From assembly GCA_964551875.1 (NCBI GenBank), contig CAZKEV010000004.1:3398-67397 (forward strand): DNA of 64,000 nucleotides, in the 5' to 3' direction. Position numbers and translations under genes: made by a program. This DNA comes from an uncultured Methanomicrobiales archaeon (lineage in GTDB: Archaea > Halobacteriota > Methanomicrobia > Methanomicrobiales > JACTUA01). A model generated the notes under the pieces. It did no database searches. It was not told the origin of the DNA and saw only the letters and a list, made by a program, of their open reading frames with translations. Positions 1 to 64,000 of the stretch are shown in pieces. The first letter of the stretch is position 1, and each line of letters starts with the position of its first letter.

Positions 1-968
1 TCGCCTGGCCCCATGACCCCGAGACCTTCGGGGATATCCCCGCCGTCGAAGAGGCCTATCTCGGGATCATCTCCGCCCTTGCGCCGTATGAGAAGGTGAA
101 CCTCCTTGTCCACGACAGAGCGATGGAGGTGAAGGTGAAGAGCCTGCTCACAGGTGCAGGGATTGATCCTGGGCGCGTGAGCCTCTCTCCCTTCGACTAC
201 GCCGATGTCTGGTTCCGCGATTACGGGCCGACCTTCGTCGTGAACCATCGGGATCATACGCTCGGCATGGTTGCCTGGGATTTCAATGCCTGGGGCGACA
301 AGTACCCCGGTCTCGTCAGGGACGGCCGGATCCCGTCGTGCCTGAACAGCCGGCTCCGCCTCCCCCTCTTCAGGCCGGGGATAGTCCTCGAAGGCGGGTC
401 CATCGATGTAAACGGGAGAGGGGCGGTCCTCGCCACAGAGCAGTGCCTGGAGAACCCCAACCGCAACCCGGAGCTTTCGAAAGGGGAGGTGGAATCCTAT
501 CTCCGCGAGTACCTGGGCGCATCCACGGTCATCTGGCTGAAGGGCGGGATCGCGGGGGACGACACCGATGGCCATATCGATGACGTTGCGCGGTTTGTGA
601 ACCCCTCGACGGTGGTCTATGCAAGGGAAGAGGAGGAGGGGGATGAGAATTACCGTGTCCTCAGGGAGAACGAGAGCATCCTCCGGAAGGCGCGGGACCA
701 GGACGGGAATCCTCTCACTATCATTCCCCTCCCTATGCCCGGGCGGCTGGGAGAGGGCACAAGGCTCCCCGCGAGTTACCTGAACTTCTTCATCGGGAAC
801 CGCGTGGTCCTTGTCCCGGTCTTCTCGGACCCGAACGACGAAAAGGCCCTGGGGATACTCAGGAAGGTCTTCCCCGAAAGAGAAGTGACAGGCATCGACT
901 GCCGTGCCCTCGTCGAGGGGCTGGGGGCCATCCACTGCATCACGCAGCAGCAGCCGCGGGCAGGGTGA
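1..968 (+). CDS. agmatine deiminase / Porphyromonas-type peptidylarginine deiminase family protein (5' end outside window)
   Basis: ORF 96..968 stays open in the same frame back to nt 3 (AWPHDPETFGDIPAVEEAYLGII...). Family-typical motifs DVWFRDYGP, GGSIDVNG, GDDTDGHIDD and C-terminal GAIHCITQQQP with the catalytic Cys. Confidence 0.8.
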   Translation, partial: AWPHDPETFGDIPAVEEAYLGIISALAPYEKVNLLVHDRAMEVKVKSLLTGAGIDPGRVSLSPFDYADVWFRDYGPTFVVNHRDHTLGMVAWDFNAWGDKYPGLVRDGRIPSCLNSRLRLPLFRPGIVLEGGSIDVNGRGAVLATEQCLENPNRNPELSKGEVESYLREYLGASTVIWLKGGIAGDDTDGHIDDVARFVNPSTVVYAREEEEGDENYRVLRENESILRKARDQDGNPLTIIPLPMPGRLGEGTRLPASYLNFFIGNRVVLVPVFSDPNDEKALGILRKVFPEREVTGIDCRALVEGLGAIHCITQQQPRAG

Positions 969-1018
969 TTCCCTCAGGAAGACCCGCGGGTGCTACAGCC
1001 TCGTCTGCGCCTGCTCCC

Positions 1019-2557
1019 TCATGTACGAGAGGAGGTAGTACGGCCCTCCCACCCCCTTTCCCGTCGAACCGCTCGCCTTCCACCCCCCGAATGACTGGTG
1101 CCCGCCCATGCGCCGGTCGTTGCACCCCCCCGCCGGTTGGAGTAGCAGACCCCGAACCGTATCTCATCGAAGAAAGCCCCGACCTCAGCCTCATCCTCTG
1201 AGAAGATCCCTGCCGTGAGACCGTACTCGGTATCATTGGCCTTTTCGAGGGCTTCCCCGAGGGTGGAGAAGGTCCCGATGATGAGGAAGGGGACAAAGAG
1301 CTCCCTCTTTTCCAGGGGATGGCCGGGGGGAAGCCCGGATACCAGGGTGGGTTCCACGTAATTCCCGCTCGAGAATGCACCCTCCTCGCGCACATTCCCG
1401 CCTGTGATCACCGTCCCACCGTCCTTCCTGCAGAGGGCCACCGCTTCGGTGAATGCCTTCTTCGCCTTCCCATCGATGACGGGCCCGATGAAGGTATCCC
1501 GTTCCCGGGGATCGCCGATCCTGAGGGCTTCGGTCCTCGCCCGCAGGGATTCCATGAACTCCTCTGCGACCGGCTCCTGGACGTACACCCTCGATGTGGC
1601 GCTGCACTTCTGGCCGGAGTACCCGAATGCACCCCTGGCAACCCCCTCAACCGCCTTCTCAAGGTCTGCCTTCTCCGTGACGATGACCGGGTTCTTGCTC
1701 CCCATCTCCGCGATGAGGGGCTTGGGATAGGGCTGCCTCGCTGAGAAGTTCCGGAGAAGCCACATGCCCGCATCCCGCGAACCGGTGAAGGCGATACCGT
1801 CGAGATCCGGGCTGGAGACCGCCGCCTGGCCGAAAGGGCCGCCCGGCCCGGTCACGTAGTTGATGGCCCCGACCGGAACCCCGCTGCCGGTGAAGGCACG
1901 GTAGAGCGAAAGGCCCGTGAGGGGGGCCGCGCTCGTGGGTTTCAGGACAACAGTGTTCCCCGTGAGGAGCGCTGCAGATGCCATCCCTGCCGCGAGGTCG
2001 AGAGGAAAGTTGAACGGGGAGATCACCGCCCAGGCGCCGTAGGGCTTCATCACGCTTGACCCCCGTGCCCCGGGTGCCTCGGGTTCCATGGGTACCGTGT
2101 ATCCCTGGTTCTTCGCGTACAGGTCTGCGTTGTACCTGAGCATGTCGATGGCCTCCCCCACCTCGGCGACAGCTTCGAACCGGTTCTTTCCGACCTCGTA
2201 CGTGATCAGGGCTGCAAGGAGATACCTGTCGGCTAGAAGCCGATCCGCTGTCTTCCTGATGATCGCCGTCCGCTCTCTCCAGCCCCTCCGGCTCCACTCC
2301 GGAAATGCCTCCTTTGCCTCCCGGAATGCTCTCCTGGCCTCGTCCTCTCCGCCAGTCTGGAAAGAACCGATGAGGATATCCCGGTCGATGGGTGACCTGA
2401 CCTCGAACTCCCTCCCGGTAGAGACCTCCCGCCTGCCGATGAGGATGGGATGGCTCTGCCCGAGCTCGCCGGAAGCCTTCCCGAGGGCGTCTTCATACGC
2501 CTGGTGGAGGGTGGGGTCGCCCTCCATGGATACATACGTGACCTTCTCCTCTGTCAT
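1019..2557 (-). CDS. aldehyde dehydrogenase family, 1-pyrroline-5-carboxylate (glutamate semialdehyde) dehydrogenase-like; apparent 1-nt frameshift near the 3' end
   Basis: 512-aa ORF with ALDH motifs (ISPFNFPL, VVLKPTS, FTGS, EMGSKNP, GQKCSA). The conserved C-terminus HQSFGGWKASGSTGKGVGGPYYLLSYMREQAQTRL* is readable in another frame and ends at 993. Confidence 0.8.
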   Translation of the reverse strand: MTEEKVTYVSMEGDPTLHQAYEDALGKASGELGQSHPILIGRREVSTGREFEVRSPIDRDILIGSFQTGGEDEARRAFREAKEAFPEWSRRGWRERTAIIRKTADRLLADRYLLAALITYEVGKNRFEAVAEVGEAIDMLRYNADLYAKNQGYTVPMEPEAPGARGSSVMKPYGAWAVISPFNFPLDLAAGMASAALLTGNTVVLKPTSAAPLTGLSLYRAFTGSGVPVGAINYVTGPGGPFGQAAVSSPDLDGIAFTGSRDAGMWLLRNFSARQPYPKPLIAEMGSKNPVIVTEKADLEKAVEGVARGAFGYSGQKCSATSRVYVQEPVAEEFMESLRARTEALRIGDPRERDTFIGPVIDGKAKKAFTEAVALCRKDGGTVITGGNVREEGAFSSGNYVEPTLVSGLPPGHPLEKRELFVPFLIIGTFSTLGEALEKANDTEYGLTAGIFSEDEAEVGAFFDEIRFGVCYSNRRGGATTGAWAGTSHSGGGRRAVRRERGWEGRTTSSRT

Positions 2558-2725
2558 GATCTTCAGCTCCTTCCAGGTCAGGTAGCCCGGACACCTCCCC
2601 GTGACCTCTCCAGGTCACCGCCAAAGGGATTGACTCGCCTGATTCGTTGCCATCCTCCGCTGGCGGCCTGCATCCATCCATCTCAACAGGAGATCACCAT
2701 CTCCAGGTCCTTCCAGGATTCACTT

Positions 2726-3577
2726 TCATTCCGGACCGGCAACCTTCTCGAGATACCCCCAGAGCCGGTCCTGGATATCGCGATCATGGGAGGTCCTGGA
2801 TGAACGCTCCTCCTTCATCCCGTCGAAGTACTTCCCGGTCACTCCGGCAACCCTCGGGGATGTTGCAAGGTAAACCGGAGTCCGGGCCCCGGTGTCGGGA
2901 GGCTCGCAGGGGTAGTCCGGGAAGGCTGAATACAGGAGCTTCGTGCAGATCACACCGGGATGCAGGCAGTTCACCGTCACCTGCCCGGGATCGAGCCTTC
3001 GGGCAAGGGAATAGGTGAAGAGGATCACTCCGAGTTTCGAACGGGAGTATGCCCCCCACCCGTCGTACTGCTTCTCACCCTGGAGGTTGTCCCAATCCAG
3101 CGTGTTTGCATCGAAGTGGGCGCTGGATGCGATGTTCACGATCCGGGCGGGTGCATCCGCCTCCAGGAGCGGCATGAGGAGGTGCGAGAGGAGAAAGGGG
3201 GCTGCGAGGTTCACGGCGAAGGTCAACTCGAGCCCGTCCCCGGTGAGGACCCGGCCAGGCAGGTAGACACCGGCGTTGTTGATCAGGACGTCGAGCCGGT
3301 CATACCTTTCTGTCACGCTGGCGGCGAGGCTGCGGATGCCCTTCAGGGATGAGAGATCCGCCGTAAAGAGGTCGAGGGCTGCGCCCCCGGTCTCCTTCCC
3401 GATCTCCCGGAGAACTGCACGGCCCTTCTCGCGGTCCCTCCCGTGGACGAGGACCCGGTGGCCCTGGCGGGCGAGGGCTTTGGCCGTGGCCTTGCCGATG
3501 CCATCTGTGGAGCCGGTGACGAGGATGGTTCTCGTTATAGGGAGGGAGGCATCGGCAAGCGAATGTACCAGGGTCAT
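2726..3577 (-). CDS. short-chain dehydrogenase/reductase (SDR) family oxidoreductase
   Basis: TGSTDGIGKATA (TGxxxGxG NAD(P) site), NNAG, and YSRSK (YxxxK catalytic motif). Confidence 0.85.
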   Translation of the reverse strand: MTLVHSLADASLPITRTILVTGSTDGIGKATAKALARQGHRVLVHGRDREKGRAVLREIGKETGGAALDLFTADLSSLKGIRSLAASVTERYDRLDVLINNAGVYLPGRVLTGDGLELTFAVNLAAPFLLSHLLMPLLEADAPARIVNIASSAHFDANTLDWDNLQGEKQYDGWGAYSRSKLGVILFTYSLARRLDPGQVTVNCLHPGVICTKLLYSAFPDYPCEPPDTGARTPVYLATSPRVAGVTGKYFDGMKEERSSRTSHDRDIQDRLWGYLEKVAGPE

Positions 3578-3780
3578 GCTCCTGACAGGGTCTTTCTCTC
3601 CTTTCTGGGGATATCGGGAGTTGGGGAGAAAAAGGTTTTCCCGGCCGGCGATTTTGAGGGCCTCTCACCGGAAGGATGCGGCCAGGAAGTGCCGGACCGT
3701 TGCTGTCACAAGAATTGATACGAAAGAGGATTCCCGGCAGGGGGGGTTTCCCCGGTCGGGTATTGGCCCGACGGGTCCGG

Positions 3781-4239
3781 TTAGAGCCCGGCAGCTGCCG
3801 TGGTCTCTCCGGAATTCACGGTCCCTGCCTGCCTGGAGCAGGCCTTCACGGACTCCCTCGCCTGCTCGCGGAACTGCTTCCAGAGCTTCACGATCTCCTG
3901 GTTCAATTCCTTGAGGGCGGTCCGGTCCTTGTTCGTCAGGGCATTGCCAAGCGCGGTCCGCTCGTTCCCGATGGCCGTGATGGTGGCAGCCAGGTCCGTC
4001 GTGGGGCACCCGTGGCTCCCGAGGACCGAGACGGCCTCGTTCGCTCCCTCGACCCGGGTGTCATAGACCTGGAGCCGGTACTTCCCGTACACGCCCCAGA
4101 GGTCGTTCTTCAGTCCAGAATCGATCTTTCCTGCCTTCCCGAGCCCGTTCCCGTCCGCCTGCGCGGCCGATGCCGGGAGGGCGATGGCGGCGACGAGGAC
4201 GAAGCCCAGGATGGCCACTGCGATGGTGTTCCTTGACAT
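3781..4239 (-). CDS. secreted hypothetical protein
   Basis: 152-aa ORF with an N-terminal hydrophobic signal-like segment (IAVAILGFVLVAAIALPASAAQA). No recognisable catalytic motif. Confidence 0.5.
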   Translation of the reverse strand: MSRNTIAVAILGFVLVAAIALPASAAQADGNGLGKAGKIDSGLKNDLWGVYGKYRLQVYDTRVEGANEAVSVLGSHGCPTTDLAATITAIGNERTALGNALTNKDRTALKELNQEIVKLWKQFREQARESVKACSRQAGTVNSGETTAAAGL

Positions 4240-4400
4240 GTTTTTTCTCTCCTGTTTCTCTTCTTCGGGTGTATTTTACCCTTGAATACAGGATTGAGGG
4301 CCTGAGCATATGTATTCCTCAAATAGGTCCGGTTCAGGAGTGGGAAGGGGCGGTTGATTCATTGAACCTGATGGTTCGATACCCTGCCGGATTTCCCGCC

Positions 4401-5078
4401 TCAGCGCATGTGGCTCCCGTCGCAGAAGGGCTTGTTCGCCGACCGCCCGCACCGGCAGAGGGTCACCCGGTTTCGGACCTCGTAGGAAAACCCGTCTGCC
4501 GCGATGACCGGGATGCCGCCCCTGACCCAGAGGGGGCCGGTCATCCCCTCTCCCGGGCCCTCCACGAGGCCGATGGACTTCTCGAAGACCGGCTCGATGG
4601 ATTTCCCTGTCTTCCGGTCCCAGACCACGAGCCGGCCCGAGTGGCAGTTCGCAGCCATATCGAGCGCGATCCTCTTCGCTTCCTCGTCACCGGACTCGAT
4701 GAGGTCCCATATCCCCTTCCCCCGGATGCAGAACCGGGCATGGGAGCAGAATCCGGGAGCATCGGAAAGCCTGATATCCCTTCCTTCGGTCCACCCGGCC
4801 CGGTCCGGGTACGGCACCCGGCTGGCCGTCTCGGTGCCGTCGAAGTGGTTCTTCAGATGCGTCCCGTCGCAGAAGGGCCTGTCCCCCGATCCCCCGCACC
4901 GGCAGAGGGCATAGGTCTCCTGAACGGGGACCTGGTCGCCCTCCTTCCACTTTACGGAGTTCCCCTTCCTGTCGCAGACGAGGACCTGTTTTAAGAGCGG
5001 GATACCTCCGGTGACCCTATACGGCCCGTTCTTCGTCACGCGGATCCGTTCTTTCTCTTTTTCCCCTGCACCTGGCAT
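4401..5078 (-). CDS. CDGSH iron-sulfur domain-containing protein (two CDGSH motifs)
   Basis: CRCGGSGDRPFCDGTH and CRCGRSANKPFCDGSH signatures in a 225-aa ORF. Confidence 0.8.
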   Translation of the reverse strand: MPGAGEKEKERIRVTKNGPYRVTGGIPLLKQVLVCDRKGNSVKWKEGDQVPVQETYALCRCGGSGDRPFCDGTHLKNHFDGTETASRVPYPDRAGWTEGRDIRLSDAPGFCSHARFCIRGKGIWDLIESGDEEAKRIALDMAANCHSGRLVVWDRKTGKSIEPVFEKSIGLVEGPGEGMTGPLWVRGGIPVIAADGFSYEVRNRVTLCRCGRSANKPFCDGSHMR

Positions 5079-5786
5079 GCTTCTCCCCCAAAAAATGCAG
5101 GATCATAGTATTTGAGCCCCCCCTCCATTCAGCCTGTCTCATCAATTCCAGGGTGCCGGGAATATTTTCCTTTCGATCATTTTCCGTATGTCCAGAGGGC
5201 AACGGAATAAATCCCGACCTGGACTTTTATTGTCAGCGGGCGAACAGTCCGGTATCCTTTTCCGGTGGTACCATTACTCCCGTCCACACGTCCTTCGGCG
5301 GTGCATATTCTTCAAAAATCGGCGTCTCACCGCAGATCCCGCGACACGCCTCTCCCCGGGGCATTCTCTTACGAGGGAAGCGGCGAAACGGCCGGCCCAT
5401 CCATCAATTCAACCGTGTACCGGTGGGGATACCCGCTCTTCTTGAAGGCCTGCGTCTCGGAGATGAAGAACCCGTACCTGCTCTTCCGGATATGGTTTCT
5501 CTGCAGAAACATCAGTAATGCGCTGATGGAAGAGGACCATGTGCCTGGCACCTGAAGAGAGCATGCAATTTCCCGGGCGGTTCCATGAGCACGGGTGATA
5601 TGTTGCCTGAGCATGTGATTGCAGATGAGTTGTGCAGTTTCGTATCGCTTATTGCCGGCCACCGAGATTCCCCCACTTATCCATTTCTTTGCCTGTCTTC
5701 CTGTATGTAGAGGCTCGCCCGGGGGATATACCTGCGCATGTGAGGTTTTTTATCAAAAAAATGGATTAAACCGGTTTTTTCCCCAT

Positions 5787-5930
5787 TCATTCACCAATAG
5801 TGCCATCGGCGAGCCCCGCGATCGCACACTCCTCGCACTCGCGACCTGCGGCCTCCCATTCCTCGTCCGAGAACTCGTCGTCGGTGAGAAGGCCGCAATA
5901 TTCACAGATCCGCCTGCATCTCCGGGGCAT
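5787..5930 (-). CDS. possible small zinc-ribbon-like protein (47 aa, below ORF-track cutoff)
   Basis: Hand translation: MPRRCRRICEYCGLLTDDEFSDEEWEAAGRECEECAIAGLADGTIGE*. Two CxxC pairs. No other support. Confidence 0.3.
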   Translation of the reverse strand: MPRRCRRICEYCGLLTDDEFSDEEWEAAGRECEECAIAGLADGTIGE

Positions 5931-6017
5931 CGCTCCTCCAAACCATGGTTCCCGGAGAGCCTGTATACGGTTCCTCCACGATAATCATTTCATCGCAGAA
6001 CAGGAGTTCACCCGCCC

Positions 6018-7646
6018 ATGGGATCTCCGCGAGGCAAACTCTTTTCCCCCTTCCCGTTGAGAGGCACTGATCAGGAACGTGGTCCCTTGCCCCTCGGCAT
6101 CACCGTGTACGACGGCGCGAACTGCATCGGCGGGAACAAGATCTACCTGGACAACGGGAAGGACGGGATCTTCCTCGACTTCGGCAAGAACTTCGGGAAG
6201 TATGCGCGGTTCTACGAGGAGTTCCTGAAGAGCCGGACCACCCGAGGGATCCACGACCTCCTCACACTCGGCCTCATCCCGAAACTGAATATCTACCGCC
6301 GAGATCTCATTCCGCAGGATATCTCCCTCGACGGGTACCCGTCCCTGCCCGTCTCCGCCGTGCTCCTCTCCCACGCCCACTTGGACCACTGCGGGAACAT
6401 CGGCCTCCTCGAACAGACCGTTCCCGTATTCTCTACGCCGATGACCGCCGTCATCCTGAAGGGTTACCAGGATGCGGGCAAATCGACGACCGAAGCCGAC
6501 GTCGCTTACACCTCGGAGCGGAAACCGAACGCCGACGACCCCCTGTACATCGAATCGGACCGGGGAAAGTGTTACCTGGGGAAGCAGTTCTGCCTCACGT
6601 CGGAGCCTCCGGAGAAGTTCCTGGAGTTCCTCTCCTGGAGGCCCGGGCAGGACGGGAAGAACGCGAAGAAGCTGGAACCGGGCTGCTGCTGCACCATGCA
6701 TAATCACCCTCTCCCCTTCCAAGTCACAGCCTGCGAGGTGGATCATTCCCTGTATGGTGCCTGCGGCTTTCTCATCGAAGGGGAGAGGACCGTCGCTTAT
6801 ACCGGCGACTTCCGTCTCCATGGCCGGAACGAGGCAAAGACCTGGGAGTTTGTCCGGCGGGCGAAGGGAGCGGATGTGCTCATCACCGAGGGGACCCGGG
6901 TAAAGGATGCCGGCCCGGAGGACGGGAGCAGGGTCACTGAGGAATCTGTGTGCGAGACATGCCGGGGAGCCGTGGAGGAGTCTTCCGACCTGGTGATCGC
7001 CGACTTCTCTGCCCGGAACTTCGAGAGGCTGGAGGCCTTCCGGGAGATCGCGGCGAAGACCGGCCGGGAGCTCGTGGTGACGGCCCGGGACCTGTACATG
7101 CTCTACGCCCTTTTCACTGTCGATGGAGTGAAGCGGTGGGAGGGGGTCCGGGTCTATGACGAGATCGTCGACCACCGGAAGCGGAAGTGGGAGGCGGAGC
7201 TCGTGATCCCGCTCGCCGGCGAATGGTATGTCACGCACGAGGCCATCCAGAAGGATCCCGGCCGGTTCATCCTCTGCTTCTCCTTCTTTGACATGAACCA
7301 CCTCCTGGATATCAAGCCCCCCGGCGGGAGCTACCTCTACTCCTCCTGCGAGCCCTTCAACGAGGAGATGGAGATCGACTTCCGCCGGCTCTGGGAGTGG
7401 CTGAACTTCTTCGGGATCTCACCATGCGGGTTCTCGATGGAGAAGGATGCGGCCGGAGATGTGGTACCTGTCATGGATAAGCACTACCATGCATCGGGAC
7501 ATGCATCGGGAGCGGACGTGGCCTGGGCGATCGACGAGATCGACCCAGGGGTGATTATCCCGGTGCATACCGAGCATCCGGAGTGGTTCACGGAAAACTT
7601 TGACGGGGTGCTGGTGCCGACGGAAGGGGTGAGGTATACATTATAA
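6018..7646 (+). CDS. metallo-beta-lactamase fold hydrolase, RNase J / beta-CASP-like
   Basis: HAHLDHCG (HxHxDH), then YHASGHASGAD....IIPVHTEH, resembling the RNase J motifs HxSGHA and IPVHGE. Confidence 0.65.
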   Translation: MGSPRGKLFSPFPLRGTDQERGPLPLGITVYDGANCIGGNKIYLDNGKDGIFLDFGKNFGKYARFYEEFLKSRTTRGIHDLLTLGLIPKLNIYRRDLIPQDISLDGYPSLPVSAVLLSHAHLDHCGNIGLLEQTVPVFSTPMTAVILKGYQDAGKSTTEADVAYTSERKPNADDPLYIESDRGKCYLGKQFCLTSEPPEKFLEFLSWRPGQDGKNAKKLEPGCCCTMHNHPLPFQVTACEVDHSLYGACGFLIEGERTVAYTGDFRLHGRNEAKTWEFVRRAKGADVLITEGTRVKDAGPEDGSRVTEESVCETCRGAVEESSDLVIADFSARNFERLEAFREIAAKTGRELVVTARDLYMLYALFTVDGVKRWEGVRVYDEIVDHRKRKWEAELVIPLAGEWYVTHEAIQKDPGRFILCFSFFDMNHLLDIKPPGGSYLYSSCEPFNEEMEIDFRRLWEWLNFFGISPCGFSMEKDAAGDVVPVMDKHYHASGHASGADVAWAIDEIDPGVIIPVHTEHPEWFTENFDGVLVPTEGVRYTL

Positions 7647-7699
7647 CGAACCCGGTAAGCGATCACTCTCTTTGAGAATACACAATCCTCGACGAAAAT

Positions 7700-8377
7700 A
7701 TGAACAACCTCACAAGACAGGCATTCCTCGGGCTCGGGCAGCTCCTTGTCATCCTTGCCTTCTTGCTTTTCTTGCCGGCATGGTCGCTCGCCTACTGGGA
7801 AGGATGGCTCTTTTTACTGGTATTCTTCCTGTCGGTGCTCGTGATCACGGTCTATTTTTTAAAGAAGGATCCAAAACTCATCGAGAACCGGCTCTGGGCA
7901 GGGCCTGTCGCCGAGAAGGAAAAAAGCCAGAAAATGATCCAGGCGCTTGCCGGCATCTTTTTCGTTCTCGTCTTCATCGTCTCAGGCACCGACCATCGCT
8001 TGAGCTGGTCGAAGGTCCCGCCCCATCTCGTGATCGCCGGGAACATCCTGGTTATCCTGGGACTGTATATCGTGTTTCTCGTTTTCCGGGAGAACAGTTA
8101 CACCTCCGGCGTCATCGAGGTGGGGAAAGATCAGAAGGTGATCTCAACCGGCCCCTATGCGGTTGTCCGTCATCCCATGTACGCGGGAGCCTGCATCATG
8201 CTCCTGGGCGTTCCCCTTGCCCTTGGTTCATGGTGGGCGTTCGTTTTCATCTTCCTCCTCTTTGCCGCGATCGTGTGGAGACTTCTTGATGAGGAGAAAT
8301 TCCTCTCGAAAAACCTGCCGGGATATAGAGAATACTGCGAGAATACCCGCTACCGGTTGATTCCGTTTGTCTGGTAG
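7700..8377 (+). CDS. isoprenylcysteine carboxyl methyltransferase (ICMT) / phospholipid methyltransferase family membrane protein
   Basis: Multi-TM ORF with GPYAVVRHPMYAG and the C-terminal LPGYREYCENTRYRLIPFVW tail typical of the family. Confidence 0.75.
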   Translation: MNNLTRQAFLGLGQLLVILAFLLFLPAWSLAYWEGWLFLLVFFLSVLVITVYFLKKDPKLIENRLWAGPVAEKEKSQKMIQALAGIFFVLVFIVSGTDHRLSWSKVPPHLVIAGNILVILGLYIVFLVFRENSYTSGVIEVGKDQKVISTGPYAVVRHPMYAGACIMLLGVPLALGSWWAFVFIFLLFAAIVWRLLDEEKFLSKNLPGYREYCENTRYRLIPFVW

Positions 8378-8414
8378 AGATACCGACGGAATAAAAGGAC
8401 TCTGCCCCGCCACC

Positions 8415-8804
8415 TCATTCCAGCCTGCCGTAGGGGCCCTTCCAGGCATCCGCGAGCCGGGTAAATGCCGGATATCCCTTTTCCCTTATGAATTCAATCG
8501 ATTCCCGGTATTTCCGGTATTTGTACCCTTTTTTCGACTGGAAACCACGAATGATGTCACACCTCACATATTCCGGACAATCGGCGCAGGTTTCCAGCCG
8601 TTTTTCCCCGAAGCAGCACACCTTCATCGCACACTTCGCCTTTGAAATGTCCCGGTCCCCCTCCTCGTATCCCAGTTTACACCCCTTGCAGAGTCCTTCC
8701 CTCAATACGCCGCAGGTTTTGCAATACGCCCCGCAACACCCGATGAACCGGATGAATGATTCCCGGTTCGCCTTCGATGAACCTGCCATACGATTTCTCC
8801 CCAT
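8415..8804 (-). CDS. Cys-rich DUF3795-like protein
   Basis: GCCGAYCKTCG...CKGCK...CAMKVCC...CADCPEY cysteine pattern. I chose the internal Met (MGRNRMAGSS) at 8804 because the ORF-track N-terminal extension is low-complexity. Confidence 0.55.
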   Translation of the reverse strand: MGRNRMAGSSKANRESFIRFIGCCGAYCKTCGVLREGLCKGCKLGYEEGDRDISKAKCAMKVCCFGEKRLETCADCPEYVRCDIIRGFQSKKGYKYRKYRESIEFIREKGYPAFTRLADAWKGPYGRLE

Positions 8805-9008
8805 GAATGAAGGATCCAGAAGTCGTTGTGCAATTCTTATTAAGCGTATTAAGATAATTATCGAATATCTCTTTTGATGCGAAGGTCTCCGGGTTCTTAC
8901 GGGTGGTCCAGAGACCAAGCTCAAATAGGAGAACTGGGGTGGGGAATTGAAACCGGATTTGGCAGGGCCTTTACAAAACACCTGCCACCATTGCTCATCT
9001 CCCCTCTC

Positions 9009-10877
9009 TCAGTAAGGACTCCTGAACCAGGGGGTGAACACATCCCAGATGCGCTTCATATCGCCTGACAGCCCTCCCGCAGCGGACCGCCGCTGGGTTT
9101 GCTGGATATAATTCAGTTCATTTCCTGGGGTTGTATAGACCGTAGTATTTGTATAGAGGAGTCCCGGGGTCTCCTGGAGCCCTTCATAGTCGTAGACCCG
9201 GGGGCCATACTGGTATCCTGCCTGTTCCAGCCACCAGTCAGGATACCCCGGGGTGATCGTGGTTTCATTTGCGAAATCGTTGACCATCTGGTTACTGTAC
9301 CTGACCACGAGGCTGTCGGCAAAATCCCACCAGGTGTTTACTACAGCGATGCTGTTTGCGGTACTGTATTCGGTCAGGTACTGCCGTGCTGCTGTTTCGC
9401 CGCTGCTGGAGAGGAGATTAAGGGTTTTCATCTCGACCACCCCCTGGCGTTCAATTTCCCCTTGTTCGAACTGCTGTTGTTGGGCCTGGATATCCTGGCT
9501 CATCAGCTGATAATTCATGGTAGCCCAGTTCGTCACAAAGTTAAACGCCCACCATGCCGAATCCCGGTTGAACTGTGACCGGTCCGTGTTATGGAACTGT
9601 TCCGGAACCGATGTCGCCCCGGCATAGAAGGGAATATAGACAGTCTCTGATGGCTGCGCAAATCCGAACCAGACAACACCCCCGACGGGATCCGGCATCC
9701 AGCTCCGGCCCTGGGTGACATAGCTGTATCCGGTGTACATTTCCGAGACGGCCCGTGGCCATGCACCGGGTTTTACCTCCCCGGGAGTCATGAGATCGTG
9801 CCTGTCAAACTCTCCCCGCCAGCGGTACGGGTTCCCGAAGGGGCCGGCGGCCGGGCCGGTGGTCATATCATACACCGTTCCCTCATAGTGATCGCGGAAG
9901 AGTGAAAAGGCAGCCTGGAGACTGATTTTGTTATCGGGTTTTACCGAGAAGGGGTACTCCCGTGAGTAGGTATCGTTCACGAAGGGGCTGAAATGCTGCG
10001 AAGGGGCTATCCGGTTATACAGGCTCCAGACCCGGGCAAGCGAATAGTACGGGTGTGAGTATTCCCCGCGGCTCACGGTTTCCAGCCAGTCGAGGGCACC
10101 CTGGGATGGGTCCCACCAGCCGTTCGCCCGTGCAACGGCGAAGAGATTCTTCGAGTACAGCATATCAGGGTTGTCCGGATCCACGTCCCGTATCCTGAAG
10201 TTGTTTGCGGCCACAAAGACCTCGCCGTCAGGCACCTTCTGTGCGACCCACAGGCCCCCGCTGCCGTCGGGAGTGCCGCCAGCCATCTCGATGACCCATG
10301 CCTCGTTGGGATCAGCGAGGGGGAGGGTTTCACCCATGCCGTAGTAGCCGTATTCATCGATGAGGCTCCCTATCAGCAGCACCGCCTCGCGGGCAGTGGT
10401 GGTTCGTTCGGCAGCGATGTTCGAGAGATCGGTGCTGTAGAGTATCCGCCTGGTTCGATCAAACTCCGGCTGCACCCTCGTGAATGCTGTGCTCTCACCA
10501 AACATCAGCTGGTGTTCGTTCATGATGCCATACGCGCTGGTGTAATACCCGTACGTGTGGTTCACCTCGGGGATAACCGCGACCTCGCTGCTCCCTCCCG
10601 TCTTCCCATGGGTTGGCTCCTCGGTTCCCGAGACCGGATTGTACCGCACGACACGCAGGGATCCGGGTGGGTGATCAGCCGCAGGCACGTAGATGAACTG
10701 ATTCAGCTCATCCTCAACCTTATTCCCTACCACCCCCGGGCCAAATCCGTCACTCGTATGGCCGACGAACACAGATCCATCTGCTGATGCCCCCTTTGTC
10801 ACGATGAAGGTCGTGCAGCCGAGGACCGGCTGGCACAGCATCAGCAGCACCATACACCACACCACCCATGTTCTCAT
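9009..10877 (-). CDS. secreted C69-family dipeptidase
   Basis: A signal-like N-terminus is followed by GCTTFIVTKGASADGS (N-terminal nucleophile Cys motif of peptidase C69). 622 aa. Confidence 0.75.
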   Translation of the reverse strand: MRTWVVWCMVLLMLCQPVLGCTTFIVTKGASADGSVFVGHTSDGFGPGVVGNKVEDELNQFIYVPAADHPPGSLRVVRYNPVSGTEEPTHGKTGGSSEVAVIPEVNHTYGYYTSAYGIMNEHQLMFGESTAFTRVQPEFDRTRRILYSTDLSNIAAERTTTAREAVLLIGSLIDEYGYYGMGETLPLADPNEAWVIEMAGGTPDGSGGLWVAQKVPDGEVFVAANNFRIRDVDPDNPDMLYSKNLFAVARANGWWDPSQGALDWLETVSRGEYSHPYYSLARVWSLYNRIAPSQHFSPFVNDTYSREYPFSVKPDNKISLQAAFSLFRDHYEGTVYDMTTGPAAGPFGNPYRWRGEFDRHDLMTPGEVKPGAWPRAVSEMYTGYSYVTQGRSWMPDPVGGVVWFGFAQPSETVYIPFYAGATSVPEQFHNTDRSQFNRDSAWWAFNFVTNWATMNYQLMSQDIQAQQQQFEQGEIERQGVVEMKTLNLLSSSGETAARQYLTEYSTANSIAVVNTWWDFADSLVVRYSNQMVNDFANETTITPGYPDWWLEQAGYQYGPRVYDYEGLQETPGLLYTNTTVYTTPGNELNYIQQTQRRSAAGGLSGDMKRIWDVFTPWFRSPY

Positions 10878-11053
10878 ATGTGGCGGAATAGTGCCACATC
10901 GTATAAAATGCCATTCATATCCTGGACATGGTCACCCGGTACATCTTCTTCAGCCGAAAACCGGGGACCAGGGGCATCCGGGCTGTTGCCCGCAACAGTT
11001 TCGGTGAACCTGTCGCGGCGAGGCTGCATGGCTGCCGTGAGGTGGCGGAGATC

Positions 11054-11061
11054 TTTATATA
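11054..11061 (+). promoter_or_regulatory. candidate archaeal TATA box (TTTATATA) for a leaderless relB-like/relE transcript
   Basis: TTTATATA is centred about 25 nt upstream of the ATG at 11083. Confidence 0.3.
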
Positions 11062-11082
11062 TCCACACGTGTAGACATATGT

Positions 11083-11316
11083 ATGCACACATCTTCATTG
11101 CGGGTGAGCCCTGATACCAAGAGCCGACTGGACCGGCTGAAGGCACACCCGCGTGAATCCTATGACCGGGTCATCGACCGGCTCATCGATTCCTACCATG
11201 ACGAGGAGCCCCTCAGCGATGAGGAGATCGAGGGGATTGAGGAGGCCCTGCGCGAGCTGAAGGAGGGCAGGTTCTACACTCACGAACAGGTGAAGAAGAA
11301 ACTCGGGCTTTCCTGA
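11083..11316 (+). CDS. type II antitoxin (RelB/ribbon-helix-helix-like)
   Basis: 77-aa acidic protein 1 nt upstream of a RelE-family gene. The N-terminal VSPDTKSRLDRLK is a beta-strand/helix-like segment. Confidence 0.6.
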   Translation: MHTSSLRVSPDTKSRLDRLKAHPRESYDRVIDRLIDSYHDEEPLSDEEIEGIEEALRELKEGRFYTHEQVKKKLGLS

Positions 11317-11317
11317 A

Positions 11318-11581
11318 ATGCCCTTCACCCTCCTTTATGCTCCCCGGGCCCTGAAGGACCTGGAGAAGCTCCCGAAGAGAGCGGCCGAGAGGATCCTCAG
11401 CGCCCTCAAGCGCCTGGCAGAAACGGATGAACCCGAACGTTCGGTGAAGCGCCTCCGGAACTCCCCGCTCTATTCCCTCCGCGTGGGTTCCTATCGTGTT
11501 ATCCTCGATATCCGTAGAGAGAAGATTGTCATCTTCGTACTCCGTGCCGGTCCCAGGAAGAGCATATACCATGACCTATAA
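11318..11581 (+). CDS. relE: type II toxin, RelE/ParE family mRNA interferase
   Basis: 87 aa with LPKRAAERILSALKRL....YSLRVGSYRVILDIRREKIVIFVLRAGPRKSIY, typical RelE/StbE architecture. Confidence 0.75.
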   Translation: MPFTLLYAPRALKDLEKLPKRAAERILSALKRLAETDEPERSVKRLRNSPLYSLRVGSYRVILDIRREKIVIFVLRAGPRKSIYHDL

Positions 11582-12419
11582 AGAGAATAAGACCCGTTCC
11601 CGGGTAAAAGCCATCATCTTCGACATGGACAACACCCTCTTCGACTTCGTCGCGGCGAAGCAGCATGCCTGCCGGGAGGTTGCGAAGTTCCTCGGGCGGG
11701 ATGACTGGGAGGCGCTCTTCTCCTGCTTCCTCAACTCGCCCCACGGCTTCGAGAGCCACGAGAACATCAAAGACTATTTTGATCTTTGTGGTCTTCTCGA
11801 ACAATGTTCCACCCGGAAGAACCCGGACGCACGCGGTGAAGGGCAGAACAATCTCCCTAGCGGCTGCTCCCGCTCCCGCGAAGAATGTTCCACCCAGCCT
11901 TCCCACCAGGAAGTCCGGTCTGAAGGGTGGACTAATCTCCTCGCCGACCGGTCCCTCTACTGCAACGAGGTCTTCTCCCGCTGCTGCACCATCTACGAGG
12001 CCGAGAAGGTCCGGGTACTTTCGCCCTACCCCGGCGTCCCCGAGACCCTCGCAGAACTCAAGCGGCGGGGCTTTCCCCTGGCCGTCCTCACCGACGCCCA
12101 CAACGGGAACGCCCTCGCCCGGCTCAGGAAGGTTGACCTCGCCCGGTTTTTTGATTTTATTATCTCTTTCGATATGACGGGGTGCAAGAAACCGGCGCCG
12201 GATGCGTTTTTGCTGGCGCTGAAGAAATTGGGGACTTTGCCGTCGGAGACCTTACTTGTTGGGGATAGCCTCCGAAGGGACATAGCCCCCGCCCAAGCCT
12301 TAGGGATGATTACGGCGTATGCGAAATATGGGGACCGGAATGTCCCCGCAACAACCCCCACACCCTGCAAGCCGGATTATGTGCTCTGCGATATCGGGGA
12401 GCTGGTGGGGTTGTTGTAG
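11571..12419 (+). CDS. HAD-superfamily hydrolase (subfamily IA-like), full-length copy
   Basis: IIFDMDNTLFDF (DxDxT), VLTDA, KKPAPDAF, VGDSLRRDI motifs. The start at ATG 11571 overlaps the relE stop by 11 nt. Confidence 0.8.
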   Translation: MTYKENKTRSRVKAIIFDMDNTLFDFVAAKQHACREVAKFLGRDDWEALFSCFLNSPHGFESHENIKDYFDLCGLLEQCSTRKNPDARGEGQNNLPSGCSRSREECSTQPSHQEVRSEGWTNLLADRSLYCNEVFSRCCTIYEAEKVRVLSPYPGVPETLAELKRRGFPLAVLTDAHNGNALARLRKVDLARFFDFIISFDMTGCKKPAPDAFLLALKKLGTLPSETLLVGDSLRRDIAPAQALGMITAYAKYGDRNVPATTPTPCKPDYVLCDIGELVGLL

Positions 12420-12744
12420 TGTCACATGTTCGGATGGAAAACGCATACGAAGGGGTGATCACGGCCGTACATGCCTTCTCATGGAATAAGCCCCCGGGGG
12501 TGGCAGAGATCGAGGATCAGGCATGGTGGCGGACCTTCTTATTCCCGGTCCTCTGTGCGCTTGTCTTTTCTATCACGAGCACGCTGGCGGATTTTCAGAG
12601 GGTCCACCGTATACTCACATTGATCGGGCATCTCATTACAGAGCTCATCAGGGTGAGCATGTCGATTCAAATTACCGTTATTTTTAAAAACTGGGTAGAT
12701 TTAAATACCGACCCAGAACTATCACAACTATAACTGATCATCGG

Positions 12745-13716
12745 ATGCGGGGTTGGATGAGACAACGTGGAATATTGTTCGTTTTTATCAATGGAATCCT
12801 CTTCTCTCTGATATTGTCGGGACCTGTTACGGGGGCCGGGCCTGCTTCTCCTGGTGTCTTATTGCCGGTCTGTTCAAACCTTCATAACATCACGATCACT
12901 CATTATGATGAAAATACTCCGTCTGCCGGTTCCGGGGACGGAACGGTTATCCCTGCATGGATCTCCGGAACGTCAGGTTCGTTCCAGCTGGAAGCCAAAA
13001 ACGGCATACCCCCGTATCACTGGGCAGTCAAACCGGGATCACAATTGCCGGGACAACAATACGAGATGGGATTTCACCTTTCAGAGAGTGGTGTGATCTC
13101 GGGAACTGCTCCAATGCTATCGCCGTCAGAAACGGTGAGAATCTCTCCGTCATTTACCGTAATGGTATGGGATTCGGATACACCCCCCGCATGCGATGAA
13201 GAGACGCTCTCGATCACCTTTGAACAACCACCTACCCCCTCACCCACAGGGGCACCGCCATCTCCACCAACAACGGTATCGACGGCAGCAACAATTTCCC
13301 CACCTGCCCAAAAACCAGCAACACCGGCATTATCTCCAACGCCTCAAACCACGACTATCACAACAACGGTGATAGAGAACCAGTCCTCCGTCACCCCCGG
13401 TTTTTTCGATGGGATAGCATCATTCTTCACGAACCTGTTCTCCGGAATGTTCAGGAACGCGAATGACCCAATCATAGGTACATGGCAGATAATTCCGACG
13501 AATCTGACAATGCGCTTTGATGCAAATGGCACGGCAATTCTCCAGGATTCAGTGACGGGTTACTCTGCGGTTGGACGGTGGGAGAATATTGCAGAAGACC
13601 AGTACCGGCTCTATTCCAGTAACGGAACCCAGAGCCCGGTTCTCTTGTATGATCCCATCGGGGACGCGTTGTTTACCGAGGATTTCTCCATGGTATTTAT
13701 CAAAGAGGCGAGATGA
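12745..13716 (+). CDS. secreted protein with Ig-like (He_PIG/cadherin-like) domain and Thr/Pro-rich linker
   Basis: Signal/TM segment, GIPPYHWAV....GVISGTAP motif of putative-Ig domains, and a PTPSPTGAPPSPPTT...TTTITTT linker. Confidence 0.55.
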   Translation: MRGWMRQRGILFVFINGILFSLILSGPVTGAGPASPGVLLPVCSNLHNITITHYDENTPSAGSGDGTVIPAWISGTSGSFQLEAKNGIPPYHWAVKPGSQLPGQQYEMGFHLSESGVISGTAPMLSPSETVRISPSFTVMVWDSDTPPACDEETLSITFEQPPTPSPTGAPPSPPTTVSTAATISPPAQKPATPALSPTPQTTTITTTVIENQSSVTPGFFDGIASFFTNLFSGMFRNANDPIIGTWQIIPTNLTMRFDANGTAILQDSVTGYSAVGRWENIAEDQYRLYSSNGTQSPVLLYDPIGDALFTEDFSMVFIKEAR

Positions 13717-13719
13717 GCA

Positions 13720-14901
13720 ATGGGGAAAAATAAGGTAACTGTTCCCTGTGCAATTGTCTGCAGACTGGTAATTCTCATGCTCTTAACTGCCTGCGTAGCG
13801 TTTCTGGTTCCTGTGGTACATGCTGAAGAGAACTATAATTCTTTTTTTGAGGGCTGGAAATGGACACAGACCGATGACATGGTTCGTCTCCCCTTCCTTG
13901 GCGACCTCATCCCCCTTCCTTCCAGTTATGCCGGGAATCCACGAGGTTCCTATGACGGCCCTTGTCCTATTGGTATGAAAGGAGCGCCAGAATTGCGTAA
14001 CACGAGTTTACAATCCGGTGCTTTATGCCGCGGAGCCTGTGGAAGCGATTGTCCGTCAGACCGGTGCAGTAAGGTTCCCAATGTGATCATCGAGATGGAT
14101 GACGGAACCTGCACCTATAGAAATGTAATCGAATGCAAGGCTGCTCAGGGCTGCGTAGACCATGATGCGTGTTATGATTATTGTTCGGAAGCCCTGGCAA
14201 ATTCCATGCTATCCTTCCTCACTTCTGAACGTTTTCACGATCTCTGTCAGATCAGGTGCGATTGGAAATGTTTCAGGGCGTACGATCCGGGAACCTGCGT
14301 TAAATGGGCAGATTTCCCCGGAAAAGTGACAACATTGGGGGGTGGAATAGTAGACTTCATCTTCCCTCCCAGGTACGAGTTCTCTCTTTTTCTCTCTGAT
14401 CCTCCTGAATTCATAAAAAGGGAGACCACACCAACGATCACTCAACCCCCGCCAACACTGACTCGACCGACCAGTACAACGGTACCTCCCACGGTGCCGC
14501 CGACCGGGACCTTCGACGTGAAGATCAACTCTTTGGCTTGTTCCTGGACTGTCAAGACAGGCGACTACGGCGTCAAGAGTGATTGCGTCAGGATAGTTTC
14601 CAAGGGCACAGCGAGAGGGCCTATCGGGGGGAGACTGGAACTTCCTATCCTTGCCTGGTCCACTGACAAGTTCACCTGCGGCGCATGGACCCTCAGGACC
14701 GGGGCGCGTATAGCCGTGGGCAGCACCTGTGTCAGGGAGGCGGGCCAGCCCGAATCAACGACCTGGACGGTGGATACAGAAGGCGATGAGTGTCCCTTGA
14801 GGAATTATTTCATTACCGAGATAACCCACACGGTGAAGATCTACAACGATGATGAACTGACCCCCCAGAAGGAAGACAGCGAGAGGGCTGTATGCCAGTG
14901 A
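13720..14901 (+). CDS. secreted Cys-rich protein with phospholipase-A2-like CxxHDxCY motif and Thr/Pro linker
   Basis: N-terminal TM/signal segment. LCRGACGSDCPSDRC and GCVDHDACYDYC motifs. TPTITQPPPTLTRPTSTTVPPTVPPT linker. C-terminal beta-rich domain. Confidence 0.5.
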   Translation: MGKNKVTVPCAIVCRLVILMLLTACVAFLVPVVHAEENYNSFFEGWKWTQTDDMVRLPFLGDLIPLPSSYAGNPRGSYDGPCPIGMKGAPELRNTSLQSGALCRGACGSDCPSDRCSKVPNVIIEMDDGTCTYRNVIECKAAQGCVDHDACYDYCSEALANSMLSFLTSERFHDLCQIRCDWKCFRAYDPGTCVKWADFPGKVTTLGGGIVDFIFPPRYEFSLFLSDPPEFIKRETTPTITQPPPTLTRPTSTTVPPTVPPTGTFDVKINSLACSWTVKTGDYGVKSDCVRIVSKGTARGPIGGRLELPILAWSTDKFTCGAWTLRTGARIAVGSTCVREAGQPESTTWTVDTEGDECPLRNYFITEITHTVKIYNDDELTPQKEDSERAVCQ

Positions 14902-14933
14902 GCCGTTTGAAAGTTACCTGATTACCAATTCAC

Positions 14934-15293
14934 TGGCGGCGGGGCTTTCCCCTGGCAATCGTTACCGTTGCTTACAATGGGAACGCCATTGCCCGGCTCA
15001 GGAAGGTGGGCCTCGACGGATACTTTGATTATATTATTTCTTTCGATACGACGGGCTGCAAGAAACCGGCGCCGGATGCGTTCCTGCTGGCGTTGAAGAA
15101 ATTGAATACTTTGCCGTCCGAGACCCTCCTCGTCGGCGACAGCCTCCGCCGCGACATCGCACCGGCACAGGCTATAGGTATGATCACGGCATACGCGAAG
15201 TACGGGGACCGGAATGTCCGGACCGGTAATCCTCCGAACTGCCGGCCGGATTATGTGCTGGTGACCATTGAGGAGCTGGTGGGGTTGGTGTAG
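14934..15293 (+). pseudogene. HAD hydrolase 3'-end fragment (copy B)
   Basis: Encodes RRGFPLAIVTVAYNGNAIARLRKVGLDGYFDYIISFDTTGCKKPAPDAFLLALKKL...ELVGLV*. This is collinear with residues encoded by 12062..12419 of the full gene. No 5' half is present. Confidence 0.8.
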
Positions 15294-15554
15294 GGATGAT
15301 CCCTCTCCTCCGGTCGATGAATTCCCTAATCACGATTAGTACTAATCAGGATTAGGATCTTCATCGTAGATCGCCAGCCTGTAGACAGCATTGGGATTGT
15401 GGATCTGCCCAGGAGACTTGTCCCGGCGATCTCGGGAAAGGGTTCCGGGGTGAAGCAATAGGAGTCAGCAAACCAGAGAACAGGCTGCTGAGAAGGAAAG
15501 TGCCGGAACAATCCTTTATCCCATTCCCTGCTCATATTTTCCCTGGAGCAGGTC

Positions 15555-15875
15555 ATGCCCCAACCGCATCCCTATCCCGAGGCCGTCGCTTCCTTCGTAG
15601 CCCGGGCGAAAGCCCGGTATAAAAGGCACATCGACCAGGTCTTTCTCTTCGGTTCTGTTGCCCGGAAGGAGGCCCGGAAGGATTCGGATATCGATCTCCT
15701 CGTCCTGTGGAAGGGCGACCTTGACGAGGGATGGCGGGCGATGGCCGGGATCGCCTTTGACATCCTGCTGGAGACCGGTACCTACATCTCCGTCAAGGTA
15801 ATGCGTTCCGGCGGTCTCACGGGGAAGACCGCCTTCGAGCGGAACGTCATGGCAGAAGGGATGACCGTTGCATGA
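15555..15875 (+). CDS. minimal nucleotidyltransferase (MNT) antitoxin-type protein
   Basis: LFGSVARKEARKDSDIDLLV (GSx10-11 DxD NTase motif). Overlaps the downstream HEPN gene by 8 nt. Confidence 0.8.
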   Translation: MPQPHPYPEAVASFVARAKARYKRHIDQVFLFGSVARKEARKDSDIDLLVLWKGDLDEGWRAMAGIAFDILLETGTYISVKVMRSGGLTGKTAFERNVMAEGMTVA

Positions 15876-16257
15876 ATATTCCCTTCGACCTGCCTATGAA
15901 ACCCTGAAGGCTGCATCGTACCTTCTGGAGGGAGGATACTCCAACGATGCGGTGAGCAGGGCATACTACGCCATGTTCTACGCAGCCCGTGCCCTTCTTG
16001 CGTCACGCGACATGTACCCGAAGGGGCACAAGGGCCTGATCATCCAGTTCGGGCTGGAATGCGTGAAGAAGGGCCTTATCGAGGAGTCCTACGGGCGGAG
16101 CCTGGCCCACGCGAAGGACCGCAGGGAGTTCTTCGACTACAGCGCAGACACCCAGGTTGCCCCTGAAGAGGCAGCCCGGATGGTGGAGGACGCCCGCGCC
16201 TTTGTCGACCGCATCAGGAAGGCTTTCGCAGACCTGGGTATCGATCCGGAGATCTGA
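15868..16257 (+). CDS. HEPN domain protein (toxin-type partner of MNT)
   Basis: Helical 129-aa protein with AVSRAYYAMFYAARALL and RREFFDY motif, paired with the NTase. Confidence 0.75.
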   Translation: MHEYSLRPAYETLKAASYLLEGGYSNDAVSRAYYAMFYAARALLASRDMYPKGHKGLIIQFGLECVKKGLIEESYGRSLAHAKDRREFFDYSADTQVAPEEAARMVEDARAFVDRIRKAFADLGIDPEI

Positions 16258-16633
16258 AGGGATGGAATGCCGTCCTTCCTGCTGGGGAGATTCTCTCCCT
16301 CCTTCCTTGAGGATATCTGGATGGCTGATTATCAGACGCCGGAGATGAGCATCGGACCAACTTACTGTATCATTTTCACGTGAAACAGTAGTCGGGACCT
16401 CGATAGTTCCGGATCGGAAACAAAATGTTTCCGGATCAGCGGCCATTCCCAACCATGGCGGCGGCAGGTCCCCCGCGAGGGGAGCCGTATCCGCGAGAAA
16501 CTCTATCTCCTCAAGAACGCAGGATTTTCTTCGGAAGATAGAGTACTCCGACTTTGAGCTGTACGATACAGGCTCAGTGTAAGGTTATCCTGCATTGCCT
16601 CAGGAGCGATAGGGCTGATGTAAGGTGATCACA

Positions 16634-16764
16634 GGTTGACTTAGGATGGCAACGGGATCGATAAGGTTATGCGATGTTGACCTGGAGAAAGAGGCTGGTT
16701 TTGATGGTACTCCTGGTTGACTTAGGGGCCGATGCTCTATATAAGTGAACTTTTGTTGACTTAC
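16634..16764 (+). promoter_or_regulatory. four GTTGAC(T/C) direct repeats spaced ~39-42 nt upstream of the Fic gene, with TATA-like CTATATAAG at ~16736
   Basis: GGTTGACTTAGG at 16634 and 16715, GATGTTGACC at 16673, TTGTTGACTTA at 16753. Confidence 0.45.
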
Positions 16765-16802
16765 AAGACAATTTATCATGTTAAAGGCTGGAAATAGTAC
16801 GT

Positions 16803-17960
16803 ATGGATTCGTACTCTGAGAACAGAGCGGGTGTTTTTGTTCATCAGGACGGGGGATATGACACATTTGTCCCGCACCCGTTGCCTCCAAAAGGCCTGGA
16901 TCTTGACGAAGGCCTTTTATTCCTGCTTTCAAAGGCTGATAGTGCACTGGCACGTTTGGATGGTGTCACCCAGGTCCTCCCGAACCCTGACCTGTTCGTC
17001 GCGATGTACGTGAAGAAAGAGGCACTCCTAAGTTCCCAGATCGAGGGTACACAGGCCTCGCTCCAGGGTGTCCTGGAATTCGAAGCCCATATGAAACCGA
17101 AAGATGATATCAACGAGATACGGGAAGTCCTGAATTACATCAAGGCCCTGCATCACGGCATCGAGAAGCTGGAATTTTCAGATGTATCTCTCGATCTGAT
17201 CCACGAGATCCACAGGTTCCTGATCAAGGGAACCAGGGGGACGCACAGGCTCCCCGGTCAGCTCCGGAGGGTACAGAACTGGATAGGCCTTCACGGAGGC
17301 ACGATCCATGATGCTGTATTCATTCCCCCGCCACCGGAGAAAGTCCCGGAGTTGATGGGAGACCTGGTACAGTTCATCCAGGCCGGGGACAAAACCCCGA
17401 CCCTCGTCAAGGCCGCACTCATCCATGCCCAGTTCGAGACGATCCATCCTTACCTGGATGGAAACGGGAGAATGGGAAGATTACTGGTAACCTTTTACCT
17501 CTGTAGAGAAGGCGTATTATCGAGACCCCTCTTATACCTGAGTTATTACCTGAAGAAGAACCGCGAGAGGTACTATTCACTCCTCAACGAGGTACGGCAC
17601 CAGGGAAACTGGGAGGCCTGGCTGGAGTTCTTCTTCCAGGGGGTCATCGAGGTCTCCGGCAACTCGATCGAGACGGCAAAGCGGATCATCCGGCTGAAGG
17701 GCGAGTTGATCGAGAAGCTCCTGGAGAGCAATATCAGCGGCGTTCACGCAGTCAAACTGGTGGACGACCTGTTTATTCATCCGGTCATGACCATTGCACA
17801 GGCTGCCGATGCCCTGAGGATCAGCCGCCAGGCGGCCACAAAACTGGTGGGAAAATTCGAGAGAATCGGCATCTTAAAGGAGATCACCGGAAAGGAGCGG
17901 TATAAAAGGTATATCTTTATCGACTATGTGAAGATCATCGAAGAAGGTACACGGACCTGA
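16803..17960 (+). CDS. Fic family protein (AMPylase-type) with C-terminal wHTH-like region
   Basis: HPYLDGNGRMGRLL matches the Fic motif HxFx(D/E)GNGRxxR. 385 aa. Confidence 0.85.
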   Translation: MDSYSENRAGVFVHQDGGYDTFVPHPLPPKGLDLDEGLLFLLSKADSALARLDGVTQVLPNPDLFVAMYVKKEALLSSQIEGTQASLQGVLEFEAHMKPKDDINEIREVLNYIKALHHGIEKLEFSDVSLDLIHEIHRFLIKGTRGTHRLPGQLRRVQNWIGLHGGTIHDAVFIPPPPEKVPELMGDLVQFIQAGDKTPTLVKAALIHAQFETIHPYLDGNGRMGRLLVTFYLCREGVLSRPLLYLSYYLKKNRERYYSLLNEVRHQGNWEAWLEFFFQGVIEVSGNSIETAKRIIRLKGELIEKLLESNISGVHAVKLVDDLFIHPVMTIAQAADALRISRQAATKLVGKFERIGILKEITGKERYKRYIFIDYVKIIEEGTRT

Positions 17961-18074
17961 TGAATTCCAGCCGGGCACAAGCCCGTCTTCCCGGATAAAA
18001 AGACCGAAAAAGAACTTCACAGAAGAGTTCCCCTACCCCCTTATCCCCGAGACCCACCTTTCCGTTTCTCCCCA

Positions 18075-18486
18075 CAGCAGGGTCCTTGAGCCCTACCCCG
18101 GCCTCCGCGAGACCCTCGCGGAACTCAAACGGCGGGGCTTTCCCCTGGCTGTCCTCACCGATGCGCACAACGGGAACGCCCTCGCCCGGCTCAGGAAGGT
18201 GGACCTCGTCCACTTCTTTGATTTTATTATTTCTTTCGATATGACGGGCTGCAAGAAGCCTGCCCCGGATGCATTTTTATTAGCTTTAAGAAAATTGCAG
18301 ACTTTGCCTTCGGAGACGTTACTTGTTGGTGATAGCCTCCGACGTGACATTGCTCCGGCTCAGAAATTGGGGATGATTACAGCGTATGCGGCTTATGGGG
18401 ACAGGAATATCCGAACCCCGGACCACCCACAATGCAGGCCGGATTTTGTGCTGACGACCATTGAGGAGCTGGTAGGGTTGGTGTGA
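18075..18486 (+). pseudogene. HAD hydrolase 3'-end fragment (copy C)
   Basis: Encodes ..PYPGLRETLAELKRRGFPLAVLTDAHNGNALARLRKVDLVHFFDFIISFDMTGCKKPAPDAFLLALRKL...ELVGLV*, collinear with ~12008..12419. No 5' half is present. Confidence 0.8.
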
Positions 18487-18654
18487 CTTAGTTCTATTTT
18501 GACGGGTGGAGAGGATGCCGGCACAAGCATGCTGGAGGTGTGACTAAAGAGATTAAAGGAGAAGGAGTAAAATGGAGGGTCATTAATTTGTTTTAATAAA
18601 CATTTTATAGGACTATAATTATATTCAAGGAAAACATATACCTTCAACGTCGAA

Positions 18655-19119
18655 ATGTTCTTATCATTTATTGATCGCGCAAAGAGGCAATATTATAAAC
18701 TCGTCCTGATTATTGGAAATTTTGGGCTAAAAAAATCTAAATTCCTTCTCAAATATTGCTTTGATGAAGGACTTTTTTATTATAATCTTAATCTCGAACT
18801 GAGTAAACGCTTGATTGGAATTCCATCTGACCATCGAATCTCATCAATTGAAACAACGGTGGGAGAGGTCCTCCAATCGAATCCAGGGAATTCCCTAGTC
18901 CTTGATCATATCGAACTACTTTATGTGAGAGAATTCTGTCTTCAACCCTTACAACTTCTCAAAACGCATAGTAGGAATAAAGTAATTATCGTTGCGTGGA
19001 ATGGTGAGTATGATGGAAAGAAACTAACGTATGGTAAAAGTGGCGATGAAGAATATCAGGAGTATGTAAGAGATGAGCTTAAAGGCATAGAAATTGTTCG
19101 AATCGAGGATCTGGAGTGA
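18655..19119 (+). CDS. brxF: BREX type 3 small P-loop-like protein BrxF
   Basis: 154-aa first gene of the operon, in the position and of the size of BrxF. P-loop-like LIIGNFGLKKSKF. Confidence 0.6.
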   Translation: MFLSFIDRAKRQYYKLVLIIGNFGLKKSKFLLKYCFDEGLFYYNLNLELSKRLIGIPSDHRISSIETTVGEVLQSNPGNSLVLDHIELLYVREFCLQPLQLLKTHSRNKVIIVAWNGEYDGKKLTYGKSGDEEYQEYVRDELKGIEIVRIEDLE

Positions 19120-19123
19120 GATA

Positions 19124-22100
19124 ATGAAATACGGCGAACTTGTAGCGTTTGAACCCATTGAAGAAATAGTCCAGCTTCGGGAAGCTGACAAAAAAAGTGA
19201 GGCTATACGTCTGATTAAAACTTATGTTATTTCTGAGGGTATGGCAAAAAACCTTCAGAATGCTGTTTTCCCTCAACTCGACCATTCAAGTGCGCTTGAT
19301 AAAAAAGGGCTTTTTATCGTCGGAAATTATGGAACCGGGAAATCACATTTGATGGCAGTCATCAGCTCAATTGCTGAAGATGTCGAGATGGTGTCGTATC
19401 TTCAGAACGCTGCACTTCAGAACGATGCAAAGACAATTGCAGGCTCATTCAAAATCATCAGACTTGAGATTGGTGCATCCAAAAAGAATCTTAGAGATAT
19501 CATCTGCGGAGAACTTGAAAAAGGATTGAAGAATTTCGGAGTAACCTACCAATTCCCCCCTTTTAGCGAAGTAACAAATAACAAAGACTTCCTCGTCGAA
19601 ATGATGGGATATTTTCATGAAAAATATTCGGATAAAGGTTTGCTCCTCGTTGTAGACGAACTCCTCGATTATCTGCGCTCACGTTCTGAAGGAGAACTGA
19701 TTCTTGACCTGAATTTCCTCCGTGAGATCGGTGAGGTCTGCCGTCTTTCAAAATTCAGATTCATGGCTGGCATTCAGGAAGCATTGTTCGACAATCCTCG
19801 GTTCGGATTTGTCGCAAACTCAATACAGCGAGTCCAGGCAAGATTCCACCAGGTCAGAATTCTCAAAGAGGATGTTTCGTTTGTCGTCGCAGAACGTCTT
19901 TTAAGGAAGGATGCCAAGCAGAAGGCAAAAATTCGTAATCATCTCCAGAAATTTACGCCATACTACGGTGATATGAACGAACGGCTTGAGGAATATGTCC
20001 GGCTCTTCCCCGTTCATCCTGCTTATCTCGAATCCTTTGAACGCATGTATATCGTCGAGAAACGAGATGTTCTCAAGACCTTAAGCAGAGAGATCAAATC
20101 TTTAATCGGTACAAAAGTCCCGGAGGAGGAACCCGGCATCATCTCGTTTGACTCGTATTGGAATGCTATGAAGGCTGATGCCTCGCTCGCGACCAACCCA
20201 GATATCAAAAATGTTCTCGAGAAAGGTCAGATCCTTGAAGGCATTCTCCAGAAATCGTTCCCAAAACCACAATACCGCCCATCGGCTATCAGGATTATCC
20301 ACGCTTTGGCGGTTCACCGTCTCACAACAGGTGAAATTTTTGCACCGATCGGGATGAATTCAGAAGCAATCCGTGATGAGCTCTGCATCTTCTTGCCCAT
20401 TCCGGAAAAGGATTCCGAATTTCTCAGATCAACCGTTGAGACAATAATGCGTGATATCAGCAAGACGGTGAGCGGACAATTCATTTCCTCAAATGAGAGC
20501 AACGGGCAATATTACCTCGATCTGAAAAAAGACATCGATTACGATGCCCAGATCATAAAAAGAAGTGAAACGTTAGATACCTACAAACTTGACCATTATT
20601 ACTTCGACGCCCTCGCTCGAGTGATGGAAAGGCCCGAAACAACGTATGTTCCCGGTTATAGAATCTGGGAGCATGAACTGATTTGGAAGGAGAGGAATTC
20701 CGGGCGATTGGGATACCTCTTCTTTGGAGCTCCCAATCAGCGCTCGACAGCGCAGCCTCCACAGGATTTCTACATCTATTTCATCCAGCCATTTGATACT
20801 CCGGAGTTTACCGATGAGAGAAAACCCGATGAGGTATTTTTTTATCTCGTCGACCGACCGGAGGAATTCGATACCGCTCTACGCTTGTATGCAGGTGCCC
20901 GGGAGATGGCGAGCACATCAGGGGCAACTACCAAACGGATCTACGAGGATAAAGCAAGTGAGTATCTCAAGACCATGGTAAAATGGCTGCGGGAGCATAT
21001 ATTCACCGCCTTCGATGTCGTCTACCAGGGAGATCGCAGAAAGCTGGTCGAATGGGCAAAAGGTGCGGCGATTCCAACGGGCGCCGATGTCAGGGAGACG
21101 ATTGACAAGCTTGCTGCTTCATGTCTGGCACCCCACTTTGCTGAAATTGCACCCGACTATCCGAAGTTCTCTCAGGTCATCCGAAAGACCGATCGTGAGG
21201 AGGCGATGAGGGACGCGATAAAGATCTTGCGAGGAAGCGGTCTCAGGACCCAGCGTGGTATCGCAGTTCTCGACGGACTGGAACTACTGGAAGGAGATAC
21301 AATCTCACCAGATAAATCGAAATATGCCCGCTATCTCCTAAAATTGTTGCAGAAGCGTGGAGAAGGCCAGGTCCTCAACCGATCGGATATCATCAGCAAT
21401 GTCCGAGGGATCGAGTTTGATGAGAAGTTCCATGTCGAACCAGAACTGGTTATGGTCGTGCTTGCTGCCCTCGTGTACCATGGAGATCTCGTCATTGCCT
21501 ATCCAGGGAAGAAGATCGATCCCACCATGCTGGATGATCTCGCAAAGATGAACCACGATGACCTGATCGCGTTCAAACACCTGGAACAGCCGAGGAGTAC
21601 GCCGATAGAAACTCTCGCCGAGCTCTTCACCATGCTCTCTCTCACACCAGGGCTGATCAAAAATCCTGATACACAGAATGAGGCGATAAAAGCACTTCAG
21701 ACAGAAGTTACCCGACGCCTGGAACAGCTTGTGGAAATCCAGCAGAAATTGCAGAACCGGCTGACCCTCTGGAGTGTTGAACTCCTCTCCGATCAGGAGC
21801 GAGAGCAGATCCGGTCCCAGGTGGATGGATTAAAGGAATTTCTCGAATCGCTCCAACGGTTCAATACCCCGGGAAAACTGCGGAATTTCCCACATACGAA
21901 ATCAGATATTGTGCGGCAGAAGAGCGGCTTTGAGGCTATCAAGGAACTCGATCAGCTGACCAAGTTTGTGGCTGAGTTCTCTCCATTGGTGGCCTACCTT
22001 TCAGAGGCTGAGGTGATCCTTCCTACCGATAACCCGGCCCGGGTGGCGATTGGGGAGGCAAAGAAACGATTCGCCTCGGATTTGCAAGATTCAAAGAAAA

Positions 22101-22813
22101 GGCTTGACCGGGAATTCCGCACTGACCTGACCCGTGAGCTTGAACGGTTGAAGCAGGGCTACATAGAAAATTACTTTGATCTCCACCGTCACGCAAGACT
22201 CGGCGTGCAGGAAGATGATCTGAAGAAGACGTTGATGAACGATTCCCGTCTCAAACAGCTCACCAGCCTCGCGAGCATTGAGATCTTGCCCAAGCGACAA
22301 CTCACCGAATTCCAGACCATGCTCTCTGCTAATATGATGACCTGCTTCTCCCTGACTGACAAGGACCTGGAATCATCGACGATATGTCCCTATTGTAAAT
22401 TCCGCCCCATGGAGCAGCTGGAGGTAAAACCGGTTAATCAGCTAATCTATGAGCTGAATGATCAACTCGATGATCTCTACCAGGATTGGACCTCCACTCT
22501 CTTGACTAATCTTGAGGATCCTATAGTGAAGAAGAACATCGGGCTCCTCAAGGCACAGGAGAAGAAGTTGATCCAGGAATTCATAATCTCAAAGTCCCTT
22601 CCGGCAGACCTCCCCAGTCCCTTCCTCAGAGCCCTTCAGGATGTCTTCACCGGCCTTGAGAAAGTAACTATTAAACTCGATGACCTCAGGAAGGCACTGA
22701 TGGAGAAGGGTTCCCCGTGTACGGTCGATGATCTTCAGAACCGATTCGAAGAGTATGTTGCATCCCTGATGAGAGGAAAGGATGTGAAGAAGGTCCGTAT
22801 TGTGGTGGAGTGA
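19124..22813 (+). CDS. brxC: BREX ATPase BrxC/PglY
   Basis: ~1229 aa. Walker A GNYGTGKSHLM, Walker B-like LLLVVDELLD, long helical C-terminal region. I chose the ATG at 19124, 4 nt after the brxF stop. Confidence 0.8.
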   Translation: MKYGELVAFEPIEEIVQLREADKKSEAIRLIKTYVISEGMAKNLQNAVFPQLDHSSALDKKGLFIVGNYGTGKSHLMAVISSIAEDVEMVSYLQNAALQNDAKTIAGSFKIIRLEIGASKKNLRDIICGELEKGLKNFGVTYQFPPFSEVTNNKDFLVEMMGYFHEKYSDKGLLLVVDELLDYLRSRSEGELILDLNFLREIGEVCRLSKFRFMAGIQEALFDNPRFGFVANSIQRVQARFHQVRILKEDVSFVVAERLLRKDAKQKAKIRNHLQKFTPYYGDMNERLEEYVRLFPVHPAYLESFERMYIVEKRDVLKTLSREIKSLIGTKVPEEEPGIISFDSYWNAMKADASLATNPDIKNVLEKGQILEGILQKSFPKPQYRPSAIRIIHALAVHRLTTGEIFAPIGMNSEAIRDELCIFLPIPEKDSEFLRSTVETIMRDISKTVSGQFISSNESNGQYYLDLKKDIDYDAQIIKRSETLDTYKLDHYYFDALARVMERPETTYVPGYRIWEHELIWKERNSGRLGYLFFGAPNQRSTAQPPQDFYIYFIQPFDTPEFTDERKPDEVFFYLVDRPEEFDTALRLYAGAREMASTSGATTKRIYEDKASEYLKTMVKWLREHIFTAFDVVYQGDRRKLVEWAKGAAIPTGADVRETIDKLAASCLAPHFAEIAPDYPKFSQVIRKTDREEAMRDAIKILRGSGLRTQRGIAVLDGLELLEGDTISPDKSKYARYLLKLLQKRGEGQVLNRSDIISNVRGIEFDEKFHVEPELVMVVLAALVYHGDLVIAYPGKKIDPTMLDDLAKMNHDDLIAFKHLEQPRSTPIETLAELFTMLSLTPGLIKNPDTQNEAIKALQTEVTRRLEQLVEIQQKLQNRLTLWSVELLSDQEREQIRSQVDGLKEFLESLQRFNTPGKLRNFPHTKSDIVRQKSGFEAIKELDQLTKFVAEFSPLVAYLSEAEVILPTDNPARVAIGEAKKRFASDLQDSKKRLDREFRTDLTRELERLKQGYIENYFDLHRHARLGVQEDDLKKTLMNDSRLKQLTSLASIEILPKRQLTEFQTMLSANMMTCFSLTDKDLESSTICPYCKFRPMEQLEVKPVNQLIYELNDQLDDLYQDWTSTLLTNLEDPIVKKNIGLLKAQEKKLIQEFIISKSLPADLPSPFLRALQDVFTGLEKVTIKLDDLRKALMEKGSPCTVDDLQNRFEEYVASLMRGKDVKKVRIVVE

Positions 22814-25422
22814 TCGAAACGACAGAAAAAAAGGAATACCGTCTCACGAAAGAAATCCTCGACCAGATGCGGACCATCAAAGGATTTCCCCTCGGTAAAG
22901 ACGAAGATATCATCGCACTCTCTGATCCACTGTATTATACCGCATGTCCGAACCCGTGGATTGGCGAGTTCATCAAAGAACATGGGAAATCCTACGATCC
23001 AGCGACCGATACCTACCAGCGGGAGCCGTTTGCCGCCGATGTGAGCGAAGGTAAGAACGATCCGATTTACAATGCCCATTCTTATCACACAAAGGTCCCG
23101 CATAAAGCCATTATGCGGTATATCCTGCACTACACCGAACCTGGCGATATCGTCTTCGATGGATTCTGCGGGACCGGGATGGCCGGCGTTGCAGCACAGC
23201 TCTGTGGGAATCCGGACCCAGAATTTAAAGAACAGATCGAGCGGGAAATGCCGTACATAAAATGGGGTGTACGAAAGGCGATACTCAATGATCTCTCCCC
23301 AGCGGCGACGTTCATAGCGTACAACTACAACACCCCGGTTGATGTTGTGAAATTAGAACGCGAGGCAAAACGTATCATTGCTGAAGTCGAGAGAGAATGC
23401 GGTTGGATGTATGAGACACCGCATCTGGTGGACGGTAAACCAATATTAACGGAAGAAATTGACGGAGCAAAACGACAGGTGAAAGGACGGATCAATTTCA
23501 CTGTATGGAGTGACGTATTCATCTGCCCCTCATGTGCCAAAGAGATGACCTTTTGGGAAGTTGCTGTGGATCTCGAGCATGGTCAGATGCTTGATGAATT
23601 CCACTGCCCTCACTGCGATGCATCTGTAACAAAACGGAGTCTTGAACGGGCACGAGAATCTGTCTTTGATGATGCACTCCAAACTACTATTAAAAGGGCA
23701 AAACAGGTGCCAGTGCTCATTAATTACAGCGTTCAGGACGTTAAAGGGAAATGGAAGCGTTTTGAGAAAACACCGGATGAAACTGATTTTACGTTAATTA
23801 AAAAAATTGAGGAGAAGAAAATACCGTACTGGTATCCAACCAACAGGATGCCAGAGGGTGATGAATCCCGAAGAAATGATGATATTGGAATAACCCATGT
23901 GCATCATTTTTATACAAAAAGAAATTTATGGATATTATCAACACTATTCCAAAAAGTTTTATCATTTGATAAGGAGATCGGCAGAAAAATATTGTTTGCA
24001 TTCAATAATGTTCAGCAAAGACATTGCAAAATGAACGCTTTCCGATTTAATGTTTCTTTTCCTTCAAATATTACGAGTGGAACGTTATATGTCGCATCCC
24101 TTATGCGTGAAAGTAATTTTTTTGATCAACTGGAGAATAAAATTCTTAGAAGATTACTTCCAATTTTTCGAGAGAAATCATATTCCAAAGAGAATTTTGT
24201 AATCGAAACTAATAGTGCACAATTCACTAAACCGCAGAGAAATTCCATCGATTACATCTTTGTCGATCCCCCCTTCGGCGGAAATCTCATGTATTCTGAG
24301 CTGAACTTTCTCTGGGAAGCGTGGCTCAAAGTCTTTACCAACAACCAGCAAGAAGCACTCGTTAATACCGCCCAGCGGAAAGGATTGGCCGAATATCAGC
24401 ACATCATGGAGGAATGTTTCAAAGAGTTCTACAGTATTCTCAAACCCGGACGCTGGATGACCGTAGAATTCCATAATTCTCAGAATTCTGTCTGGATGGC
24501 GATTCAGGAGGCGCTCTCCCGTGCCGGTTTTGTTGTCGCTGATGTCCGCACGCTTGATAAGAAACTGGGTACGTTTAAGCAAGTAACTTCAAAAGGGGCG
24601 GTCAAGCAGGACCTCATCATCTCCGCCTACAAACCAAACGGCGGGCTGGAGGAGCGGTTCAAGCTCACCGCAGGCAAAGTTGAGGGTGTCTGGGATTTTG
24701 CCCGGCAACATCTGAAGCACCTGCCCGTTGTGGTTGAGAAGGACGGTGTGCTCCAGGTTGTCGCGGAACGGCAACCCCATCTCCTCTTTGACCGGATGGT
24801 GGCTTTCCATGTCCAGCGGGGTGTAATCGTGCCGATATCAGCCGGTGACTTTTATGCCGGACTCCGGCATCGTTTCCCAGAGCGGGATATGATGTACTTC
24901 CTTGAACAGGAGGCATTGGAGTACGATAAGAAAAGGATGATCGCAAAGCGTGTAGAGCAGACCTCGCTTTTCGTCCACGATGAGAAGAGTGCTGTCCAGT
25001 GGCTCCAGACCGAACTCACCGATCACCCGCAGACATATCAGGATATCCAGCCGAAGTTTCTCCAAGAGCTGCACCAGGATAAGTTCGAGAAACTACCGGA
25101 GCTTTCTGAAATATTAAATGAAAATTTCCTGCAGGACGCTTCTGGCAAATGGTATGTGCCGGACCCGAACAAGCAAGCAGATTTAGATAAAATACGGGAG
25201 AAGGCGCTCCTCAGGGAATTTGAGGAGTACAAAGTGACGAGAGTGAAACTCAAGATGTTCCGCACTGAAGCGGTCCGAACGGGATTTAAAAAATGCTGGT
25301 CAGAACGTGATTATGCAACGATTATCGCCATCAGCGAACGACTGCCGCTTCAGATACTCCAGGAAGATCCGGATCTCTTGATGTACTATGACAATGCGGT
25401 GACGAGGGCCGTTTCAAAATAA
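22810..25422 (+). CDS. pglXI: BREX type 3 DNA methyltransferase PglXI (N6/N4 MTase family)
   Basis: FDGFCGTGMAG (SAM motif I) and IFVDPPFGGN (motif IV, DPPF). GTG start overlaps the brxC stop (GTGA). Confidence 0.8.
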   Translation: MIETTEKKEYRLTKEILDQMRTIKGFPLGKDEDIIALSDPLYYTACPNPWIGEFIKEHGKSYDPATDTYQREPFAADVSEGKNDPIYNAHSYHTKVPHKAIMRYILHYTEPGDIVFDGFCGTGMAGVAAQLCGNPDPEFKEQIEREMPYIKWGVRKAILNDLSPAATFIAYNYNTPVDVVKLEREAKRIIAEVERECGWMYETPHLVDGKPILTEEIDGAKRQVKGRINFTVWSDVFICPSCAKEMTFWEVAVDLEHGQMLDEFHCPHCDASVTKRSLERARESVFDDALQTTIKRAKQVPVLINYSVQDVKGKWKRFEKTPDETDFTLIKKIEEKKIPYWYPTNRMPEGDESRRNDDIGITHVHHFYTKRNLWILSTLFQKVLSFDKEIGRKILFAFNNVQQRHCKMNAFRFNVSFPSNITSGTLYVASLMRESNFFDQLENKILRRLLPIFREKSYSKENFVIETNSAQFTKPQRNSIDYIFVDPPFGGNLMYSELNFLWEAWLKVFTNNQQEALVNTAQRKGLAEYQHIMEECFKEFYSILKPGRWMTVEFHNSQNSVWMAIQEALSRAGFVVADVRTLDKKLGTFKQVTSKGAVKQDLIISAYKPNGGLEERFKLTAGKVEGVWDFARQHLKHLPVVVEKDGVLQVVAERQPHLLFDRMVAFHVQRGVIVPISAGDFYAGLRHRFPERDMMYFLEQEALEYDKKRMIAKRVEQTSLFVHDEKSAVQWLQTELTDHPQTYQDIQPKFLQELHQDKFEKLPELSEILNENFLQDASGKWYVPDPNKQADLDKIREKALLREFEEYKVTRVKLKMFRTEAVRTGFKKCWSERDYATIIAISERLPLQILQEDPDLLMYYDNAVTRAVSK

Positions 25423-25544
25423 TATGGGACGGAAGGATCCGTTTCATGAATTCAAACTACGTATTACTCCAGCTCAAGGTTTTTAACGGGATGTTTATGA
25501 TATGGAATCGACCAATCGAAATATAACAATCCCCATTTTCCTCT

Positions 25545-28187
25545 ATGCCCCCAAAAAATCACATAGATCCCGGTACATGGCTCTGGAGTACCATGTACCA
25601 TGAGACCGTTCAGCTCATAAATTCAAATGAAATCGGAGACCAGATCTATTATCGGGTTTGGGTTCCGGGAAAAAATGATGTACTCATTAGGTCTTCATCA
25701 GAATTTTTACCAATTGATCAGGCAACACCTTTATCGAGAGAGGAAATTATTTATCGTGCTGCCGCAGGGAAGGTCGCTGAAGCCCTCGCCCAGAACCCTC
25801 TCATCTCCCCTCTTTGTTCTGACGTGATCCCGCTTCCGCACCAGATCCATGCTCTCTCCCGAGCCATGCAGAAAGAGAAGGTCCGATATCTCCTTGCGGA
25901 TGAGGTCGGTCTGGGGAAGACCATTGAAGCTGGATTGGTCATTAAAGAACTCAAAATCAGGAAGAGAATCAAACGCACCCTCATTCTGGCGCCAAAAGGA
26001 CTGGTCCGGCAATGGATCGAGGAGATGCGCCAGAAATTTAGTGAGGATTTCAAACTCCTCCTCCCCGACAGTGCTGAAAAGCTCACGGGCAGCGATGCGG
26101 ATATCTGGCACCTCTTCGATCAGGTTGTTGTTTCCCTTGACTCGGTCAAACCATTGCGGTACCGAAGAGGATGGACGACACAGGAGATTGAGCAGTATAA
26201 CCAAGCACGATTCAAGAACCTCATCACAGCGGGGTGGGACCTAATCATCATCGATGAATCCCATAAACTGGCCGGAACAAGTACACAGGTAGCACGGTAC
26301 CGGTTGGGGAAAGGACTTGCATCAGCCGCTCCCCATCTCCTCTTGCTGTCTGCAACTCCTCATCAGGGGAAAACGGATGCATTTCTGCGGCTCATGAGTT
26401 TCCTTGACAAAAAGACCTTCCATGATGCCATGGAAGTTTCTCGGGATTTGGTTGCTGAATACGTCATAAGGACAGAGAAACGAAAAGCAATCGATGTTCA
26501 CGGTCAGCCGCTCTTCAAACCCCGACATACCCAAATGATGGCGATTACATGGAGCGCTGAACATGGACTCCAGGAGGACCTCTATCGCAAAGTCACAGAG
26601 TACGTCAGGTCAGGTTATAACAAAGCACGATCCGAGAATCGGAATTATATCGGCTTCCTTATGGTGCTCATGCAGCGACTGGTCTCCAGCAGCACCCGAG
26701 CGGTACGGATTGCCCTTGAGCGGCGGTTGTCTATTCTTTCCCCGTCGTTGCCTCATAGAAAACCTTCATGCCAGATTGATGAAGACTGGTGGGACTTGGA
26801 TGCGGAAGAGCGGGTTGCGATGCTTCTCTCTTGCGTGCCTCCCGCCTTTCGGGAAGAGTCCAATACAGTCAAAGATCTACTTGCGCTGGCCCGTAAATGT
26901 GAGTCAACCAGGCCGGATGCCAAAGCTGAGGTGCTCAATGATCTCCTTCATAAGGTTCGTTCAAAGGAGAACAATCCTGATCTAAAATTCCTGATATTTA
27001 CCGAATTTGTCACAACCCAGGAGATGCTCATGGAATTCCTTATCGGCCATGGGTTTTCTGTCGTATGCCTGAATGGATCAATGAGTATTGAAGATCGCCG
27101 AGTGGCCCAACAACAGTTCGCCGAGCAGGCCCACGTGATGATCTCAACCGAAGCGGGAGGCGAAGGACTCAACCTCCAGTTCTGCCATATTGTCATCAAT
27201 TACGATATTCCCTGGAATCCCATGCGTCTTGAACAACGGATCGGTAGAGTTGACCGGATCGGGCAATCACATGAAGTCGAGGTGATTAATTTCCTCTTTT
27301 CCGGGACCGTTGAAGAGCGGGTCCATCAAATCCTCGTCGAGAAGTTAATGGTCATACTTCAGGACCTCGGATTTGACAAAATTGGTGATGTCCTCGACTC
27401 TGGTGAGGCAGAACGAAGCTTTGAGGATTTATACCTCCATGCAATACTTGAACCGGAGAAAGCGGAAGAGCGGCTGAATACCTTCATTTCGCATATCCAG
27501 GAACAAGCGAAAGACGAGTGTTCATCCCTAAAAATGCTCGGATCTGAAAATACACTCAGTACCCATGATGCGCGAGAATATTCCCAATCGCTCCTTCCTT
27601 TCTGGCTTGAAGCAATGGTGACGCACTACCTCACTTCCCGTGGTGGTACAGTGGGACGCGGTCTTTTCGGATATAATCTCGTGTTCCCCGATGGATACTC
27701 CATGAACAAGGTATCATTCACTCATAGTGACCCGGAATCGTCAGGAACTCAGATAATCAACCTCTCAAATCGGAGAATAGCCCAGATCTTTCGCGAGATT
27801 CCCTACAATCATCCTGAACAACCAATAGCATATACCGTAATCACAGATCTTCCGAGAGATATCCGAGGTACCTGGTCACTCTGGCGTTTTGAGGTTTATG
27901 GAGAGAATGCTGATGCCGTCTATTATTTTCCCTATTTTATGACTTCCGAAGGAAAAGTGCTGATCACAACGGCAAAGACCATCTGGGAATCCTTGGCAAG
28001 GGGAAATTTCTCCTTCAACTCATCACAAAAGACCAAGAATATTAATGGAAAAAACATTGAAATTGAAATAAAGAAGAGAAGTGAAGAGATATTATCGGAA
28101 GGGAGAACTCGGCAAGAAATAACTGCTATCGATTATTATCCGGTCCTTATCGTTAAGGTGGGAGGTGCAGATAGTGAACTGGCGTGA
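25545..28187 (+). CDS. brxHII: BREX helicase BrxHII (SNF2/DExH superfamily 2)
   Basis: LLADEVGLGKTIEAG, IIIDESHKL, ISTEAGGEGLNLQ, WNPMRLEQRIGRVDRIGQ. Confidence 0.8.
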   Translation: MPPKNHIDPGTWLWSTMYHETVQLINSNEIGDQIYYRVWVPGKNDVLIRSSSEFLPIDQATPLSREEIIYRAAAGKVAEALAQNPLISPLCSDVIPLPHQIHALSRAMQKEKVRYLLADEVGLGKTIEAGLVIKELKIRKRIKRTLILAPKGLVRQWIEEMRQKFSEDFKLLLPDSAEKLTGSDADIWHLFDQVVVSLDSVKPLRYRRGWTTQEIEQYNQARFKNLITAGWDLIIIDESHKLAGTSTQVARYRLGKGLASAAPHLLLLSATPHQGKTDAFLRLMSFLDKKTFHDAMEVSRDLVAEYVIRTEKRKAIDVHGQPLFKPRHTQMMAITWSAEHGLQEDLYRKVTEYVRSGYNKARSENRNYIGFLMVLMQRLVSSSTRAVRIALERRLSILSPSLPHRKPSCQIDEDWWDLDAEERVAMLLSCVPPAFREESNTVKDLLALARKCESTRPDAKAEVLNDLLHKVRSKENNPDLKFLIFTEFVTTQEMLMEFLIGHGFSVVCLNGSMSIEDRRVAQQQFAEQAHVMISTEAGGEGLNLQFCHIVINYDIPWNPMRLEQRIGRVDRIGQSHEVEVINFLFSGTVEERVHQILVEKLMVILQDLGFDKIGDVLDSGEAERSFEDLYLHAILEPEKAEERLNTFISHIQEQAKDECSSLKMLGSENTLSTHDAREYSQSLLPFWLEAMVTHYLTSRGGTVGRGLFGYNLVFPDGYSMNKVSFTHSDPESSGTQIINLSNRRIAQIFREIPYNHPEQPIAYTVITDLPRDIRGTWSLWRFEVYGENADAVYYFPYFMTSEGKVLITTAKTIWESLARGNFSFNSSQKTKNINGKNIEIEIKKRSEEILSEGRTRQEITAIDYYPVLIVKVGGADSELA

Positions 28188-30096
28188 ACCGCTCCTGAAA
28201 AGAATTCTATCGACTGATTCACGCCTCGTCATTCTCCTGGATCCCGATAACCTCCTTCCCGACGAAAGATTTGCCGAGGAGATCCGCAAGTCCCAATACG
28301 ATATTCTTACTTATCGAGACCCAATTGATTTTCGATTCCACTATGAATCCGATTACCGCAGTAAATGGGACAGAGATGAGGCTATCGGAAAGAAATTGCT
28401 CGTTACATTTCAGTCAGCGGATGCCGCTTCGGTTCCTGTGGATCTCAAACATGAAGGAACGGTACTGAAGATCACCATATCAGACGTTTTTCCGCTGTTC
28501 AATCCATTAATCCTAGAACAAATTGGAATCTCGTTATTTGATGAAATCTCCACAAAATGCCAATTTTCGGGAAAAGAAAAACTGAGCGAATCGAATACAC
28601 AAGAATTGATACTTAAATGCCTCTACGGAATTGAGCCTGACCAAATTACAACTTCAATACTATTTATTATCAAACTCTGCACCATTCACAATCAAAACCA
28701 GGAGATTCCAGCCATTCTGTGCGATTATATTGTAAACAAAATAAAACAACAAGTTCAATTAGAAAATATACCTCTTCGTCAATTATTTGACCGAAATTAC
28801 TTCTTCTCGTTTCTTCAGGGGCAATGGGGGCCTTATCTAAGATCAATTCTTGACGAATCCGTACCCGTTATCCCGTTTCATGATCCATCAATTCGGGTTT
28901 TTATTGATACATTCTTCTTTGACGGTCTCCTCCAGCCAATAGAATGTGAGCAATACTCCAGGCTTCCCCAATGGACTTTGTGTGGTGTGAAGATAGATCC
29001 ATTCAATGACGCAAAACGACGAATTGAAGGATTAATGGGATTGCTTGATGGTCATCTACCGGATACCAATGCCAATTACAAAGAATGGATACGTGCGGCA
29101 TGGCGATGGGCAGAAGTAATTTGTCTCTATTCTGGCTTTAAAAAGGAAAAATTGGATAGCACCCTTGATGTGAGGATAAAAAAAATCCATGCTGAAATTG
29201 AAGCTAACTTTGAAAAATGGGTCAAAGATAATTTCAGATCTTTACAGAACACTCCATATCTCCCAAAGCCGGTGGTTGTTCATCATATCGTTCACTACCT
29301 CGCAGCACAATCGAAAAAGAAAATTGCTCTTCTCATCCTCGACGGGCTTGCTCTCGATCAGTGGACATTGATCCGACAGGACCTCCGATCTTCGTTTCGT
29401 TTTGAGGAGGAAGCTCTCTTCGCGTGGGTACCTACCCTCACTTCGATATCCCGCCGTGCAATCTTTTCTGGAGAGAACCCCTACGCTCTTGATGTTTCCC
29501 TTGAGGATTATGAGAGCGAAAGGCGCTTCTGGAATCATTTCTGGATGTCTCATGGCTACAAGGACAATGAAATTGCGCTCATAAAGGCTCTTAAATTCAA
29601 TGATTCGGAAGAAATCGAAGAAATTCACAATATTCAAAATAAACATGTGCTCGGCATCGTCATCAATACAATAGATGATCTCCTGAAAACTTCAGATATT
29701 ACCACATCGGACCTTCACCAGTTTGTAAAAAATTGGATAAACAAGGGACATTTTGTTCGCTTCATACAGAAATTATCGACTTGGGGCTTCGAGGTTTATA
29801 TCAGTTCCGACCACGGAAATATCTGCAGTATAGGGATCGGAAATATTCGTGAGGGAGTATTAGTTGAAGAGAAAAGTGCCAGGGCGAAGATTTATCAAAA
29901 TACTCAATTGAGAGATCGTGCATACAGAGAGATTGGAGAGGGGATACCATATGATGACCCAGATTTTAATTATGCAGTATTACTTTCAGAAGGCCTGGCG
30001 GCATTTTATAAAGAAGGAGTAAAAATCATCTCTCACGGGGGAATATCCCTCGAGGAAATGGTTGTTCCATTTATTGCGATACATAGGGATGAGTAA
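28165..30096 (+). CDS. pglZ: BREX alkaline-phosphatase-superfamily protein PglZ
   Basis: LLILDGLALDQW and YISSDHGN motifs. 643 aa. Overlaps the brxHII end. Confidence 0.8.
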   Translation: MQIVNWREPLLKRILSTDSRLVILLDPDNLLPDERFAEEIRKSQYDILTYRDPIDFRFHYESDYRSKWDRDEAIGKKLLVTFQSADAASVPVDLKHEGTVLKITISDVFPLFNPLILEQIGISLFDEISTKCQFSGKEKLSESNTQELILKCLYGIEPDQITTSILFIIKLCTIHNQNQEIPAILCDYIVNKIKQQVQLENIPLRQLFDRNYFFSFLQGQWGPYLRSILDESVPVIPFHDPSIRVFIDTFFFDGLLQPIECEQYSRLPQWTLCGVKIDPFNDAKRRIEGLMGLLDGHLPDTNANYKEWIRAAWRWAEVICLYSGFKKEKLDSTLDVRIKKIHAEIEANFEKWVKDNFRSLQNTPYLPKPVVVHHIVHYLAAQSKKKIALLILDGLALDQWTLIRQDLRSSFRFEEEALFAWVPTLTSISRRAIFSGENPYALDVSLEDYESERRFWNHFWMSHGYKDNEIALIKALKFNDSEEIEEIHNIQNKHVLGIVINTIDDLLKTSDITTSDLHQFVKNWINKGHFVRFIQKLSTWGFEVYISSDHGNICSIGIGNIREGVLVEEKSARAKIYQNTQLRDRAYREIGEGIPYDDPDFNYAVLLSEGLAAFYKEGVKIISHGGISLEEMVVPFIAIHRDE

Positions 30097-30822
30097 ATGT
30101 CGAAACGGATAGGCTTTGACCGATATATTACCATAGAATGGCTCGACATGATAGCAGGATTGCTACAACATGAGAATGACATCAATAAAATCAGAGCATC
30201 AATGCATTCGTACCTCGAAAAAGAACTTCCTCATTACGAGAGTCGAAAAAAAACTATCTCCATTCTTTTACGAATTTGGTATAAGGTTCCTGATGAATAT
30301 AGGCCCCTACGAGATAGGGCCATAAAGATCCTTTCTACAGCATCCCAAGAAGATCGTATCTGGATCCACTGGGGAATGACACTTCTTGCTTTTCCATTCT
30401 TTAGAGATATTATAACATGGTTGCATCGATGTTTTACTTTGCATGATCATTGCACTATGGGCGAGGTACATCGGAAAATTGAGGAATCATGGGGCTATCG
30501 CACAACAATGAAACCTGCCATAAGAAAAGTGATTCAATCTCTTATTTTATGGGGCGCAATAGATAAAAATTTAAATTCGCATGTTATTACCAGAAAGAAA
30601 TCCTTTGCCGCATCAATAAAAGAAATAGAATTTTGGTTTTTATATGCAATTCTAGCTTCTGAAAATTCTCATTCGATACCTGTTGAGCGTATGAATAATA
30701 TTCCAGCCGCGTTTCCTTTTTTACTGACTATAAATCCCTCTGACCTCGTAAAATCAGAGAATTTTTCCTTACAAATGGTTGGTGGAAAAACAGAGATTGT
30801 TCTAACAGAAGAAAATGTGTAA
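30097..30822 (+). CDS. brxA: BrxA-like (DUF1819-type) protein, last gene of type 3 BREX
   Basis: 241 aa, starts the nucleotide after the pglZ stop. Called from position and size in the type 3 gene order. Confidence 0.6.
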   Translation: MSKRIGFDRYITIEWLDMIAGLLQHENDINKIRASMHSYLEKELPHYESRKKTISILLRIWYKVPDEYRPLRDRAIKILSTASQEDRIWIHWGMTLLAFPFFRDIITWLHRCFTLHDHCTMGEVHRKIEESWGYRTTMKPAIRKVIQSLILWGAIDKNLNSHVITRKKSFAASIKEIEFWFLYAILASENSHSIPVERMNNIPAAFPFLLTINPSDLVKSENFSLQMVGGKTEIVLTEENV

Positions 30823-30932
30823 TCCACCGAGAGAGAAATGTCCCCCCTTACCTGATCGACTACGCCATCCACCGCCCGAATAAATAATCTAGATAAAAGA
30901 CAATGAAATTATCAGCGAGATCTGGATAGACC

Positions 30933-31583
30933 ATGCGCTCCCTCCTCATCCTCAGCGGCGGTGTCGACAGCACAACTCTATTGTATGATCTCAGAAGCCA
31001 GGGCTACGAAGTAGAGGCAATCACCTTCGACTACGGCCAGAAGCACAAGAAAGAGATTGAGTTCGCGAGGAAGACCTGCAAGAAACTGAATGTACCCAAT
31101 ACCGTCCTGGATCTCAAGATCTTAAACGAGGTCGCCCCGTCCAGTTTAACAAGAAACAATATCGAAGTCCCCGAAGGGCACTATACCGAGGAGTCGATGA
31201 AGGCGACCGTGGTCCCGAACAGGAACATGATCTTCCTCTCCCTCGCGGCGGCCCGGGCCATCGCGGGCGGCATCCCGCACCTCTTCTACGCGGCCCACTC
31301 GGGGGACCATGCCATCTACCCGGACTGCAGGCCGGTCTTTGTGAGCGCCATGGAGACGGCCCTCCACCTCTGCGACTGGACCGATATCACGCTCCATGCC
31401 CCGTACCTCCACCTCACCAAGGCCGATATCGTGAAGCTGGGCACCGGGCTCGGAGTCGATTACTCCCTCACCTGGACCTGCTACCGGGGAGAGGCCCTCG
31501 CCTGCGGGAAGTGCGGCTCCTGCACGGAGCGGCTCGAGGCGTTCAGGGAGGCGGGAGTGGAGGACCCGGTGGAGTACGGGTGA
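30933..31583 (+). CDS. queC: 7-cyano-7-deazaguanine synthase QueC (full-length copy)
   Basis: LILSGGVDSTT PP-loop, NRNMIFLS, and C-terminal zinc-site CYRGEALACGKCGSCTERLEAFREAG. Confidence 0.9.
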   Translation: MRSLLILSGGVDSTTLLYDLRSQGYEVEAITFDYGQKHKKEIEFARKTCKKLNVPNTVLDLKILNEVAPSSLTRNNIEVPEGHYTEESMKATVVPNRNMIFLSLAAARAIAGGIPHLFYAAHSGDHAIYPDCRPVFVSAMETALHLCDWTDITLHAPYLHLTKADIVKLGTGLGVDYSLTWTCYRGEALACGKCGSCTERLEAFREAGVEDPVEYG

Positions 31584-31652
31584 GGAAGGCGAATAAAAGA
31601 AGATTGCCAGTCACGGTGGTACGAGGGGTTTAAGGCGGAAGGATGAAACGGC

Positions 31653-32096
31653 TCATTCCCCGGGTCCTGTCTTTTCCAGGAGTTTTTCCATGCGGGTGAG
31701 GAAGGCGTGAGCACCCCTGACGGCGGATTCCACCTCCTCGCGTGAAGGGGCCGCCGAGAAGGAGTACTGGTCCATGTGGCGGGCGCTCCTCATCCTGCTG
31801 AACTGCGCAATCCATGTCGGTTCAAGAGCACCCCGTGCGGCGTACGAGCCGAGATAGAGCTCGACGCAGATATGGCTCTTCTCCCTGACGCCGTCCCGGT
31901 AGAGGATTGCCCGGGCGGCATGGAAGAAGGCATTGTAGCAGGAGATCAGAGAAGACCGGTTGGCACCGGCAACCAATGCCTTCTTCGCCTCCTCCTGCCA
32001 GACGCGGGACTGCTCCAGGGATCGCCTCGCCTTGGCCAGGGAAGGCTCGACCCTCCGTAACAGGTCCTTTGCGTAGCACTCTTCAAGCGAGGTCAA
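31653..32096 (-). CDS. HEPN domain protein
   Basis: CYNAFFHAARAILY and RSARHMDQY motif. Overlaps the upstream NTase gene by 14 nt. Confidence 0.75.
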   Translation of the reverse strand: MTSLEECYAKDLLRRVEPSLAKARRSLEQSRVWQEEAKKALVAGANRSSLISCYNAFFHAARAILYRDGVREKSHICVELYLGSYAARGALEPTWIAQFSRMRSARHMDQYSFSAAPSREEVESAVRGAHAFLTRMEKLLEKTGPGE

Positions 32097-32697
32097 AGCC
32101 CTTTCCCCTGAGCACGATGGCCGATCTCATGAAGGCGTGGTAGAAAGGGGGATCCTCCCTCTCCAGGTCCCCGAGTTTCTGGGGAGACAGGAAGAGGAGA
32201 TGGACCTCCACCCCGAGATTCCCGGTCAGGATTGAGATGAGCTCCCCCAGGGAAGCCTCACCGGGATAGTTCCTCGCGAATACCCAGAGATCCAGGTCGC
32301 TTCCCCTGGTATTCGTGCCCGTGGCCCAGGACCCGTACATGCCAATCCCATCTGCCCACCCCGGCAGGGATATCACGGGCATGAGCCGATCCAGGTTCAG
32401 GAGGATCTTCACCGCCCTTGTGAGAGATCCATCTGCGGGCCGGTAAGATCGGCCTTCCCGGCTAAGAAGCCCGTGCCTGACAAGGAGGGGGAGATACCGG
32501 GAGACGGGGGCTTTTGAGAGGCCGGTAGCCCTGGAGAGAGACTGGACCGTGGAGGAGGGCTCAGAGAGGGCCTGCCGGAGGATCGAGACCCGCCCTTCAG
32601 TGCTGAACAGTTCGGAGAGCACAGATGATCTCTTTGTCCCCGGAAGATAAAAAATTGTTTCCATACAAGCAACGAATCGTTGCTCTATCAGCAACAA
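32083..32697 (-). CDS. wHTH-fused nucleotidyltransferase (MNT-type)
   Basis: LSRATGLSKAPVSRYLPLLVRHGLL (wHTH) plus MYGSWATGTNTRGSDLDLWV (NTase). The true start may be Met12 (METIFYL, 32664), just downstream of a palindrome. Confidence 0.7.
   Translation of the reverse strand: MLLIEQRFVACMETIFYLPGTKRSSVLSELFSTEGRVSILRQALSEPSSTVQSLSRATGLSKAPVSRYLPLLVRHGLLSREGRSYRPADGSLTRAVKILLNLDRLMPVISLPGWADGIGMYGSWATGTNTRGSDLDLWVFARNYPGEASLGELISILTGNLGVEVHLLFLSPQKLGDLEREDPPFYHAFMRSAIVLRGKGFDLA
32668..32684. promoter_or_regulatory. perfect palindrome AGCAACG-AAT-CGTTGCT just upstream of the probable start of the wHTH-NTase gene
   Basis: Read directly. A further AGCAA half-site follows at ~32690. Confidence 0.4.
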
Positions 32698-32740
32698 TAT
32701 GTTTCTTGAACGGCAACGGGCCCTGATGCTCCGGGGAGGG

Positions 32741-32954
32741 CAACTGGACCGATATCACCCTCCATGCCCCGTACCTGCACCTCACCAAGGCCGATATCGT
32801 GGAGATCGGCGCGAGGCCCGGGGTCGACTACTCCCTTACCTGGACCTGCTACCAGGGAGAGGAACGAGCATGCGGGAAATGCGGGGCCTGCACCGAGAGG
32901 ATCGAGGCGTTCAGGGAGGCGGGGGTGAGGGACCCGGTGGAGTACTCAGATTAA
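32741..32954 (+). pseudogene. queC 3'-end fragment 1
   Basis: Encodes WTDITLHAPYLHLTKADIVEIGARPGVDYSLTWTCYQGEERACGKCGACTERIEAFREAGVRDPVEYSD*. No 5' part is present. Confidence 0.8.
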
Positions 32955-32979
32955 TAAGATCCACAAGAGCGTATTGAAT

Positions 32980-33330
32980 TCAGGTGTTTCCTGCGGGACG
33001 CAGGATATTCTCAATTTTTTCCTTCAGGTCAGGAATGTCTTTCTGGATGGTCTCCCACACAGCCTCGTAATCAACACCGAAATAATGATGGATGAGCTTG
33101 TCCCTCGTCCCTGCGGCCTTTTTCCACGGGATGGCAGGGTGATTCTCCTTGAATTCACTGGAAATATTCTTTGCTGCTTCACCGATGATGGTGAGCATCC
33201 TCTCGATACCTGCTCTTTCCAGGGGCCTGTCCTTCAGGTCTCCCGCTGAAGTAATGCTCCTGGAGAAATCCTCTATCTGGAGGATCGCGTCGTACATGTG
33301 CTGTATATAGGCGCGATCCCTCTGGTTCAT
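32980..33330 (-). CDS. hepT: HepT (DUF86/HEPN) toxin
   Basis: RDKLIHHY (Rx4HxY HEPN motif). 4-nt overlap with the upstream MntA-type gene. Confidence 0.85.
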   Translation of the reverse strand: MNQRDRAYIQHMYDAILQIEDFSRSITSAGDLKDRPLERAGIERMLTIIGEAAKNISSEFKENHPAIPWKKAAGTRDKLIHHYFGVDYEAVWETIQKDIPDLKEKIENILRPAGNT

Positions 33331-33623
33331 CCCAGGATCACCACTTCATCATGCCGGACCGAATCGATGAGGTAGGGGCTTACCGCCTTTTCGGTAAGGA
33401 GGTCCACCTTGAGGTGCAGAGCTTGTTCAAGCTCCTCTTCGATTCCTACAAGGTCGAAGAGGCTCTTAGGTTGGGCAAACCTGACGAGGATATCGATGTC
33501 GCTCCCCGGGCCTGCTTCCCCTCGTGCATAGGATCCAAAGACCGCGACTCTCCGGACCCCGTGGGGTTTCAGGATCCTGAGAATGGTCTCCTTCACTTCC
33601 CCTTGAAGCCGTTTACCGGTCAT
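33327..33623 (-). CDS. mntA: MntA-type nucleotidyltransferase antitoxin
   Basis: VAVFGSYARGEAGPGSDIDILV. Confidence 0.85.
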   Translation of the reverse strand: MTGKRLQGEVKETILRILKPHGVRRVAVFGSYARGEAGPGSDIDILVRFAQPKSLFDLVGIEEELEQALHLKVDLLTEKAVSPYLIDSVRHDEVVILG

Positions 33624-33635
33624 GTGAGAACCGTC

Positions 33636-33923
33636 CTATGCATAGACGACCTCCGAAAGAATCGGTTCCCTCAGACGGGGCTTGATAGCTCCCTTCATCA
33701 CAAGATCCACCTTCCGGCCAAAGAGGTCCTCGAGGTAGAACTTCAGATCAATGTAGTGATCGAAGTTCTTCTCCCCTTCCCGGAACTCCACGAGGACATC
33801 TACATCACTCTCGGGCTTCTCCTCTCCCCGCACGAACGATCCGAAGATCCCGATCCGTTCCACTCCGAACCGGTTCCTGATCTCCTGCTCATGCTCGCGG
33901 AGGAGCGAGAGGGGAATTGTCAT
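33636..33923 (-). CDS. second minimal nucleotidyltransferase (orphan, upstream of mntA-hepT)
   Basis: IGIFGSFVRGEEKPESDVDVLVEF. Confidence 0.8.
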   Translation of the reverse strand: MTIPLSLLREHEQEIRNRFGVERIGIFGSFVRGEEKPESDVDVLVEFREGEKNFDHYIDLKFYLEDLFGRKVDLVMKGAIKPRLREPILSEVVYA

Positions 33924-34057
33924 CGATCTCTGTTTAGGTTCTCCCGCTTTTTATAGGTATAGTGTTAAATGCAACGCGATTCGAGAGTAGAATCATTTAA
34001 CACGACTGGAGAAGATCCAGAGGGTCTTTGATTGTAAGGGCGGTCATCACGAGGAAT

Positions 34058-34384
34058 ATACCGCACCTCTTCTACGCGGCCCACTCGGGGGACCATGCCA
34101 TCTACCCGGACTGCAGGCCGGTCTTTGTGAGCGCCATGGAGACGGCGCTCCACCTCTGCGACTGGCACGACGTCACCCTCCATGTCCCGTACCTGCACCT
34201 CACCAGGGCCGATATCGTGAAGATCGGCACCAGGCTCGGGGTCGACTACTCCCTCACCTGGACCTGCTACCGGGGAGAGGCCCTCGCCTGCGGGTTGTGC
34301 GGCTCCTGCACGGAGAGGCTGGAGGCGTTCAGGGAGGCGGGGGTGGAGGACCCGGTGGAGTACGCGGATTCGAAAGTGGAATAG
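34058..34384 (+). pseudogene. queC 3'-end fragment 2
   Basis: Encodes ..PHLFYAAHSGDHAIYPDCRPVFVSAMETALHLCDWHDVTLHVPYLHLTRADIVKIGTRLGVDYSLTWTCYRGEALACGLCGSCTERLEAFREAGVEDPVEYADSKVE*. Homology to the full gene starts abruptly at ~34058. Confidence 0.8.
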
Positions 34385-34400
34385 GAAGAAGAATGTCTCA

Positions 34401-34853
34401 TCAGGGAGAAGTTTTCCCGTAGCCCTTCCCGGTCAGGTGGGAAAAGACGATCTGGTTGATCTGTTCTGCATCCCTGACGGTTCCTTCGGCGGAGGCTTGT
34501 CCATACGTTAAACCATAATCGGCAGATTCGCGGGCAGTTTTCGCGTTCCGGATATCGGTAACAAGAGAGGCGGGCAGCAGCCCTTTATCGGTGAAAAGTT
34601 CCTCGATGGCAGCGATGAGGCAGTCATGGCTCTTTTCGGTATATCCGACGCTGAATAACAATGATTTGAAGGCATGGAACATGGAATAATACGCCTTGAT
34701 GATGGTCCATTTATAGTCGGGTTCCCCGAGGGATCTCTTTGCTGATTCGAGATCTTTCTCTGCTTCTCTCATCTCGGCTTCAATGTCTCTGGTATTGACA
34801 GGGATTTTTCGTAAACCCCGCTTGCTGATACAATTACGAAATTTATAGGACAT
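34401..34853 (-). CDS. HEPN domain protein
   Basis: AYYSMFHAFKSLLF and ARESADY motif. Paralogous in layout to 31653..32096. Confidence 0.75.
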   Translation of the reverse strand: MSYKFRNCISKRGLRKIPVNTRDIEAEMREAEKDLESAKRSLGEPDYKWTIIKAYYSMFHAFKSLLFSVGYTEKSHDCLIAAIEELFTDKGLLPASLVTDIRNAKTARESADYGLTYGQASAEGTVRDAEQINQIVFSHLTGKGYGKTSP

Positions 34854-34856
34854 GTT

Positions 34857-35381
34857 TTACCCTTTCAGGATAATTCCCTGTGAAATATTGTCAAACAGGA
34901 TTTTATCCTTTGTTTTTAATCGGTATGTCTCATCCGGCGTACTGATCAACGGAGACATCTCTCTCGTAATCTTTCTCTGGTGCCTGGCGAGGATCTTCTG
35001 GACCGCATCCTTGTCTTGCGTTTCGAGAAAGAGATCAATATCGCTCTCATAGGTATCTTCTCCCTTTGCGCAACTGCCATAAAGGATGGAGTTCGTTGTT
35101 ACCTGGTCAAGATCCCTGATAAGATCGGTCAACTCGAGAAGTGTGAGACAGATTTTCATATGCCTGAGAAGTACGCTCTTCATATTCGCCTGATAAAAAA
35201 CGAGATTCCCCACGTCTTCATGGGTTACCAGCCCCACCTCTTCCAGCTGCTTCAGATTTTTACTGATCATCGAGACGTCGTAGTTTAAAGATCTCGCCAG
35301 GTCCCTCACGTGGAACTTATTTGAGTAATTTCTGCCCAGACCGGCTAGTAAAATCAATGATGATCTCCGAAATAATTTCAT
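34857..35381 (-). CDS. wHTH-fused nucleotidyltransferase (MNT-type)
   Basis: VRDLARSLNYDVSMISKNLKQLEEVGLV (wHTH) plus ILYGSCAKGEDTYESDIDLFLE. I chose the start at Met68 of the track ORF by alignment to the paralog at 32083..32697. Confidence 0.7.
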   Translation of the reverse strand: MKLFRRSSLILLAGLGRNYSNKFHVRDLARSLNYDVSMISKNLKQLEEVGLVTHEDVGNLVFYQANMKSVLLRHMKICLTLLELTDLIRDLDQVTTNSILYGSCAKGEDTYESDIDLFLETQDKDAVQKILARHQRKITREMSPLISTPDETYRLKTKDKILFDNISQGIILKG

Positions 35382-35516
35382 GTATGGAACGAAGAAATCC
35401 GATCGGGCGCTAAATTGGTTTTGCCCATTGTATTCTCCTTGAATCCCTGGTTTTTGTCTCCTGTTTCTTGATGGGCGCTCGTCCAGGCTGCCTTTTTGGG
35501 GGTGCTTGCCCAGTGT

Positions 35517-35579
35517 TTGTTGATTTATATTCAACAATTGTTGACTCTTATTCTTCATGTGTTGACTATAAGTCAACAC
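35517..35579. promoter_or_regulatory. cluster of GTTGA-type palindromes: TTGTTGA-N7-TCAACAA (35517..35537) and GTGTTGACT-ATA-AGTCAACAC (35559..35579)
   Basis: Read directly. The first spacer is TATA-like (TTTATAT). Upstream of the wHTH-NTase gene. Confidence 0.5.
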
Positions 35580-35639
35580 CACCCTATAAATCTTCGGGTA
35601 AAATCTCTCCTCTTCCCAAGGATGTGGAGAACCGTCCTA

Positions 35640-35883
35640 TGTCAGCGCCATGGAGACGGCGCTCCACCTCTGCGACTGGACCGACATCACCCTCCATGCC
35701 CCCTACCTGCACCTCACCAAGGCCGATATCGTGAAGCTCGGCACCGGGCTCGGGGTCGACTACTCCCTCACCTGGACCTGCTACCGGGGAGAGGCCCTCG
35801 CCTGCGGGTTGTGCGGCTCCTGCACGGAGCGGCTGGAGGCGTTCAGGGAGGCGGGGGTGGAGGACCCGGTGGAGTACGGGTGA
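35640..35883 (+). pseudogene. queC 3'-end fragment 3
   Basis: Encodes (S)AMETALHLCDWTDITLHAPYLHLTKADIVKLGTGLGVDYSLTWTCYRGEALACGLCGSCTERLEAFREAGVEDPVEYG*. One amino-acid difference from the full copy over this span. Confidence 0.85.
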
Positions 35884-35908
35884 TCCAGGATCCGAGGGAA
35901 CAAGAGAA

Positions 35909-36130
35909 ATGACATCTCCAATCGAGGAAATCACGGTCAAATGTCCCAGATGCGGCAGGGAATACCAGGACTGGTACCGGCCCTCGGTCAACCTGGCACT
36001 CGACGATTTTGACGAGGAATACCTCGACGAATGTTCAAGCGCCACATGCCCATTCTGCCGGTTCAAGGTGCATATCGATACCCTGCTCGTCGATAAGAAT
36101 GGAATTTTTCACTTCGGGGGATCGGAGTGA
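35909..36130 (+). CDS. small zinc-ribbon protein
   Basis: CPRCG....CPFC pairs in a 73-aa ORF. Confidence 0.5.
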   Translation: MTSPIEEITVKCPRCGREYQDWYRPSVNLALDDFDEEYLDECSSATCPFCRFKVHIDTLLVDKNGIFHFGGSE

Positions 36131-36201
36131 AGGAATGCGGATTATCCTCAAGGTAATCTCAACCCTCATATAGAGCATCGCTCCAATCCTGATATTGACC
36201 A

Positions 36202-36525
36202 TTGATGAGGAACAGGCAGTACCCTTTGGGGAGACCTTCTCTTGAAGAGATCCAGGCCATCCTCCGCGAGCACCTTCCGGAGCTGAGGCGGGAGTATGGA
36301 GTCAGATCCCTCGGGATCTTTGGTTCCTATACCCGCGGGAATGCAAAGAAGCGGAGCGACCTGGATATCCTCGTCGAATTCGAGAGGATCGGGACGCTCC
36401 TCGAATATATCCGGCTGGAAGACACCCTCACCGATCTCCTTGGTGTAAAGGTTGACCTGATTGACAAATCCACTCTGAAACAAGGTATCAAGGCCCGGAT
36501 CCTGCGTGAAGCCATCCCGGTATGA
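36202..36525 (+). CDS. minimal nucleotidyltransferase (MntA-type), no intact HEPN partner
   Basis: LGIFGSYTRGNAKKRSDLDILVEF. Confidence 0.8.
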   Translation: MMRNRQYPLGRPSLEEIQAILREHLPELRREYGVRSLGIFGSYTRGNAKKRSDLDILVEFERIGTLLEYIRLEDTLTDLLGVKVDLIDKSTLKQGIKARILREAIPV

Positions 36526-36569
36526 AAGCCGGTAGAAATTACCGGATTTTGGCATCCTGGAGTTCAATC

Positions 36570-36848
36570 TTACACTCCGATAACCGTGAAGAACTTCTCT
36601 CGTGATTTGAGAACAGGGCTGATATCCTCGAGTGTCCCGTACTCTTCGGCATTCTTCAGGTATAGCTCAATAGCCTCCCGAATGTTTTCCAGGGCTTCCG
36701 AAGGTGTATCTCCGCAGCTCGTAACTTCCAGTTCAGCGCATTTTGCGACGTAGGTATTTTCTTCGTTCCATATGGCGACAGTAAAATAATAAGGACCCAT
36801 ACCCTCTTCACCGGATGGTTGCATTCTCTCTCCGATACTATAGCGCAA
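36570..36848 (-). CDS. HicB-like (UPF0150) antitoxin-type protein
   Basis: YYFTVAIWNEENTYVAKCAELEVTSCGDTPSEALENIREAIELYL matches the HicB N-terminal domain pattern. The start is probably an internal Met (36824 or 36800). Confidence 0.6.
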   Translation of the reverse strand: MRYSIGERMQPSGEEGMGPYYFTVAIWNEENTYVAKCAELEVTSCGDTPSEALENIREAIELYLKNAEEYGTLEDISPVLKSREKFFTVIGV

Positions 36849-36928
36849 TTCTATCCTCAGGATTCCGAGAGCAAAATACCTCCTGAAACTCGGGTAAAGG
36901 TGTAATGCATGCTCCTTTCCTCGGGGAT

Positions 36929-36969
36929 TGTTGACTCGTTTTCAACATTTGTTGATCATCAGTCAACAA
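36929..36969. promoter_or_regulatory. two palindromes TGTTGA-N7-TCAACA (36929..36947) and TTGTTGA-N7-TCAACAA (36949..36969)
   Basis: Read directly. Same half-site and spacing as 35517..35537. Confidence 0.5.
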
Positions 36970-37019
36970 TCTGGCGAGGGATAACTTTCCTTTTTATACT
37001 GTAACCCGGGAGCAATGGC

Positions 37020-37316
37020 TTATGCATATTCGACCTCTGAAAGTATCGGCTCACGGAGGCGGCGCTTGATGGTGTCCTTCATCACGAGGTCCACCTTCCG
37101 CCCGAACATGTCTTCAAGGTAGAACTTCAGGTCCATGTAATGATGAAAAGTCCCTTCCCCGTCTTTGAATTCCACGAGGACATCCACATCGCTCTCCGGC
37201 TTCTCTTCTCCTCTTACGAAGGACCCGAAAATTCCAATCCGTTCCACACCAAACCTGTCCAGTATCTCCTGCTTATGCACCCGGAGGAGTGAAAGGGGAG
37301 CAATCCCAGAATTCAT
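37020..37316 (-). CDS. minimal nucleotidyltransferase (paralog of 33636..33923)
   Basis: IGIFGSFVRGEEKPESDVDVLVEF. Highly similar to the 33636 protein over its length. Confidence 0.8.
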   Translation of the reverse strand: MNSGIAPLSLLRVHKQEILDRFGVERIGIFGSFVRGEEKPESDVDVLVEFKDGEGTFHHYMDLKFYLEDMFGRKVDLVMKDTIKRRLREPILSEVEYA

Positions 37317-37609
37317 TCCAGGATCACCACTTCTTCGCGCCGTATTATATCGATGAGGTACGGGCTTACTGCTCCTTCGGTGACGAGGTCAACCTTACGA
37401 TGGAGTGCCTGTCCAAGTTCATCCTGGATGCGGACGAGTTCGAAGAGGCTCTTTGGATCCTTGAACTTGACGAGGATATCGATATCGCTCCCGGGACCCG
37501 CTTCACCACGTGCAAAGGATCCAAAAACCGAAACCCTCGCAACGCCGTGCGGCTTCAGCATTCTGAGGATGATCTCCCGAATATCCCCTGGAAGCCGTAA
37601 ACCATTCAT
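37313..37609 (-). CDS. minimal nucleotidyltransferase (paralog of mntA 33327..33623)
   Basis: VSVFGSFARGEAGPGSDIDILV. 4-nt overlap with the downstream NTase gene. Confidence 0.8.
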   Translation of the reverse strand: MNGLRLPGDIREIILRMLKPHGVARVSVFGSFARGEAGPGSDIDILVKFKDPKSLFELVRIQDELGQALHRKVDLVTEGAVSPYLIDIIRREEVVILE

Positions 37610-37982
37610 CTCTCTTCACCCTGTCCCAGTAGCGGCGGTGGGGTCTTGTTCTCCCTCTTGCAGAAGGAATACCCCTCCGTATGTAAAGATTCGCCTTCTT
37701 CCGTGAAAATGTCTCTTCTGTTCGCGAACAGGGTTCGGGATTGGAAGTCGAGAAAAACAGGAAAAAAGATTCGGAACCTGACCCTCGGCACCTCCCGCTC
37801 CCGGAGGTTCACCTCCATGGTCCAGACCACGCCTTCCCGTGGGCGACCCGGAACATGGCGATCTTGCTTCCCAGCTTGGCGTTCTCTATGATGTCCCCGC
37901 TCCAAGAAATCGGGAACAGCACCATCCGGTACAAAGCTAACCTTTATCACATTTCTCTCTAATCTTTACTCAAAACTTAAAG

Positions 37983-38333
37983 TTGATTATTATGATGGAT
38001 CTCATCTCGATCGTTGAGAAATCCGGGGATCTGGACGGGACCATCATCTCCCGGGTCCGCCTCGAACTGCTCTGGGCCCTGGCAGAACTGGGAGAAGATG
38101 GTGCCACAGCGAGGCAACTGAAGGCAGGCCTGAACCTGAGTGACGGGGTCCTCTACTCAAACCTGAAGAAACTGGAAGAGCTCGGCTATGTAAGGTGCGA
38201 GCAGGTCACTATCGAGGGAAAGGCACTGGAACTTTTTTCCATCACGCCGGACGGCCTTGCAGAGTGGATGAAGGTGAGGGAATGGCTGTGCAAGCTCCTG
38301 GAATGCGGCGGTGAGACCTGTGAACGACCGTAG
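37983..38333 (+). CDS. winged-helix transcriptional regulator
   Basis: ELLWALAELGEDGATARQLKAGLNLSDGVLYSNLKKLEELGYVRCE wHTH pattern. First gene of a three-gene overlapping operon. Confidence 0.65.
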   Translation: MIIMMDLISIVEKSGDLDGTIISRVRLELLWALAELGEDGATARQLKAGLNLSDGVLYSNLKKLEELGYVRCEQVTIEGKALELFSITPDGLAEWMKVREWLCKLLECGGETCERP

Positions 38334-38850
38334 CAGGGTCATTGCCTGTTTCAGGGAAGCAGGCTTTCAGATGGATAAGAACCGGTACGAACACCGCCTT
38401 ATTGCCCAAAAGATGATCTGCCTGCTGAAACTGAAAGGCATCCCGTTTGAATACCCGTTCGGCCTCTATGTCCGCGGCCCCTATTCGCCTGCCCTGGCCC
38501 TGGAGTATTACCGGTATCCCAGCGACTTTCTCGAGGCGCGGAGCGATCTCTCCCTTACCCCCGTAGAATCCGGGTATGTTTCGCAGTTGGGTGAACTATT
38601 TGGAAAGAGCCCGTCCCTGCTTGAAATCGGTGCGACCTACGGATACCTGGCGTACCAGGCCCATTATCCCCCCGAGGTGGCGTATCGCCTGGTAAAATCA
38701 ATGAAATCGTTTTACCGGAATGACCAGATCGTGAAAGGGGTCAATAAGGCAAAGCAATACCTCTTCACTCCGGCTGAAGACGATGTCATGCTGCTGGAGG
38801 GAGAATTGAGACAATGGCAGCGGGCAGGCATCAGGTCCATGAGGCACTGA
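38311..38850 (+). CDS. Panacea/SocA-like (DUF4065-like) putative antitoxin
   Basis: RLIAQKMICLLKLKG...F.LYVRGPYSPALALEYY resembles the Panacea-domain core (KLQKLLY....W..GPv.p.vY). Its stop abuts the mazF start (38850/38851). Confidence 0.5.
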   Translation: MRPVNDRSRVIACFREAGFQMDKNRYEHRLIAQKMICLLKLKGIPFEYPFGLYVRGPYSPALALEYYRYPSDFLEARSDLSLTPVESGYVSQLGELFGKSPSLLEIGATYGYLAYQAHYPPEVAYRLVKSMKSFYRNDQIVKGVNKAKQYLFTPAEDDVMLLEGELRQWQRAGIRSMRH

Positions 38851-39186
38851 ATGGAGAGGGCCCGGGGTGAGATCTGGTTCGTGGATCTGAGTGATGCCCG
38901 GGGCCACGAGCAGGCCGGGATACGACCCGCAATCGTGCTGGGCGTATCCTATGGAGGGATAACCATCGTGGTTCCCCTCACGACAACTCCGGCTGCGTTC
39001 CAGTTTCCCCATACGCATTGCATCCACAGCGATTCCCGGAATGGACTGTCCGATGATAGTGCAGCGCTTGTCTTCCAGATTGTGGCACTATCAGAGGATC
39101 GTTTCATCAGGAAAACGGGACATTGCTCCGATGAAGACATGGAAGCCATCACAATACTTTTGAAGGACTTGCTCTCCATTGATTGA
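38851..39186 (+). CDS. mazF: MazF/PemK family endoribonuclease toxin
   Basis: RGEIWFVDLSDARGHEQAGIRPAIVL and VVPLTT motifs. Confidence 0.85.
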   Translation: MERARGEIWFVDLSDARGHEQAGIRPAIVLGVSYGGITIVVPLTTTPAAFQFPHTHCIHSDSRNGLSDDSAALVFQIVALSEDRFIRKTGHCSDEDMEAITILLKDLLSID

Positions 39187-39697
39187 ACCAGATGATGGAG
39201 GGACGCCATGCTCCAGGGCCTTAACAGTGGTGTTCTTTCTTCCCGGTGACGATGATGATCCAGTGGGGGGTTGCCTGGATGAAGGCGGGATCGATGGTAA
39301 ACATCCCCAGGTCGCTGATGGATTCGACCAATGCACCCTGGGAAGGACACCGGGCTCTGTTCCTCAGGCCAGTTGCCCTGCCAGCCAGAGCGCCATGATG
39401 ATGATGCCGAGGACTAAAAGAACCAGGATCACAAGAATGGCGACGCGCTTCCGTTCCATGCTTCTCACTTCCCCTTCTCTCCCCGCGGATGATATCCTTT
39501 CCTCCAGCACGGGATGGCCCCTCCTATCGGTACATAATCGGGCAACGGAAGCTGATCCCTGGTGATCCGGGCAGAAAGGAGACTTGCGGATTTCAGCGGA
39601 GGGGTGGAGCCGTCTCCTCCATGGGAATCTTAAGGAGTGCACCGAAGCCCTCATACATGAAGGCGATGATACACCGTAGCGGAGGGAGTCTGGAGAT

Positions 39698-40171
39698 ATG
39701 GGAAAGGATTGCGGGTTGGATCTCTTCCGGGATTTTGAATTTGACGATATCACCAGCGCGAAGCCCCCGGCTGCGAAGGGGGTATACGTCATCAGGGTCC
39801 GGAAACCGGGAATGCCTCCCGATGAGATTATCCAGAACCTCGAACCCCACATCTCACGTCTGGGGTGGGAGATGGCCGGGAAGCATCTCCTTGACCGGAT
39901 CGGGAGAATCCGGAAGATCGGGGACTGTCCCATCATCTACATCGGGTCCGCTGGAACGAATCCGGGAAGCAGGCATACCCTTGCAGGGCGGTACCGGGAC
40001 CTCGTGAGCCGCCATACCATCCAGTTCCCCATCTGGGCACTGCTCTACTTCGGCTGGGAACTGGATCTCGGGTGGAAGGTGGATGAAAACCCGAAGGAAC
40101 TGGAGAAAGATCTGAAGGAGAGATACGAGACCCGGCAGCGGAGGATGCCACCGGCACTCGTTGTAAGATGA
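39698..40171 (+). CDS. GIY-YIG-like domain protein
   Basis: KGVYVIRV ... IIYIGSAG ... R..L spacing resembles the GIY-(x10-11)-YIG nuclease core. 157 aa. Confidence 0.45.
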   Translation: MGKDCGLDLFRDFEFDDITSAKPPAAKGVYVIRVRKPGMPPDEIIQNLEPHISRLGWEMAGKHLLDRIGRIRKIGDCPIIYIGSAGTNPGSRHTLAGRYRDLVSRHTIQFPIWALLYFGWELDLGWKVDENPKELEKDLKERYETRQRRMPPALVVR

Positions 40172-40245
40172 TCCCTTGCCGGATCCGGCAAGCGGATCGC
40201 AATCTTCCGATATCGCCGATTCCGGTGCTCTTGCCGGCGAGTGAG

Positions 40246-42978
40246 TCAGAGCGGGGGCACCGGCGGTGTTCCCCGCAACCGCCGTACCCACTTCACCGCC
40301 TCGGGCACGAAGAACCCGGTCGAGGAGGCCAGGAGCACGATACCCCAATCCAGCGGCCCGAGGGGTACGGTATCAAAGATCACCTGCGCCGGTCCCCAGG
40401 CAGTGATGAGGAACTGCGAGGCGATCCCGAAGAGGAACGCTGCCCAGAGCCAGCGGTTCCGGAAGAGTCCGGTCACAAGGACGGGAGCATTCCCTGAGCC
40501 ACTCGCCGCGAGGGCAAAGAACTTCTGGAAGAGGATGATGACCGAGAAGGCCATGGTCCCGGCCCGAAGGGCCGCGCCGGGGCCTCCGCCCCGGTACAAG
40601 GTGAAGACGCCCAGGGTGACGGCGGCCATGAGGAGGCCGACGAGCACCATCTCAGCCCCGAGGCGCGGGGAGAGGATCCGCTCCCTCGGGTCCTGGGGCG
40701 GCCGCTTCATCACGTCGGGGTCGGGGGGGTTCATGGCCAGGGCAAGGGCCGGGGGGCTGTCGGTGACGATGTTCATCCAGAGGATCTGGAGGGGGGTGAG
40801 GGGGCTTGCGAGGCCTGCCATGATGGCGACGAAGATGGCGATGAGTTCCCCGACGTTGCAGGAGATGAGGTACTTCACCGCCTTCAGGATGTTTGCATAG
40901 ATCACCCTTCCCTCCTCGACGGCCCGCTCGATGGAGGCGAAGTTGTCGTCGGTGATCACCATGTCGCTCGCCTCCTTTGCCACCTCGGTGCCGGTGATCC
41001 CCATGGCCACCCCGATGTCCGCCCTTTTTATGGCAGGGGCGTCGTTCACCCCATCGCCTGTCATGGCGACGATCTCCCCCCGGGCCTTGAGGGCATCCAC
41101 GATGCGGAGCTTGTGCTCGGGAGAGACCCGGGCATAGATCCCTACCCGCTCAACCAGCTCCCGGAGCCCGGCGTCGGTGACGCGGTCGAGCTCGGCGCCG
41201 GTCATGATCCCCCCGTGCTCCAAGTCGAGCTCCCGTGCCACCGCCCCCGCGGTCACGGGGTTGTCACCGGTGATCATCACCACCCGGATCCCCGCCTCCC
41301 GGCATGCCCGCACTGCCGCCCTGGCCTCGGGCCGGGGGGGATCCATCATGCCGGCCAGGCCGATGAAGACGAGGTCCCTCTCGATTTCATCATCGGGGAT
41401 CTCCCCGCCGGGCAGGTCCCGGCAGGCGAACCCGAGCACCCTGAGGGACTCCGAGGCCATCTGATGGGTGGCGGCGAGGAGGGCCTCCCGCTCAGAGGGT
41501 ATGAGGTCCCGTTCGGCGTTGTCCATGAGGATCCGCGTGGACCGGGCGAGGAGCACCTCGGGTGCCCCCTTCACGTACGCCCGCCACCGGCCATCCGCGG
41601 TCCGGACCACTGTCATCATCTTCCGGGCGGAGTCGAAGGGGATCTCGGTGTGGAAGGGGTGGGCCGCAAGGAGGCTCTCCTGGTTGAGCCCCGCCTTGGC
41701 GGCGAGAACCAGGAGGCATGCCTCGGTGGGATCTCCCAGGATCCCCACCTTCCCTGTCTCACTATCCACCGAGAGGCCGCTGTTGTTGCAGAGCATCCCG
41801 GTCTCCAGGAGCGCCTGCACCCCGGGTATATCCAGGGGGGCGGTGACAGCACTGCTCTCCTCCCGGATGAACTCACCCCGTATCGCGTAGCCCTCCCCCG
41901 TGACCCGGAGGAAGGTCCCGTTCACGAGGACCCTCCTCACGGTCATCTCGTTCATGGTGAGGGTGCCGGTCTTGTCGGTGCAGATGACCGTTGCAGCCCC
42001 GAGGGTCTCCACCGCGGGAAGGCGCCGGATGATGGCGTGCTTTCCGGCCATCCGCTGCACCCCCAGGGAGAGGGTGATGGTGACCACGGCGGGAAGGCCC
42101 TCCGGGATGGCCGCAACTGCGAGGGAGACCGCGACAAGGAACATCCCGAGGGGCGGGAGGCCCCTCGCCAGGCCCACGACGAAGATCACCCCCACGATGA
42201 TGAGGGCCGCGGAGGAGAGCTGCTTCCCCAGGTATTCCAGCTTCTTCTGGAGGGGCGTCGCCACTTTCGGTTCCTCGGCCACCACCCTCGCGATCTTCCC
42301 CAGCTCGGTCCGCATCCCGGTGGCGGTGACCACCGCCTTCCCCCGCCCCCGGGTGATAACGGTGCCTAGGAATACCATGTTCCCGTGGTAGTGGATGGTC
42401 TCCCCAGCCTCGCAGACCATGCCTGCATCCTTGGGCACCGGCACCGATTCACCGGTGAGGGGGGCCTCGTCCGCTTCGAGGGCCACCGTCTCGAGAAGTC
42501 TCCCGTCGGCAGGCACCCGGTCCCCCTCCATGATGAGGACGATGTCCCCCGGCACGAGGTCCCGGGCATCGATCATCCCCTCGGTTCCGCCGCGGATGAC
42601 CCGTGCCACGGGAGCGGTCATCTTCTTCAGGGCTTCCAGGGTCTTCTCGGCCCGGTACTCCTGGAGGAAGCCGATGACCCCGTTTAAGATGATGATGGCC
42701 ATGATGGCTGCTGCGTCCAGCCACTCACCGAGAAGACCGGAGATGGCGGCGGCAATGGCGAGGATCACGATGAGGAGGTCGGTGAACTGCCGGGCGAAGA
42801 GGAGGAGGACACTCTGCTTCGCCTTCTCCTGGAGCCGGTTCGGCCCGTGGACGGCGAAGCGCTCCCGGGCCTCATCCGGAGAGAGGCCCCCTGCTCCGGA
42901 ACGGAGTTCCTCCAGTGCCCGGCTCGCCGGGTACGCGTGGAACGGGGCTGGTCCGGGGTTTGCATCAGGCGGGGTCAT
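40246..42978 (-). CDS. P-type cation-transporting ATPase (type IIA/IIB Ca2+-ATPase-like)
   Basis: TGES, ICTDKTGTLT, MITGDN, MTGDGVNDAPAIKRADIG. I chose the start at MTPPDANPG (42978) rather than the track start. Confidence 0.9.
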   Translation of the reverse strand: MTPPDANPGPAPFHAYPASRALEELRSGAGGLSPDEARERFAVHGPNRLQEKAKQSVLLLFARQFTDLLIVILAIAAAISGLLGEWLDAAAIMAIIILNGVIGFLQEYRAEKTLEALKKMTAPVARVIRGGTEGMIDARDLVPGDIVLIMEGDRVPADGRLLETVALEADEAPLTGESVPVPKDAGMVCEAGETIHYHGNMVFLGTVITRGRGKAVVTATGMRTELGKIARVVAEEPKVATPLQKKLEYLGKQLSSAALIIVGVIFVVGLARGLPPLGMFLVAVSLAVAAIPEGLPAVVTITLSLGVQRMAGKHAIIRRLPAVETLGAATVICTDKTGTLTMNEMTVRRVLVNGTFLRVTGEGYAIRGEFIREESSAVTAPLDIPGVQALLETGMLCNNSGLSVDSETGKVGILGDPTEACLLVLAAKAGLNQESLLAAHPFHTEIPFDSARKMMTVVRTADGRWRAYVKGAPEVLLARSTRILMDNAERDLIPSEREALLAATHQMASESLRVLGFACRDLPGGEIPDDEIERDLVFIGLAGMMDPPRPEARAAVRACREAGIRVVMITGDNPVTAGAVARELDLEHGGIMTGAELDRVTDAGLRELVERVGIYARVSPEHKLRIVDALKARGEIVAMTGDGVNDAPAIKRADIGVAMGITGTEVAKEASDMVITDDNFASIERAVEEGRVIYANILKAVKYLISCNVGELIAIFVAIMAGLASPLTPLQILWMNIVTDSPPALALAMNPPDPDVMKRPPQDPRERILSPRLGAEMVLVGLLMAAVTLGVFTLYRGGGPGAALRAGTMAFSVIILFQKFFALAASGSGNAPVLVTGLFRNRWLWAAFLFGIASQFLITAWGPAQVIFDTVPLGPLDWGIVLLASSTGFFVPEAVKWVRRLRGTPPVPPL

Positions 42979-43206
42979 GGAGAATGCTCCTGGAAAGCGT
43001 CGCATGATAACGGATCCCGGCAGGAAGACCCCGGGGACCGGTGAAGGCACGCGGAATGAATGAGTAAAAATCAGCAGGATGAGCATTTAATATGTAGGAT
43101 CCTGCCAACCGGCAGGGGACCGGATCGGGCTTGCAGGGGGCAGGAGCATTCCTGCAGGGAAGCGTGATCTCCCGGCAGGAGTCGGTAAAAACCGTGAATC
43201 GAAGGA

Positions 43207-43317
43207 TGCTGCGGGCGGGATTCGAGCCCGCGATCTCCAGATATCCCAGATAATGGCGCTCCGACGTTCGCGAAAACCCTATGAGTCTGGCGCCCTAACC
43301 GGCTAGGCCACCGCAGC
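43207..43317 (-). tRNA. tRNA with CAU anticodon (elongator Met or Ile2) containing a 37-nt intron at the canonical 37/38 position
   Basis: Hand fold: acceptor GCUGCGG/CCGCAGC+A73, D arm GCCU/GGGC, anticodon stem CCAGA/UCUGG, loop CUCAUA|intron|A, T arm GCGGG-CUCGAAU-CCCGC. 74 nt mature. No encoded CCA. Confidence 0.85.
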
Positions 43318-43427
43318 GCTGAAATTTACATACTAAAGAGGCGATCGGCTTTCATAAAGGTTCTCATGCCGCATCCTGTTTCCCTCCGTCGGGGAACTGC
43401 CTGGGGGGAAAAGAGAGAGATGGGGAT

Positions 43428-44033
43428 CTAGTATCCGCCGCCGCCACCGCCGTAATAGGTGGTCGGCAGTGCCGTGGTCCTCGCAGTTGTCGGGGCTGTG
43501 GTGGTGGTCGTCGGCATGGGTGTCACCTGGACCGGCGTGCTTATTGTCGTTGTGAGGGCCAGCGTCACGATGCCCGATGGGCTTATGACGAACCATACGT
43601 TGTTGATGCCGTACCCCCTCACGTCCCCGGGAGCTGCATCATTCGCATAGTAATAGAGGGGCCATCCCTTCCATGTGGTCTGCTTCTGCCCGTCGGCACG
43701 GGTGATCTCGCCGAAGTCAGCGGAATTGAGCGGTGGGGAGACCTTGATGGTCGCGGCATGGAAGGCTGGCCAGGCGCCCGGGCAGCCGGCGGTGCAGACG
43801 CTCGTCCCGGTACCCGGGGTGTCCTTCGCGAAGTAATAGAGAGTCTTCCCGGTCGCGTCAGCAAGGATCTGGCCGTACTGCGGGTTCGAGGCCAGCTTGA
43901 TGGTGTCTGGAACAGGAGTCGGCGTAGGAGTCACCTGCTGCACGGCAGGACCCTGGGAACATCCTGCGACAAGCATCGCTCCTGCGAGGAGCAGGAGGAT
44001 GACCGGAGATACGATCTTCTTCATCAGGATCAC
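43428..44033 (-). CDS. secreted lipoprotein, COG4315/Lipoprotein_15 repeat family
   Basis: Lipobox-like LVAGCS. Two repeats: GKTLYYFAKDTPGTGTSVCTAGCPGAWP and WKGWPLYYYANDAAPGDVRGYG. Thr-rich tail. Confidence 0.7.
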   Translation of the reverse strand: MILMKKIVSPVILLLLAGAMLVAGCSQGPAVQQVTPTPTPVPDTIKLASNPQYGQILADATGKTLYYFAKDTPGTGTSVCTAGCPGAWPAFHAATIKVSPPLNSADFGEITRADGQKQTTWKGWPLYYYANDAAPGDVRGYGINNVWFVISPSGIVTLALTTTISTPVQVTPMPTTTTTAPTTARTTALPTTYYGGGGGGY

Positions 44034-44105
44034 TTCCCGTGAACGTGGAGTGTCGGGATTCTCCGTCTATTTATAGGTATCCCCCATGCTCCCGCTCCCC
44101 CCCCT

Positions 44106-44249
44106 TCACCATATCCCGGGCACCAGCCGGTACTGCACCCTGGAAGCGTACTCGGCATAGCCCGGGAGCTCCTCCTGGAGGGTGCGGTCCTCCCGGGCAG
44201 TGCGGATGAGGGTCACCCCCATGGCGAGGGCGGCGAGGGGGAGGGTCCC
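44106..44249 (-). pseudogene. C-terminal remnant of an ICMT-family methyltransferase gene
   Basis: ..LIRTAREDRTLQEELPGYAEYASRVQYRLVPGIW* parallels the C-terminus of the 7700..8377 protein (..LLDEEKFLSKNLPGYREYCENTRYRLIPFVW*). No upstream catalytic part is present. Confidence 0.6.
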
Positions 44250-44253
44250 CGCC

Positions 44254-44943
44254 TCATCCCCGGTTGAAGTACCTGCGGGAGAGCCAGTAGATGAGGATCC
44301 CTGCCGCGATGAGGACGAAGACGGCAGCCGCCCCCAGGAAGAAGTTCGCGAGGAAAGCCTGCTGGAGATACAGGGTGGCAACCGCGATCCCGAAGGACCC
44401 GGTGACGGCACCGAGAGCGATGGCCCCCATCACCTCCCGCCGGCTCATGCCCAGGAGCCGGCCGACGATGGACCCCCGCACCCCCCCGCTCCCGAAGAAG
44501 GGGACCATAACCATGACCACGATCCCGAAGAAGTAGAGCCCGGAGAGCCAGGGACGACTGGCCAGGAACTCACTCCCTCCGTGGATGAACCGCCGGATCC
44601 AGGGGCCGAGGATGGGGATCTTCTCTGCCAGATCAAAGTTCCAGACCATGAAGAGCCCCACTTCAAGGTCCACGAGGGCGATGGAGCCGGCGATGGCCCA
44701 CCAGGGCAGCCCGAGGAGGATCCCGAGGGGGATCACCGTCTCCTTTCCTGCCGGCGGGAGCTCGTAAACGAGCATGAGGGTGGCGATGGAGAGCATCGTC
44801 CCGCTGCCGAAGGCGAGGGATAGAGCCAGCAGGTGGAGGGCGAGGAGGAGGAGGGGGAGGGTGAGGCGGAGCCCCCGGTCCGCGAGGGGGCTCACCGGGA
44901 AGATGGCGTCCGCGTCATCCCCGTCCTTCCATGGCTGGTCCAT
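44254..44943 (-). CDS. integral membrane protein (putative small multidrug-export/COG2426-like)
   Basis: 229 aa, multiple TM segments. Family assignment by recollection only. Confidence 0.5.
   Translation of the reverse strand: MDQPWKDGDDADAIFPVSPLADRGLRLTLPLLLLALHLLALSLAFGSGTMLSIATLMLVYELPPAGKETVIPLGILLGLPWWAIAGSIALVDLEVGLFMVWNFDLAEKIPILGPWIRRFIHGGSEFLASRPWLSGLYFFGIVVMVMVPFFGSGGVRGSIVGRLLGMSRREVMGAIALGAVTGSFGIAVATLYLQQAFLANFFLGAAAVFVLIAAGILIYWLSRRYFNRG
44900..44943. repeat. 44-nt direct repeat, copy 1 (5' end of membrane-protein gene)
   Basis: AAGATGGCGTCCGCGTCATCCCCGTCCTTCCATGGCTGGTCCAT. 43/44 identical to 48625..48668. Confidence 0.9.
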
Positions 44944-45326
44944 TTGCTATCACGAATCCGGGCCCTTTCCAGAAAGATCAAGTCCTATTACCACAAGAAT
45001 TTATTCGTGATGCCTGAAGTAGGGATAGGGTTCTCCATGTTCCATTTCCATGAAACAAAGAAAAAATATAACCCCTTGCGGCATTGAGAACCAAATTAGC
45101 AATTTAATCGCGATGGATAGGTGAATTATCGAAAATAAAATCAGAATATATATATCGTATAAACAAGGAGCCTACCTCGATTCACATCTCTATCTCGGTG
45201 AGGTACATGGGGAGAGGAATTGATCGGATTGAGTGTCAGGCTGGAAGGGAGGAAGCCTGAACTTACCCTTCTCTGTTATTCTCCGGGTTGCATGTGAGGT
45301 TCAGGAAATGGGAGGTTACAAGAGTT

Positions 45327-47939
45327 ATGAGAATGGAAACGCTGTTCGGAGTCTTTCTTCTGCTGATGATCATTGGCACGCCAGTACTCGCAGGTAAAGT
45401 TAATACTGGTGGTTCGCCCGGGAAATCTGGAACATCGATAGAAGCGACCCTAAAAATTACGCCTCACTGGGTGAAAACCTATGGGTGGACCATCGATAAA
45501 TCGGTGGATTCTGAATTATTGGAGTTGCTAGAAGGCACCACCGGGACTTCAGTCTATACGATTATAGTTTCAAAGGATGACGGAACCGAAGAAGCCTGGG
45601 TTGATGGTGAGATCTGCGTCGCCAACGCAGGTGAATACCCGACAGAAGGTCTCGGCATCACGGCAGACCTGACAGACGGGTATACTCCACCTGTAGAAAA
45701 ACTGGCGAGCACGCTTGTAGATATAAGCAATACCCCTGTCCTTAATCCGCAAGAGATGGCATGTTACGACTATCGCATCGATATTCCCACCACAGGTGGG
45801 GATAAACCGCAACCCGTTGCCGAAGGAACATACAAAGTGACAGCCCACGTCACCATCACGAATCACGGAGGGCACCCGAATGAGCCCTTCGGTCCAAGCC
45901 CCAAGGATACCACGATATTCATCTCGAATCCCCTTATTGTCCATGATTCTGCTACAGTCATTGACACAAACGGAGAATCCTGGGAGATACATGACGACAG
46001 CTCCCTTCTTTACAGCAGGAACTACGATTGCAGTGCTGACCATCAAGACAACACTGCGACCATCACCTACCCTGATGATATCTCATCAGGTCCGTCAGAC
46101 TCAACCCGGGTGACGGTCATCTGCCATCCCGAAGGCGGTACCCACCAGATCCAGAATCCCGTGGCAAATCCGAATTACCTGGTTATGAGTACACCCGGTA
46201 GTGTAACCGTTACAGCGAAAGTAAATCCTGTGCCCGAACTCCTCCCAGCCACGGTTCATGTACAGCGACTCGATCCTGATACACATGCCGCAGAGGATCT
46301 CGGGCAACTCTTCGACGATCAGACCAATGGTGACGCGTTGCCGGGTGACAGTATCTTCACCAACCAGTTCCAGTTCAATGAGCCTGCAGCCGGTAAGATT
46401 CACCTGAGAGTAACCGCTTCTTATAGTAGTGGCATAAGCCCGGTTCATTCGACGATCTTCCTCATCGATGTCGTATCTCTGCCAGCGCAGGATGAAATCG
46501 ATACGGCACTGGCGATCACGAGCGAAGCCTCGCAGCAGTTTCGCGGATTGAGCCAGCAGTATCCCAGAAGCCAGGCCAGGGAAATGGTTATTGAGAATCT
46601 CGAGAGCGATCCGGATGTTCAGGATGTGGCCCTCGGTGATGATGGCACGACAGTGACTATAACCTTCAACTCACATCTGGAAACAGCACTTCTTACGGGC
46701 GATGAAAATACGCATGGTTCACCCTATAGCAATCAGGCATTTGTGGCAACAAGCATTTTTTCTTCCTTCAGTCAGGAATGTAATCATATAAACGATAAAT
46801 TGAATGAAAATTCATGTATCAGGTCAAAGATTCTTGCTGATCAAGCATTTGACCTTGAAGAGGTCAGCAATTTAGAAAACTATGGAGTCGTGTATATCTC
46901 GACCCACGGAGGAATGGTGAATAACGATGTCTCGTTCATGACAGGTGAACGAGTGTTGGGTCTCAATAGTCTGATCCACCTCGGAGATTGGATAACAGGA
47001 AAGATAATACCGACAGGAGCGGACGGTGAGATTTATTGGGCTATCAAACCCAGTTATATATCAACCTATGCCACGGCGTTCCCCAGAAGCCTGATTGTCA
47101 TATCGGCCTGTAATAGCCTTAACGGGGATTCGATGGCAAATGCTTTCTTTTCGAAAGGTGCAGGTGCCTATGTCGGATATACCTATACAGTAAGCGGATT
47201 GCTGGCGAGAGATCTGGATGAGGCATTATTCGATAAACTGGCAACCGGCGAAACACTTCAACAGGCCTTCAACGAATGGACCTTAGATGAAAGAACTGAC
47301 CCGTCCGACTGGGACGATACCGGCCGCCATGCCGTTTACGAGTTCCGGGGAGACGGGGGGCTGACCTTACCGAAAGACCGGATAATCAATGGCAAATTTG
47401 AAACCGGGAATGTCGCGGGCTGGACCGCCGGATACGCCTGCTGCGGGGATTTCACCCAGTTTGGCACCCCCGGGGGCTATGCAGTTCCCATCGGCGGCAA
47501 TGTCAAAGAAGGAAATTATGCTCTCCGCCTAGGGAGATGGGACCAGATCTACACGGGGGGTCTCTCAGGACCCCCGGCTCCCGGAACGGAACCTTCGGGT
47601 TATGACTATATATACCAGGATGTAGGGGTTCCATCCTCAGGCAATCCAGCCCTGAAATTCTCATACAACATTCAGACCTATGATACTGCACTCTGGGATT
47701 GGTTCGATGTATATATCAAAAACCCGGCAACAGAGGCTAATTTAGCCACGGTTGTTGATCACGACGGAAAACCCGGATCTAATTATGGCGAGTACTGGAA
47801 CGGTGGCTGGAAGGATATTTCATACGACCTCACTCCCTGGAAAGGCCAGACCGTACGGGTTTGGTTCGGGGATCGACAGGACGGATGGGGCGACCAGATG
47901 GCTGTCTTCATCGATGATGTTTCTCTCCCTTGCACCTAA
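45327..47939 (+). CDS. large secreted protein with clan-CD-like (caspase/legumain/gingipain-type) His-Cys dyad and C-terminal CBM-like jelly-roll domain
   Basis: Signal peptide. VVYISTHGG (His codon 46905..46907) and LIVISACNS (Cys codon 47109..47111). C-terminal INGKFETGNVAGWTAG.... domain. Confidence 0.55.
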   Translation: MRMETLFGVFLLLMIIGTPVLAGKVNTGGSPGKSGTSIEATLKITPHWVKTYGWTIDKSVDSELLELLEGTTGTSVYTIIVSKDDGTEEAWVDGEICVANAGEYPTEGLGITADLTDGYTPPVEKLASTLVDISNTPVLNPQEMACYDYRIDIPTTGGDKPQPVAEGTYKVTAHVTITNHGGHPNEPFGPSPKDTTIFISNPLIVHDSATVIDTNGESWEIHDDSSLLYSRNYDCSADHQDNTATITYPDDISSGPSDSTRVTVICHPEGGTHQIQNPVANPNYLVMSTPGSVTVTAKVNPVPELLPATVHVQRLDPDTHAAEDLGQLFDDQTNGDALPGDSIFTNQFQFNEPAAGKIHLRVTASYSSGISPVHSTIFLIDVVSLPAQDEIDTALAITSEASQQFRGLSQQYPRSQAREMVIENLESDPDVQDVALGDDGTTVTITFNSHLETALLTGDENTHGSPYSNQAFVATSIFSSFSQECNHINDKLNENSCIRSKILADQAFDLEEVSNLENYGVVYISTHGGMVNNDVSFMTGERVLGLNSLIHLGDWITGKIIPTGADGEIYWAIKPSYISTYATAFPRSLIVISACNSLNGDSMANAFFSKGAGAYVGYTYTVSGLLARDLDEALFDKLATGETLQQAFNEWTLDERTDPSDWDDTGRHAVYEFRGDGGLTLPKDRIINGKFETGNVAGWTAGYACCGDFTQFGTPGGYAVPIGGNVKEGNYALRLGRWDQIYTGGLSGPPAPGTEPSGYDYIYQDVGVPSSGNPALKFSYNIQTYDTALWDWFDVYIKNPATEANLATVVDHDGKPGSNYGEYWNGGWKDISYDLTPWKGQTVRVWFGDRQDGWGDQMAVFIDDVSLPCT

Positions 47940-48034
47940 ATTTTTTATGGAACATCAGAATAAATGGCGGAATTGAACAAAGATCCCATTCAATTAATTT
48001 TATTATGGGGAGCTGCCGATTCTAGTTTGATCTT

Positions 48035-48514
48035 ATGCGAAAAATTTTCCTTTTCATGGGAATCGCAGTTCTTGCTATCATTATTATATATTACTCTGGG
48101 ATATTAATGAAAAGGCAAGGTGAAAGCATAAAATTGACAGGTTTCCAAAATGGCAATATTATGGAACTTTCTCAGCAATCGAAAGAATTCGAACCGATCA
48201 AACAGCAGGTTGAAGAATTGTTTATCCATGCAAATGACTCGCTGAAGCTCATCGTCACAGATGAAACCATAGCTCAATATAAAACACGCGGTGCAATTGA
48301 AATTCGTTATTCTGAACCTCGTGAGTTTACGATTCAAGGGAACTTGAACCGACCGATAAAGGTTGATGGCCTCTTGCTAACTTTTGTCAATGACCGTGCG
48401 GTGATATTCTATAGCGTGAACGGGCGATATTCCTCGGGGCCTTTGGTAAATACAGCCGATAATGTGAAGGACGTTAAACAATATATAACGAACATCGCGA
48501 TGAATCTCGATTGA
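48035..48514 (+). CDS. membrane-anchored hypothetical protein, partner of the large secreted protein
   Basis: N-terminal TM (IFLFMGIAVLAIIIIYYSGIL). A degraded paralog follows the second large gene. Confidence 0.55.
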   Translation: MRKIFLFMGIAVLAIIIIYYSGILMKRQGESIKLTGFQNGNIMELSQQSKEFEPIKQQVEELFIHANDSLKLIVTDETIAQYKTRGAIEIRYSEPREFTIQGNLNRPIKVDGLLLTFVNDRAVIFYSVNGRYSSGPLVNTADNVKDVKQYITNIAMNLD

Positions 48515-48624
48515 AATATCTTTATTCTGAGTGAAGGGATGATGATTTCGAGTAATTTTTCTTATATACTTGTGAGAGTGCAAGCGGGAGAGAGGAGATA
48601 CTCTCTCCCTTACCTTTAGCAGAA

Positions 48625-48668
48625 AAGATGGCGTCCGCGTCATCCCCGTCCTTCCAGGGCTGGTCCAT
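48625..48668. repeat. 44-nt direct repeat, copy 2 (orphan 5' gene end next to the CNNM gene stop)
   Basis: AAGATGGCGTCCGCGTCATCCCCGTCCTTCCAGGGCTGGTCCAT. Encodes MDQPWKDGDDADAIF on the minus strand and then diverges. Confidence 0.9.
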
Positions 48669-48671
48669 AAA

Positions 48672-50009
48672 TCACCTGCCTGGAGAATCCGGGGCGGGCG
48701 CCGCAGGGGGAGGCACCAGGAGCACCTTGTCCACCCGTTTGCCGTCCATGTCCACCACCTCGAAGCGGTAGCCGTTCCAGGAGACATGCTCCCCGGGTTC
48801 TGGGATGTGCCCCAGGGAGTAGACCAGGAACCCCGCGATGGTCCGGTAGTACCCTTCCCCCTCTTCAGGGAGGGGGCCGAAACCGAACCGTTCCCTCAGG
48901 TCCTCGATGGGGAGGATCCCTTCGATGAGATAGGAGCCGTCGTCCCGGCTCACGATATCAGGCCCCTTCCCATGGTCCCAGGCGGGGATGGAGCCGATGA
49001 TGGCCTCGATGATGTCATGGAAGGTGAGGATGCCGGCAATGGTCCCGTACTCGTCGGTGACAAGGGCGATGTGGGCCCGGGAGGTCCGGAGGTGCTCGAG
49101 CACCGTGAGGGCCGGCCTCCCCTCGGGGATATAGAGGGGCTCCCTGAGGATGGATGCGAGATCGGGCTTCCTCCCTGCCATCACCTGGGAGAGGAGGTCC
49201 CGGACGGTGATGACCCCGGCGATGGAGTCCAGGGAATCCCGGTATACCGGGTACCACGTATGACCGCCCGAGGTGATCTTCTCCCAGTTCTCGTCGGGGG
49301 GAGCGTTCAGGTCCAGTGCCACGATCTCGGGGCGCGGGGTCATCAGGGCCTCCACCCGCCGGTCCCCGAACCTGAAGACCGCCTCCATCATGTCCTGCTC
49401 GGCTGCCTCCAGGATCCCTGCCCGCCTCCCCTCCTCGAGCATGGAACGGATCTCCTCCTCGGTGACGGCCGGCTTCTCGTGGGGTGGTATGCCGAGGAGG
49501 CGGAGTATGAGATCCGTGGAAGAGCTGACGAGCCAGACCGCGGGGGATGCGAGCCGGGAGAGGGCCCGCATGGGCCGGGAGAAGAGGGAGGCGATCTCAA
49601 CGGGGGTGTGGAGGCCGATCCGCTTCGGGACCAGCTCCCCGAGGACCAGGGTGAGGAAGGTGATGGCGAGGACAACGATGCCGATGCTCGCGAGCCCTGC
49701 ATAGGATGCGGTGGTGGGGATGGAGAGGAAGAAGGGCTCGAGGTACGCTGCGACCCGGGTCCCCCCGAAGGCCCCGGCCAGGATCCCGATGAGGGTGATC
49801 CCGAGCTGGACGGTGGAGAGGAACCGGTTCGGGTCCTCGGCGAGTTCCAGGGCCGCACCCGCACCTGCATCCCCCCCTTCGGCCCGCTTTCGGAGAAGCG
49901 CCCTCCGGGCCGAGATCAGGGCGAACTCGACCATGGAGAAGAGGCCGTTTGCGAAGATGAGGAGGAGGACGATGACAAGATCCAGGGTCAGGGACACGGG
50001 ATACTCCAC
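48672..50009 (-). CDS. CNNM/hemolysin-family transporter (DUF21 + CBS pair + CorC_HlyC)
   Basis: N-terminal 4-TM DUF21 region, a CBS pair, and the C-terminal YRFEVVDMDGKRVDKVLL transporter-associated domain. Confidence 0.85.
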   Translation of the reverse strand: MEYPVSLTLDLVIVLLLIFANGLFSMVEFALISARRALLRKRAEGGDAGAGAALELAEDPNRFLSTVQLGITLIGILAGAFGGTRVAAYLEPFFLSIPTTASYAGLASIGIVVLAITFLTLVLGELVPKRIGLHTPVEIASLFSRPMRALSRLASPAVWLVSSSTDLILRLLGIPPHEKPAVTEEEIRSMLEEGRRAGILEAAEQDMMEAVFRFGDRRVEALMTPRPEIVALDLNAPPDENWEKITSGGHTWYPVYRDSLDSIAGVITVRDLLSQVMAGRKPDLASILREPLYIPEGRPALTVLEHLRTSRAHIALVTDEYGTIAGILTFHDIIEAIIGSIPAWDHGKGPDIVSRDDGSYLIEGILPIEDLRERFGFGPLPEEGEGYYRTIAGFLVYSLGHIPEPGEHVSWNGYRFEVVDMDGKRVDKVLLVPPPAAPAPDSPGR

Positions 50010-50087
50010 CTTACCTGAGGGTCTTCTCCCTTAACTCTTTTGGGAGTTGTCAGCAGGATGCCCTTGGGCGGGAATCCCCGGGATAGG

Positions 50088-50119
50088 GACCTCACTTTCC
50101 GGATTCTGCCCCTTTGCCT
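50088..50119. repeat. degenerate relic of the pycA 3' end (27/32 nt match to 54788..54819)
   Basis: The minus strand reads GKGAESGK-stop-GGTC, against pycA AKGKSPGK-stop-GGTC. Ungapped hand alignment. Confidence 0.45.
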
Positions 50120-50490
50120 GAAGATCAGGAACCGCTTCGCGATCCAGAAAAGTGCAATCCCTCCCGCGATAATGAGGGAGACCGGAGCACCCCCGACAAT
50201 GGGAGTTTGAAATCTAAACCCCAGTAATATATGGAGGATGTTAATAATCATTCATTAAAGAACATAAGCACTATTTATGTTTTTGTTTTTTATTTTTTAT
50301 AAGTATTTTATCCCATTTATGAAATATAATGTCTTGCGAAGAATTATCTTATTCCATAAAGATATTTCGCATAAAACCGTTAATTCTTTCTATTAATTCT
50401 TTTAAAAGTCAATTTGATTCATTAAATTTAAATATCAATAATAAGGATAGGCTTAAGTACCAAATCCGATTTCTGGAGGGTTCTATTCGT

Positions 50491-53400
50491 ATGAGGCCAA
50501 CCGATGGTAAACATCCTGTGCACGTGAGCATCAAAACGATACTGGGGATCCTGCTCCTGTTCGTTTTCATCAGTTCCCCCGTTCTCGCGGATAAGCCGGA
50601 CGCCGGAAAACCCCATGGGAAGTCCGGACCCTCGCTGGAGGTGACCCTGATTGGTACACCTCACTGGGTGACCACGTATGGGTGGACCATCAATAAGTCG
50701 GTGGATTCCGATGTATTGGAAATGATGGAAGGCGCCTCGGGGACTTCTTTTTATACCATTGTGGTGGCGAAGGATGGAGGGACAGAAGCGGCCTGGATTG
50801 ACGGAGAGGTCTGCGTCGCGAACGTGGGTGACGGTCCGACAGAGGGGCTCGCCATCGCGGCAGATCTTACCGAAGTCCACCCCCGCCATCCCGGTGATGG
50901 AGGCGATAAGCGCGATGAGGTTCAGGCCAAAGATCGTCTGGCCCATGGACAAAATCCGCACAAAGAGATGGTGGCAACCATCCCCGTGGATGTAAGCAGC
51001 GAACCTGTCGTCGAACCGAAACAGAAGGCATGTTACGACTATCGTATCAACATCCCCACAGGGGGGGAAGACAACCCGCAACCCCTTGCCAATGGAACCT
51101 ATAAGGTCACAGCCCATGTGAATATCACAAATCACCTGGGACATCCGGACGAGAAATCCGGACCAGGCCCCTGTGAGATCCAGCCATCTCCATCAAAAAC
51201 CCTGAACGACCATGATTCCGCTTCAGTGAGGGACTCGCGTGAGGAATCAGGGGATTGTGGGGACGGACAATTCGATGAAAATGTCGATAATCAGGACGAA
51301 ACCATATCTGTTTCTTCCTCATCAAAATCCCCGAATGACCATGATTCTTCGGCTCAAGGGTCACGTGGGGAATCCGGGGATGGCAGGGATGGAAAGGGCG
51401 ATGAAAAGGTCAAGAGTCAGGACAAAACTGTATCTGTAACCTTCCCATCCAGGTTCCTGATCGTCCATGATTCGGCAACGGTGACGGATACAAACGGGGA
51501 ATCCTGGAACCTTCAGGATGACAGCTATCTGAGCTATAGCAGAGACTTCGATTGCAGCACCGATCATCAGGATAACACCGTCTCAATTACCTACCCTGAT
51601 GATGACACCGCCGGTCCGTCAGACTCGACCTGGGTGACGATCATCTGCCATGCTGACGGAGGCACCCACCTGATACAGGATCCCGTTGCAGAACCGAGGT
51701 ATCTGGATATCAATACCCCGACCACGGTGACCATTACCGCGAAGGTCAATCCTGTCCATGAGTTACTCCCGGACACGGTTCATGTACAGCGGCTTGATGA
51801 GAATTATCAGGTTTTAGAGGACCTGGGGCAACTCTTTGACGATCAGACCTATGGCGATGCCCTCCCCGGCGACAGTATCTTCACCGGCGAGTTCACCTTC
51901 AGTGAGCCGGCCGAGGGAAAGATCCGGCTGAGAGTAACCGCGTCCTATAGCAGTCCCGTGAGCCAGGTGACCTCGTATGTCTTCACCCTCGATGTACTAT
52001 CTCCCATGGATGAAGAGACCGCCGCTGCAATCCTCGAAACCCACAAGGACTGCTACGAGACCTTCCTGGAGCTGAAACAGCAGTACAGTGAAGATCAGGC
52101 ACGACTGTTGACCATTGAGCATGCGAAGGGGATGAGCAATGTCCGGAACGCCGGTCTCTCGGTGGACGGGACCACCATCTGGATTCTGTATTCCGATGGA
52201 ATGGAGGGAGTCATCCCCACAGGGCCGGAGGGAACCCAGGACTCATCGACGATGGTAAAGGAGCCGAAACCTATGCCTGTCCCAACCGGGCCGGAGGGAA
52301 CCCAGGGCTCATCGACAATTGTACAGGAGCCGAACCCGATGACTCTCGCAGCTGTGTCAATGACAGGGACCTGCCCGGACAGCAACAGTGCCATCATCTA
52401 TTCACCGTTCTACACGAGTATTACCCCTAATGATATCAGTGACGGTCTCTATCAAAAACTCCGTCAGACTTGCACAAAGCCTCACTGGGTGATTATGAAT
52501 GGAGGGGCGGACGTCGAATCCTTCAGGAGTATGGGCCAATACGGGCTCGTGGTCATTACCTCCCATGGGGGTGTGGATATGTTACAGCAAGTGTTCATCA
52601 GTACCGGGGAGGAGGTTGCCATGGCCAATATGATGCGATACTCGAACGATCTTATCACCGGTAAATTATCAATCACAATTTCGGATGGAAAACTGGTTTT
52701 TGCCATCCCTCCTGATTTTATCACCACGTATGTTAGATCCTTCCCAAAGAGCCTTATCTACCTCAGTGCATGTCACAGCCTGGATAATCCTACCATGGCA
52801 AATGCATTCCTTCGCAAGGGGGCAGTCGCCTATGCCGGGTACAAAGGAACTGTCTATACGTACTGGACGAAAAGTATCGGCGACCAGTTCTTCGGCCACC
52901 TCATTGATGACCGGATGATGGCCCGCGAGGCGTTCACCATCATCCCCGATAAACAGCGTCCGGATGGGGGCGAGTTCATCATGACACCGTACAACAACCA
53001 GTTCATGCTGTCCACGGAACTGGTTACCAACGGTAAATTCGAAACGGGGAATACCGCCGGGTGGACCGCCGGCTTTGAAGGGACCCCGCCAGGAGGGTAT
53101 GCAGTTGTCCTTGGCGGGAATGTCAAAGAAGGAAGGTATGCTCTACGCCTGGGGAGATGGGACCAGGTCTACACCGGAGGGCTCTATGGACCTCCTGCTC
53201 CAGGGACAGAACCTTTTGGGTATGATTATATTTACCAGGATGTGGTCGTCCCCTCATCCGGCTCCCCGACTCTGAGGTTCTCGTATAATGTTCAGACCTA
53301 TGATACCGCCATCTGGGACTGGTTTGATGTCAATATCAAAAACCCGGCCTCCGGTTCCAATCTGGCCACGGTTGTCAGCCATGATGGCAAACCTGGATCA

Positions 53401-53559
53401 GATTATGGAACTTACTGGAACGGTGGTTGGAAGACTGTTTCATACGACCTCTCCCCATGGAGAGGCCAGACCGTGAGGATCTGGTTCGGGAACAGGCAGG
53501 ATGGTTTTGGCGACCAGAATGCCGTCTTTATTGATGATGTCTCCATTCCCTGCACCTGA
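50491..53559 (+). CDS. large secreted protein, paralog of 45327..47939, with extra internal repeats
   Basis: Signal peptide. Shared N-terminal domain (TPHWVTTYGWTINKSVDSD...). LVVITSHGG (His codon 52564..52566), LIYLSACHS (Cys codon 52771..52773). Same C-terminal TNGKFETGNTAGWTAG domain. Confidence 0.55.
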   Translation: MRPTDGKHPVHVSIKTILGILLLFVFISSPVLADKPDAGKPHGKSGPSLEVTLIGTPHWVTTYGWTINKSVDSDVLEMMEGASGTSFYTIVVAKDGGTEAAWIDGEVCVANVGDGPTEGLAIAADLTEVHPRHPGDGGDKRDEVQAKDRLAHGQNPHKEMVATIPVDVSSEPVVEPKQKACYDYRINIPTGGEDNPQPLANGTYKVTAHVNITNHLGHPDEKSGPGPCEIQPSPSKTLNDHDSASVRDSREESGDCGDGQFDENVDNQDETISVSSSSKSPNDHDSSAQGSRGESGDGRDGKGDEKVKSQDKTVSVTFPSRFLIVHDSATVTDTNGESWNLQDDSYLSYSRDFDCSTDHQDNTVSITYPDDDTAGPSDSTWVTIICHADGGTHLIQDPVAEPRYLDINTPTTVTITAKVNPVHELLPDTVHVQRLDENYQVLEDLGQLFDDQTYGDALPGDSIFTGEFTFSEPAEGKIRLRVTASYSSPVSQVTSYVFTLDVLSPMDEETAAAILETHKDCYETFLELKQQYSEDQARLLTIEHAKGMSNVRNAGLSVDGTTIWILYSDGMEGVIPTGPEGTQDSSTMVKEPKPMPVPTGPEGTQGSSTIVQEPNPMTLAAVSMTGTCPDSNSAIIYSPFYTSITPNDISDGLYQKLRQTCTKPHWVIMNGGADVESFRSMGQYGLVVITSHGGVDMLQQVFISTGEEVAMANMMRYSNDLITGKLSITISDGKLVFAIPPDFITTYVRSFPKSLIYLSACHSLDNPTMANAFLRKGAVAYAGYKGTVYTYWTKSIGDQFFGHLIDDRMMAREAFTIIPDKQRPDGGEFIMTPYNNQFMLSTELVTNGKFETGNTAGWTAGFEGTPPGGYAVVLGGNVKEGRYALRLGRWDQVYTGGLYGPPAPGTEPFGYDYIYQDVVVPSSGSPTLRFSYNVQTYDTAIWDWFDVNIKNPASGSNLATVVSHDGKPGSDYGTYWNGGWKTVSYDLSPWRGQTVRIWFGNRQDGFGDQNAVFIDDVSIPCT

Positions 53560-53649
53560 TTTTTTCGAAGATCCCTTCATTCTTTGCGCCGTTTCCACCG
53601 ATGCAGTATAGAGTGAAGTATTTATCTTATCAACCAGATAATCGAGTTC

Positions 53650-54258
53650 ATGAAGAATCTGGATAACCGGCTGATTCTCAGGTTATCATTTCCCCCAGCC
53701 TTTGCTGTTCTTTTTCTCCTTTTCCTCCGTACCTTCTCTCCGGTAGTTCCCCCTGAACTGTCGATGGCCTTCGGCCTCCTGTTTGTACCGTTTTTACTGA
53801 TGACCTTCCTCCTCCTGATGGTATTTCATGGTCAGGCGGGTGTCGTAGGAATCTTTGTTTTCGCCATCCTTTGCGTTGCGGTCCAGTATAAGTATGTGAA
53901 GGTACTGCTGCAGGTGCAAAGAGGGGAACGAATCGCCATGGTCGTCGCGACTTACCTGCTCATCGGCCTCCTGACGGGTATGGTGATACTTTTCCCCACT
54001 ATCGGACAGGGGGATACCGATATGCCCCAGCTCACCCTGAGTAAGGTGGACAAAAATGAAACATCGGGGTCCTTGATCCACTTCACCCAGCAGGACCTGG
54101 AGGAATCCCCTGCTCTTCAATCCCTCATCGAGTCCGGACATACAAGTATGAGTTGGGATGAATATGGATCCTTTCAACAGAGATATCCCCCTAGTTACTT
54201 CGTGGAATATAACGGGACATACTATAAATTAACTCGCATAATCCCCCAGGGTGGATAG
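53650..54258 (+). CDS. hypothetical membrane protein
   Basis: 202-aa ORF with 4-5 hydrophobic segments. No motif recognised. Confidence 0.45.
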   Translation: MKNLDNRLILRLSFPPAFAVLFLLFLRTFSPVVPPELSMAFGLLFVPFLLMTFLLLMVFHGQAGVVGIFVFAILCVAVQYKYVKVLLQVQRGERIAMVVATYLLIGLLTGMVILFPTIGQGDTDMPQLTLSKVDKNETSGSLIHFTQQDLEESPALQSLIESGHTSMSWDEYGSFQQRYPPSYFVEYNGTYYKLTRIIPQGG

Positions 54259-54340
54259 GAGATCGCCCCAAAACCCGCTTTGACCTTCATGGTCCTGCAG
54301 GCGGTCCGGATCCGGGAGCATACACCTGACAGTCTTCTAG

Positions 54341-54701
54341 GATGGCAGGAGCATCGAACTATCCCGGCAGACGAATGAATTTGAACCAGTCAGACAGCAG
54401 ACCGAAGAATTGTTCATCCATGCCAATGACATCCTGAAGCTCATCGTTACCGACGAAACCATCGCCCAGTACAAAAGTCGAAGCTCTGGAATTTCGGTAT
54501 TCCGAACCCCGAAAGTTCACTCTCAGGGGATTTACGAACCGCACGGTAAAGATTGACGGGCTCCTCCTCTTCTTTGTCAATGGAAGAAGGGTGATCTTTT
54601 ACAGCGCCAACGGGCGATATTCATCGGGGCCCCTCGTCAGTTCAGATGCCGGGGGAGAGGATCCGGAACATACGGTCAAGGAGATAGCAAGGCCTTCCTG
54701 A
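54341..54701 (+). pseudogene. 5'-truncated, frameshifted paralog of 48035..48514
   Basis: EFEPVRQQTEELFIHANDILKLIVTDETIAQYKSRS, then after a 1-nt shift ALEFRYSEPRKFTLRGFTNRTVKIDGLLLFFVNGRRVIFYSANGRYSSGPLV. No TM segment or start codon. Confidence 0.7.
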
Positions 54702-54791
54702 AAAACAGGGAAGGGGATTTCTGTTAGCTGAGACTGGTCTCTGTCTGATACCGGCATCTCGCGGACACCGCCCTCTGGACACTCCCAGACC

Positions 54792-56278
<1,487 letters not shown>

Positions 56279-56282
<4 letters not shown>

Positions 56283-58006
56283 CGGACCACCAGGAGCACG
56301 TCGCCGCTCGCGACCACGTCCCCGGTATCCACGAAGATCTCAATCACCTTCCCGTCCCTCGGGCTCGCGATGGGGTTCTCCATCTTCATGGCCTCGAGGA
56401 CCATGAGGGGATCGCCCTTCTTCACCGCCTCGCCGACCCGGACGAGGACCTTCAGGACCATCCCCTGCATGTTGGACCGGATCCCTCCCTCGATCTCGCC
56501 CTTGGGGGCCTTCTGGGCGGCGGCCGCCTGGGTGACGACAGCTGAGCCCGCGACCGAGATGATCCGGACCGAGTAGACCTCCCCGTCCACCTCCACCTCC
56601 ATCGCGGACGGCATCTCGGGCGAGGGCCCGGCCACGGAGGACTGCTTCTGGGGGAGCGCTTCCTGCTTCTTCTCCCCCTTGAGGAACGCCGGGGCGACGG
56701 CCGGGTAGAGGATATAGGTGAGGACGTCCTCCTCCTTCTTCACGAGGCCAGCTGCCGTTGCCTCCTTCTTCATCTGCTCGTAGATAGGCTCGAGGAGATC
56801 GGCCGGCCGGACCGTCACCACCTCTTCGTCCCCGATGATCCTCCTCCGGATCTCCTCGTTGACGGGGCCCGGGGGTTTCCCGTAGAGCCCGCGGAGGTAG
56901 TCCTTCACCTCCTTCGTGACATTCGTGTACCGCTCGCCGCCGATGAGGACGTTGAAGACCGCCTGGGACCCGACGATCTGGGATGTCGGGGTGACGAGGG
57001 GCGGGTAGCCGAGGTCCTCCCTCACGAGGGGAATCTCCCTGAGCACGTCGTCCATCCGGTTCAGGGCATCCTGCTCCTTCAGCTGAGAGACCAGGTTCGA
57101 GATCATCCCGCCCGGGAGCTGGTAGAGGAGGACATCGCTGTCCACCCGCTCGGAGATAGGGTCAAGGATCCCGAGGTACTTCTCCCGGATCGTGAGGCAG
57201 ATGTTCCTCACCTCCCGGAGGGTCCTGAGATCGATCCCCGTGTCCCGGTCCGTGCCCTGCACCGAGGCCACCACGCTCTCGGTGGGCGGCTGGCTCGTGC
57301 CCAGTGCGAATGGGGACATGGCCGTGTCCAGGATGTCCACCCCGGCCTCGATGGCTGCCTGGTACGACATGGGGGCGATGCCTGCCGTGGAGTGGGAGTG
57401 GAGGTCCACGGGGAGCTTCGTCACCTTCTTGATACCGGTGATGAGTTCCCGGGCAGGCTCAGGCTTAATCAGCCCTGCCATGTCCTTGATGCAGATGGAG
57501 TCGCAGTCCATCCCATGGAGCTCCTCTGCCATCCCGATGAACCCCTTTATCGAGTGGACAGGGCTCGTGGTATAGCAGATGGCACCCTGGAGGTGGGCAC
57601 CGGTCTTCTTCACCTCCACCATGGCCTTCTTCATGTTCCGGAGGTCGTTTAACGCGTCAAAGACCCGGAAGATATCCACGCCCCGCCGGTGGGCAGCAGC
57701 CACGAACCTCTCCACCACGTCGTCAGGGTAGTGGCGGTAGCCTACCAGGTTCTGGCCCCGGAGGAGCATCTGGATGGGGGTCTTCGGGAGGGCCTCGGAA
57801 AAGGCCGAGAGCCGGTCCCAGGGATCGTCGTTGCAGAACCGGATGGCAGTGTCAAAGGTCGCCCCTCCCCATGCCTCCACCGAGAAGAACCCGGCCTTCT
57901 CGAGAGCCCGGGCGAGCGGGAGGCTGTCCTCGGTCCGAAGGCGCGTTGCGATGAGGGACTGGTGGGCGTCCCGCAGCGTGGTATCCGTGATGTGCACTCG
58001 GTGCAT
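56279..58006 (-). CDS. pycB: pyruvate carboxylase subunit B (carboxyltransferase + biotinyl domain)
   Basis: ITDTTLRDAHQSL HMGL-like N-terminus and C-terminal biotinylation motif EAMKMEN. Confidence 0.9.
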
Positions 58007-58096
58007 ACTCCCCCTCCCCGGGAGCCTGAATCGCCGGGCGGGCTGGAAGGCCCAAACCTTTGAAAAATGGATGGTGCAAGTATAAAAATTATCACT

Positions 58097-58726
58097 TCAG
58101 GGCAGGAGGGCGAAGAGAGCGATTCCCACGGCGCAGGCAGCCTTCGCCCCGTCCCACGGCCCGCGGGCGAACCGGGGGCAGAGGCTTCCGCCCTCCCGGT
58201 ATCCCCGCACCGCGAGGATATCCCCGAAGTCCCGGGACCGGTCCAGCTCCCTCCTCACCAGGAGCCCGAGGGCCGGGACAAGGGATCTCAGGGTGATCCT
58301 CCCCCCGGTCTTGAGCCGCAGGGCAAGCCGGAGCATGGCCAGGTCACGGTCAAGGTCCCCCAGGGACTGGACCGCCATCTCGGCGATGAGCCCCAGCTCG
58401 AACCCGGTCCGGTTCCCGAGGGCCCAGGTCCCCATGTCAAGGAGCTCCCCGCCCCTTCGCTCGCCGTATGCCCAGGACGCGATGAGGAGAACAACCGAGA
58501 TCCGGAAGAAGTAGGAGAAGCCATTCCCGCCTGAGAGGGCGACCAGGGCGGAGGTTGCACACACGAGGATGAAGAGCCCGAGGACGGACCGCCACCGGTG
58601 GAAGGGGAGCCGGCGGGGCGTGGCAAGGAGCCACCAGGCGAGGGCGAGGAGGGCTCCCCAGGCGCTCGCAAAGGCCGCGAGGGAGAGGGCCACGGTAGAA
58701 AGGAGGGTCAGCCTCTGGTCCTGCAC
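58097..58726 (-). CDS. ECF transporter transmembrane component (EcfT/CbiQ/BioN-like)
   Basis: Hydrophobic 209-aa protein immediately downstream of two ECF-type ATPases and BioY. Confidence 0.65.
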   Translation of the reverse strand: MQDQRLTLLSTVALSLAAFASAWGALLALAWWLLATPRRLPFHRWRSVLGLFILVCATSALVALSGGNGFSYFFRISVVLLIASWAYGERRGGELLDMGTWALGNRTGFELGLIAEMAVQSLGDLDRDLAMLRLALRLKTGGRITLRSLVPALGLLVRRELDRSRDFGDILAVRGYREGGSLCPRFARGPWDGAKAACAVGIALFALLP

Positions 58727-59415
58727 ACCGCATCCCTCACGTCTTTCCGGGTGATGTTTTCGGGGAGTGCCCCCGCGTCAAGGGCAGCACGGATGTACCG
58801 CGGCGGCCGTGACCACCGCGGGATGGCCTCCGGCACCCTTCCCAGGGAGGCAAGCCGTCCGGCCTGGATCTCCCAGATCTCGTCCACCCGGGGGAGGATC
58901 TCGTCCTCGTGGGTGAGGAGGATGGTGATCCCCTTTCGCCGTTCACCAAGGTTCCTCGCGAATGCCTCTTTCCAGGCGCAGTCAAGGGAGCTGCAGGGCT
59001 CGTCGAGGATGAGGAGGTCCCACTCCCTGGCGAGGATGCACGAGAGCACCAGGCGCTTCAGCTCGCCCTGGCTGCACCGGAAGGGATCCTCGGCACCCCT
59101 GCCTGAGAGCCCCGCGGCTTCGAGGACCGGTGCAGGTAGGAGCCCCCAGGAGGCCACCTCCCTCTCCAGCGTCTCGCCCGTCACATGGTACTCGGGGAAA
59201 GGAAGGGCGAGGGTCCGAGACCCGATCCCATCCTCGACGATCTGCCGGGCCAGGGGCCGGAGCGCCCCCGCGAGGGCGAGGGCAAGGGTTGACTTCCCGC
59301 TTCCGACAGGGCCCGTGACCAGGTGGACCCCTTCGGAGAAGGTACCCGAGGCCGTGAGCTGGAAGGAGCCTCGCCGGAGAATCACATCATCCAGAGAGAC
59401 CCTCATCGGCACCAC
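58708..59415 (-). CDS. ECF transporter ATPase component (EcfA'/BioM-like)
   Basis: Walker A GPVGSGKST, signature CSQGELKR, Walker B LLILDEP. Confidence 0.8.
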   Translation of the reverse strand: MVPMRVSLDDVILRRGSFQLTASGTFSEGVHLVTGPVGSGKSTLALALAGALRPLARQIVEDGIGSRTLALPFPEYHVTGETLEREVASWGLLPAPVLEAAGLSGRGAEDPFRCSQGELKRLVLSCILAREWDLLILDEPCSSLDCAWKEAFARNLGERRKGITILLTHEDEILPRVDEIWEIQAGRLASLGRVPEAIPRWSRPPRYIRAALDAGALPENITRKDVRDAVCRTRG

Positions 59416-60071
59416 ATCGAAGGCGGGGAGAAAGGGGTACCGGAGAGCGCCGTAAAGACCGCGGACGGGCTCCCGGAGTGAAGGACCCGGCCCCTCTCCA
59501 TGAAGAGGATGTGATCCGACCGGGCCGCGAGTTCCATCCGCTGGGTGGCCTGGAGGACATGGGGACAGGATATGCGCCTGATAATACCTTCCACCGCCCC
59601 GGCGCTCTCCTGGTCCAGGTTCGAGTCGGTCTCGTCCAGGACAAGGATATCCGGCCGTGCAGCGAGGGCAGCCCCCAGGGCGACCATGGCCTTCTCGCCA
59701 GCCGAGAGACCCCTTGTCTCCCTTTCAAGGAGTCCCCCGATCCCGAGCTCCCGGGCGACAGCCTTCACCCGTTCATCCACGAGAGGGCATGGGTCGTGCC
59801 GGAACCTGAGCGGGGAAGCGATCTCGTCGGAGACCCGGTGGAAGATGATCTCCCGTTCAGGCTGCTCGCCCACCCACCCCACCTCCCTCGACCGTGGCAC
59901 TTGTCCGTCAATGAGGATCTCCCCCTTCACGGGAAGATCGATCCCTGCCATGAGCCGGAGAAGGGTCGTCTTCCCGCCGCCGTTCGGCCCGATGACCGCC
60001 ACCCTGCCGGCAGGGATAAGAAGATCCGGGATCTCCAGGACCCGGTGGAAGAGCCCGGTGATGGTGATCAC
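59403..60071 (-). CDS. ECF transporter ATPase component (EcfA/BioM-like)
   Basis: Walker A GPNGGGKTT, signature LSAGEKA, Walker B ILVLDET. Confidence 0.8.
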   Translation of the reverse strand: MITITGLFHRVLEIPDLLIPAGRVAVIGPNGGGKTTLLRLMAGIDLPVKGEILIDGQVPRSREVGWVGEQPEREIIFHRVSDEIASPLRFRHDPCPLVDERVKAVARELGIGGLLERETRGLSAGEKAMVALGAALAARPDILVLDETDSNLDQESAGAVEGIIRRISCPHVLQATQRMELAARSDHILFMERGRVLHSGSPSAVFTALSGTPFSPPSMWCR

Positions 60072-60577
60072 GGGAGCCGCTCCCCCAGGAGAAACACCCC
60101 GGCTCCCTTGAGGATATCGCCCGGGAGGAACGGGAGGATCCCGATAAGAACAGCAGCCGGGAGAGAGATACCCGCCGAGAGGATGAGCCAGGCGACGCCG
60201 CAGGCATAAATGATACCGGTACCTGCGGCCAGCCCTGCAATCCGGAGGACCCGGGATCTCTTCTCGTATGCGAGCCCCGCAACCGCGGCCGCAGGAATGA
60301 AGCCGGCGAGGAACCCGCCGGAGGGGCCGAGGAGGACCCCAATCCCGGAGAGGCCCAAGTGAAAAACGGGGAGGTTCACGGCCCCCAGGAGAAGGTAGAG
60401 GGCTGCAGGGATGACTGCACGGCGCTTCATGACCGGGGCTGCAAGGAGGAGGAAGAAGGTCTGGAGGGTGACAGGGACCAGTCCAACGGGGAGGGCCGCC
60501 CAGGCACCCGCAGCGAGGAGGGCGATGAAGGTGGCGGACTGGGCAAGGAGAGCGGTGCGCTCCGGGTTACCGTGCAT
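60068..60577 (-). CDS. bioY: biotin transporter S-component BioY
   Basis: PVTLQTFFLLL, GPSGGFLAGF, LPFLPGDILK motifs. Confidence 0.85.
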   Translation of the reverse strand: MHGNPERTALLAQSATFIALLAAGAWAALPVGLVPVTLQTFFLLLAAPVMKRRAVIPAALYLLLGAVNLPVFHLGLSGIGVLLGPSGGFLAGFIPAAAVAGLAYEKRSRVLRIAGLAAGTGIIYACGVAWLILSAGISLPAAVLIGILPFLPGDILKGAGVFLLGERLP

Positions 60578-60583
60578 GGGAGG

Positions 60584-61582
60584 CTAGATGTGGCGGCAGT
60601 CCCCGGCGATGACCCGCTCCACGGCCCCGGTATCCTTCCGGACGAGGAGGGCCCCGAACTCGTCGATATCCACCGCCTCCCCCTCGAAGGTCTTTGCAAG
60701 GGTGGTGATCCTGACCCGGTGGCCCAGGGTGAGGGAGAGACTCCGCCACTCCCGGACGATGGCCTCGTACTCCCCGGCCTCGAGGAGCTCGTAGTGCCGC
60801 TCGAACTCCTTTAAGACCGTGGCCAGGAAGGCGGGACGGTCCACGTCCCGCCCGAGCTCTGCAGAGAGGGAGGTGACGGCTGCCCGGATCTCGGGGGGGA
60901 GGCGGCCGACATGGATGTTTGCGTCGATCCCGAGCCCGAGGAGGGTGTAGTTGACGACGGCATTCTCAGCGGAGAGCTCGAGGAGCAGGCCGGCCACCTT
61001 CTTATCCCCGATGAAGATGTCGTTCGGCCACTTGATCAGGGCCCCGAGATCGAACTCCTTTCTGATGGCCCGGGCCACCGCGAGGGCGGCGGCCATGGTC
61101 ACCATGAAGACCCGATCGATGGGTATCTTCGGTTTCAGGATGATGGTGGTCCAGATCCCCCCGGGAGGGGAGGCCCATGCCCGCCCGAGCCTCCCCTGCC
61201 CCCCGGTCTGCTCCTCGGCGATCACCATCATCCCGTCGAGCCTTTGCGGATCCTGCTGGCCAGCGAGGTCCCGTGCGATCCATGTGGTGGATTCTGTCGT
61301 TTCCAGGTACTTCATCCGCCGGCCGATGACCCTCGTCCCGAGGTGCTTCTGGATCTCGTAGGGGAGGAGGCGGCCCGACCTCTTTGTGAGATGGTACAGG
61401 TCCCTCCTGGGCTCCGTGATGGCGTAGCCCAGGGCCCGGAGCCGGTCCACCGCCTCGGTGACCCGGGACCGGGGGATCCCGAGGGATGCGGTGATGGTAT
61501 CGGCCGGGGCGCTCCCCCCGCCCTCGTCCAGGACCCTGAGCACCTCGAAAGCCGGATCGTCCATGGAGTTACCTCTTTGCAC
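60584..61582 (-). CDS. birA: biotin--[acetyl-CoA-carboxylase] ligase / repressor BirA
   Basis: N-terminal wHTH and GGQGRLGRAWASPPGG (GRGRxGRxW-type motif). The start may be MDDPAF at 61564. Confidence 0.85.
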   Translation of the reverse strand: MQRGNSMDDPAFEVLRVLDEGGGSAPADTITASLGIPRSRVTEAVDRLRALGYAITEPRRDLYHLTKRSGRLLPYEIQKHLGTRVIGRRMKYLETTESTTWIARDLAGQQDPQRLDGMMVIAEEQTGGQGRLGRAWASPPGGIWTTIILKPKIPIDRVFMVTMAAALAVARAIRKEFDLGALIKWPNDIFIGDKKVAGLLLELSAENAVVNYTLLGLGIDANIHVGRLPPEIRAAVTSLSAELGRDVDRPAFLATVLKEFERHYELLEAGEYEAIVREWRSLSLTLGHRVRITTLAKTFEGEAVDIDEFGALLVRKDTGAVERVIAGDCRHI

Positions 61583-61991
61583 CGACCTGCTCTGAAGGGA
61601 GAGGGCAGGGGTCCTTCCCGCAGACCTGCTTCATGATGGCGCTCTGGTGCTCCATGAGTGTTGCAAGGTCGAAGATGCCCGTGATGTCGACCACGCCGAT
61701 GGCCCCGATGGCCTCACCCCGGTCGTTCCTCACGGGTGAGACGACCACCGGCACCCCCTTGTATGCCCCGGACCCGGGGGTCTTCCTGAAGAGCCGGTTC
61801 TTCGCGATGGCCTCCTCAAGGGTGGGGCCGGTGAACGCCATGTCCACGACCTTCCCTTCCTCGATCCTTATCCCCGGGTGATCCCGGGAGCGGGCGGTGA
61901 CCGGGAGCCGGTTGAGGATCTCGTGGAGGGCGAGGAGAAGGGGCTTCCAGTCCTCTGACGTGGAACCTGCCGAGATGACGGGGTCTCTCAT
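61569..61991 (-). CDS. conserved methanogen hypothetical protein (possibly DUF2111-type)
   Basis: Only the C-terminal 140 codons of track ORF 61569..62543 look protein-like (MRDPVISAGSTSEDWKPLLLALHEIL...). The upstream part is Ser/Pro/Gly low-complexity. Confidence 0.5.
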   Translation of the reverse strand: MRDPVISAGSTSEDWKPLLLALHEILNRLPVTARSRDHPGIRIEEGKVVDMAFTGPTLEEAIAKNRLFRKTPGSGAYKGVPVVVSPVRNDRGEAIGAIGVVDITGIFDLATLMEHQSAIMKQVCGKDPCPLPSEQVGAKR

Positions 61992-62022
61992 GGAACCATC
62001 CTCACACACTCTCTCCCATCCC

Positions 62023-62601
62023 CTACAATAAGGCTTCCTCATCGCCGCAGGAGAAGGAGGCGAGGAAGCCTCTAGAGGGGTACTCGTGGATGGTCGCGGC
62101 AAGGACGAGGCCCCTCCCCACCGCCTTCTCCACGACCACGGCCTCGCCCCCTTCGGCAGTGGCAACCGTCGTTCCGTCGTGCTCGGGAAATGTCCCGTCG
62201 CACTCGATGGCCAGGGGATCGTACCCTTCGATGAGGCTCGCCCAGGGGCTGCCTGGGGCGAACGTGATGCGCCGAGGAGCGTAGTTGTGCCGGTAAGTGA
62301 GGCCGAAGGGCAGCCAGTCATAGGCCCCCGGCCGCCCGTCCGCCGCCCCGAAGACCAGGATCCTGCCGCCCCCCTCGAGGAACCGCTCGATCCGGTCGGA
62401 GGAGGCCCGGAGGGCCGGAAGGAGCCGGGAGTAGAGGGGGTTCCCGAACCCGGTAGGGATGACGAGGGCGGTGAACCTGCCCCGGTAGAAAGGAGAGGCG
62501 AGGAGCTGGGGAGTGACGAGCTCGCAGCAGCCGGTGCATTCATCGATGAGCCGCGTGAAGATCTGGGGCGAGTCCCAGAGGAAGCCCGTCCTGGAGATCA
62601 C
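62023..62601 (-). CDS. hypothetical protein downstream of rtcB
   Basis: GTG start overlaps the rtcB stop (GTGA). VISRTGFLWDSPQIFTRLIDECTG.... No motif recognised. Confidence 0.45.
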   Translation of the reverse strand: MISRTGFLWDSPQIFTRLIDECTGCCELVTPQLLASPFYRGRFTALVIPTGFGNPLYSRLLPALRASSDRIERFLEGGGRILVFGAADGRPGAYDWLPFGLTYRHNYAPRRITFAPGSPWASLIEGYDPLAIECDGTFPEHDGTTVATAEGGEAVVVEKAVGRGLVLAATIHEYPSRGFLASFSCGDEEALL

Positions 62602-64000
62602 CCCTTGATCACCCCGAGGGGGACGAGCTTTGCCACGAGCCGGGAGATGCCGAGGGCATCCACCACCCGCACCACCTCCTCGGAGGGCTTGTAGACCTGC
62701 GGTGCTTCCTCGGCGATGGAGGCCTCGGACGGGGCGCGGACGATGATCCCCTCGCGGGCGAGCTGGTCCCGGATGTCCTTCCCCCGCACGTCCTTCTTCG
62801 CCTGGGTCCGGGAGGTCACCCGGCCGGCGCCGTGGCAGGTGGACCCGAAGGTCTTCTCCATGGCAACCGCAGTGCCGCAGAGGAGGAACGAGGGGGTTCC
62901 CATCGAGCCCGGGATGATGACCGGCTGGCCGGTCTCCGCGAACTCTGATGGGAGATCCGGGGAGCCGGGCCCGAAGGCCCGGGTCGCCCCCTTCCGGTGG
63001 ACGCAGACCTGCATCTCCTTCCCGTCTACGGTATGGACCTCCATCTTTGCCACGTTGTGGGCAACATCGTAGACGAGGGGCATCTCTTCGTACGCGATCC
63101 CGTAGAGCTTCGCGAGGACCTTGCGCGTCGTATCGGTGATCATCTGCCGGTTCGCCCACGCGTAGTTGGCCGCAGCCGCCATGCCGCCGAAGTATGCCTT
63201 CCCTTCCGGGGAGGTGACGGGAGCGCAGGCGAGCTGCCGGTCCGGAAGCTGGATCCCGTACTTCTTCGTGGCTGATTCCAGGACCCTGAGGTGGTCGGTG
63301 CAGACTTGGTGGCCGAGTCCCCGGGAGCCGCAGTGGATCATGACGGCGATCTGCCCCAGTGAAATGCCGAAGATCGAGGCTGCCTTCGGGTCGTAAATCT
63401 CCTTCACCTCCTGGATCTCCAGGAAGTGATTCCCGGACCCGAGCGTCCCTGACTGGGGGAACCCCCGCTGCCGGGCCTTCTGGCTCACCCCGGCGGTATC
63501 CGCCCCCTTCATGGCCCCCTGCTCCTCGCACCTCGCGATATCCCCGGGAATGCCATACCCGTGCTCCACCGCCCACCGTGAGCCGGCGAGCATCATCTCC
63601 TCGAGCTCCCGGCCCGAGAGCCGGAGGTCCGCCTTTGCCCCGACACCGGTCGGGACGGCCTGGTAGAGCCGCTCCACGAGCTCCCGCCGGTTCTTCAGGT
63701 CCTGGACGGTGAGGGGGGTCGAGAGGAGCCGCACGCCGCAGTTGATGTCAAAGCCGACCCCGCCGGGTGAGATGACCCCGGTGGAGATCTCGAAGGCCGC
63801 CACGCCCCCGATGGGGAAGCCGTAGCCCCAGTGGATATCGGGCATGGCGAGGGCGTACTTCACGATGCCCGGCATGGTCGCGACGTTCGCGAGCTGCTGG
63901 ATGGCCCCCGGTTCCAGGCTCTTCCTGAGCAATTCAGAGAGGAAGAACCGGCCCGGGACCCGCATCCCGGGGGTGAAACCGACCGGGACCTCCCACTCGA
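62598..64000 (-). CDS. rtcB: RNA-splicing ligase RtcB (5' end outside window)
   Basis: MPDIHWGYGFPIGG, GGVGFDINCGVR, HCGSRGLGHQV, VHRKGA, CHGAGR. The frame stays open upstream of Met 63965 to the window edge (..EWEVPVGFTPGMRVPGR). Confidence 0.9.
   Translation of the reverse strand, partial: EWEVPVGFTPGMRVPGRFFLSELLRKSLEPGAIQQLANVATMPGIVKYALAMPDIHWGYGFPIGGVAAFEISTGVISPGGVGFDINCGVRLLSTPLTVQDLKNRRELVERLYQAVPTGVGAKADLRLSGRELEEMMLAGSRWAVEHGYGIPGDIARCEEQGAMKGADTAGVSQKARQRGFPQSGTLGSGNHFLEIQEVKEIYDPKAASIFGISLGQIAVMIHCGSRGLGHQVCTDHLRVLESATKKYGIQLPDRQLACAPVTSPEGKAYFGGMAAAANYAWANRQMITDTTRKVLAKLYGIAYEEMPLVYDVAHNVAKMEVHTVDGKEMQVCVHRKGATRAFGPGSPDLPSEFAETGQPVIIPGSMGTPSFLLCGTAVAMEKTFGSTCHGAGRVTSRTQAKKDVRGKDIRDQLAREGIIVRAPSEASIAEEAPQVYKPSEEVVRVVDALGISRLVAKLVPLGVIKG

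What the first reader, a model, noticed from the sequence alone, without database searches (positions are those of the whole stretch)
12008..18486. Three copies of the HAD hydrolase 3' end bracket two cargo cassettes
The last ~360-410 nt of the HAD gene (full copy 11571..12419) recur at 14934..15293 and 18075..18486. They are on the same strand, each ends at its own stop codon, and none has a 5' half.

The copies are diverged rather than identical. Examples are GTLPSE/NTLPSE/QTLPSE and different C-terminal PATTPTPCKPDYVLCD / RTGNPPNCRPDYVLVT / RTPDHPQCRPDFVLTT.

This is the signature of successive integrations of elements that carry their own replacement copy of the target gene end. The gene stays intact while older ends are displaced downstream.

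Cargo:
- E1: two secreted proteins.
- E2: MNT/HEPN plus Fic.

No recombinase is visible in either cassette.
Basis: partly seen in the sequence, partly recalled or inferred. Interest (0 to 1): 0.7.

Follow-up and report, generated by a model that had tools for sequence, protein, structure and literature searches.

The report
Gene-end repeats bracket archaeal defence cassettes
In this methanogen chromosome, truncated diverged copies of the tail ends of two ordinary genes (a HAD hydrolase and QueC) separate short toxin-antitoxin and anti-virus gene cassettes. No integrase is present, so foreign cassettes were probably added by ordinary homologous recombination rather than by a dedicated mobile element.

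Summary
The HAD gene is at 11571-12419. Its 3' end recurs at 14934-15293 (aa 165-282) and 18080-18486 (aa 148-282), on the same strand, each ending at its own stop.

The copies are 71-85% identical, with dN/dS about 0.17 and dS 0.6-0.9. They therefore diverged as working genes in different lineages and were imported, not duplicated in place.

The window comes from a Methanomicrobiales archaeon. About 20 related loci show the same site holding different cassettes between partial HAD copies: SoFic, MNT-HEPN, an SDH protease. After the last copy comes BREX, Dnd, type I/III RM or HerA. One relative has no array.

A second array of the same kind follows QueC (30933-31583; partial copies at 32740, 34025 and 35629).

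No recombinase was found in the window or in any locus examined. Left junctions differ between cassettes, the copies are patchwork mosaics, and scars of older copies remain.

My best explanation (0.5) is homology-anchored additive integration of fragments from related species, followed by gene conversion and deletion. A recombinase acting in trans is the main rival (0.2).

E1 is the ancestral neighbour rather than cargo, and E2 is two separate cassettes.

The parts
11083..11581 (+). RHH (DUF7557) antitoxin plus ParE toxin pair, directly upstream of HAD and overlapping its start. The pair is linked to HAD in most relatives.
   Evidence: Pfam. The same order is seen in L001, L069, L074 and L072.
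11571..12419 (+). Full-length HAD-family hydrolase with all catalytic motifs and a clade-specific variable insert in the cap domain, about aa 78-135. The repeated segment is 12013-12419.
   Evidence: Pfam PF00702 matched 1-191/191; alignment with relatives.
12745..14901 (+). This is the usual, probably ancestral, downstream neighbour of HAD.
   Evidence: No Pfam match. Orthologues follow HAD in L074, L002, L024, L016, L018, L028, L075 and L023.
14934..15293 (+). Partial HAD copy B (aa 165-282, open frame, own stop). It is the most decayed copy, with TDA changed to TVA and DMTG to DTTG.
15294..16281 (+). MNT (15555-15875) and HEPN (15868-16257) toxin-antitoxin cassette. It is contiguous with copy B in other species, at about 84% identity.
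   Evidence: Pfam; PADLOC PDC-S09; L016 4007-5248 and L032 20-1237 are collinear with window 14935-16281.
16387..18030 (+). Discrete, recently exchanged SoFic cassette (Fic gene 16803-17960). It has a sharp left edge at 16387 and a right edge at ...GAGTTC. A three-half-site GGAAAC motif lies at 16405-16437.
   Evidence: L001 11085-13194 matches window 16387-18484 at 92% overall and is near-identical across the cassette part; L014 1011-2693 matches at 95.9%. Core flanks are only 80-86% identical. PADLOC SoFic E=2e-118. Motif.
18031..18079 (+). Scar made of a 25-nt HAD micro-fragment (aa 151-159, 18031-18055) plus 24 nt of filler. It is the remnant of an earlier partial copy that directly followed Fic, as it still does in L014.
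   Evidence: Direct repeat 18031-18055 / 18091-18115; junction alignment.
18080..18486 (+). Partial HAD copy C (aa 148-282, open frame, own stop).
18655..30822 (+). Complete type 3 BREX system (BrxF, BrxC/PglY, PglXI, BrxHII, PglZ, BrxA) with low G+C (36-52%). It fills the space from copy C's stop to the QueC start. Relatives carry Dnd, type I/III RM, HerA and other systems in this position.
   Evidence: PADLOC; Pfam; composition; relatives.
30933..31583 (+). Full-length QueC. It is the conserved right flank of the defence island and the head of a second gene-end array.
   Evidence: Pfam PF06508; synteny in L056-L061 and L071.
31653..32697 (-). HEPN (31653-32096) and HTH-MNT (32083-32697) cassette between QueC and partial copy Q2.
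   Evidence: Pfam. A 65%-identical HEPN follows HAD in L025.
32740..32954 (+). Partial QueC copy Q2 (aa 148 to the end).
32980..33923 (-). Cassette of HepT-like HEPN (32980-33330), MntA-like (33327-33623) and a second MNT (33636-33923).
   Evidence: ORFs; relatives' Pfam calls; tblastn.
34025..34384 (+). Partial QueC copy Q3 (aa about 103/113 to the end). It is orthologous to the working QueC 3' end of relative L064.
34401..35582 (-). HEPN (34401-34853) and HTH-MNT (34857-35582) cassette. It is orthologous to the single cassette after QueC in L064.
   Evidence: Pfam; L064 1114-2752 matches window 34058-35741; 75-81% aa identity.
35629..35883 (+). Partial QueC copy Q4 (aa 133 to the end), followed by further TA-rich DNA.

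Best explanation
The HAD and QueC genes flank a hypervariable defence/toxin-antitoxin island in a clade of Methanomicrobiales. I propose that arrays form without a dedicated recombinase, in four steps.

1. A DNA fragment from a related species enters the cell. The fragment starts inside the conserved 3' part of the gene and carries whatever lies downstream of the gene in the donor.
2. The fragment is added to the chromosome rather than swapped in. One end is anchored by homologous recombination in the gene's 3' block. The other end is an illegitimate junction. That junction forms either when the fragment circularises (Campbell-type or 'ends-in' pop-in) or at integration (homology-facilitated illegitimate recombination).
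3. The result is: intact gene (now with a hybrid 3' end), cassette, truncated gene end, old downstream DNA.
4. Once several copies exist, any copy can be a target. Cassettes are then gained, lost and exchanged by recombination between copies. Gene conversion scrambles the copies, and deletions leave scars.

Shown: the import of diverged functional gene ends, the cassette turnover at this site, the mosaicism, the heterogeneous junctions and scars, and the absence of recombinase genes.

Inferred: the recombination pathway itself, and the idea that the cargo is biased toward TA/defence genes because direct repeats of 200-450 nt would otherwise delete anything that is not addictive or under selection.
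For: - The copies diverged under purifying selection: dN/dS 0.16-0.20 and dS 0.6-0.9 within the window, and 0.14 among partial copies of eight loci. All frames in the window are open.
- Within full-length HAD genes, synonymous diversity is 0.26 in the N-terminal block and 0.25 at aa 165-188, but 0.49 at aa 189-257. This is expected if 3' ends are repeatedly swapped in, with crossovers in the conserved aa 148-190 block.
- In the HAD alignment, the nearest neighbour of each copy changes every 60-100 nt. There are 96-100% identical patches between copies of one genome or of different genomes.
- HAD copies (70-88% identical) are more diverged than the cassettes beside them (Dnd 90%, SDH cassette 92%, Fic 96-97%).
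- Each cassette type has its own junction, shared by descent between genomes. These are Fic|aa151, SDH|aa136, sec2|aa165, motif|aa145 and aa141 for HAD, and aa 103-154 for QueC. The Fic cassette abuts a HAD stop plus 71-nt spacer in L001, L014 and L017, but abuts unrelated DNA in the window.
- Scars are present: a 25-nt HAD fragment at 18031-18055, a 69-nt remnant in L016/L018, and an 84-nt QueC remnant in L064.
- 'Cargo' can be the donor's ordinary neighbour: E1-like genes.
- No integrase or transposase was found among the long non-overlapping window ORFs scanned (about 57), nor among the proteins scanned or carrying precomputed Pfam calls in about 20 related loci.
- No HAD end occurs in IMG/VR. 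The Fic-plus-copy-C segment (16387-18486) has no relevant match in phage or plasmid records.
Against: - Left junctions are not random along the genes. All six HAD junction types fall within aa 136-165 (a seventh copy, L020, may reach aa 109), and all the QueC junctions found fall within aa 103-154. This needs an added assumption: short repeats integrate poorly and long ones delete quickly. A degenerate recombination site would also explain it.
- The switch from 97% to about 80% identity at both ends of the Fic cassette lies within about 20 nt of its edges. That is sharper than random crossovers in 400-nt arms would usually give.
- Recombination between sequences about 80% identical is normally inefficient.
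- The low-G+C BREX island cannot have come from a close relative, so its entry is not explained.
- A 50-nt motif with three GGAAAC half-sites recurs near HAD-copy boundaries and could be a protein-binding site.
- No DNA-uptake or transfer route is known for these uncultured archaea.
Confidence: 0.5

Rival explanations
1. Site-specific accretion by a recombinase encoded elsewhere. In this view the cassettes are integrase-less elements, comparable to cis-mobilisable elements, satellite tycheposons or Xer-dependent IMEX elements. Their attachment site would overlap the conserved block of the HAD (or QueC) 3' end, and each integration would displace the previous gene end.
For: - The overall architecture matches: same-strand gene-end repeats, an intact gene, and older ends downstream.
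- Left junctions cluster in a 90-nt (HAD) or 150-nt (QueC) zone.
- A nearly invariant 35-nt stretch (CACAACGGGAACGCCCTCGCCCGGCTCAGGAAGGT) sits just inside most HAD copies. Copy B differs from it at 5 positions.
- The Fic cassette has sharp edges.
- A conserved three-half-site motif recurs near boundaries.
- Elsewhere in the window, a 44-nt 98%-identical direct repeat of a gene start flanks another integrase-less insertion.
Against: - No recombinase gene was found in any array or anywhere in the 64-kb window.
- Two different target genes would need two specificities.
- Junction positions differ from cassette to cassette instead of sharing one core.
- The low synonymous diversity of the putative core is no lower than that of the gene's N-terminal block.
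- The gene ends beside near-identical Fic cassettes are unrelated alleles.
- The GGAAAC motif is absent from the other window cassette boundaries (only one copy in the window, at the Fic left end) and from the QueC-array loci fetched.
Confidence: 0.2
2. Local tandem duplication of 'gene end plus neighbour', followed by divergence in place, with the partial copies being decaying pseudogenes.
For: The repeats are tandem and same-strand. Two of the three QueC cassettes have the same HEPN + HTH-MNT architecture. Q3 against Q4 gives dS 0.04 and dN/dS about 1.1.
Against: - HAD copies differ at dS 0.6-0.9 with dN/dS 0.17 and have no frame disruption. That is not neutral decay.
- The cargo between copies is unrelated: secreted proteins, MNT-HEPN, Fic.
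- The Fic cassette is 92-97% identical to copies in species whose core DNA is 80-86% identical.
- Relatives hold different cassettes at the same site.
Confidence: 0.03
3. Assembly artefact: strain variants of one locus concatenated by the assembler.
For: The window probably comes from a metagenome. The copies share exact stretches of up to about 35 nt, which could mislead small-k assembly graphs.
Against: - The junctions join non-HAD sequence to the middle of HAD, which shared k-mers cannot produce.
- Junctions recur in independent assemblies and in other species at 80-97% identity.
- The analogous QueC array is seen in more than 20 contigs from different samples.
Confidence: 0.02

Closest known systems
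Tycheposon arrays next to tRNA genes in Prochlorococcus genomic islands (bioRxiv 10.1101/2020.12.28.424599)
   Same: Successive integrations at one site push older elements further into the island. Partial copies of the target gene are scattered through the island, and some units carry only cargo.
   Different: Tycheposons target tRNA genes, carry or derive from tyrosine-recombinase elements, and have short uniform att repeats. Here the targets are protein genes, the repeats are 200-450 nt and 70-88% identical with non-uniform left ends, and no recombinase was found.
ICE/IME/CIME accretion at the 3' end of protein genes, for example ICESt1/ICESt3 and cis-mobilisable elements in fda of Streptococcus thermophilus (from my own knowledge, not checked here)
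   Same: Integration is into the 3' end of a housekeeping gene, which stays intact. Tandem arrays include units that lack a recombination module.
   Different: Those arrays have short identical att repeats, and a cognate integrase is present in at least part of the array. They are bacterial.
MGE-free 'core defence hotspots' and HGT hotspots turned over by recombination in flanking core genes (PMC10250203, PMC5635113; found, abstracts only)
   Same: A fixed chromosomal site between conserved genes holds a different defence system in each strain (here BREX, Dnd, RM, HerA, Schlafen), without mobility genes.
   Different: Those hotspots are described as allelic replacement between flanks. Truncated copies of the flank gene between cassettes are not a described feature. 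They are bacterial.
Orphan Rhs / CdiA-CT toxin-immunity cassette arrays (from my own knowledge)
   Same: A full-length gene is followed by displaced, diverged 3' fragments, each with its own downstream partner gene. The arrays are built and reshuffled by homologous recombination.
   Different: In those systems the variable 3' end is itself the payload (a toxin domain). Here the gene ends are conserved enzyme tails with no evident payload role.
Sedentary chromosomal integrons
   Same: Arrays of small promoter-poor cassettes rich in toxin-antitoxin genes, separated by a repeated sequence.
   Different: Integrons have an adjacent IntI gene, an attI site and structured attC sites. None was found here.
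Merodiploids and Campbell-type insertions produced by transformation with chromosomal fragments, for example in Streptococcus pneumoniae, and 'ends-in' gene targeting in yeast (from my own knowledge)
   Same: Homologous recombination of a circular or ends-in fragment inserts DNA and duplicates the homology segment.
   Different: These are known as laboratory or transient events with identical repeats. They are not known as a standing, cross-species way of building defence arrays.

Membership tests
Integrase-borne integrative element (prophage, ICE, tycheposon type) inserted in a gene 3' end | A tyrosine or serine recombinase gene inside the element, next to one att site | tested here: not met
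   Pfam scans of the long non-overlapping window ORFs (about 57) and of cassette ORFs in relatives found none. The precomputed Pfam calls in 20 loci show none either.
Integrase-borne integrative element (prophage, ICE, tycheposon type) inserted in a gene 3' end | Direct repeats (attL/attR) with a common, uniform core at the element borders | tested here: not met
   The repeats exist, but their left ends differ by cassette (aa 136, 141, 145, 148, 151, 165) and the copies are only 70-88% identical.
Integrase-borne integrative element (prophage, ICE, tycheposon type) inserted in a gene 3' end | The element supplies a replacement gene end that travels with it | tested here: not met
   Fic cassettes 96-97% identical to each other sit beside HAD ends of unrelated allele classes in L001, L014 and L017. 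B + MNT-HEPN and copy + Dnd do travel together, but only at background divergence.
Cis-mobilisable / recombinase-in-trans element (CIME, IMEX-like) | Flanked by functional att sites recognised by a recombinase encoded elsewhere in the genome | not testable with these tools
The conserved 35-nt block and the GGAAAC motif are candidates only.
Integron | An intI gene plus attI next to the array, with attC hairpin sites between cassettes | tested here: not met
   Genes upstream of HAD are RHH-ParE and a C69 peptidase; upstream of QueC is BrxA. The inter-cassette repeats are coding gene ends. There is no Rfam hit in 8000-41000.
MGE-free defence hotspot turned over by homologous recombination | The same site between conserved genes holds different defence systems in related genomes, without mobility genes | tested here: met
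   BREX in the window; Dnd in L001, L013 and L056; radical-SAM/UDG plus type I RM in L069; HerA/DUF6884 plus type III RM in L020; SNF2/Schlafen in L050; nearly empty in L071.
MGE-free defence hotspot turned over by homologous recombination | Signs of recombination in the flanking genes | tested here: met
   Mosaic HAD copies. Excess synonymous diversity in the gene's 3' part. HAD region 84% identical while the upstream flank is 92.7% identical in L069.
BREX type 3 (the island after copy C) | BrxF, BrxC/PglY, PglXI, BrxHII, PglZ and BrxA in one operon | tested here: met
   PADLOC matches for all six genes, from E=0 to 5e-36.

The most novel reading that the evidence does not exclude
These arrays may represent an undescribed, general way in which archaea without conventional mobile elements assemble defence and toxin-antitoxin islands. 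In this reading, cassettes hitch-hike on a 200-450-nt tail of a conserved host gene, which serves as portable homology. Alternatively, they may be moved by an unknown trans-acting enzyme that recognises the GGAAAC three-half-site motif or the conserved block. Either way this would be a cassette-exchange system with the function of an integron but a different mechanism, operating at several genes in one genome (HAD, QueC, and possibly the 44-nt repeat at the Sm_multidrug_ex gene).
Probability: 0.2. Interest if true: 0.8.

Novelty: new variant of a known kind. Interest (0 to 1): 0.6.

Why it matters
How defence islands are assembled when no mobile-element genes are present is an open question, and for archaea almost nothing is known.

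This locus offers a readable record. Each truncated gene end marks one acquisition event. The same site can be compared across about 20 related genomes. Two neighbouring genes show the same behaviour.

If the mechanism is homology-anchored addition, then ordinary recombination alone can stack foreign defence and toxin-antitoxin cassettes. That would help explain why such cassettes cluster.

If instead a trans-acting recombinase is responsible, the arrays point to its attachment sites.

Truncated copies of conserved gene ends could also serve as a simple computational marker for such hotspots in uncultured archaea.

Tried and rejected
- **Recombinases.** Pfam scans of about 57 long window ORFs and 10 cassette ORFs from relatives found none.
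- **tRNA and Rfam.** There are no tRNA genes in the window and no Rfam family in 8000-41000. This argues against tRNA-type att sites and known structured sites.
- **IMG/VR scan** with the HAD 3'-end alignment found no relative.
- **Phage and plasmid BLAST** with the Fic cassette plus copy C gave only distant bacterial Fic genes, or nothing.
- **Exact-protein look-up of Fic** found only one short Logan contig, so the source genome itself could not be recovered.
- **A universal boundary motif.** The GGAAAC-N5-GTTTCC motif occurs once in the window and only in some HAD arrays, so it is not a general att site. Its folding is unremarkable.
- **Terminal inverted repeats or target duplications of the Fic cassette.** None is convincing.
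- **Short-query BLAST of all inter-copy spacers** against every fetched locus gave nothing beyond orthologous positions.
- **Linkage test: does each gene end travel with the cassette on its right or on its left?** It was inconclusive, because gene conversion has scrambled the copies.
- **Low synonymous diversity at aa 165-188 as evidence for an att core.** Rejected, because the N-terminal block is equally low.
- **Literature searches** found analogues but no description of this arrangement. One query failed on syntax.

Full report
**1. Observation**

The ORF at 11571-12419 is a complete HAD-family hydrolase. Pfam PF00702 matches end to end.

Its last roughly 400 nt recur twice downstream on the same strand. 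The repeat finder groups 12013-12312, 14887-15186 and 18080-18379, at 71% and 85% identity to the first copy. tblastn places copy B at 14937-15290 (aa 165-282, E=3e-57) and copy C at 18079-18483 (aa 148-282, E=4e-69).

In the nucleotide alignment, homology starts abruptly and stops at each copy's stop codon. Nothing downstream aligns.

The junctions left of the partial copies join non-HAD DNA to the middle of HAD. The Fic-to-C junction also appears in a Logan contig (L011) that is 100% identical to the window, although this may derive from the same sample as the window. The junctions recur in diverged form in other species. An assembly artefact is therefore excluded.

**2. Organism and context**

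A scan of GTDB representative genomes with the HAD protein returned only Methanomicrobiales MAGs (Methanoregula and Methanolinea relatives). The best hit was 66% identical, so the source genome itself is not in that collection.

The closest flank found, in L069, is 92.7% identical over 6 kb upstream.

Contents of the window, left to right:
- core genes up to about 7.6 kb;
- a variable stretch;
- RHH-ParE-HAD;
- the HAD array;
- a complete type 3 BREX system at 18655-30822, with G+C 36-52% against 55-60% elsewhere;
- QueC at 30933-31583;
- a second array and a toxin-antitoxin-rich stretch;
- then a P-type ATPase, transporters and pycAB.

There is no tRNA gene. No recombinase or transposase domain was found in any long non-overlapping ORF scanned.

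**3. The copies were imported, not duplicated in place**

Pairwise Nei-Gojobori estimates for A, B and C give dS 0.68-0.87 and dN/dS 0.16-0.18. Among partial copies from eight loci, dN/dS is 0.14. Catalytic motifs are kept in nearly all partial copies.

So the divergence accumulated while the sequences were parts of working genes. The copies are as different from one another as orthologues of different species in this clade, whose core DNA is 80-86% identical.

**4. The site across relatives**

I gathered about 20 informative loci and mapped them with tblastn and blastn.

| Locus | Arrangement downstream of HAD |
|---|---|
| L001/L022 | HAD, Fic, partial (aa 148-282, frameshifted), DndBCDEA |
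| L012+L013 and L069 | HAD, 60-aa ORF + SDH-type protease, partial (aa 138-282), then Dnd + Mrr, or radical-SAM/UDG + type I RM |
| L014/L017 | SDH protease, partial, Fic, partial |
| L016/L018 | HAD, secreted protein, 69-nt HAD remnant, secreted-protein remnant, partial (aa 144-282), MNT-HEPN |
| L020 | HEPN, HAD copy, HerA/DUF6884 + type III RM |
| L025 | HAD, then HEPN-MNT on the minus strand |
| L027 | HAD, 640 nt, partial |
| L050 | HAD end, SNF2 helicase / Schlafen |
| L071 | HAD, two small ORFs, helicase fragment, QueC; no partial copy (the nearly empty site) |

More distant Methanoregula and Methanolinea HAD genes (L003-L005) lack both the cap insert and the arrays.

None of these loci encodes an integrase. 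The HAD 3' end has no relative in IMG/VR.

**5. A second array in the same window**

The last 200-340 nt of QueC recur at 32740-32954, 34025-34384 and 35629-35883, with left ends at aa 148, about 103/113, and 133. HEPN-MNT pairs on the minus strand lie between the copies.

Relatives show QueC arrays with other cargo:
- MNT + HepT, then a partial copy (L056-L061, seen on more than 20 contigs);
- a 458-aa Fic, then a partial copy, with further partial copies and HepT-MNT and MNT genes downstream (L068);
- NERD + HepT-MNT, then a partial copy (L071).

A more distant QueC locus (L065, 73% identity) has no array.

In L064 the full QueC 3' end, one HEPN-MNT cassette and an 84-nt QueC remnant are collinear with window Q3, cassette 3 and Q4 at 78% identity. 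Q3 was therefore once the end of the working gene, and the two cassettes now upstream of it were added later.

**6. What the cassettes are**

E1 (12745-14901), or its sec2 C-terminal domain, follows HAD in at least eight other loci, at the same divergence as HAD itself. L074, for example, has sec1 at 68% aa, sec2 at 66% aa and HAD at 67% aa identity. E1 is therefore the ordinary neighbour of HAD, not evident cargo.

Copy B plus MNT-HEPN (14935-16281) is collinear with L016 and L032 at about 84% identity, so it is old.

The Fic cassette (16387-18030; PADLOC SoFic) is 92-97% identical to L001 and L014, although those genomes' core DNA is 80-86% identical to the window. It has been exchanged recently.
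- Its left edge follows a HAD stop codon plus a conserved 71-nt spacer in L001, L014 and L017, but follows 105 nt of unrelated DNA in the window.
- Its right edge (...GAGTTC) abuts a HAD copy starting at aa 151 in L014.
- In the window and in L001, only 25 nt of that copy remain (18031-18055). These are followed by 24 nt of filler and then another copy starting at aa 148.

**7. Evidence about the mechanism**

- **(a) Junctions.** Each cassette type has its own left junction in HAD: aa 136, 141, 145, 148, 151 or 165. The same junction is shared by genomes that carry the same cassette. There is no common core.
- **(b) Mosaicism.** The nearest neighbour of each HAD copy changes every 60-100 nt. 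Patches 96-100% identical occur between copies in one genome (L012 full and L013 partial; L014 left and right; window A and C at 92-95% over the first 150 nt) and between genomes. Overall, copies are 70-88% identical. That is less than the adjacent cassettes (Dnd 90%, SDH 92%, Fic 96-97%).
- **(c) Diversity gradient.** In full-length genes, synonymous codon diversity is 0.26 in the N-terminal block, 0.25 at aa 165-188, and 0.49 at aa 189-257. The 3' tail therefore draws on a deeper allele pool than the rest of the gene.
- **(d) Allele classes.** C-terminal allele classes (PATTPTPCKP, RTG[DN]PPNCRP, RGRDPPDCRP) are distributed without regard to whether a copy is full-length or partial, or to the neighbouring cassette.
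- **(e) Scars and decay order.** Remnants of copies show turnover by deletion. The most decayed copies (B and Q2) lie nearest the working gene, so insertion is not confined to the working copy.

**8. Interpretation**

These features fit best with addition of foreign chromosomal fragments, anchored by homologous recombination in the conserved 3' block and closed by one illegitimate junction. That is Campbell-type or 'ends-in' pop-in, or homology-facilitated illegitimate recombination. Recombination, gene conversion and deletion among the copies then follow.

This also explains why an ordinary neighbour such as E1 can behave as 'cargo'. By inference, it explains why the surviving cassettes are toxin-antitoxin or defence genes: direct repeats of this length would quickly delete neutral DNA.

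Weak points:
- the left junctions cluster in a 90-150-nt zone;
- the edges of the Fic cassette are sharp;
- recombination at about 80% identity is inefficient;
- the origin of the low-G+C BREX island is unexplained;
- a 33-50-nt motif with three GGAAAC half-sites was found only near HAD-copy boundaries, in four independent contexts within 575 kb of fetched DNA.

These points keep a trans-acting site-specific recombinase alive as the main rival. In-place duplication and assembly artefact are rejected.

**9. Comparison with known systems**

The architecture resembles tycheposon arrays at tRNA genes, where incoming elements push older ones into the island and leave partial tRNAs. From my own knowledge, it also resembles ICE/CIME accretion at the 3' ends of bacterial protein genes. 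Those systems have recombinases and short uniform att repeats, and both features were tested here and not met.

It matches the definition of an MGE-free defence hotspot (PMC10250203, PMC5635113), with the added feature of truncated flank-gene copies between cassettes.

In logic it parallels orphan Rhs/CdiA-CT arrays and transformation-generated merodiploids (my own knowledge).

I found no description of this arrangement in archaea, though the searchable library is incomplete.

**10. Verdict**

The feature is real and recurrent. It is a new variant of a known kind, of moderate to high interest, and its mechanism is unresolved. Confidence in the homology-driven explanation is 0.5.

Noticed in passing
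window 30933-35883: A second array of the same kind. The 3' end of QueC is repeated three more times (32740-32954, 34025-34384, 35629-35883), with HEPN-MNT pairs on the minus strand between the copies. Relatives have QueC arrays with different cargo.
   Followed up: yes
window 18655-30822: A complete type 3 BREX system (BrxF, BrxC, PglXI, BrxHII, PglZ, BrxA) with G+C 36-52%, against 55-60% around it. It fits between the stop of HAD copy C and the start of QueC. Nucleotide homology with relative L056 resumes 2 nt before the QueC start codon (window 30931).
   Followed up: partly
window 44900-44943 and 48625-48668: A 44-nt direct repeat, 98% identical, equal to the first 44 nt of the minus-strand Sm_multidrug_ex gene. 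It flanks a 3.7-kb insertion (CHAT-domain protein 45288-47939 plus a 159-aa ORF) that splits two genes which are adjacent in relative L064. No recombinase is present. A paralogous pair at 50329-54258 sits between CNNM and pycA without detectable flanking repeats.
   Followed up: partly
window 16405-16437; L016 3908-3940; L020 360-392; L027 721-753: A conserved 33-50-nt motif, GATCCGGAAAC-N5-GTTTCC-N4-CCGGAAAC (three GGAAAC half-sites, small hairpin). It was found only within about 200 nt of HAD-copy boundaries, in either orientation. Its function is unknown.
   Followed up: partly
window 11800-12010 (HAD aa about 78-135): The HAD cap domain carries a clade-specific, low-complexity insert whose length varies greatly between relatives (total protein 264-392 aa). 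In L020 it contains tandem repeats. It ends just upstream of the zone where the partial copies begin.
   Followed up: no
window 7637-11034 versus L069 6118-9466: The stretch upstream of RHH-ParE-HAD is also variable. The window has PEMT, a 188-aa ORF and a C69 peptidase. L069 has an arylsulfotransferase, DUF7557, DUF3368 and HTH/M78 genes. Several relatives carry extra RHH/ParE or RelE-like pairs here. HAD therefore sits inside a flexible region rather than at its edge.
   Followed up: partly
window 16630-16760 and 35516-35578, 36927-36968: Repeated GTTGAC-containing palindromes (for example TTGTTGACT...AGTCAACA) lie upstream of the Fic gene and of the HTH-MNT genes. They are probably operator sites of the cassette regulators.
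   Followed up: no
window 35909-40200: Downstream of the last QueC copy is a dense run of small toxin-antitoxin-like genes: several MNT genes, a HicB-like gene, a winged-helix gene plus a 179-aa ORF, and a MazF/PemK gene at 38851-39186. Two MNT pairs are paralogous (33326-33915 versus 37010-37609).
   Followed up: no

Follow-up and report, generated by a model that had tools for sequence, protein, structure and literature searches.

Does the DNA between positions 18655 and 30822 of an uncultured archaeal contig encode a complete antiviral system of the type 3 BREX (bacteriophage exclusion) class, reportedly defined by Goldfarb et al. in 2015, and how did such a system come to lie in this chromosome? 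We examined these questions in a window of 64,000 nucleotides, by which we mean the whole stretch of DNA that was analysed, where a first-pass annotation had described a complete operon of six co-directional genes in the order that defines type 3. PADLOC, NCBIfam, Pfam and a map of the open reading frames all agree with that description. The region is, very probably, a complete canonical type 3 BREX operon that was horizontally acquired and sits in a defence-gene hotspot upstream of queC.

Gene content of the operon

Six open reading frames, each without an internal stop, occupy the plus strand from 18655 to 30822:

brxF, 18655..19119, + strand: 154 aa, BrxB-like small P-loop/iSTAND protein, encoded first in the operon
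brxC/pglY, 19124..22813, + strand: 1229 aa, AAA+ ATPase
pglXI (brxXI), 22810..25422, + strand: 870 aa, predicted N6-adenine DNA methyltransferase
brxHII, 25545..28187, + strand: 880 aa, RapA-like Swi2/Snf2 ATPase
pglZ, 28174..30096, + strand: 640 aa from GTG 28174 (643 aa from the alternative GTG 28165)
brxA, 30097..30822, + strand: 241 aa, helical, winged-helix-rich protein, encoded last in the operon

The order brxF-brxC-pglXI-brxHII-pglZ-brxA is the canonical one quoted for type 3 (PMC10799925), and the lengths are comparable to those of homologues (156, 1226, 871, 860, 640 and 244 aa at locus L081; 870, 877, 640 and 239 aa at locus L084). Among 85 related loci surveyed by tblastn, the commonest pattern was BrxC-PglXI-BrxHII-PglZ-BrxA, with BrxF upstream where the flank was long enough; the canonical order recurs in dozens of such loci, one of them in another Methanomicrobiales MAG. 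All six proteins matched BREX models in PADLOC, four of them over their full length, with E-values from 5e-36 to 0, a similarity far beyond chance, and PglZ and BrxF exceeded the subtype-specific NCBIfam cut-offs for BREX-3.

Motif reading and alignment found the ATPase, helicase, methyltransferase and PglZ motifs all conserved, and every motif that had been quoted for BrxC, PglXI, BrxHII and PglZ in the first-pass annotation was present. Residues 1-1229 of BrxC aligned with positions 1-1231 of the PADLOC model (E=0, 1718 bits) and its P-loop is intact: Walker A, GNYGTGKSH, lies at residue 67, and Walker B, LLVVDE, at 174. PglXI (PADLOC E=0, 1339.6 bits; Pfam N6_N4_Mtase 57 bits) carries motif I FxGxG (FDGFCGTGMAG) at 116 and motif IV DPPF (DPPFGGN) at 486, an insert nested between the two with CPSC at 239 and CPHC at 266, and a C-terminal extension of ~300 aa after DPPF; this architecture agrees with the nested target-recognition insert with four Cys that is the hallmark of the type 3 methyltransferase (PMC12839542). 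PglZ, with an alkaline-phosphatase-fold metallohydrolase domain, scored 598.1 bits on NF033449 BREX_PglZ_3 (cut-off 250, residues 10-639 of 643), 1.1e-171 in PADLOC and 73.5 bits on Pfam PF08665; SSDHGN lies at 544, and D390, T423, D546, H547 and H621, which occupy invariant alignment columns, are all kept.

BrxA matched its PADLOC model over the full length (2.8e-68) and found no match in Pfam or NCBIfam, so its membership was decided by PADLOC together with a structure model. The AlphaFold2 model (pLDDT 91.9) had BrxA structures as its best Foldseek PDB matches (7ZGE_A and 3BHW, probability 1.00; target-normalised TM-scores 0.61 and 0.66, respectively), which confirmed the BrxA fold at the level of a predicted structure; the protein is predicted to bind DNA. 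BrxF passed both PADLOC (5.3e-36) and NF033453 BREX_3_BrxF (129.8 bits, cut-off 50). Its Walker A, GNFGLKKS, is degenerate, where most aligned homologues have GxxGxGK[TS]; this may be unimportant, since some homologues lack the P-loop altogether. The BrxF family has earlier been described as an inactive STAND (PMC12839542).

BrxHII matched the BrxHI|BrxHII model of PADLOC (E=0, 1116 bits) and Pfam SNF2-rel_dom, ResIII and Helicase_C, and its motifs I, II and VI read DEVGLGKT at 119, DESH at 237 and QRIGRVDRIGQ at 564; it is of the Swi2/Snf2 type, neither a Ski2/Lhr-like BrxHI nor a BrxL. The same protein also matches models of the DISARM protein DrmD (PADLOC 8e-96; NCBIfam 355 bits), and DUF499-centred systems, which combine a DUF499 ATPase, a methylase and a helicase without PglZ, share homology with the type 3 core (PMC12839542). 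It is nevertheless extremely improbable that the operon is one of these other helicase and methylase systems. The 355 bits on NF038317 DrmD fall short of the cut-off of 610, DrmA, DrmB (DUF1998) and DrmC are absent from the operon, the other five genes belong to BREX families, and the ATPase is a DUF6079 protein (PF19557, 1519.7 bits) rather than DUF499; we rejected both readings on the presence of PglZ, BrxA and BrxF of BREX-3 type, with PglZ and BrxF scoring as such. Among the Pfam families that had been proposed as checks, PF08665 and N6_N4_Mtase thus gave the expected matches, DUF1819 matched none of the proteins and the DUF499 proposed for BrxC gave way to DUF6079. The assignment to type 3 BREX is supported in all tests applied, namely PADLOC, NCBIfam, Pfam, the BrxA fold and gene order.

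Junctions and upstream region

The genes had been described as translationally coupled, which holds at the junctions that we read directly. The brxF stop at 19117-19119 is followed by the 4-nt gap 'gata' (19120..19123) and the brxC ATG at 19124; the pglXI GTG at 22810 overlaps the brxC TGA at 22811-22813, giving the GTGA overlap noted at 22810..22813; and the pglZ TAA at 30094-30096 abuts the brxA ATG at 30097. The 23-nt overlap reported for brxHII and pglZ (28165..28187) needs revision. GTG 28174 is a more likely start of pglZ than 28165 because GGTGGGAGGTG precedes it and P0001, a database protein identical to PglZ, has 640 aa, and with this start the overlap shrinks to 14 nt. Shine-Dalgarno-like strings (GGAGGTG and GGAGTGA) stand upstream of pglZ and brxC. 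Two non-coding stretches complete the layout:

upstream region, 18560..18654, + strand: AT-rich, with the TATA-box-like strings TTTTAATAA, TTTTATAGG and TATAATTATATT seen by direct reading at 18592-18631
pglXI-brxHII intergenic gap, 25423..25544, + strand: 122 nt

The intergenic sequence 18487-18654 has a GC content of 0.36, and its part from 18560 to 18654 is presumed to serve the operon as an archaeal promoter. Because 122 nt separate pglXI from brxHII, coupling is not present at every junction, and an internal promoter may lie inside this gap. In other type 3 loci this slot is occupied by BxaP (PMC10799925), and at L084 it holds a 644-aa HATPase_c_4 gene; in the window both the pglXI-brxHII and the brxC-pglXI slots are free of accessory genes. 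Between 18.6 and 30.8 kb we found no bounding inverted or direct repeats, tandem repeats or phase-variation-like simple repeats in pglXI of note.

Host, chromosomal slot and foreign origin

The attribution to an uncultured Methanomicrobiales archaeon, a methanogen, is correct on the evidence of the flanks, which had rightly been called archaeal: PycB shares 89-97% identity with its counterparts in Methanomicrobiales MAGs, the flanks encode RtcB and PycA/B, and Rfam located a tRNA-Met with an intron of 39 nt, although an ARAGORN scan of the window returned no tRNA. The operon differs sharply from this background. Its GC content is 0.45 against about 0.65 for the genome, with a steep fall across the operon, and GC3 is 0.31-0.54 in its genes against 0.73-0.92 in host genes. 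Since both values lie far below those of the host, the operon is foreign to the genome and, by its composition, is apparently a horizontal acquisition. Two features delimit the insertion:

left border, 18027..18486, + strand: truncated third copy of the 3' end of a HAD hydrolase gene (from repeats, alignment and codon analysis)
right border, 30823..30932, + strand: placed by blastn of a relative, L086, against the window

The HAD fragment, recognised through repeat families D2/D5/D6/D8, alignment and codon analysis, is host-like; a stop codon closes it 168 nt short of brxF. On the right, synteny with L086 begins at 30931, 2 nt ahead of the ATG of queC at 30933, a gene identified by both Pfam and NCBIfam, so that the operon's slot lies immediately upstream of queC. 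Relatives with QueC identity of at least 91% carry other systems in the same slot, DndCDEA-PbeAC in L086 and a type I restriction-modification (R-M) methylase in L094, and because these two close relatives hold such systems there we regard the slot as a defence hotspot.

The flanks have a structure of their own. Fragments of the 3' ends of the flanking HAD (three copies) and queC (four copies) genes recur as serial repeats between small toxin-antitoxin and defence cassettes, one ahead of each small cassette; they have diverged, being ~62-91% identical to the reference copy, yet remain in frame. L086, an independent assembly, has a queC 3' repeat of the same kind. An origin of these fragments by concatenation of strain variants in the assembly graph was judged unlikely, because the copies are only ~62-91% identical and L086 shows the same feature. 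Searches for integrase or transposase domains in the flanking cassettes found none, and a megablast of the island against plasmids gave no match.

A sharp drop in GC on a metagenome-derived contig, with identical PglZ and BrxA proteins on only one NCBI contig (75,334 bp), might also be taken to mean that a low-GC bacterial BREX fragment was misjoined to archaeal sequence during assembly or binning. We consider such an artefact very improbable. Host-like sequence stands on both sides of the operon in one contig (the HAD fragment at 18027-18486 and queC at 30933), independent assemblies of relatives hold foreign defence systems at exactly the same slot, the queC 3' repeat likewise occurs in the independent L086 assembly, and type 3 BREX adjoins archaeal genes in other Methanomicrobiales and Methanosarcinales MAGs.

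If the operon is a genuine part of the chromosome, it could still be a recently transferred bacterial-type passenger that is silent or non-functional, being poorly expressed or inactivated in BrxF, and is decaying. The unameliorated GC3 is in keeping with this, as are the degenerate Walker A of BrxF, the turnover of slot content among close relatives and the presence of bacterial MAGs among the nearest relatives (for example, Nitrospiraceae at 41%); the codon usage of the operon is distant from the host's and could limit its expression. Against such decay, however, stand six full-length reading frames without stops or frameshifts and with all catalytic motifs conserved, an AT-rich upstream region whose TATA-like strings fit an archaeal promoter, the Shine-Dalgarno-like strings before pglZ and brxC, the existence of BrxF homologues without a P-loop in a family called inactive STAND, and the retention of the same six genes in other archaea. 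We therefore think it unlikely that the system is a silent passenger, and favour an intact, horizontally acquired type 3 BREX operon.

How such an operon might move is a more speculative matter. Tentatively, and with considerable doubt, BREX-3 could be one cassette in an exchange hotspot of a Methanomicrobiales lineage, bounded by the HAD hydrolase gene and queC. Recombination between the repeats would release a circle that carries a single gene fragment and a single cassette, and this circle would then insert, through homologous recombination, into the core gene in a different strain. If true, cassette exchange would be a mode of defence-island turnover that is possibly not yet described for archaea.

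Relatives, possible mechanism and significance

Type 3 BREX has recently been re-analysed (Nucleic Acids Res 2026; PMC12839542), in a survey that counted 919 taxa, 28 of them archaeal (PMC12839542). NCBI already names type 3 BREX proteins and one locus is annotated in another Methanomicrobiales MAG. Many cultured bacteria also carry the system, in some cases on plasmids. Among 5.8 billion database proteins, no other protein found exceeds 41% identity to the window's PglZ, and the best 80 loci of a contig scan included one archaeal locus (L017, from Methanoperedens). Archaeal relatives are the Methanomicrobiales MAG loci L081/L082 (PglZ NLM29097.1) and the Methanosarcinales MAG locus L083 (HDN65114.1). 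These share with the window an archaeal host, the six-gene order, near-identical protein lengths and neighbouring archaeal housekeeping genes (for example, the PolD small subunit and CofH), whereas identity ranges only from 35-41% (PglZ) to 64-66% (PglXI) and the chromosomal site differs. The L081 operon, at GC 0.56 in a genome of 0.60, lies closer to its genome than that of the window (0.45 and about 0.65) and is thus much better ameliorated.

Catalogued type 3 systems, such as that of the Roseicitreum antarcticum plasmid pRA04 (NZ_CP061499.1), contain these six families with order and orientation unchanged, including a BREX-3 PglZ and BrxF, a PglXI with a four-Cys nested insert and a RapA-like BrxHII. 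The window copy departs from them in its degenerate BrxF Walker A and its archaeal host; its PglZ is about 29% identical to the plasmid examples, and its BrxHII, at 880 aa, is shorter than the roughly 940 aa given for this family (PMC12839542). With type 1 BREX (E. coli, Acinetobacter, Salmonella) and the type 5 system of Haloarcula hispanica, where m6A self/non-self discrimination at non-palindromic motifs has been shown, also in an archaeon, type 3 shares the BrxC-PglZ-methyltransferase core and BrxA. Type 3 differs in lacking BrxL and BrxB, in the nesting of the PglXI target-recognition domain within the Rossmann fold and in its Swi2/Snf2 protein BrxHII (PMC12839542). The closest solved relative of BrxHII is E. 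coli RapA, an RNA-polymerase-associated Swi2/Snf2 ATPase (5.7e-38); the two share their domain layout, with one N-terminal Tudor domain in BrxHII and two in RapA (PMC12839542). Unlike RapA, BrxHII is encoded within a defence operon. Among solved structures PglZ matched only PorX (1.7e-12) and BrxC matched none.

By analogy with types 1 and 5 and from the domain content, a mechanism can be sketched. PglXI would mark host DNA by methylating a single adenine at N6 within a short motif specific to the host; its specificity would probably be provided by the nested target-recognition insert with its four-Cys zinc knuckle and by three putative C-terminal helix-turn-helix domains. Together with the AAA+ ATPase BrxC and the metallohydrolase PglZ it would form the conserved core, which may recognise unmethylated motifs on entering viral or plasmid DNA. 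The RapA-like translocase BrxHII might substitute for the BrxL of type 1 and, driven by ATP, translocate on the foreign DNA or remodel it, leading to a replication block or to hand-over to a nuclease activity. BrxA, as a predicted DNA-binding protein, and BrxF, as a BrxB-like protein with a probably non-catalytic P-loop, would act as adaptors or regulators.

The first-pass annotation held that type 3 had not been dissected mechanistically and that an intact archaeal copy was a good candidate for study. The former is consistent with the literature, in which we found no experimental or structural characterisation of type 3 BREX, and with the fact that no close relative has a solved structure; as the type is widespread yet uncharacterised, any intact operon, this one included, is a possible object of study. 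The interest was overstated, however: archaeal copies are already catalogued, the host is uncultured and cultured bacterial copies are easier to handle, so no new question is opened, and the window copy makes the type 3 mechanism no easier to test than many bacterial ones. The find is sound but fairly ordinary, and its novelty is limited. What it adds is an example of a high-GC methanogen that houses a type 3 system, complete and not ameliorated, and whose sister populations hold Dnd-Pbe or type I R-M in the same chromosomal slot. This is useful for the study of how uncultured methanogens defend themselves against viruses and how genes flow among them.

A six-gene operon and its family assignment

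Six uninterrupted ORFs were mapped on the forward strand at 18655-30822, and the products of all six matched PADLOC defence models, bearing out the type 3 BREX identity proposed by the first-pass annotation.

Open reading frames of the operon, with the PADLOC match of each product
18655-19119, + strand, brxF, 154 aa (5e-36)
19124-22813, + strand, brxC, 1229 aa counted from the ATG; the mechanical ORF call begins at TTG 19094 (E=0, whole length)
22810-25422, + strand, pglXI, 870 aa (E=0)
25545-28187, + strand, brxHII, 880 aa (BrxHI/BrxHII model, E=0)
28165-30096, + strand, pglZ, 643 aa as a mechanical ORF (1e-171)
30097-30822, + strand, brxA, 241 aa (3e-68)

Scores for the subtype-specific NCBI models BREX_PglZ_3 (598 bits; cut-off, 250) and BREX_3_BrxF (130 bits; cut-off, 50) likewise lay far above threshold. 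In Pfam searches, the PglZ and N6_N4_Mtase families matched the ORFs expected of them (PglZ and PglXI), and BrxHII matched SNF2-rel_dom, ResIII and Helicase_C. The DUF1819 and DUF499 families, which had also been put forward, do not apply, because BrxC belongs to DUF6079 and BrxA, like BrxF, had no Pfam match. There is next to no chance that the locus encodes a DISARM or DUF499 system instead of BREX, which is ruled out by the presence of PglZ, BrxA, BrxF and DUF6079 and by a sub-threshold DrmD score. When 85 related loci were surveyed by tblastn, the same gene order appeared wherever the flanks reach; in a minority, BrxHII was missing or lay downstream of BrxA.

Translational coupling had been proposed for the genes, and this holds for the close junctions read in the sequence: a 4-nt gap ahead of brxC, a GTGA start/stop overlap of brxC and pglXI (22810-22813), and, at 30096/30097, the TAA of pglZ running straight into the ATG of brxA. 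It does not hold for pglXI and brxHII, which lie 122 nt apart. The pglZ start is more likely GTG 28174 than 28165, because GGTGGGAGGTG precedes this codon and the identical database protein has 640 aa; the overlap with brxHII, originally given as 23 nt, would then be 14 nt.

Motifs and predicted roles of the proteins

All the motifs quoted from the first reading were found at sensible positions. BrxC carries a Walker A motif, GNYGTGKSH, at residue 67 and a Walker B motif, LLVVDE, at 174, while PglZ has SSDHGN at 544 and, when aligned with its homologues, keeps the invariant columns, including D390, T423, D546-H547 and H621. PglXI has FDGFCGTGMAG at 116 and DPPFGGN at 486. A DPPF motif IV in amino-methyltransferases goes with N6-adenine methylation, and on this ground the protein sequence points to PglXI as an N6-adenine methyltransferase. 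Its motif I is followed by a long insert with CPSC...CPHC, then DPPF and a long C-terminal extension, an architecture which it shares with the type 3 BREX methyltransferases and which is their hallmark (PMC12839542). BrxHII (DEVGLGKT at 119, DESH at 237, QRIGRVDRIGQ at 564) is a Swi2/Snf2 protein with RapA as its closest match among solved structures (5.7e-38), consistent with the description of its family as Swi2/Snf2 and RapA-like (PMC12839542). With frames and motifs all intact, it is unlikely that the operon is a silent passenger.

As PADLOC was the sole support for BrxA, its structure was modelled from 23 homologues (pLDDT 91.9), and the model's two best PDB matches, 7ZGE and 3BHW, are both structures of BrxA (probability 1.00). 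Residues 21-28 of BrxF (18655-19119) form a degenerate Walker A motif, GNFGLKKS, with another residue in place of the conserved glycine that precedes the lysine. The majority of homologues retain GxxGxGK[TS]; BrxF can nevertheless probably do without ATP binding, since the loop is wholly lost in some Bacillota and the family has been called inactive STAND (PMC12839542).

A search of solved structures retrieved only PorX for PglZ, only a CcrM motif region for PglXI and no match for BrxC, and it returned no close homologue for the type 3 components. Going by type 1 BREX and by a type 5 system that was characterised in an archaeon in 2026, PglXI would probably place m6A on a short non-palindromic host motif, and unmethylated motifs on entering DNA would be sensed by BrxC, PglZ and PglXI. 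BrxHII may then act in place of BrxL, blocking replication by ATP-driven translocation or remodelling, with BrxA and BrxF as putative adaptors.

A defence hotspot upstream of queC

The flanks of the operon encode PycA, PycB and RtcB, and PycB is 89-97% identical to Methanomicrobiales MAG proteins and about 77% to Methanoregula. An Rfam search placed a tRNA-Met (CAU) with a 39-nt intron in its anticodon loop at 43207-43317 (-), which ARAGORN did not detect in the window. The host is thus a member of the archaeal order Methanomicrobiales, in keeping with the archaeal flanks first described. The operon itself is compositionally foreign to the genome, with a GC content of 0.45 and a GC3 of 0.31-0.54 compared with a GC3 of 0.73-0.92 in HAD, queC, pycA, pycB and rtcB.

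Synteny with the window sets in 2 nt ahead of the queC ATG in L086, a metagenome contig of a close relative (QueC 92%, pycAB 92% nucleotide identity); upstream of that point the two have nothing in common. The slot occupied by BREX-3 in the window (18487-30930) holds DndC-DndD-DndE-DndA-PbeA-PbeC in this contig (1-9999) and a type I R-M methylase in a second relative (L094, 1-2990; QueC 91%). BREX-3 is therefore one among several interchangeable defence systems at an archaeal hotspot flanked by core genes. Misassembly of the junction between operon and flank is very improbable, given host-like sequence on either side and the other systems found at the same slot in independent assemblies.

Gene 3' ends are repeated on both sides of the operon. 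A HAD hydrolase gene (11496-12419) is represented three times by its final 370-430 nt, each copy closing with a stop codon, and queC four times by its final 200-330 nt, with a shared 3' boundary and differing 5' boundaries.

Repeated gene ends
12013-12419, 14887-15293 and 18027-18486: HAD 3'-end copies
31256-31583, 32624-32945, 34042-34364 and 35556-35883: queC 3'-end copies
10340-10636 and 11545-11838 of L086, an independent assembly: two queC 3'-end copies

The HAD copies, the third of which is the left neighbour of brxF, are 71-85% identical; because they have no internal stops and differ mostly at third codon positions, we read them as fragments of diverged functional orthologues. Cassettes separate the HAD copies, and each interval between queC copies holds a small MNT/HEPN-type cassette. 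Domain searches detected no integrase in the cassettes, and from its sequence the arrangement resembles the outcome of successive insertions at the 3' ends of genes.

The window also holds a dense toxin-antitoxin field. Besides three MNT/HEPN pairs, in two of which the MNT is fused to a wHTH, it has no fewer than five additional small MNT genes, together with a MazF/PemK-like toxin and a HicB-like antitoxin. Other genes include two adjacent ones in the first cassette without a Pfam, PADLOC or NCBIfam match, and two large low-GC genes whose products have weak 'choice-of-anchor' matches under the model cut-offs.

Other features of the window
15555-16257; 31653-32697 (-); 32980-33923 (-); 34401-35582 (-); 36202-36525; 36570-36848 (-); 37020-37609 (-); 38851-39186: toxin-antitoxin field
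34857-35582: wHTH-MNT, matching PADLOC candidate PDC-M05A (9e-23)
12745-13716 and 13720-14901: the unmatched pair (323 and 393 aa)
16803-17960: Fic/DOC adenylyltransferase-like protein (Fic_N, Fic, C-terminal HTH), between HAD copies 2 and 3
40246-43086 (-): P-type cation ATPase gene, host-like (GC about 0.67), with no nucleotide match in L086 although both flanks are syntenic
45288-47939: large low-GC gene, 883 aa, weak CHAT domain
50329-53559: large low-GC gene, 1076 aa, no Pfam domain; 66-nt tandem repeat at 52214-52341
about 44.1-54.8 kb: absent in L086, where pycA almost directly adjoins the tRNA region

Relatives of the operon

A single 75-kb NCBI contig is the only place where proteins identical to PglZ and BrxA were found. 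Beyond it, the best PglZ match falls to 41% identity, and the nearest group contains MAGs of both bacteria (Nitrospiraceae) and archaea (Methanosarcinales). The closest locus (L084) shares about 67% identity in PglXI and about 59% in BrxC and BrxHII. It encodes a 644-aa HATPase_c_4 protein (5431-7365) between pglXI and brxHII, whereas this slot is a bare 122-nt gap in the window; in plasmid pRA04, brxC and the methylase gene are separated by a gene for an 'RNA-binding domain-containing protein' (L166, 3549-5417). Type 3 PglZ, already named by PGAP, is also carried by bacterial plasmids, three of five of which are predicted to be conjugative. A second Methanomicrobiales MAG carries these same six genes, with a PglZ already named by NCBI, beside the PolD small subunit and CofH.

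The 919 taxa in which a 2026 survey recorded type 3 BREX include 28 archaeal ones; the survey termed the type little explored (PMC12839542). Our literature search found no experiments on type 3 BREX; this, together with the lack of close solved homologues, agrees with the first-pass view that the type awaits mechanistic dissection. The locus is a divergent member of an already known system, in an uncultured host.

Follow-up and report, generated by a model that had tools for sequence, protein, structure and literature searches.

Organization of the queC locus

The window, meaning the whole 64 kb stretch of DNA analysed, carries an intact queC gene followed by three displaced copies of its 3' end, the queC copies being separated from one another by three NTase/HEPN modules of 1.1-1.3 kb each. 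The array is composed as follows:

30933-31583, + strand: intact queC, 216 aa (Pfam QueC over its full length, E 4.6e-70)
31584-32739, - strand: cassette 1, with HEPN (31653-32096) and wHTH-NTase (32083-32697) genes (Pfam)
32740-32954, + strand: queC 3' fragment F1; blastn match 32740-32945 to queC nt 440-645 (86%, E 2e-67); tail YSD-stop
32955-34024, - strand: cassette 2, with HepT (32980-33330), MntA-type NTase (33327-33623) and second NTase (33636-33923) genes (Pfam)
34025/34058-34384, + strand: queC 3' fragment F2; blastn match 34058-34364 to queC nt 340-646 (93%, E 5e-133); tail YADSKVE-stop
34385-35631, - strand: cassette 3, with HEPN (34401-34853) and wHTH-NTase (34857-35582) genes (Pfam)
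35632-35883, + strand: queC 3' fragment F3, from queC nt ~400 to the stop; blastn match 35637-35883 to queC nt 405-651 (94%, E 1e-108); tail YG-stop

The product of the intact gene shares 92% amino acid identity with P0001. When the full gene was compared with the window by blastn, exactly three additional matches were obtained, all on the + strand (E 2e-67 to 5e-133), each fragment being closed by its own stop codon at 32954 (F1), 34384 (F2) and 35883 (F3). The threefold recurrence of the queC 3' end reported in the preliminary description was thus confirmed, and the self-BLASTN proposed there as a check recovered the full gene together with three direct 3' copies; only minor shifts of coordinates were necessary, the left ends lying at 32740 for F1, at about 34025-34058 for F2 and at about 35632-35637 for F3. 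The left end of F2 reaches 34025 (aa 103) by tblastn, with strong homology from 34058. The homology common to all the queC copies ends at ...CCGGTGGAGTAC, 1-7 codons ahead of each stop, and the tails beyond this point differ, that of the full gene being YG-stop, as in F3. The sequences lying 3' of the four stops showed no relatedness to one another.

Over the last 67 codons, F3 differs from the full copy by one amino acid and F1 by nine, in agreement with the contrast first noticed between them. In fact, F3 shows 11 nucleotide differences and this single amino acid difference (dN/dS 0.06), while for F1 the dN/dS is 0.24; for the fragments as a whole it lies between 0.06 and 0.33, the same range that is spanned by working genes of different genomes. 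Since the differences are mostly at synonymous sites, the fragments represent former working alleles rather than products of decay in place, and they diverged under purifying selection as separate alleles.

Cargo of the cassettes

As originally described, each interval holds one NTase-HEPN-type module on the strand opposite to queC, and the Pfam assignments bear this out, NTP_transf_2/Polbeta and HEPN or HepT-like domains being present in every cassette. The MNT and HEPN genes of a pair overlap by 4-14 nt in cassettes 1 and 2, and are separated by a 3-nt gap in cassette 3. Motifs of the GSx10DxD type were read from the NTase translations, namely GSWATGTNTRGSDLD in cassette 1, GSYARGEAGPGSDID in cassette 2 and GSCAKGEDTYESDID in cassette 3. 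The Rx4-6H motif is represented by RDKLIH in the HepT of cassette 2 and by RMRSARH in the HEPN of cassette 1, and the HEPN of cassette 3 (RNAKTARESADY) lacks the His of this motif. From these domains and motifs, the cargo is predicted to consist of MNT-HEPN (MntA/HepT-type) toxin-antitoxin modules.

The cassettes differ in GC content (0.60 versus 0.44-0.49, cassette 3 belonging to the low group), and no nucleotide similarity among them was detectable in a self-blast of the window. They are filled edge to edge with cargo genes and carry their own promoter regions, with 43-134 nt of own upstream sequence; all three are opposed to queC, and when the related locus L081, whose first cassette is co-oriented with queC, is included, either strand is used. 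The NTase pair of cassette 2 is paralogous to that at 37020-37609 (76-78%), and its distal NTase matches L081 (87%) and L171 (77%), another related locus.

Distal cargo and native flank

Downstream of F3, further cargo precedes the native neighbour of queC:

35884-37761, both strands: older distal cargo with no surviving queC fragments (Pfam), comprising the next four entries
35909-36130, + strand: Zn-ribbon ORF
36202-36525, + strand: NTase
36570-36848, - strand: DUF7387/HicB-like
37020-37316 and 37313-37609, - strand: NTase pair
37762-37896, - strand: remnant of a PNPOx-like gene, the native downstream neighbour (match to L001)

The segment 36136-36549 matches both the first cassette after the full queC of L081 (85%) and the third cassette of L171 (85.5%). 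In the empty-site relative L001, a PNPOx-like gene converges on queC, and L001 positions 571-671, which begin right after the queC stop, match 37762-37861 of the window (85%). No queC tail adjoins the native flank at 37762.

A second array and other insertions in the window

The same architecture of a full gene and displaced 3' ends was found at a HAD hydrolase gene of the window, and also at the HAD gene of the relative L182:

11496-12419, + strand: intact HAD hydrolase gene, head of the second array (Pfam; self-blast)
12419-14935: cargo ahead of HAD fragment 1, secreted PT-rich proteins
14936-15293, + strand: HAD 3' fragment 1 (HAD nt 567-924, 80%), with its own stop
15294-18079: cargo ahead of HAD fragment 2, with NTase (15555-15875) and Fic (16803-17960)
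18080-18484, + strand: HAD 3' fragment 2 (HAD nt 518-922, 82%), with its own stop
18655-30822, + strand: BREX type 3 system, between HAD fragment 2 and queC (Pfam, PADLOC, NCBIfam)

Cargo other than MNT/HEPN modules is carried at the HAD arrays, including secreted proteins, an S49-type protease and Fic. At the position of the BREX system, relatives hold other systems, a Dnd cluster in the case of L081; the upstream side of queC is equally variable, yet without displaced queC 5' fragments. The duplicated tracts that flank the inserts measure 206-449 nt (reaching at least 410 nt in queC and 449 nt in HAD), with 80-94% identity and low dN/dS, their copies being allelic variants. The window holds a third insertion, whose flanking repeats measure only 44 nt (44900-44943 and 48625-48668).

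Variation among relatives

A survey of relatives had been set beforehand as a possible refutation of the array, through a lack of empty sites and of variation in cassette number. An empty site was found in L001, one cassette in L081-L090 and L170, and three or more in L171. Together with the origin of the fragments as separate alleles (dN/dS 0.06 and 0.24), this variation upholds the independent acquisitions suggested at the outset. Moreover, the cassettes cN and cH, common to L081 and L171, stand in opposite order in these two loci, and a Fic protein is among the cargo of L171.

The block formed by F2, cassette 3 and F3 is collinear with positions 1114-2752 of L170, from another species, at 78% identity; within it, the F2 tail and cassette 3 are orthologous to the queC tail and cargo of L170, and the collinearity continues from the start of F3 into the L170 remnant. 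Each tail is thus linked to the cargo on its right, which means that new units were inserted between the body of the gene and its former end, and that the newer units lie next to the intact queC. The displaced fragments, for their part, erode. In the metagenome contig L180, cassette 1 (95.7% nucleotide identity) is followed by 116 nt and by queC from nt ~240, and the cassette 1/F1 junction of the window corresponds to this arrangement minus ~312 nt; likewise, the orthologous junctions of F3 and L170 differ by an indel of ~58 nt.

The phenomenon is limited to a clade with QueC at least 81% identical, and all the fragments are 80-95% identical to the resident genes. Between genomes, queC nt 355-440 are 84-98% identical, compared with 69-91% for the flanking parts of the gene, and this stretch would, judging from its conservation, constitute a natural crossover block. 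A cassette-1-like module (76% identity) is also present in L181, a 2.2-kb contig in which no queC sequence accompanies it. No queC 3' fragment was found on virus or plasmid contigs, those of IMG/VR included.

Search for recombinases and junction motifs

Integrases were sought across the 64 kb window and in the flanks retrieved for five related loci. No integrase, transposase or recombinase domain was detected in the window ORFs of at least 70 aa (Pfam, with PADLOC and NCBIfam for the ORFs without Pfam matches), and the precomputed Pfam lists of L081-L090, L170, L171 and L182 contain no integrase, transposase or recombinase either. A repeat search of the window gave neither attC-like sites nor an inverted repeat common to the cassette boundaries. 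The conserved core or inverted repeats at cassette ends that the preliminary description had suggested looking for were not found in the window, nor was any conserved cassette-end motif or arm-type repeat at its junctions, and the queC coding fragment is the only element common to the boundaries. The right ends all coincide at the stop codon; the left ends span queC nt ~240 to ~440, at least two of them being secondary deletions that mask the original crossover positions, and cluster in part (~nt 400 twice, ~nt 434-442 three times).

Proposed mechanism and alternatives

We propose, with a probability of roughly one half, that the array results from additive 3'-end replacement insertions of related-strain DNA, probably by host homologous recombination, the displaced fragments then eroding. 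DNA of a related methanogen would arrive with the distal few hundred nucleotides of queC, to which a foreign module is attached at the stop codon. Recombination with the resident copy, within the stretch of queC homology, would rebuild an intact hybrid queC and shift the former 3' end downstream, along with all that follows it. The 3' part of the present intact queC would accordingly have arrived with cassette 1. Repeated insertion would stack units, with the newest adjoining the intact gene, while the displaced fragments would erode from their 5' side and recombination between direct repeats could delete or reshuffle cassettes. As regards the form of the incoming DNA, two routes may be envisaged, namely integration of a circularised fragment by single crossover (Campbell-type), or one-ended invasion completed by end joining; in existing arrays, donor DNA with a queC copy at either end could bridge directly. 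Most likely, the general homologous recombination of the host does the joining, and a dedicated recombinase would be unneeded. The cargo that persists would be mainly addictive toxin-antitoxin or defence modules, and the dominance of MNT/HEPN would reflect retention, addictive modules surviving loss by recombination of the flanking repeats. Of this scheme, direct observation covers the architecture, the origin of the fragments as alleles, growth at the gene-proximal side, erosion, the differences among relatives and the extension to a second gene, while the enzyme, the form of the incoming DNA and the retention of addictive modules are inferred.

The 3'-end replacement is supported by the four direct copies ending at the queC stop, and a homology-driven process by the lack of an integrase and of a cassette-end motif in the searches described, by the long homology tracts, by the lack of virus or plasmid contigs with a queC 3' fragment and by the clade-limited occurrence. 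Nevertheless, several observations count against homology as the driving force. Tandem displaced ends of a target gene are the classical signature of integrase accretion, a recombinase may be encoded elsewhere in the genome, beyond the 64 kb analysed, and the coinciding right ends and clustered left ends could reflect preferred sites. The 44-nt repeats of the third insertion are att-like and short for homologous recombination, and recombination across 13-20% divergence is inefficient. Moreover, the asymmetry of the upstream side, where queC 5' fragments are missing, is not expected from a homology process that is purely symmetric, and the first insertion into an empty site is left unexplained, since no queC tail stands beside 37762.

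The main rival, which we regard as possible though doubtful, invokes tandem accretion driven by an integrase, with later decay (the CIME or e14-icd pattern), or mobilisation in trans. Integrative elements with a substitute queC 3' end in their attP would have inserted serially and lost their integrase and other genes by deletion, leaving the addictive toxin-antitoxin module alone between att remnants, as in a CIME; alternatively, integrase-less cassettes would be moved by a recombinase encoded elsewhere. The pattern fits e14/icdC (PMC13626634), CIME accretion (PMC5704250) and the partial tRNAs pushed into islands. The coincidence of right ends, the partial clustering of left ends and the att-like direct repeat around another recombinase-less insertion of the window are all in line with it, and the deletion that it requires is demonstrably ongoing (L180 versus the window). 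However, none of at least 10 cassettes (two genes, six genomes), gene-proximal units included, keeps an integrase or a fragment of one, and the filling with cargo genes extends to the very edges. With two unrelated genes targeted in a single window, two specificities would be required, the window junctions share neither core nor arm-type repeats, and no IMG/VR contig holds a queC 3' fragment. The duplicated tracts, at least 410-449 nt, are also well above att lengths such as that for icd, about 165 nt; the att repeats of ICEs and CIMEs are short, tens of bp.

The preliminary description had raised the possibility of a dedicated, integron-like system capturing MNT/HEPN modules at the queC 3' end. 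This proposal draws on the NTase/HEPN modules that make up 3/3 of the window cassettes and most of those in relatives, on the polarity of the array and on a cassette order that varies between genomes; it is nonetheless very improbable, being contradicted by the same architecture at HAD, by the other cargo (Fic in L171, secreted proteins and an S49-type protease in the HAD arrays), by the lack of an integrase and of attC-like elements, by cassettes with own promoter regions on either strand, and by the module of L181, away from queC. A capture machine specific for queC or for MNT/HEPN is not supported. Even less credit can be given to an in-place tandem duplication of a queC-3'-plus-module unit with later divergence, or to an assembly chimera of strain variants, despite the similar size of the units, the common domain architecture of cassettes 1 and 3 and the tendency of relatives' contigs to break inside queC (L001, L098, L180). 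This reading is at odds with the differing GC, the lack of nucleotide similarity between cassettes and the largely synonymous divergence of the fragments, and other genomes hold independent orthologues both of cassette 1 and of the F2-cassette 3-F3 block. Exact matches between copies extend over 24-86 nt at most, and a related array was recovered identically in more than 10 independent samples and assemblers. An assembly artefact is unlikely, since the copies differ by 6-14%, the left ends, where cargo joins fragment, share no k-mer, and the samples and the collinearity with L170 agree.

Gene-end insertion is in any case a real and recurring growth mode of defence and toxin-antitoxin islands. 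Returning to the homology-driven reading, it may be suggested, tentatively and at somewhat less than even odds, that archaea of this clade build such islands by an integrase-free, homology-driven analogue of the integron, in which housekeeping 3' ends (queC, HAD) serve as portable recombination sites. If so, the recombination machinery of the host could add any DNA joined to such a gene end, each event would swap in a foreign gene-end allele and leave the previous end as a dated fossil, and cassettes could pop out, pass between species and reshuffle via the same repeats.

Comparison with known systems

The preliminary description regarded a gene-end-targeting array with almost purely MNT/HEPN cargo as apparently undescribed. 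The array structure stands; among relatives, a Fic protein also occurs as cargo, and both the replacement of a gene end that leaves a displaced 3' fragment and accretion in tandem have already been described, for e14/icd (PMC13626634), CIMEs (PMC5704250) and tycheposon islands (10.1101/2020.12.28.424599). The prophage e14 is flanked by icd and the displaced C-terminal fragment icdC; in e14, as in phage 21, a substitute housekeeping 3' end is brought in, a hybrid gene is rebuilt and the old C-terminal fragment comes to lie beyond the insert, with mainly conservative or synonymous changes between the two copies (PMC13626634). However, e14 inserts as one 15 kb element that encodes its own site-specific integrase and uses one defined, short crossover site, while the queC array consists of three stacked 1.1-1.3 kb units, with no recombinase found, homology of at least 410 nt and variable left ends.

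In ICE/IME/CIME accretion (ICESt1/ICESt3 and CIMEs at fda of Streptococcus thermophilus), repeats of the target-gene end separate the elements, integration genes may be absent from CIMEs, and growth beside the gene end is accompanied by decay through deletion (PMC5704250). Here too, an intact target and partial 3' copies in direct orientation flank each element. Unlike the queC array, with its archaeal host, long diverged coding repeats and no integrase-bearing member in six genomes, those systems have att cores that are identical and generated by a known tyrosine integrase, and the same site also harbours intact ICEs. The tycheposon islands of Prochlorococcus are alike in that serial integrations push older elements inward and leave partial target copies in a cargo-rich island (10.1101/2020.12.28.424599), but differ in their tRNA/tmRNA targets, the tyrosine recombinases they carry and their nutrient-acquisition cargo.

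With integrons, the queC array has in common its polarity, small and mostly one-operon cassettes rich in toxin-antitoxin genes, and a number and order that vary between genomes. Pieces of a housekeeping gene act as its repeats, however, and neither IntI (in the window and the related loci), attI or attC, nor co-oriented promoterless cassettes behind a common promoter (Pc) were encountered.

A donor fragment with a partial repeat can reportedly generate duplications by alternative pairing, as in transformation-generated merodiploids. The spread of toxin-antitoxin islets free of mobile elements has been attributed to homologous recombination at the core genes on either side (PMC13617665). Such islets, replacement islands and merodiploids normally replace an interval or duplicate resident DNA, whereas in the queC array each event adds a unit and the 3' end of the previous allele stays as a fossil. 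The array does present the feature of Campbell-type or homology-facilitated insertion, namely a long homologous tract flanking the insert, whose two copies are allelic variants.

The queC array

Repeats of the queC 3' end behind the intact gene, reported in the preliminary description, were borne out by blastn and by a four-way alignment, and the NTase/HEPN modules which it had placed, on the strand opposite to queC, in the three intervals were borne out by Pfam. Beyond the full gene, three further blastn matches to queC were found in the window, all on the + strand and here called F1 to F3, numbered outward:

30933-31583, + strand: intact queC, 216 aa, with a full-length Pfam QueC match
32740-32945, + strand: F1, matching queC nt 440-645 (86%, E 2e-67)
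34058-34364, + strand: F2, matching queC nt 340-646 (93%, E 5e-133); start at 34025 by tblastn
35637-35883, + strand: F3, matching queC nt 405-651 (94%, E 1e-108)

In the four-way alignment the homology ends in all copies at ...CCGGTGGAGTAC (VEY), one to seven codons short of each copy's own stop, while the tails differ (YG*, YSD*, YADSKVE* and YG*) and the sequence beyond them is unrelated. Unlike these right ends, the left ends of the fragments are not alike. Cassettes 1, 2 and 3, the modules lying left of F1, F2 and F3, respectively, have nearly all of their length taken up by two or three genes each.

Several minor features accompany the cassettes. An exact 15-nt direct repeat, CGGGTGAGGAAGGCG, is present at 31577-31591, across the junction between the queC stop and cassette 1, and at 31693-31707, within the HEPN gene of that cassette; the chance expectation for exact 15-nt repeats of this kind is about 0.04 per 9 kb region, and the repeat may be a footprint left by junction formation. 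Operator-like palindromic repeats (TTGTTGAC ... GTCAACAA), found upstream of the wHTH-NTase of cassette 3 (35516-35578) and between a DUF7387/HicB-like gene and a distal NTase pair (36926-36971), are probably autoregulatory sites of toxin-antitoxin modules. In addition, the NTase pair of cassette 2 (33326-33923) is paralogous, at 76-78% nt identity, to the pair 3.4 kb downstream (37020-37609), and a HepT-partnered NTase in the related loci L081 and L171 is likewise matched by the distal gene of either pair, so that cassette 2 may be composite.

An assembly artefact is unlikely, since the queC copies diverge from one another by 6-14%, their longest exact matches measuring only 24-86 nt, with nothing common to the cargo-to-fragment joints, since a homologous array in a relative was found identical in more than 10 independent samples, and since a contig of a different species (L170) runs collinear, at 78%, with the block from F2 through cassette 3 to F3. 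Metagenome contigs of relatives often end within queC (L001 from aa 28, L098 to aa 141, L180 inside the gene). This is the expected effect of repeated queC segments on assembly from short reads, so public assemblies probably show too few gene-end arrays.

Related loci and direction of growth

The close relatives of the window's QueC, for which look-up found no exact protein record, come only from uncultured peat and wetland Methanomicrobiales. Among the matches listed by a QueC protein scan of GTDB genomes and JGI metagenomes, the useful loci were L001, L002, L090-L092 and L098, and looking up the exact proteins of QueC homologues gave further loci; among the listed matches, some 160 loci from bacteria and Methanoregula carried no queC fragments, nor did relatives with QueC identity of 73% or less.

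Both an empty site and variation in cassette number, whose absence the preliminary description had named as counting against its proposal, are present among the closer relatives. In L001 (QueC 84%), which is the empty site, 10 nt separate the stop of queC from that of a PNPOx-like gene convergent with it, beyond which lie a P-type ATPase, a lipoprotein and pyruvate carboxylase; in the window only a remnant of PNPOx is left (37762-37896), beginning exactly at the position following the L001 queC stop. L081-L090 (QueC 92%) carry queC, an NTase+HepT cassette, one frameshifted queC fragment, HepT-NTase and DUF7387, and L170 (QueC 81%) carries queC, HEPN+wHTH-NTase and an 87-nt queC remnant. L171 (QueC 81%) reads queC, Fic, fragment A, HepT-NTase, fragment B, NTase, fragment C, DUF7387 and a fourth remnant. 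Cassette order varies as well: the NTase(+) cassette, at 36136-36549 in the window, lies after the third fragment there, after the second in L171 and after the intact gene in L081, and L081 and L171 have it and the HepT-NTase cassette in opposite orders.

The alignment of L170 1114-2752 with window 34058-35741 shows two orthologous pairs: cassette 3 with the L170 cargo, and the F2 tail (YADSKVE*) with the tail in which the intact L170 queC ends (YAGLNRE*). In the lineage of the window, two later units have therefore gone in between the queC body and its former 3' end. As judged from this comparison, new units join at the intact gene, older ends being shifted outward.

Fragments as former alleles

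In the last 201 nt there are 11 nt differences and one amino-acid difference between the full copy and F3 (dN/dS 0.06), and 27 nt differences between the full copy and F1 (dN/dS 0.24); for working queC genes compared across genomes the values are 0.25-0.44. The exception is F2 against F3, with 9 differences, nearly all within the 5' half, and a ratio of about 1. Given such low ratios, as between working genes, most of the divergence was gained under function, within genes of different lineages, and not by decay in place.

Later erosion is also recorded. In L180, cassette 1 (95.7% identity) is followed by 116 nt of unique sequence and by a queC fragment from nt ~240, and the cassette 1/F1 joint of the window corresponds to this arrangement minus about 312 nt, with a 2-nt microhomology. 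The orthologous junctions of F3 and L170 are an indel of about 58 nt apart, the L081 fragment is frameshifted, and fragments B and C of L171 have internal deletions. The left ends of the fragments, at queC nt ~240, 305, 335, 357, 400, 400, 434, 434 and 441, are therefore at least partly secondary, and are of no use for or against a fixed crossover site.

A second array and the surrounding island

Comparison of the window with itself revealed that a gene for a HAD hydrolase heads another array built like that of queC, with a defence system between the two:

11496-12419, + strand: intact HAD hydrolase gene
14936-15293, same strand as HAD: HAD 3' fragment (80%)
18080-18484, same strand as HAD: HAD 3' fragment (82%)
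18655-30822: complete BREX type 3 system, between the second HAD fragment and queC, low GC (0.37-0.48)

Each HAD fragment has its own stop, and its homology to the HAD gene stops at the stop codon. The cargo comprises three ORFs, including secreted PT-rich proteins, and, separately, NTase + Fic. In the related locus L182 (HAD 69% aa), the HAD gene is followed by a cassette with a small ORF and an S49-type protease, by a 449-nt HAD 3' fragment at 85.5% and by other defence genes. The proposal of a capture mechanism at queC dedicated to MNT/HEPN modules is thus not upheld, given an array of the same architecture at HAD and cargo elsewhere of Fic, secreted proteins and an S49-type protease.

The BREX system (BrxF, DUF6079/BrxC, methylase, SNF2 helicase, PglZ and BrxA) is replaced in L081 by a Dnd phosphorothioation cluster and in L171 and L170 by nuclease-like ORFs, called by eye from sequence motifs only. 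The region from 12 to 40 kb as a whole is one large flexible island built by gene-end-duplicating insertions. Further along, a 44-nt direct repeat (97.7%; 44900-44943 and 48625-48668), matching the opening 44 nt of the downstream Sm_multidrug_ex gene, flanks a low-GC insertion of 3.7 kb with a CHAT-domain protein (45288-47939) and a 159-aa ORF; the genes on either side are adjacent in L170. Paralogous cargo (50329-53559 onward; region 50033-54790; 70-77% nt) lies in the next intergenic gap, with no flanking repeats detectable around it.

Mechanism of array formation

Two mechanisms have to be weighed. Under the first, incoming DNA composed of distal queC and cargo would recombine within the queC homology, rebuilding a hybrid queC followed by the cargo and by the displaced old end, the right end being fixed simply where the conserved gene meets strain-variable DNA. 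In fact, given input of this form, any recombination inside the queC homology would yield the observed architecture. In an existing array, the same machinery could insert, remove or relocate donor DNA that has a queC copy at either end, which would explain the reshuffled cassette order. The second is accretion mediated by an integrase, the elements then decaying to remnants with toxin-antitoxin genes only, or mobilisation in trans. This is the textbook origin of displaced gene ends, as in e14/icd (PMC13626634), CIME accretion (PMC5704250) and tycheposon islands (10.1101/2020.12.28.424599), and it fits both the 3'-end preference and the 44-nt repeat at the CHAT insertion; it is weakened by the lack of any integrase-bearing member in a set of ten or more cassettes from six genomes. 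No integrase, resolvase or transposase domain was found in the picked window ORFs of at least 70 aa scanned with Pfam (and, where Pfam gave no match, with PADLOC and NCBIfam), or in the domain lists of the flanks of related loci, and the cassette ends in the window share no inverted repeat or motif that could be found. Candidate attP sites, as queC 3' fragments borne by viruses or plasmids, gave 0 matches with a DNA pattern; a protein-fragment search of viral and plasmid contigs returned only queC genes, at 68% identity or less, and the seven such loci checked have full-length or near full-length queC. The unknown ORFs of the HAD cargo were also considered as hidden recombinases and rejected, being secreted PT-rich proteins with no family matches.

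Host homologous recombination is the favoured mechanism, with a probability of about one half, because at least two unrelated genes are affected and no element-borne enzyme is required, because the tracts are long (up to at least 410-449 nt) and the phenomenon is limited to close relatives, and because an 86-nt block of queC offers a ready crossover point; the integrase route, its main rival, is a possible but less probable origin. The block (queC nt 355-440, window 31287-31372) is 84-98% identical between genomes, against 69-91% for neighbouring queC, and the 3' third of the gene is more alike than the 5' part when distant pairs are compared. Both would fit a horizontal exchange of gene ends, but strong constraint alone would do as well. 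An argument for mosaicism, based on the 86 nt over which F2 and the full copy agree exactly, was dropped, since these nucleotides are highly conserved in all genomes.

Direct repeats of 200-400 nt favour deletion, which addictive toxin-antitoxin modules withstand. From the established biology of such modules, we infer that the excess of such modules is best explained by retention, as they would resist deletion between the repeats (cf. PMC13617665).

Comparison with known systems

The replacement of the target gene's 3' end, here at queC, is like that of e14/icd, and the tandem accretion of units bounded by queC fragments is like that of CIME or tycheposon islands; unlike integrons, the queC array has no IntI, attC or Pc, which define them. 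New are the archaeal host, the protein-gene targets, the mini-cassettes of one toxin-antitoxin operon and the long, diverged allelic repeats, as well as the presence of arrays at two genes side by side and, apparently, no need of an element-encoded recombinase. No description of a queC-targeting or MNT/HEPN-specific array was found in the literature.

The locus bears on how toxin-antitoxin and defence modules enter chromosomes without mobile-element genes, especially in archaea, in which MNT-HEPN modules are extremely abundant. The queC and HAD arrays and their variable relatives form an unusually readable insertion record, since the previous gene-end allele is kept at each insertion and makes order, donor divergence and later erosion legible from sequence. 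If driven by homology, the process would be a general, enzyme-free route to additive island growth, and the 3' ends of island-flanking genes are predicted to be horizontally exchanged themselves; if driven by an integrase, it would point to an undescribed archaeal element family aimed at protein-gene ends and decaying to toxin-antitoxin-only remnants.

Additional sequence features

An AT-rich element in which TACTAA stands three times at 10-nt phase, with CTACTAA/TTAGTAG as terminal palindrome, occurs in L081 (10678-10711), in L171 (1352-1390, 1420-1458 and 5838-5876) and in the viral loci L269-L283. In the relatives it lies 25-95 nt past queC stops, before differing cargo genes, and in 15 IMG/VR contigs of very varied GC right behind a capsid or tail-tube gene or next to the 3' end of a tRNA. 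Although it resembles integrase arm sites, no recombinase adjoins it in the 15 viral contigs and the window has no copy of it; it was therefore counted for neither mechanism.

A tRNA or ncRNA gene as the true target was likewise rejected, the sole tRNA of the window (43207-43317, - strand) not being at an array boundary. This tRNA, found by Rfam and missed by ARAGORN, lies at no insertion boundary and is conserved in relatives; at 111 nt, it probably contains an intron.
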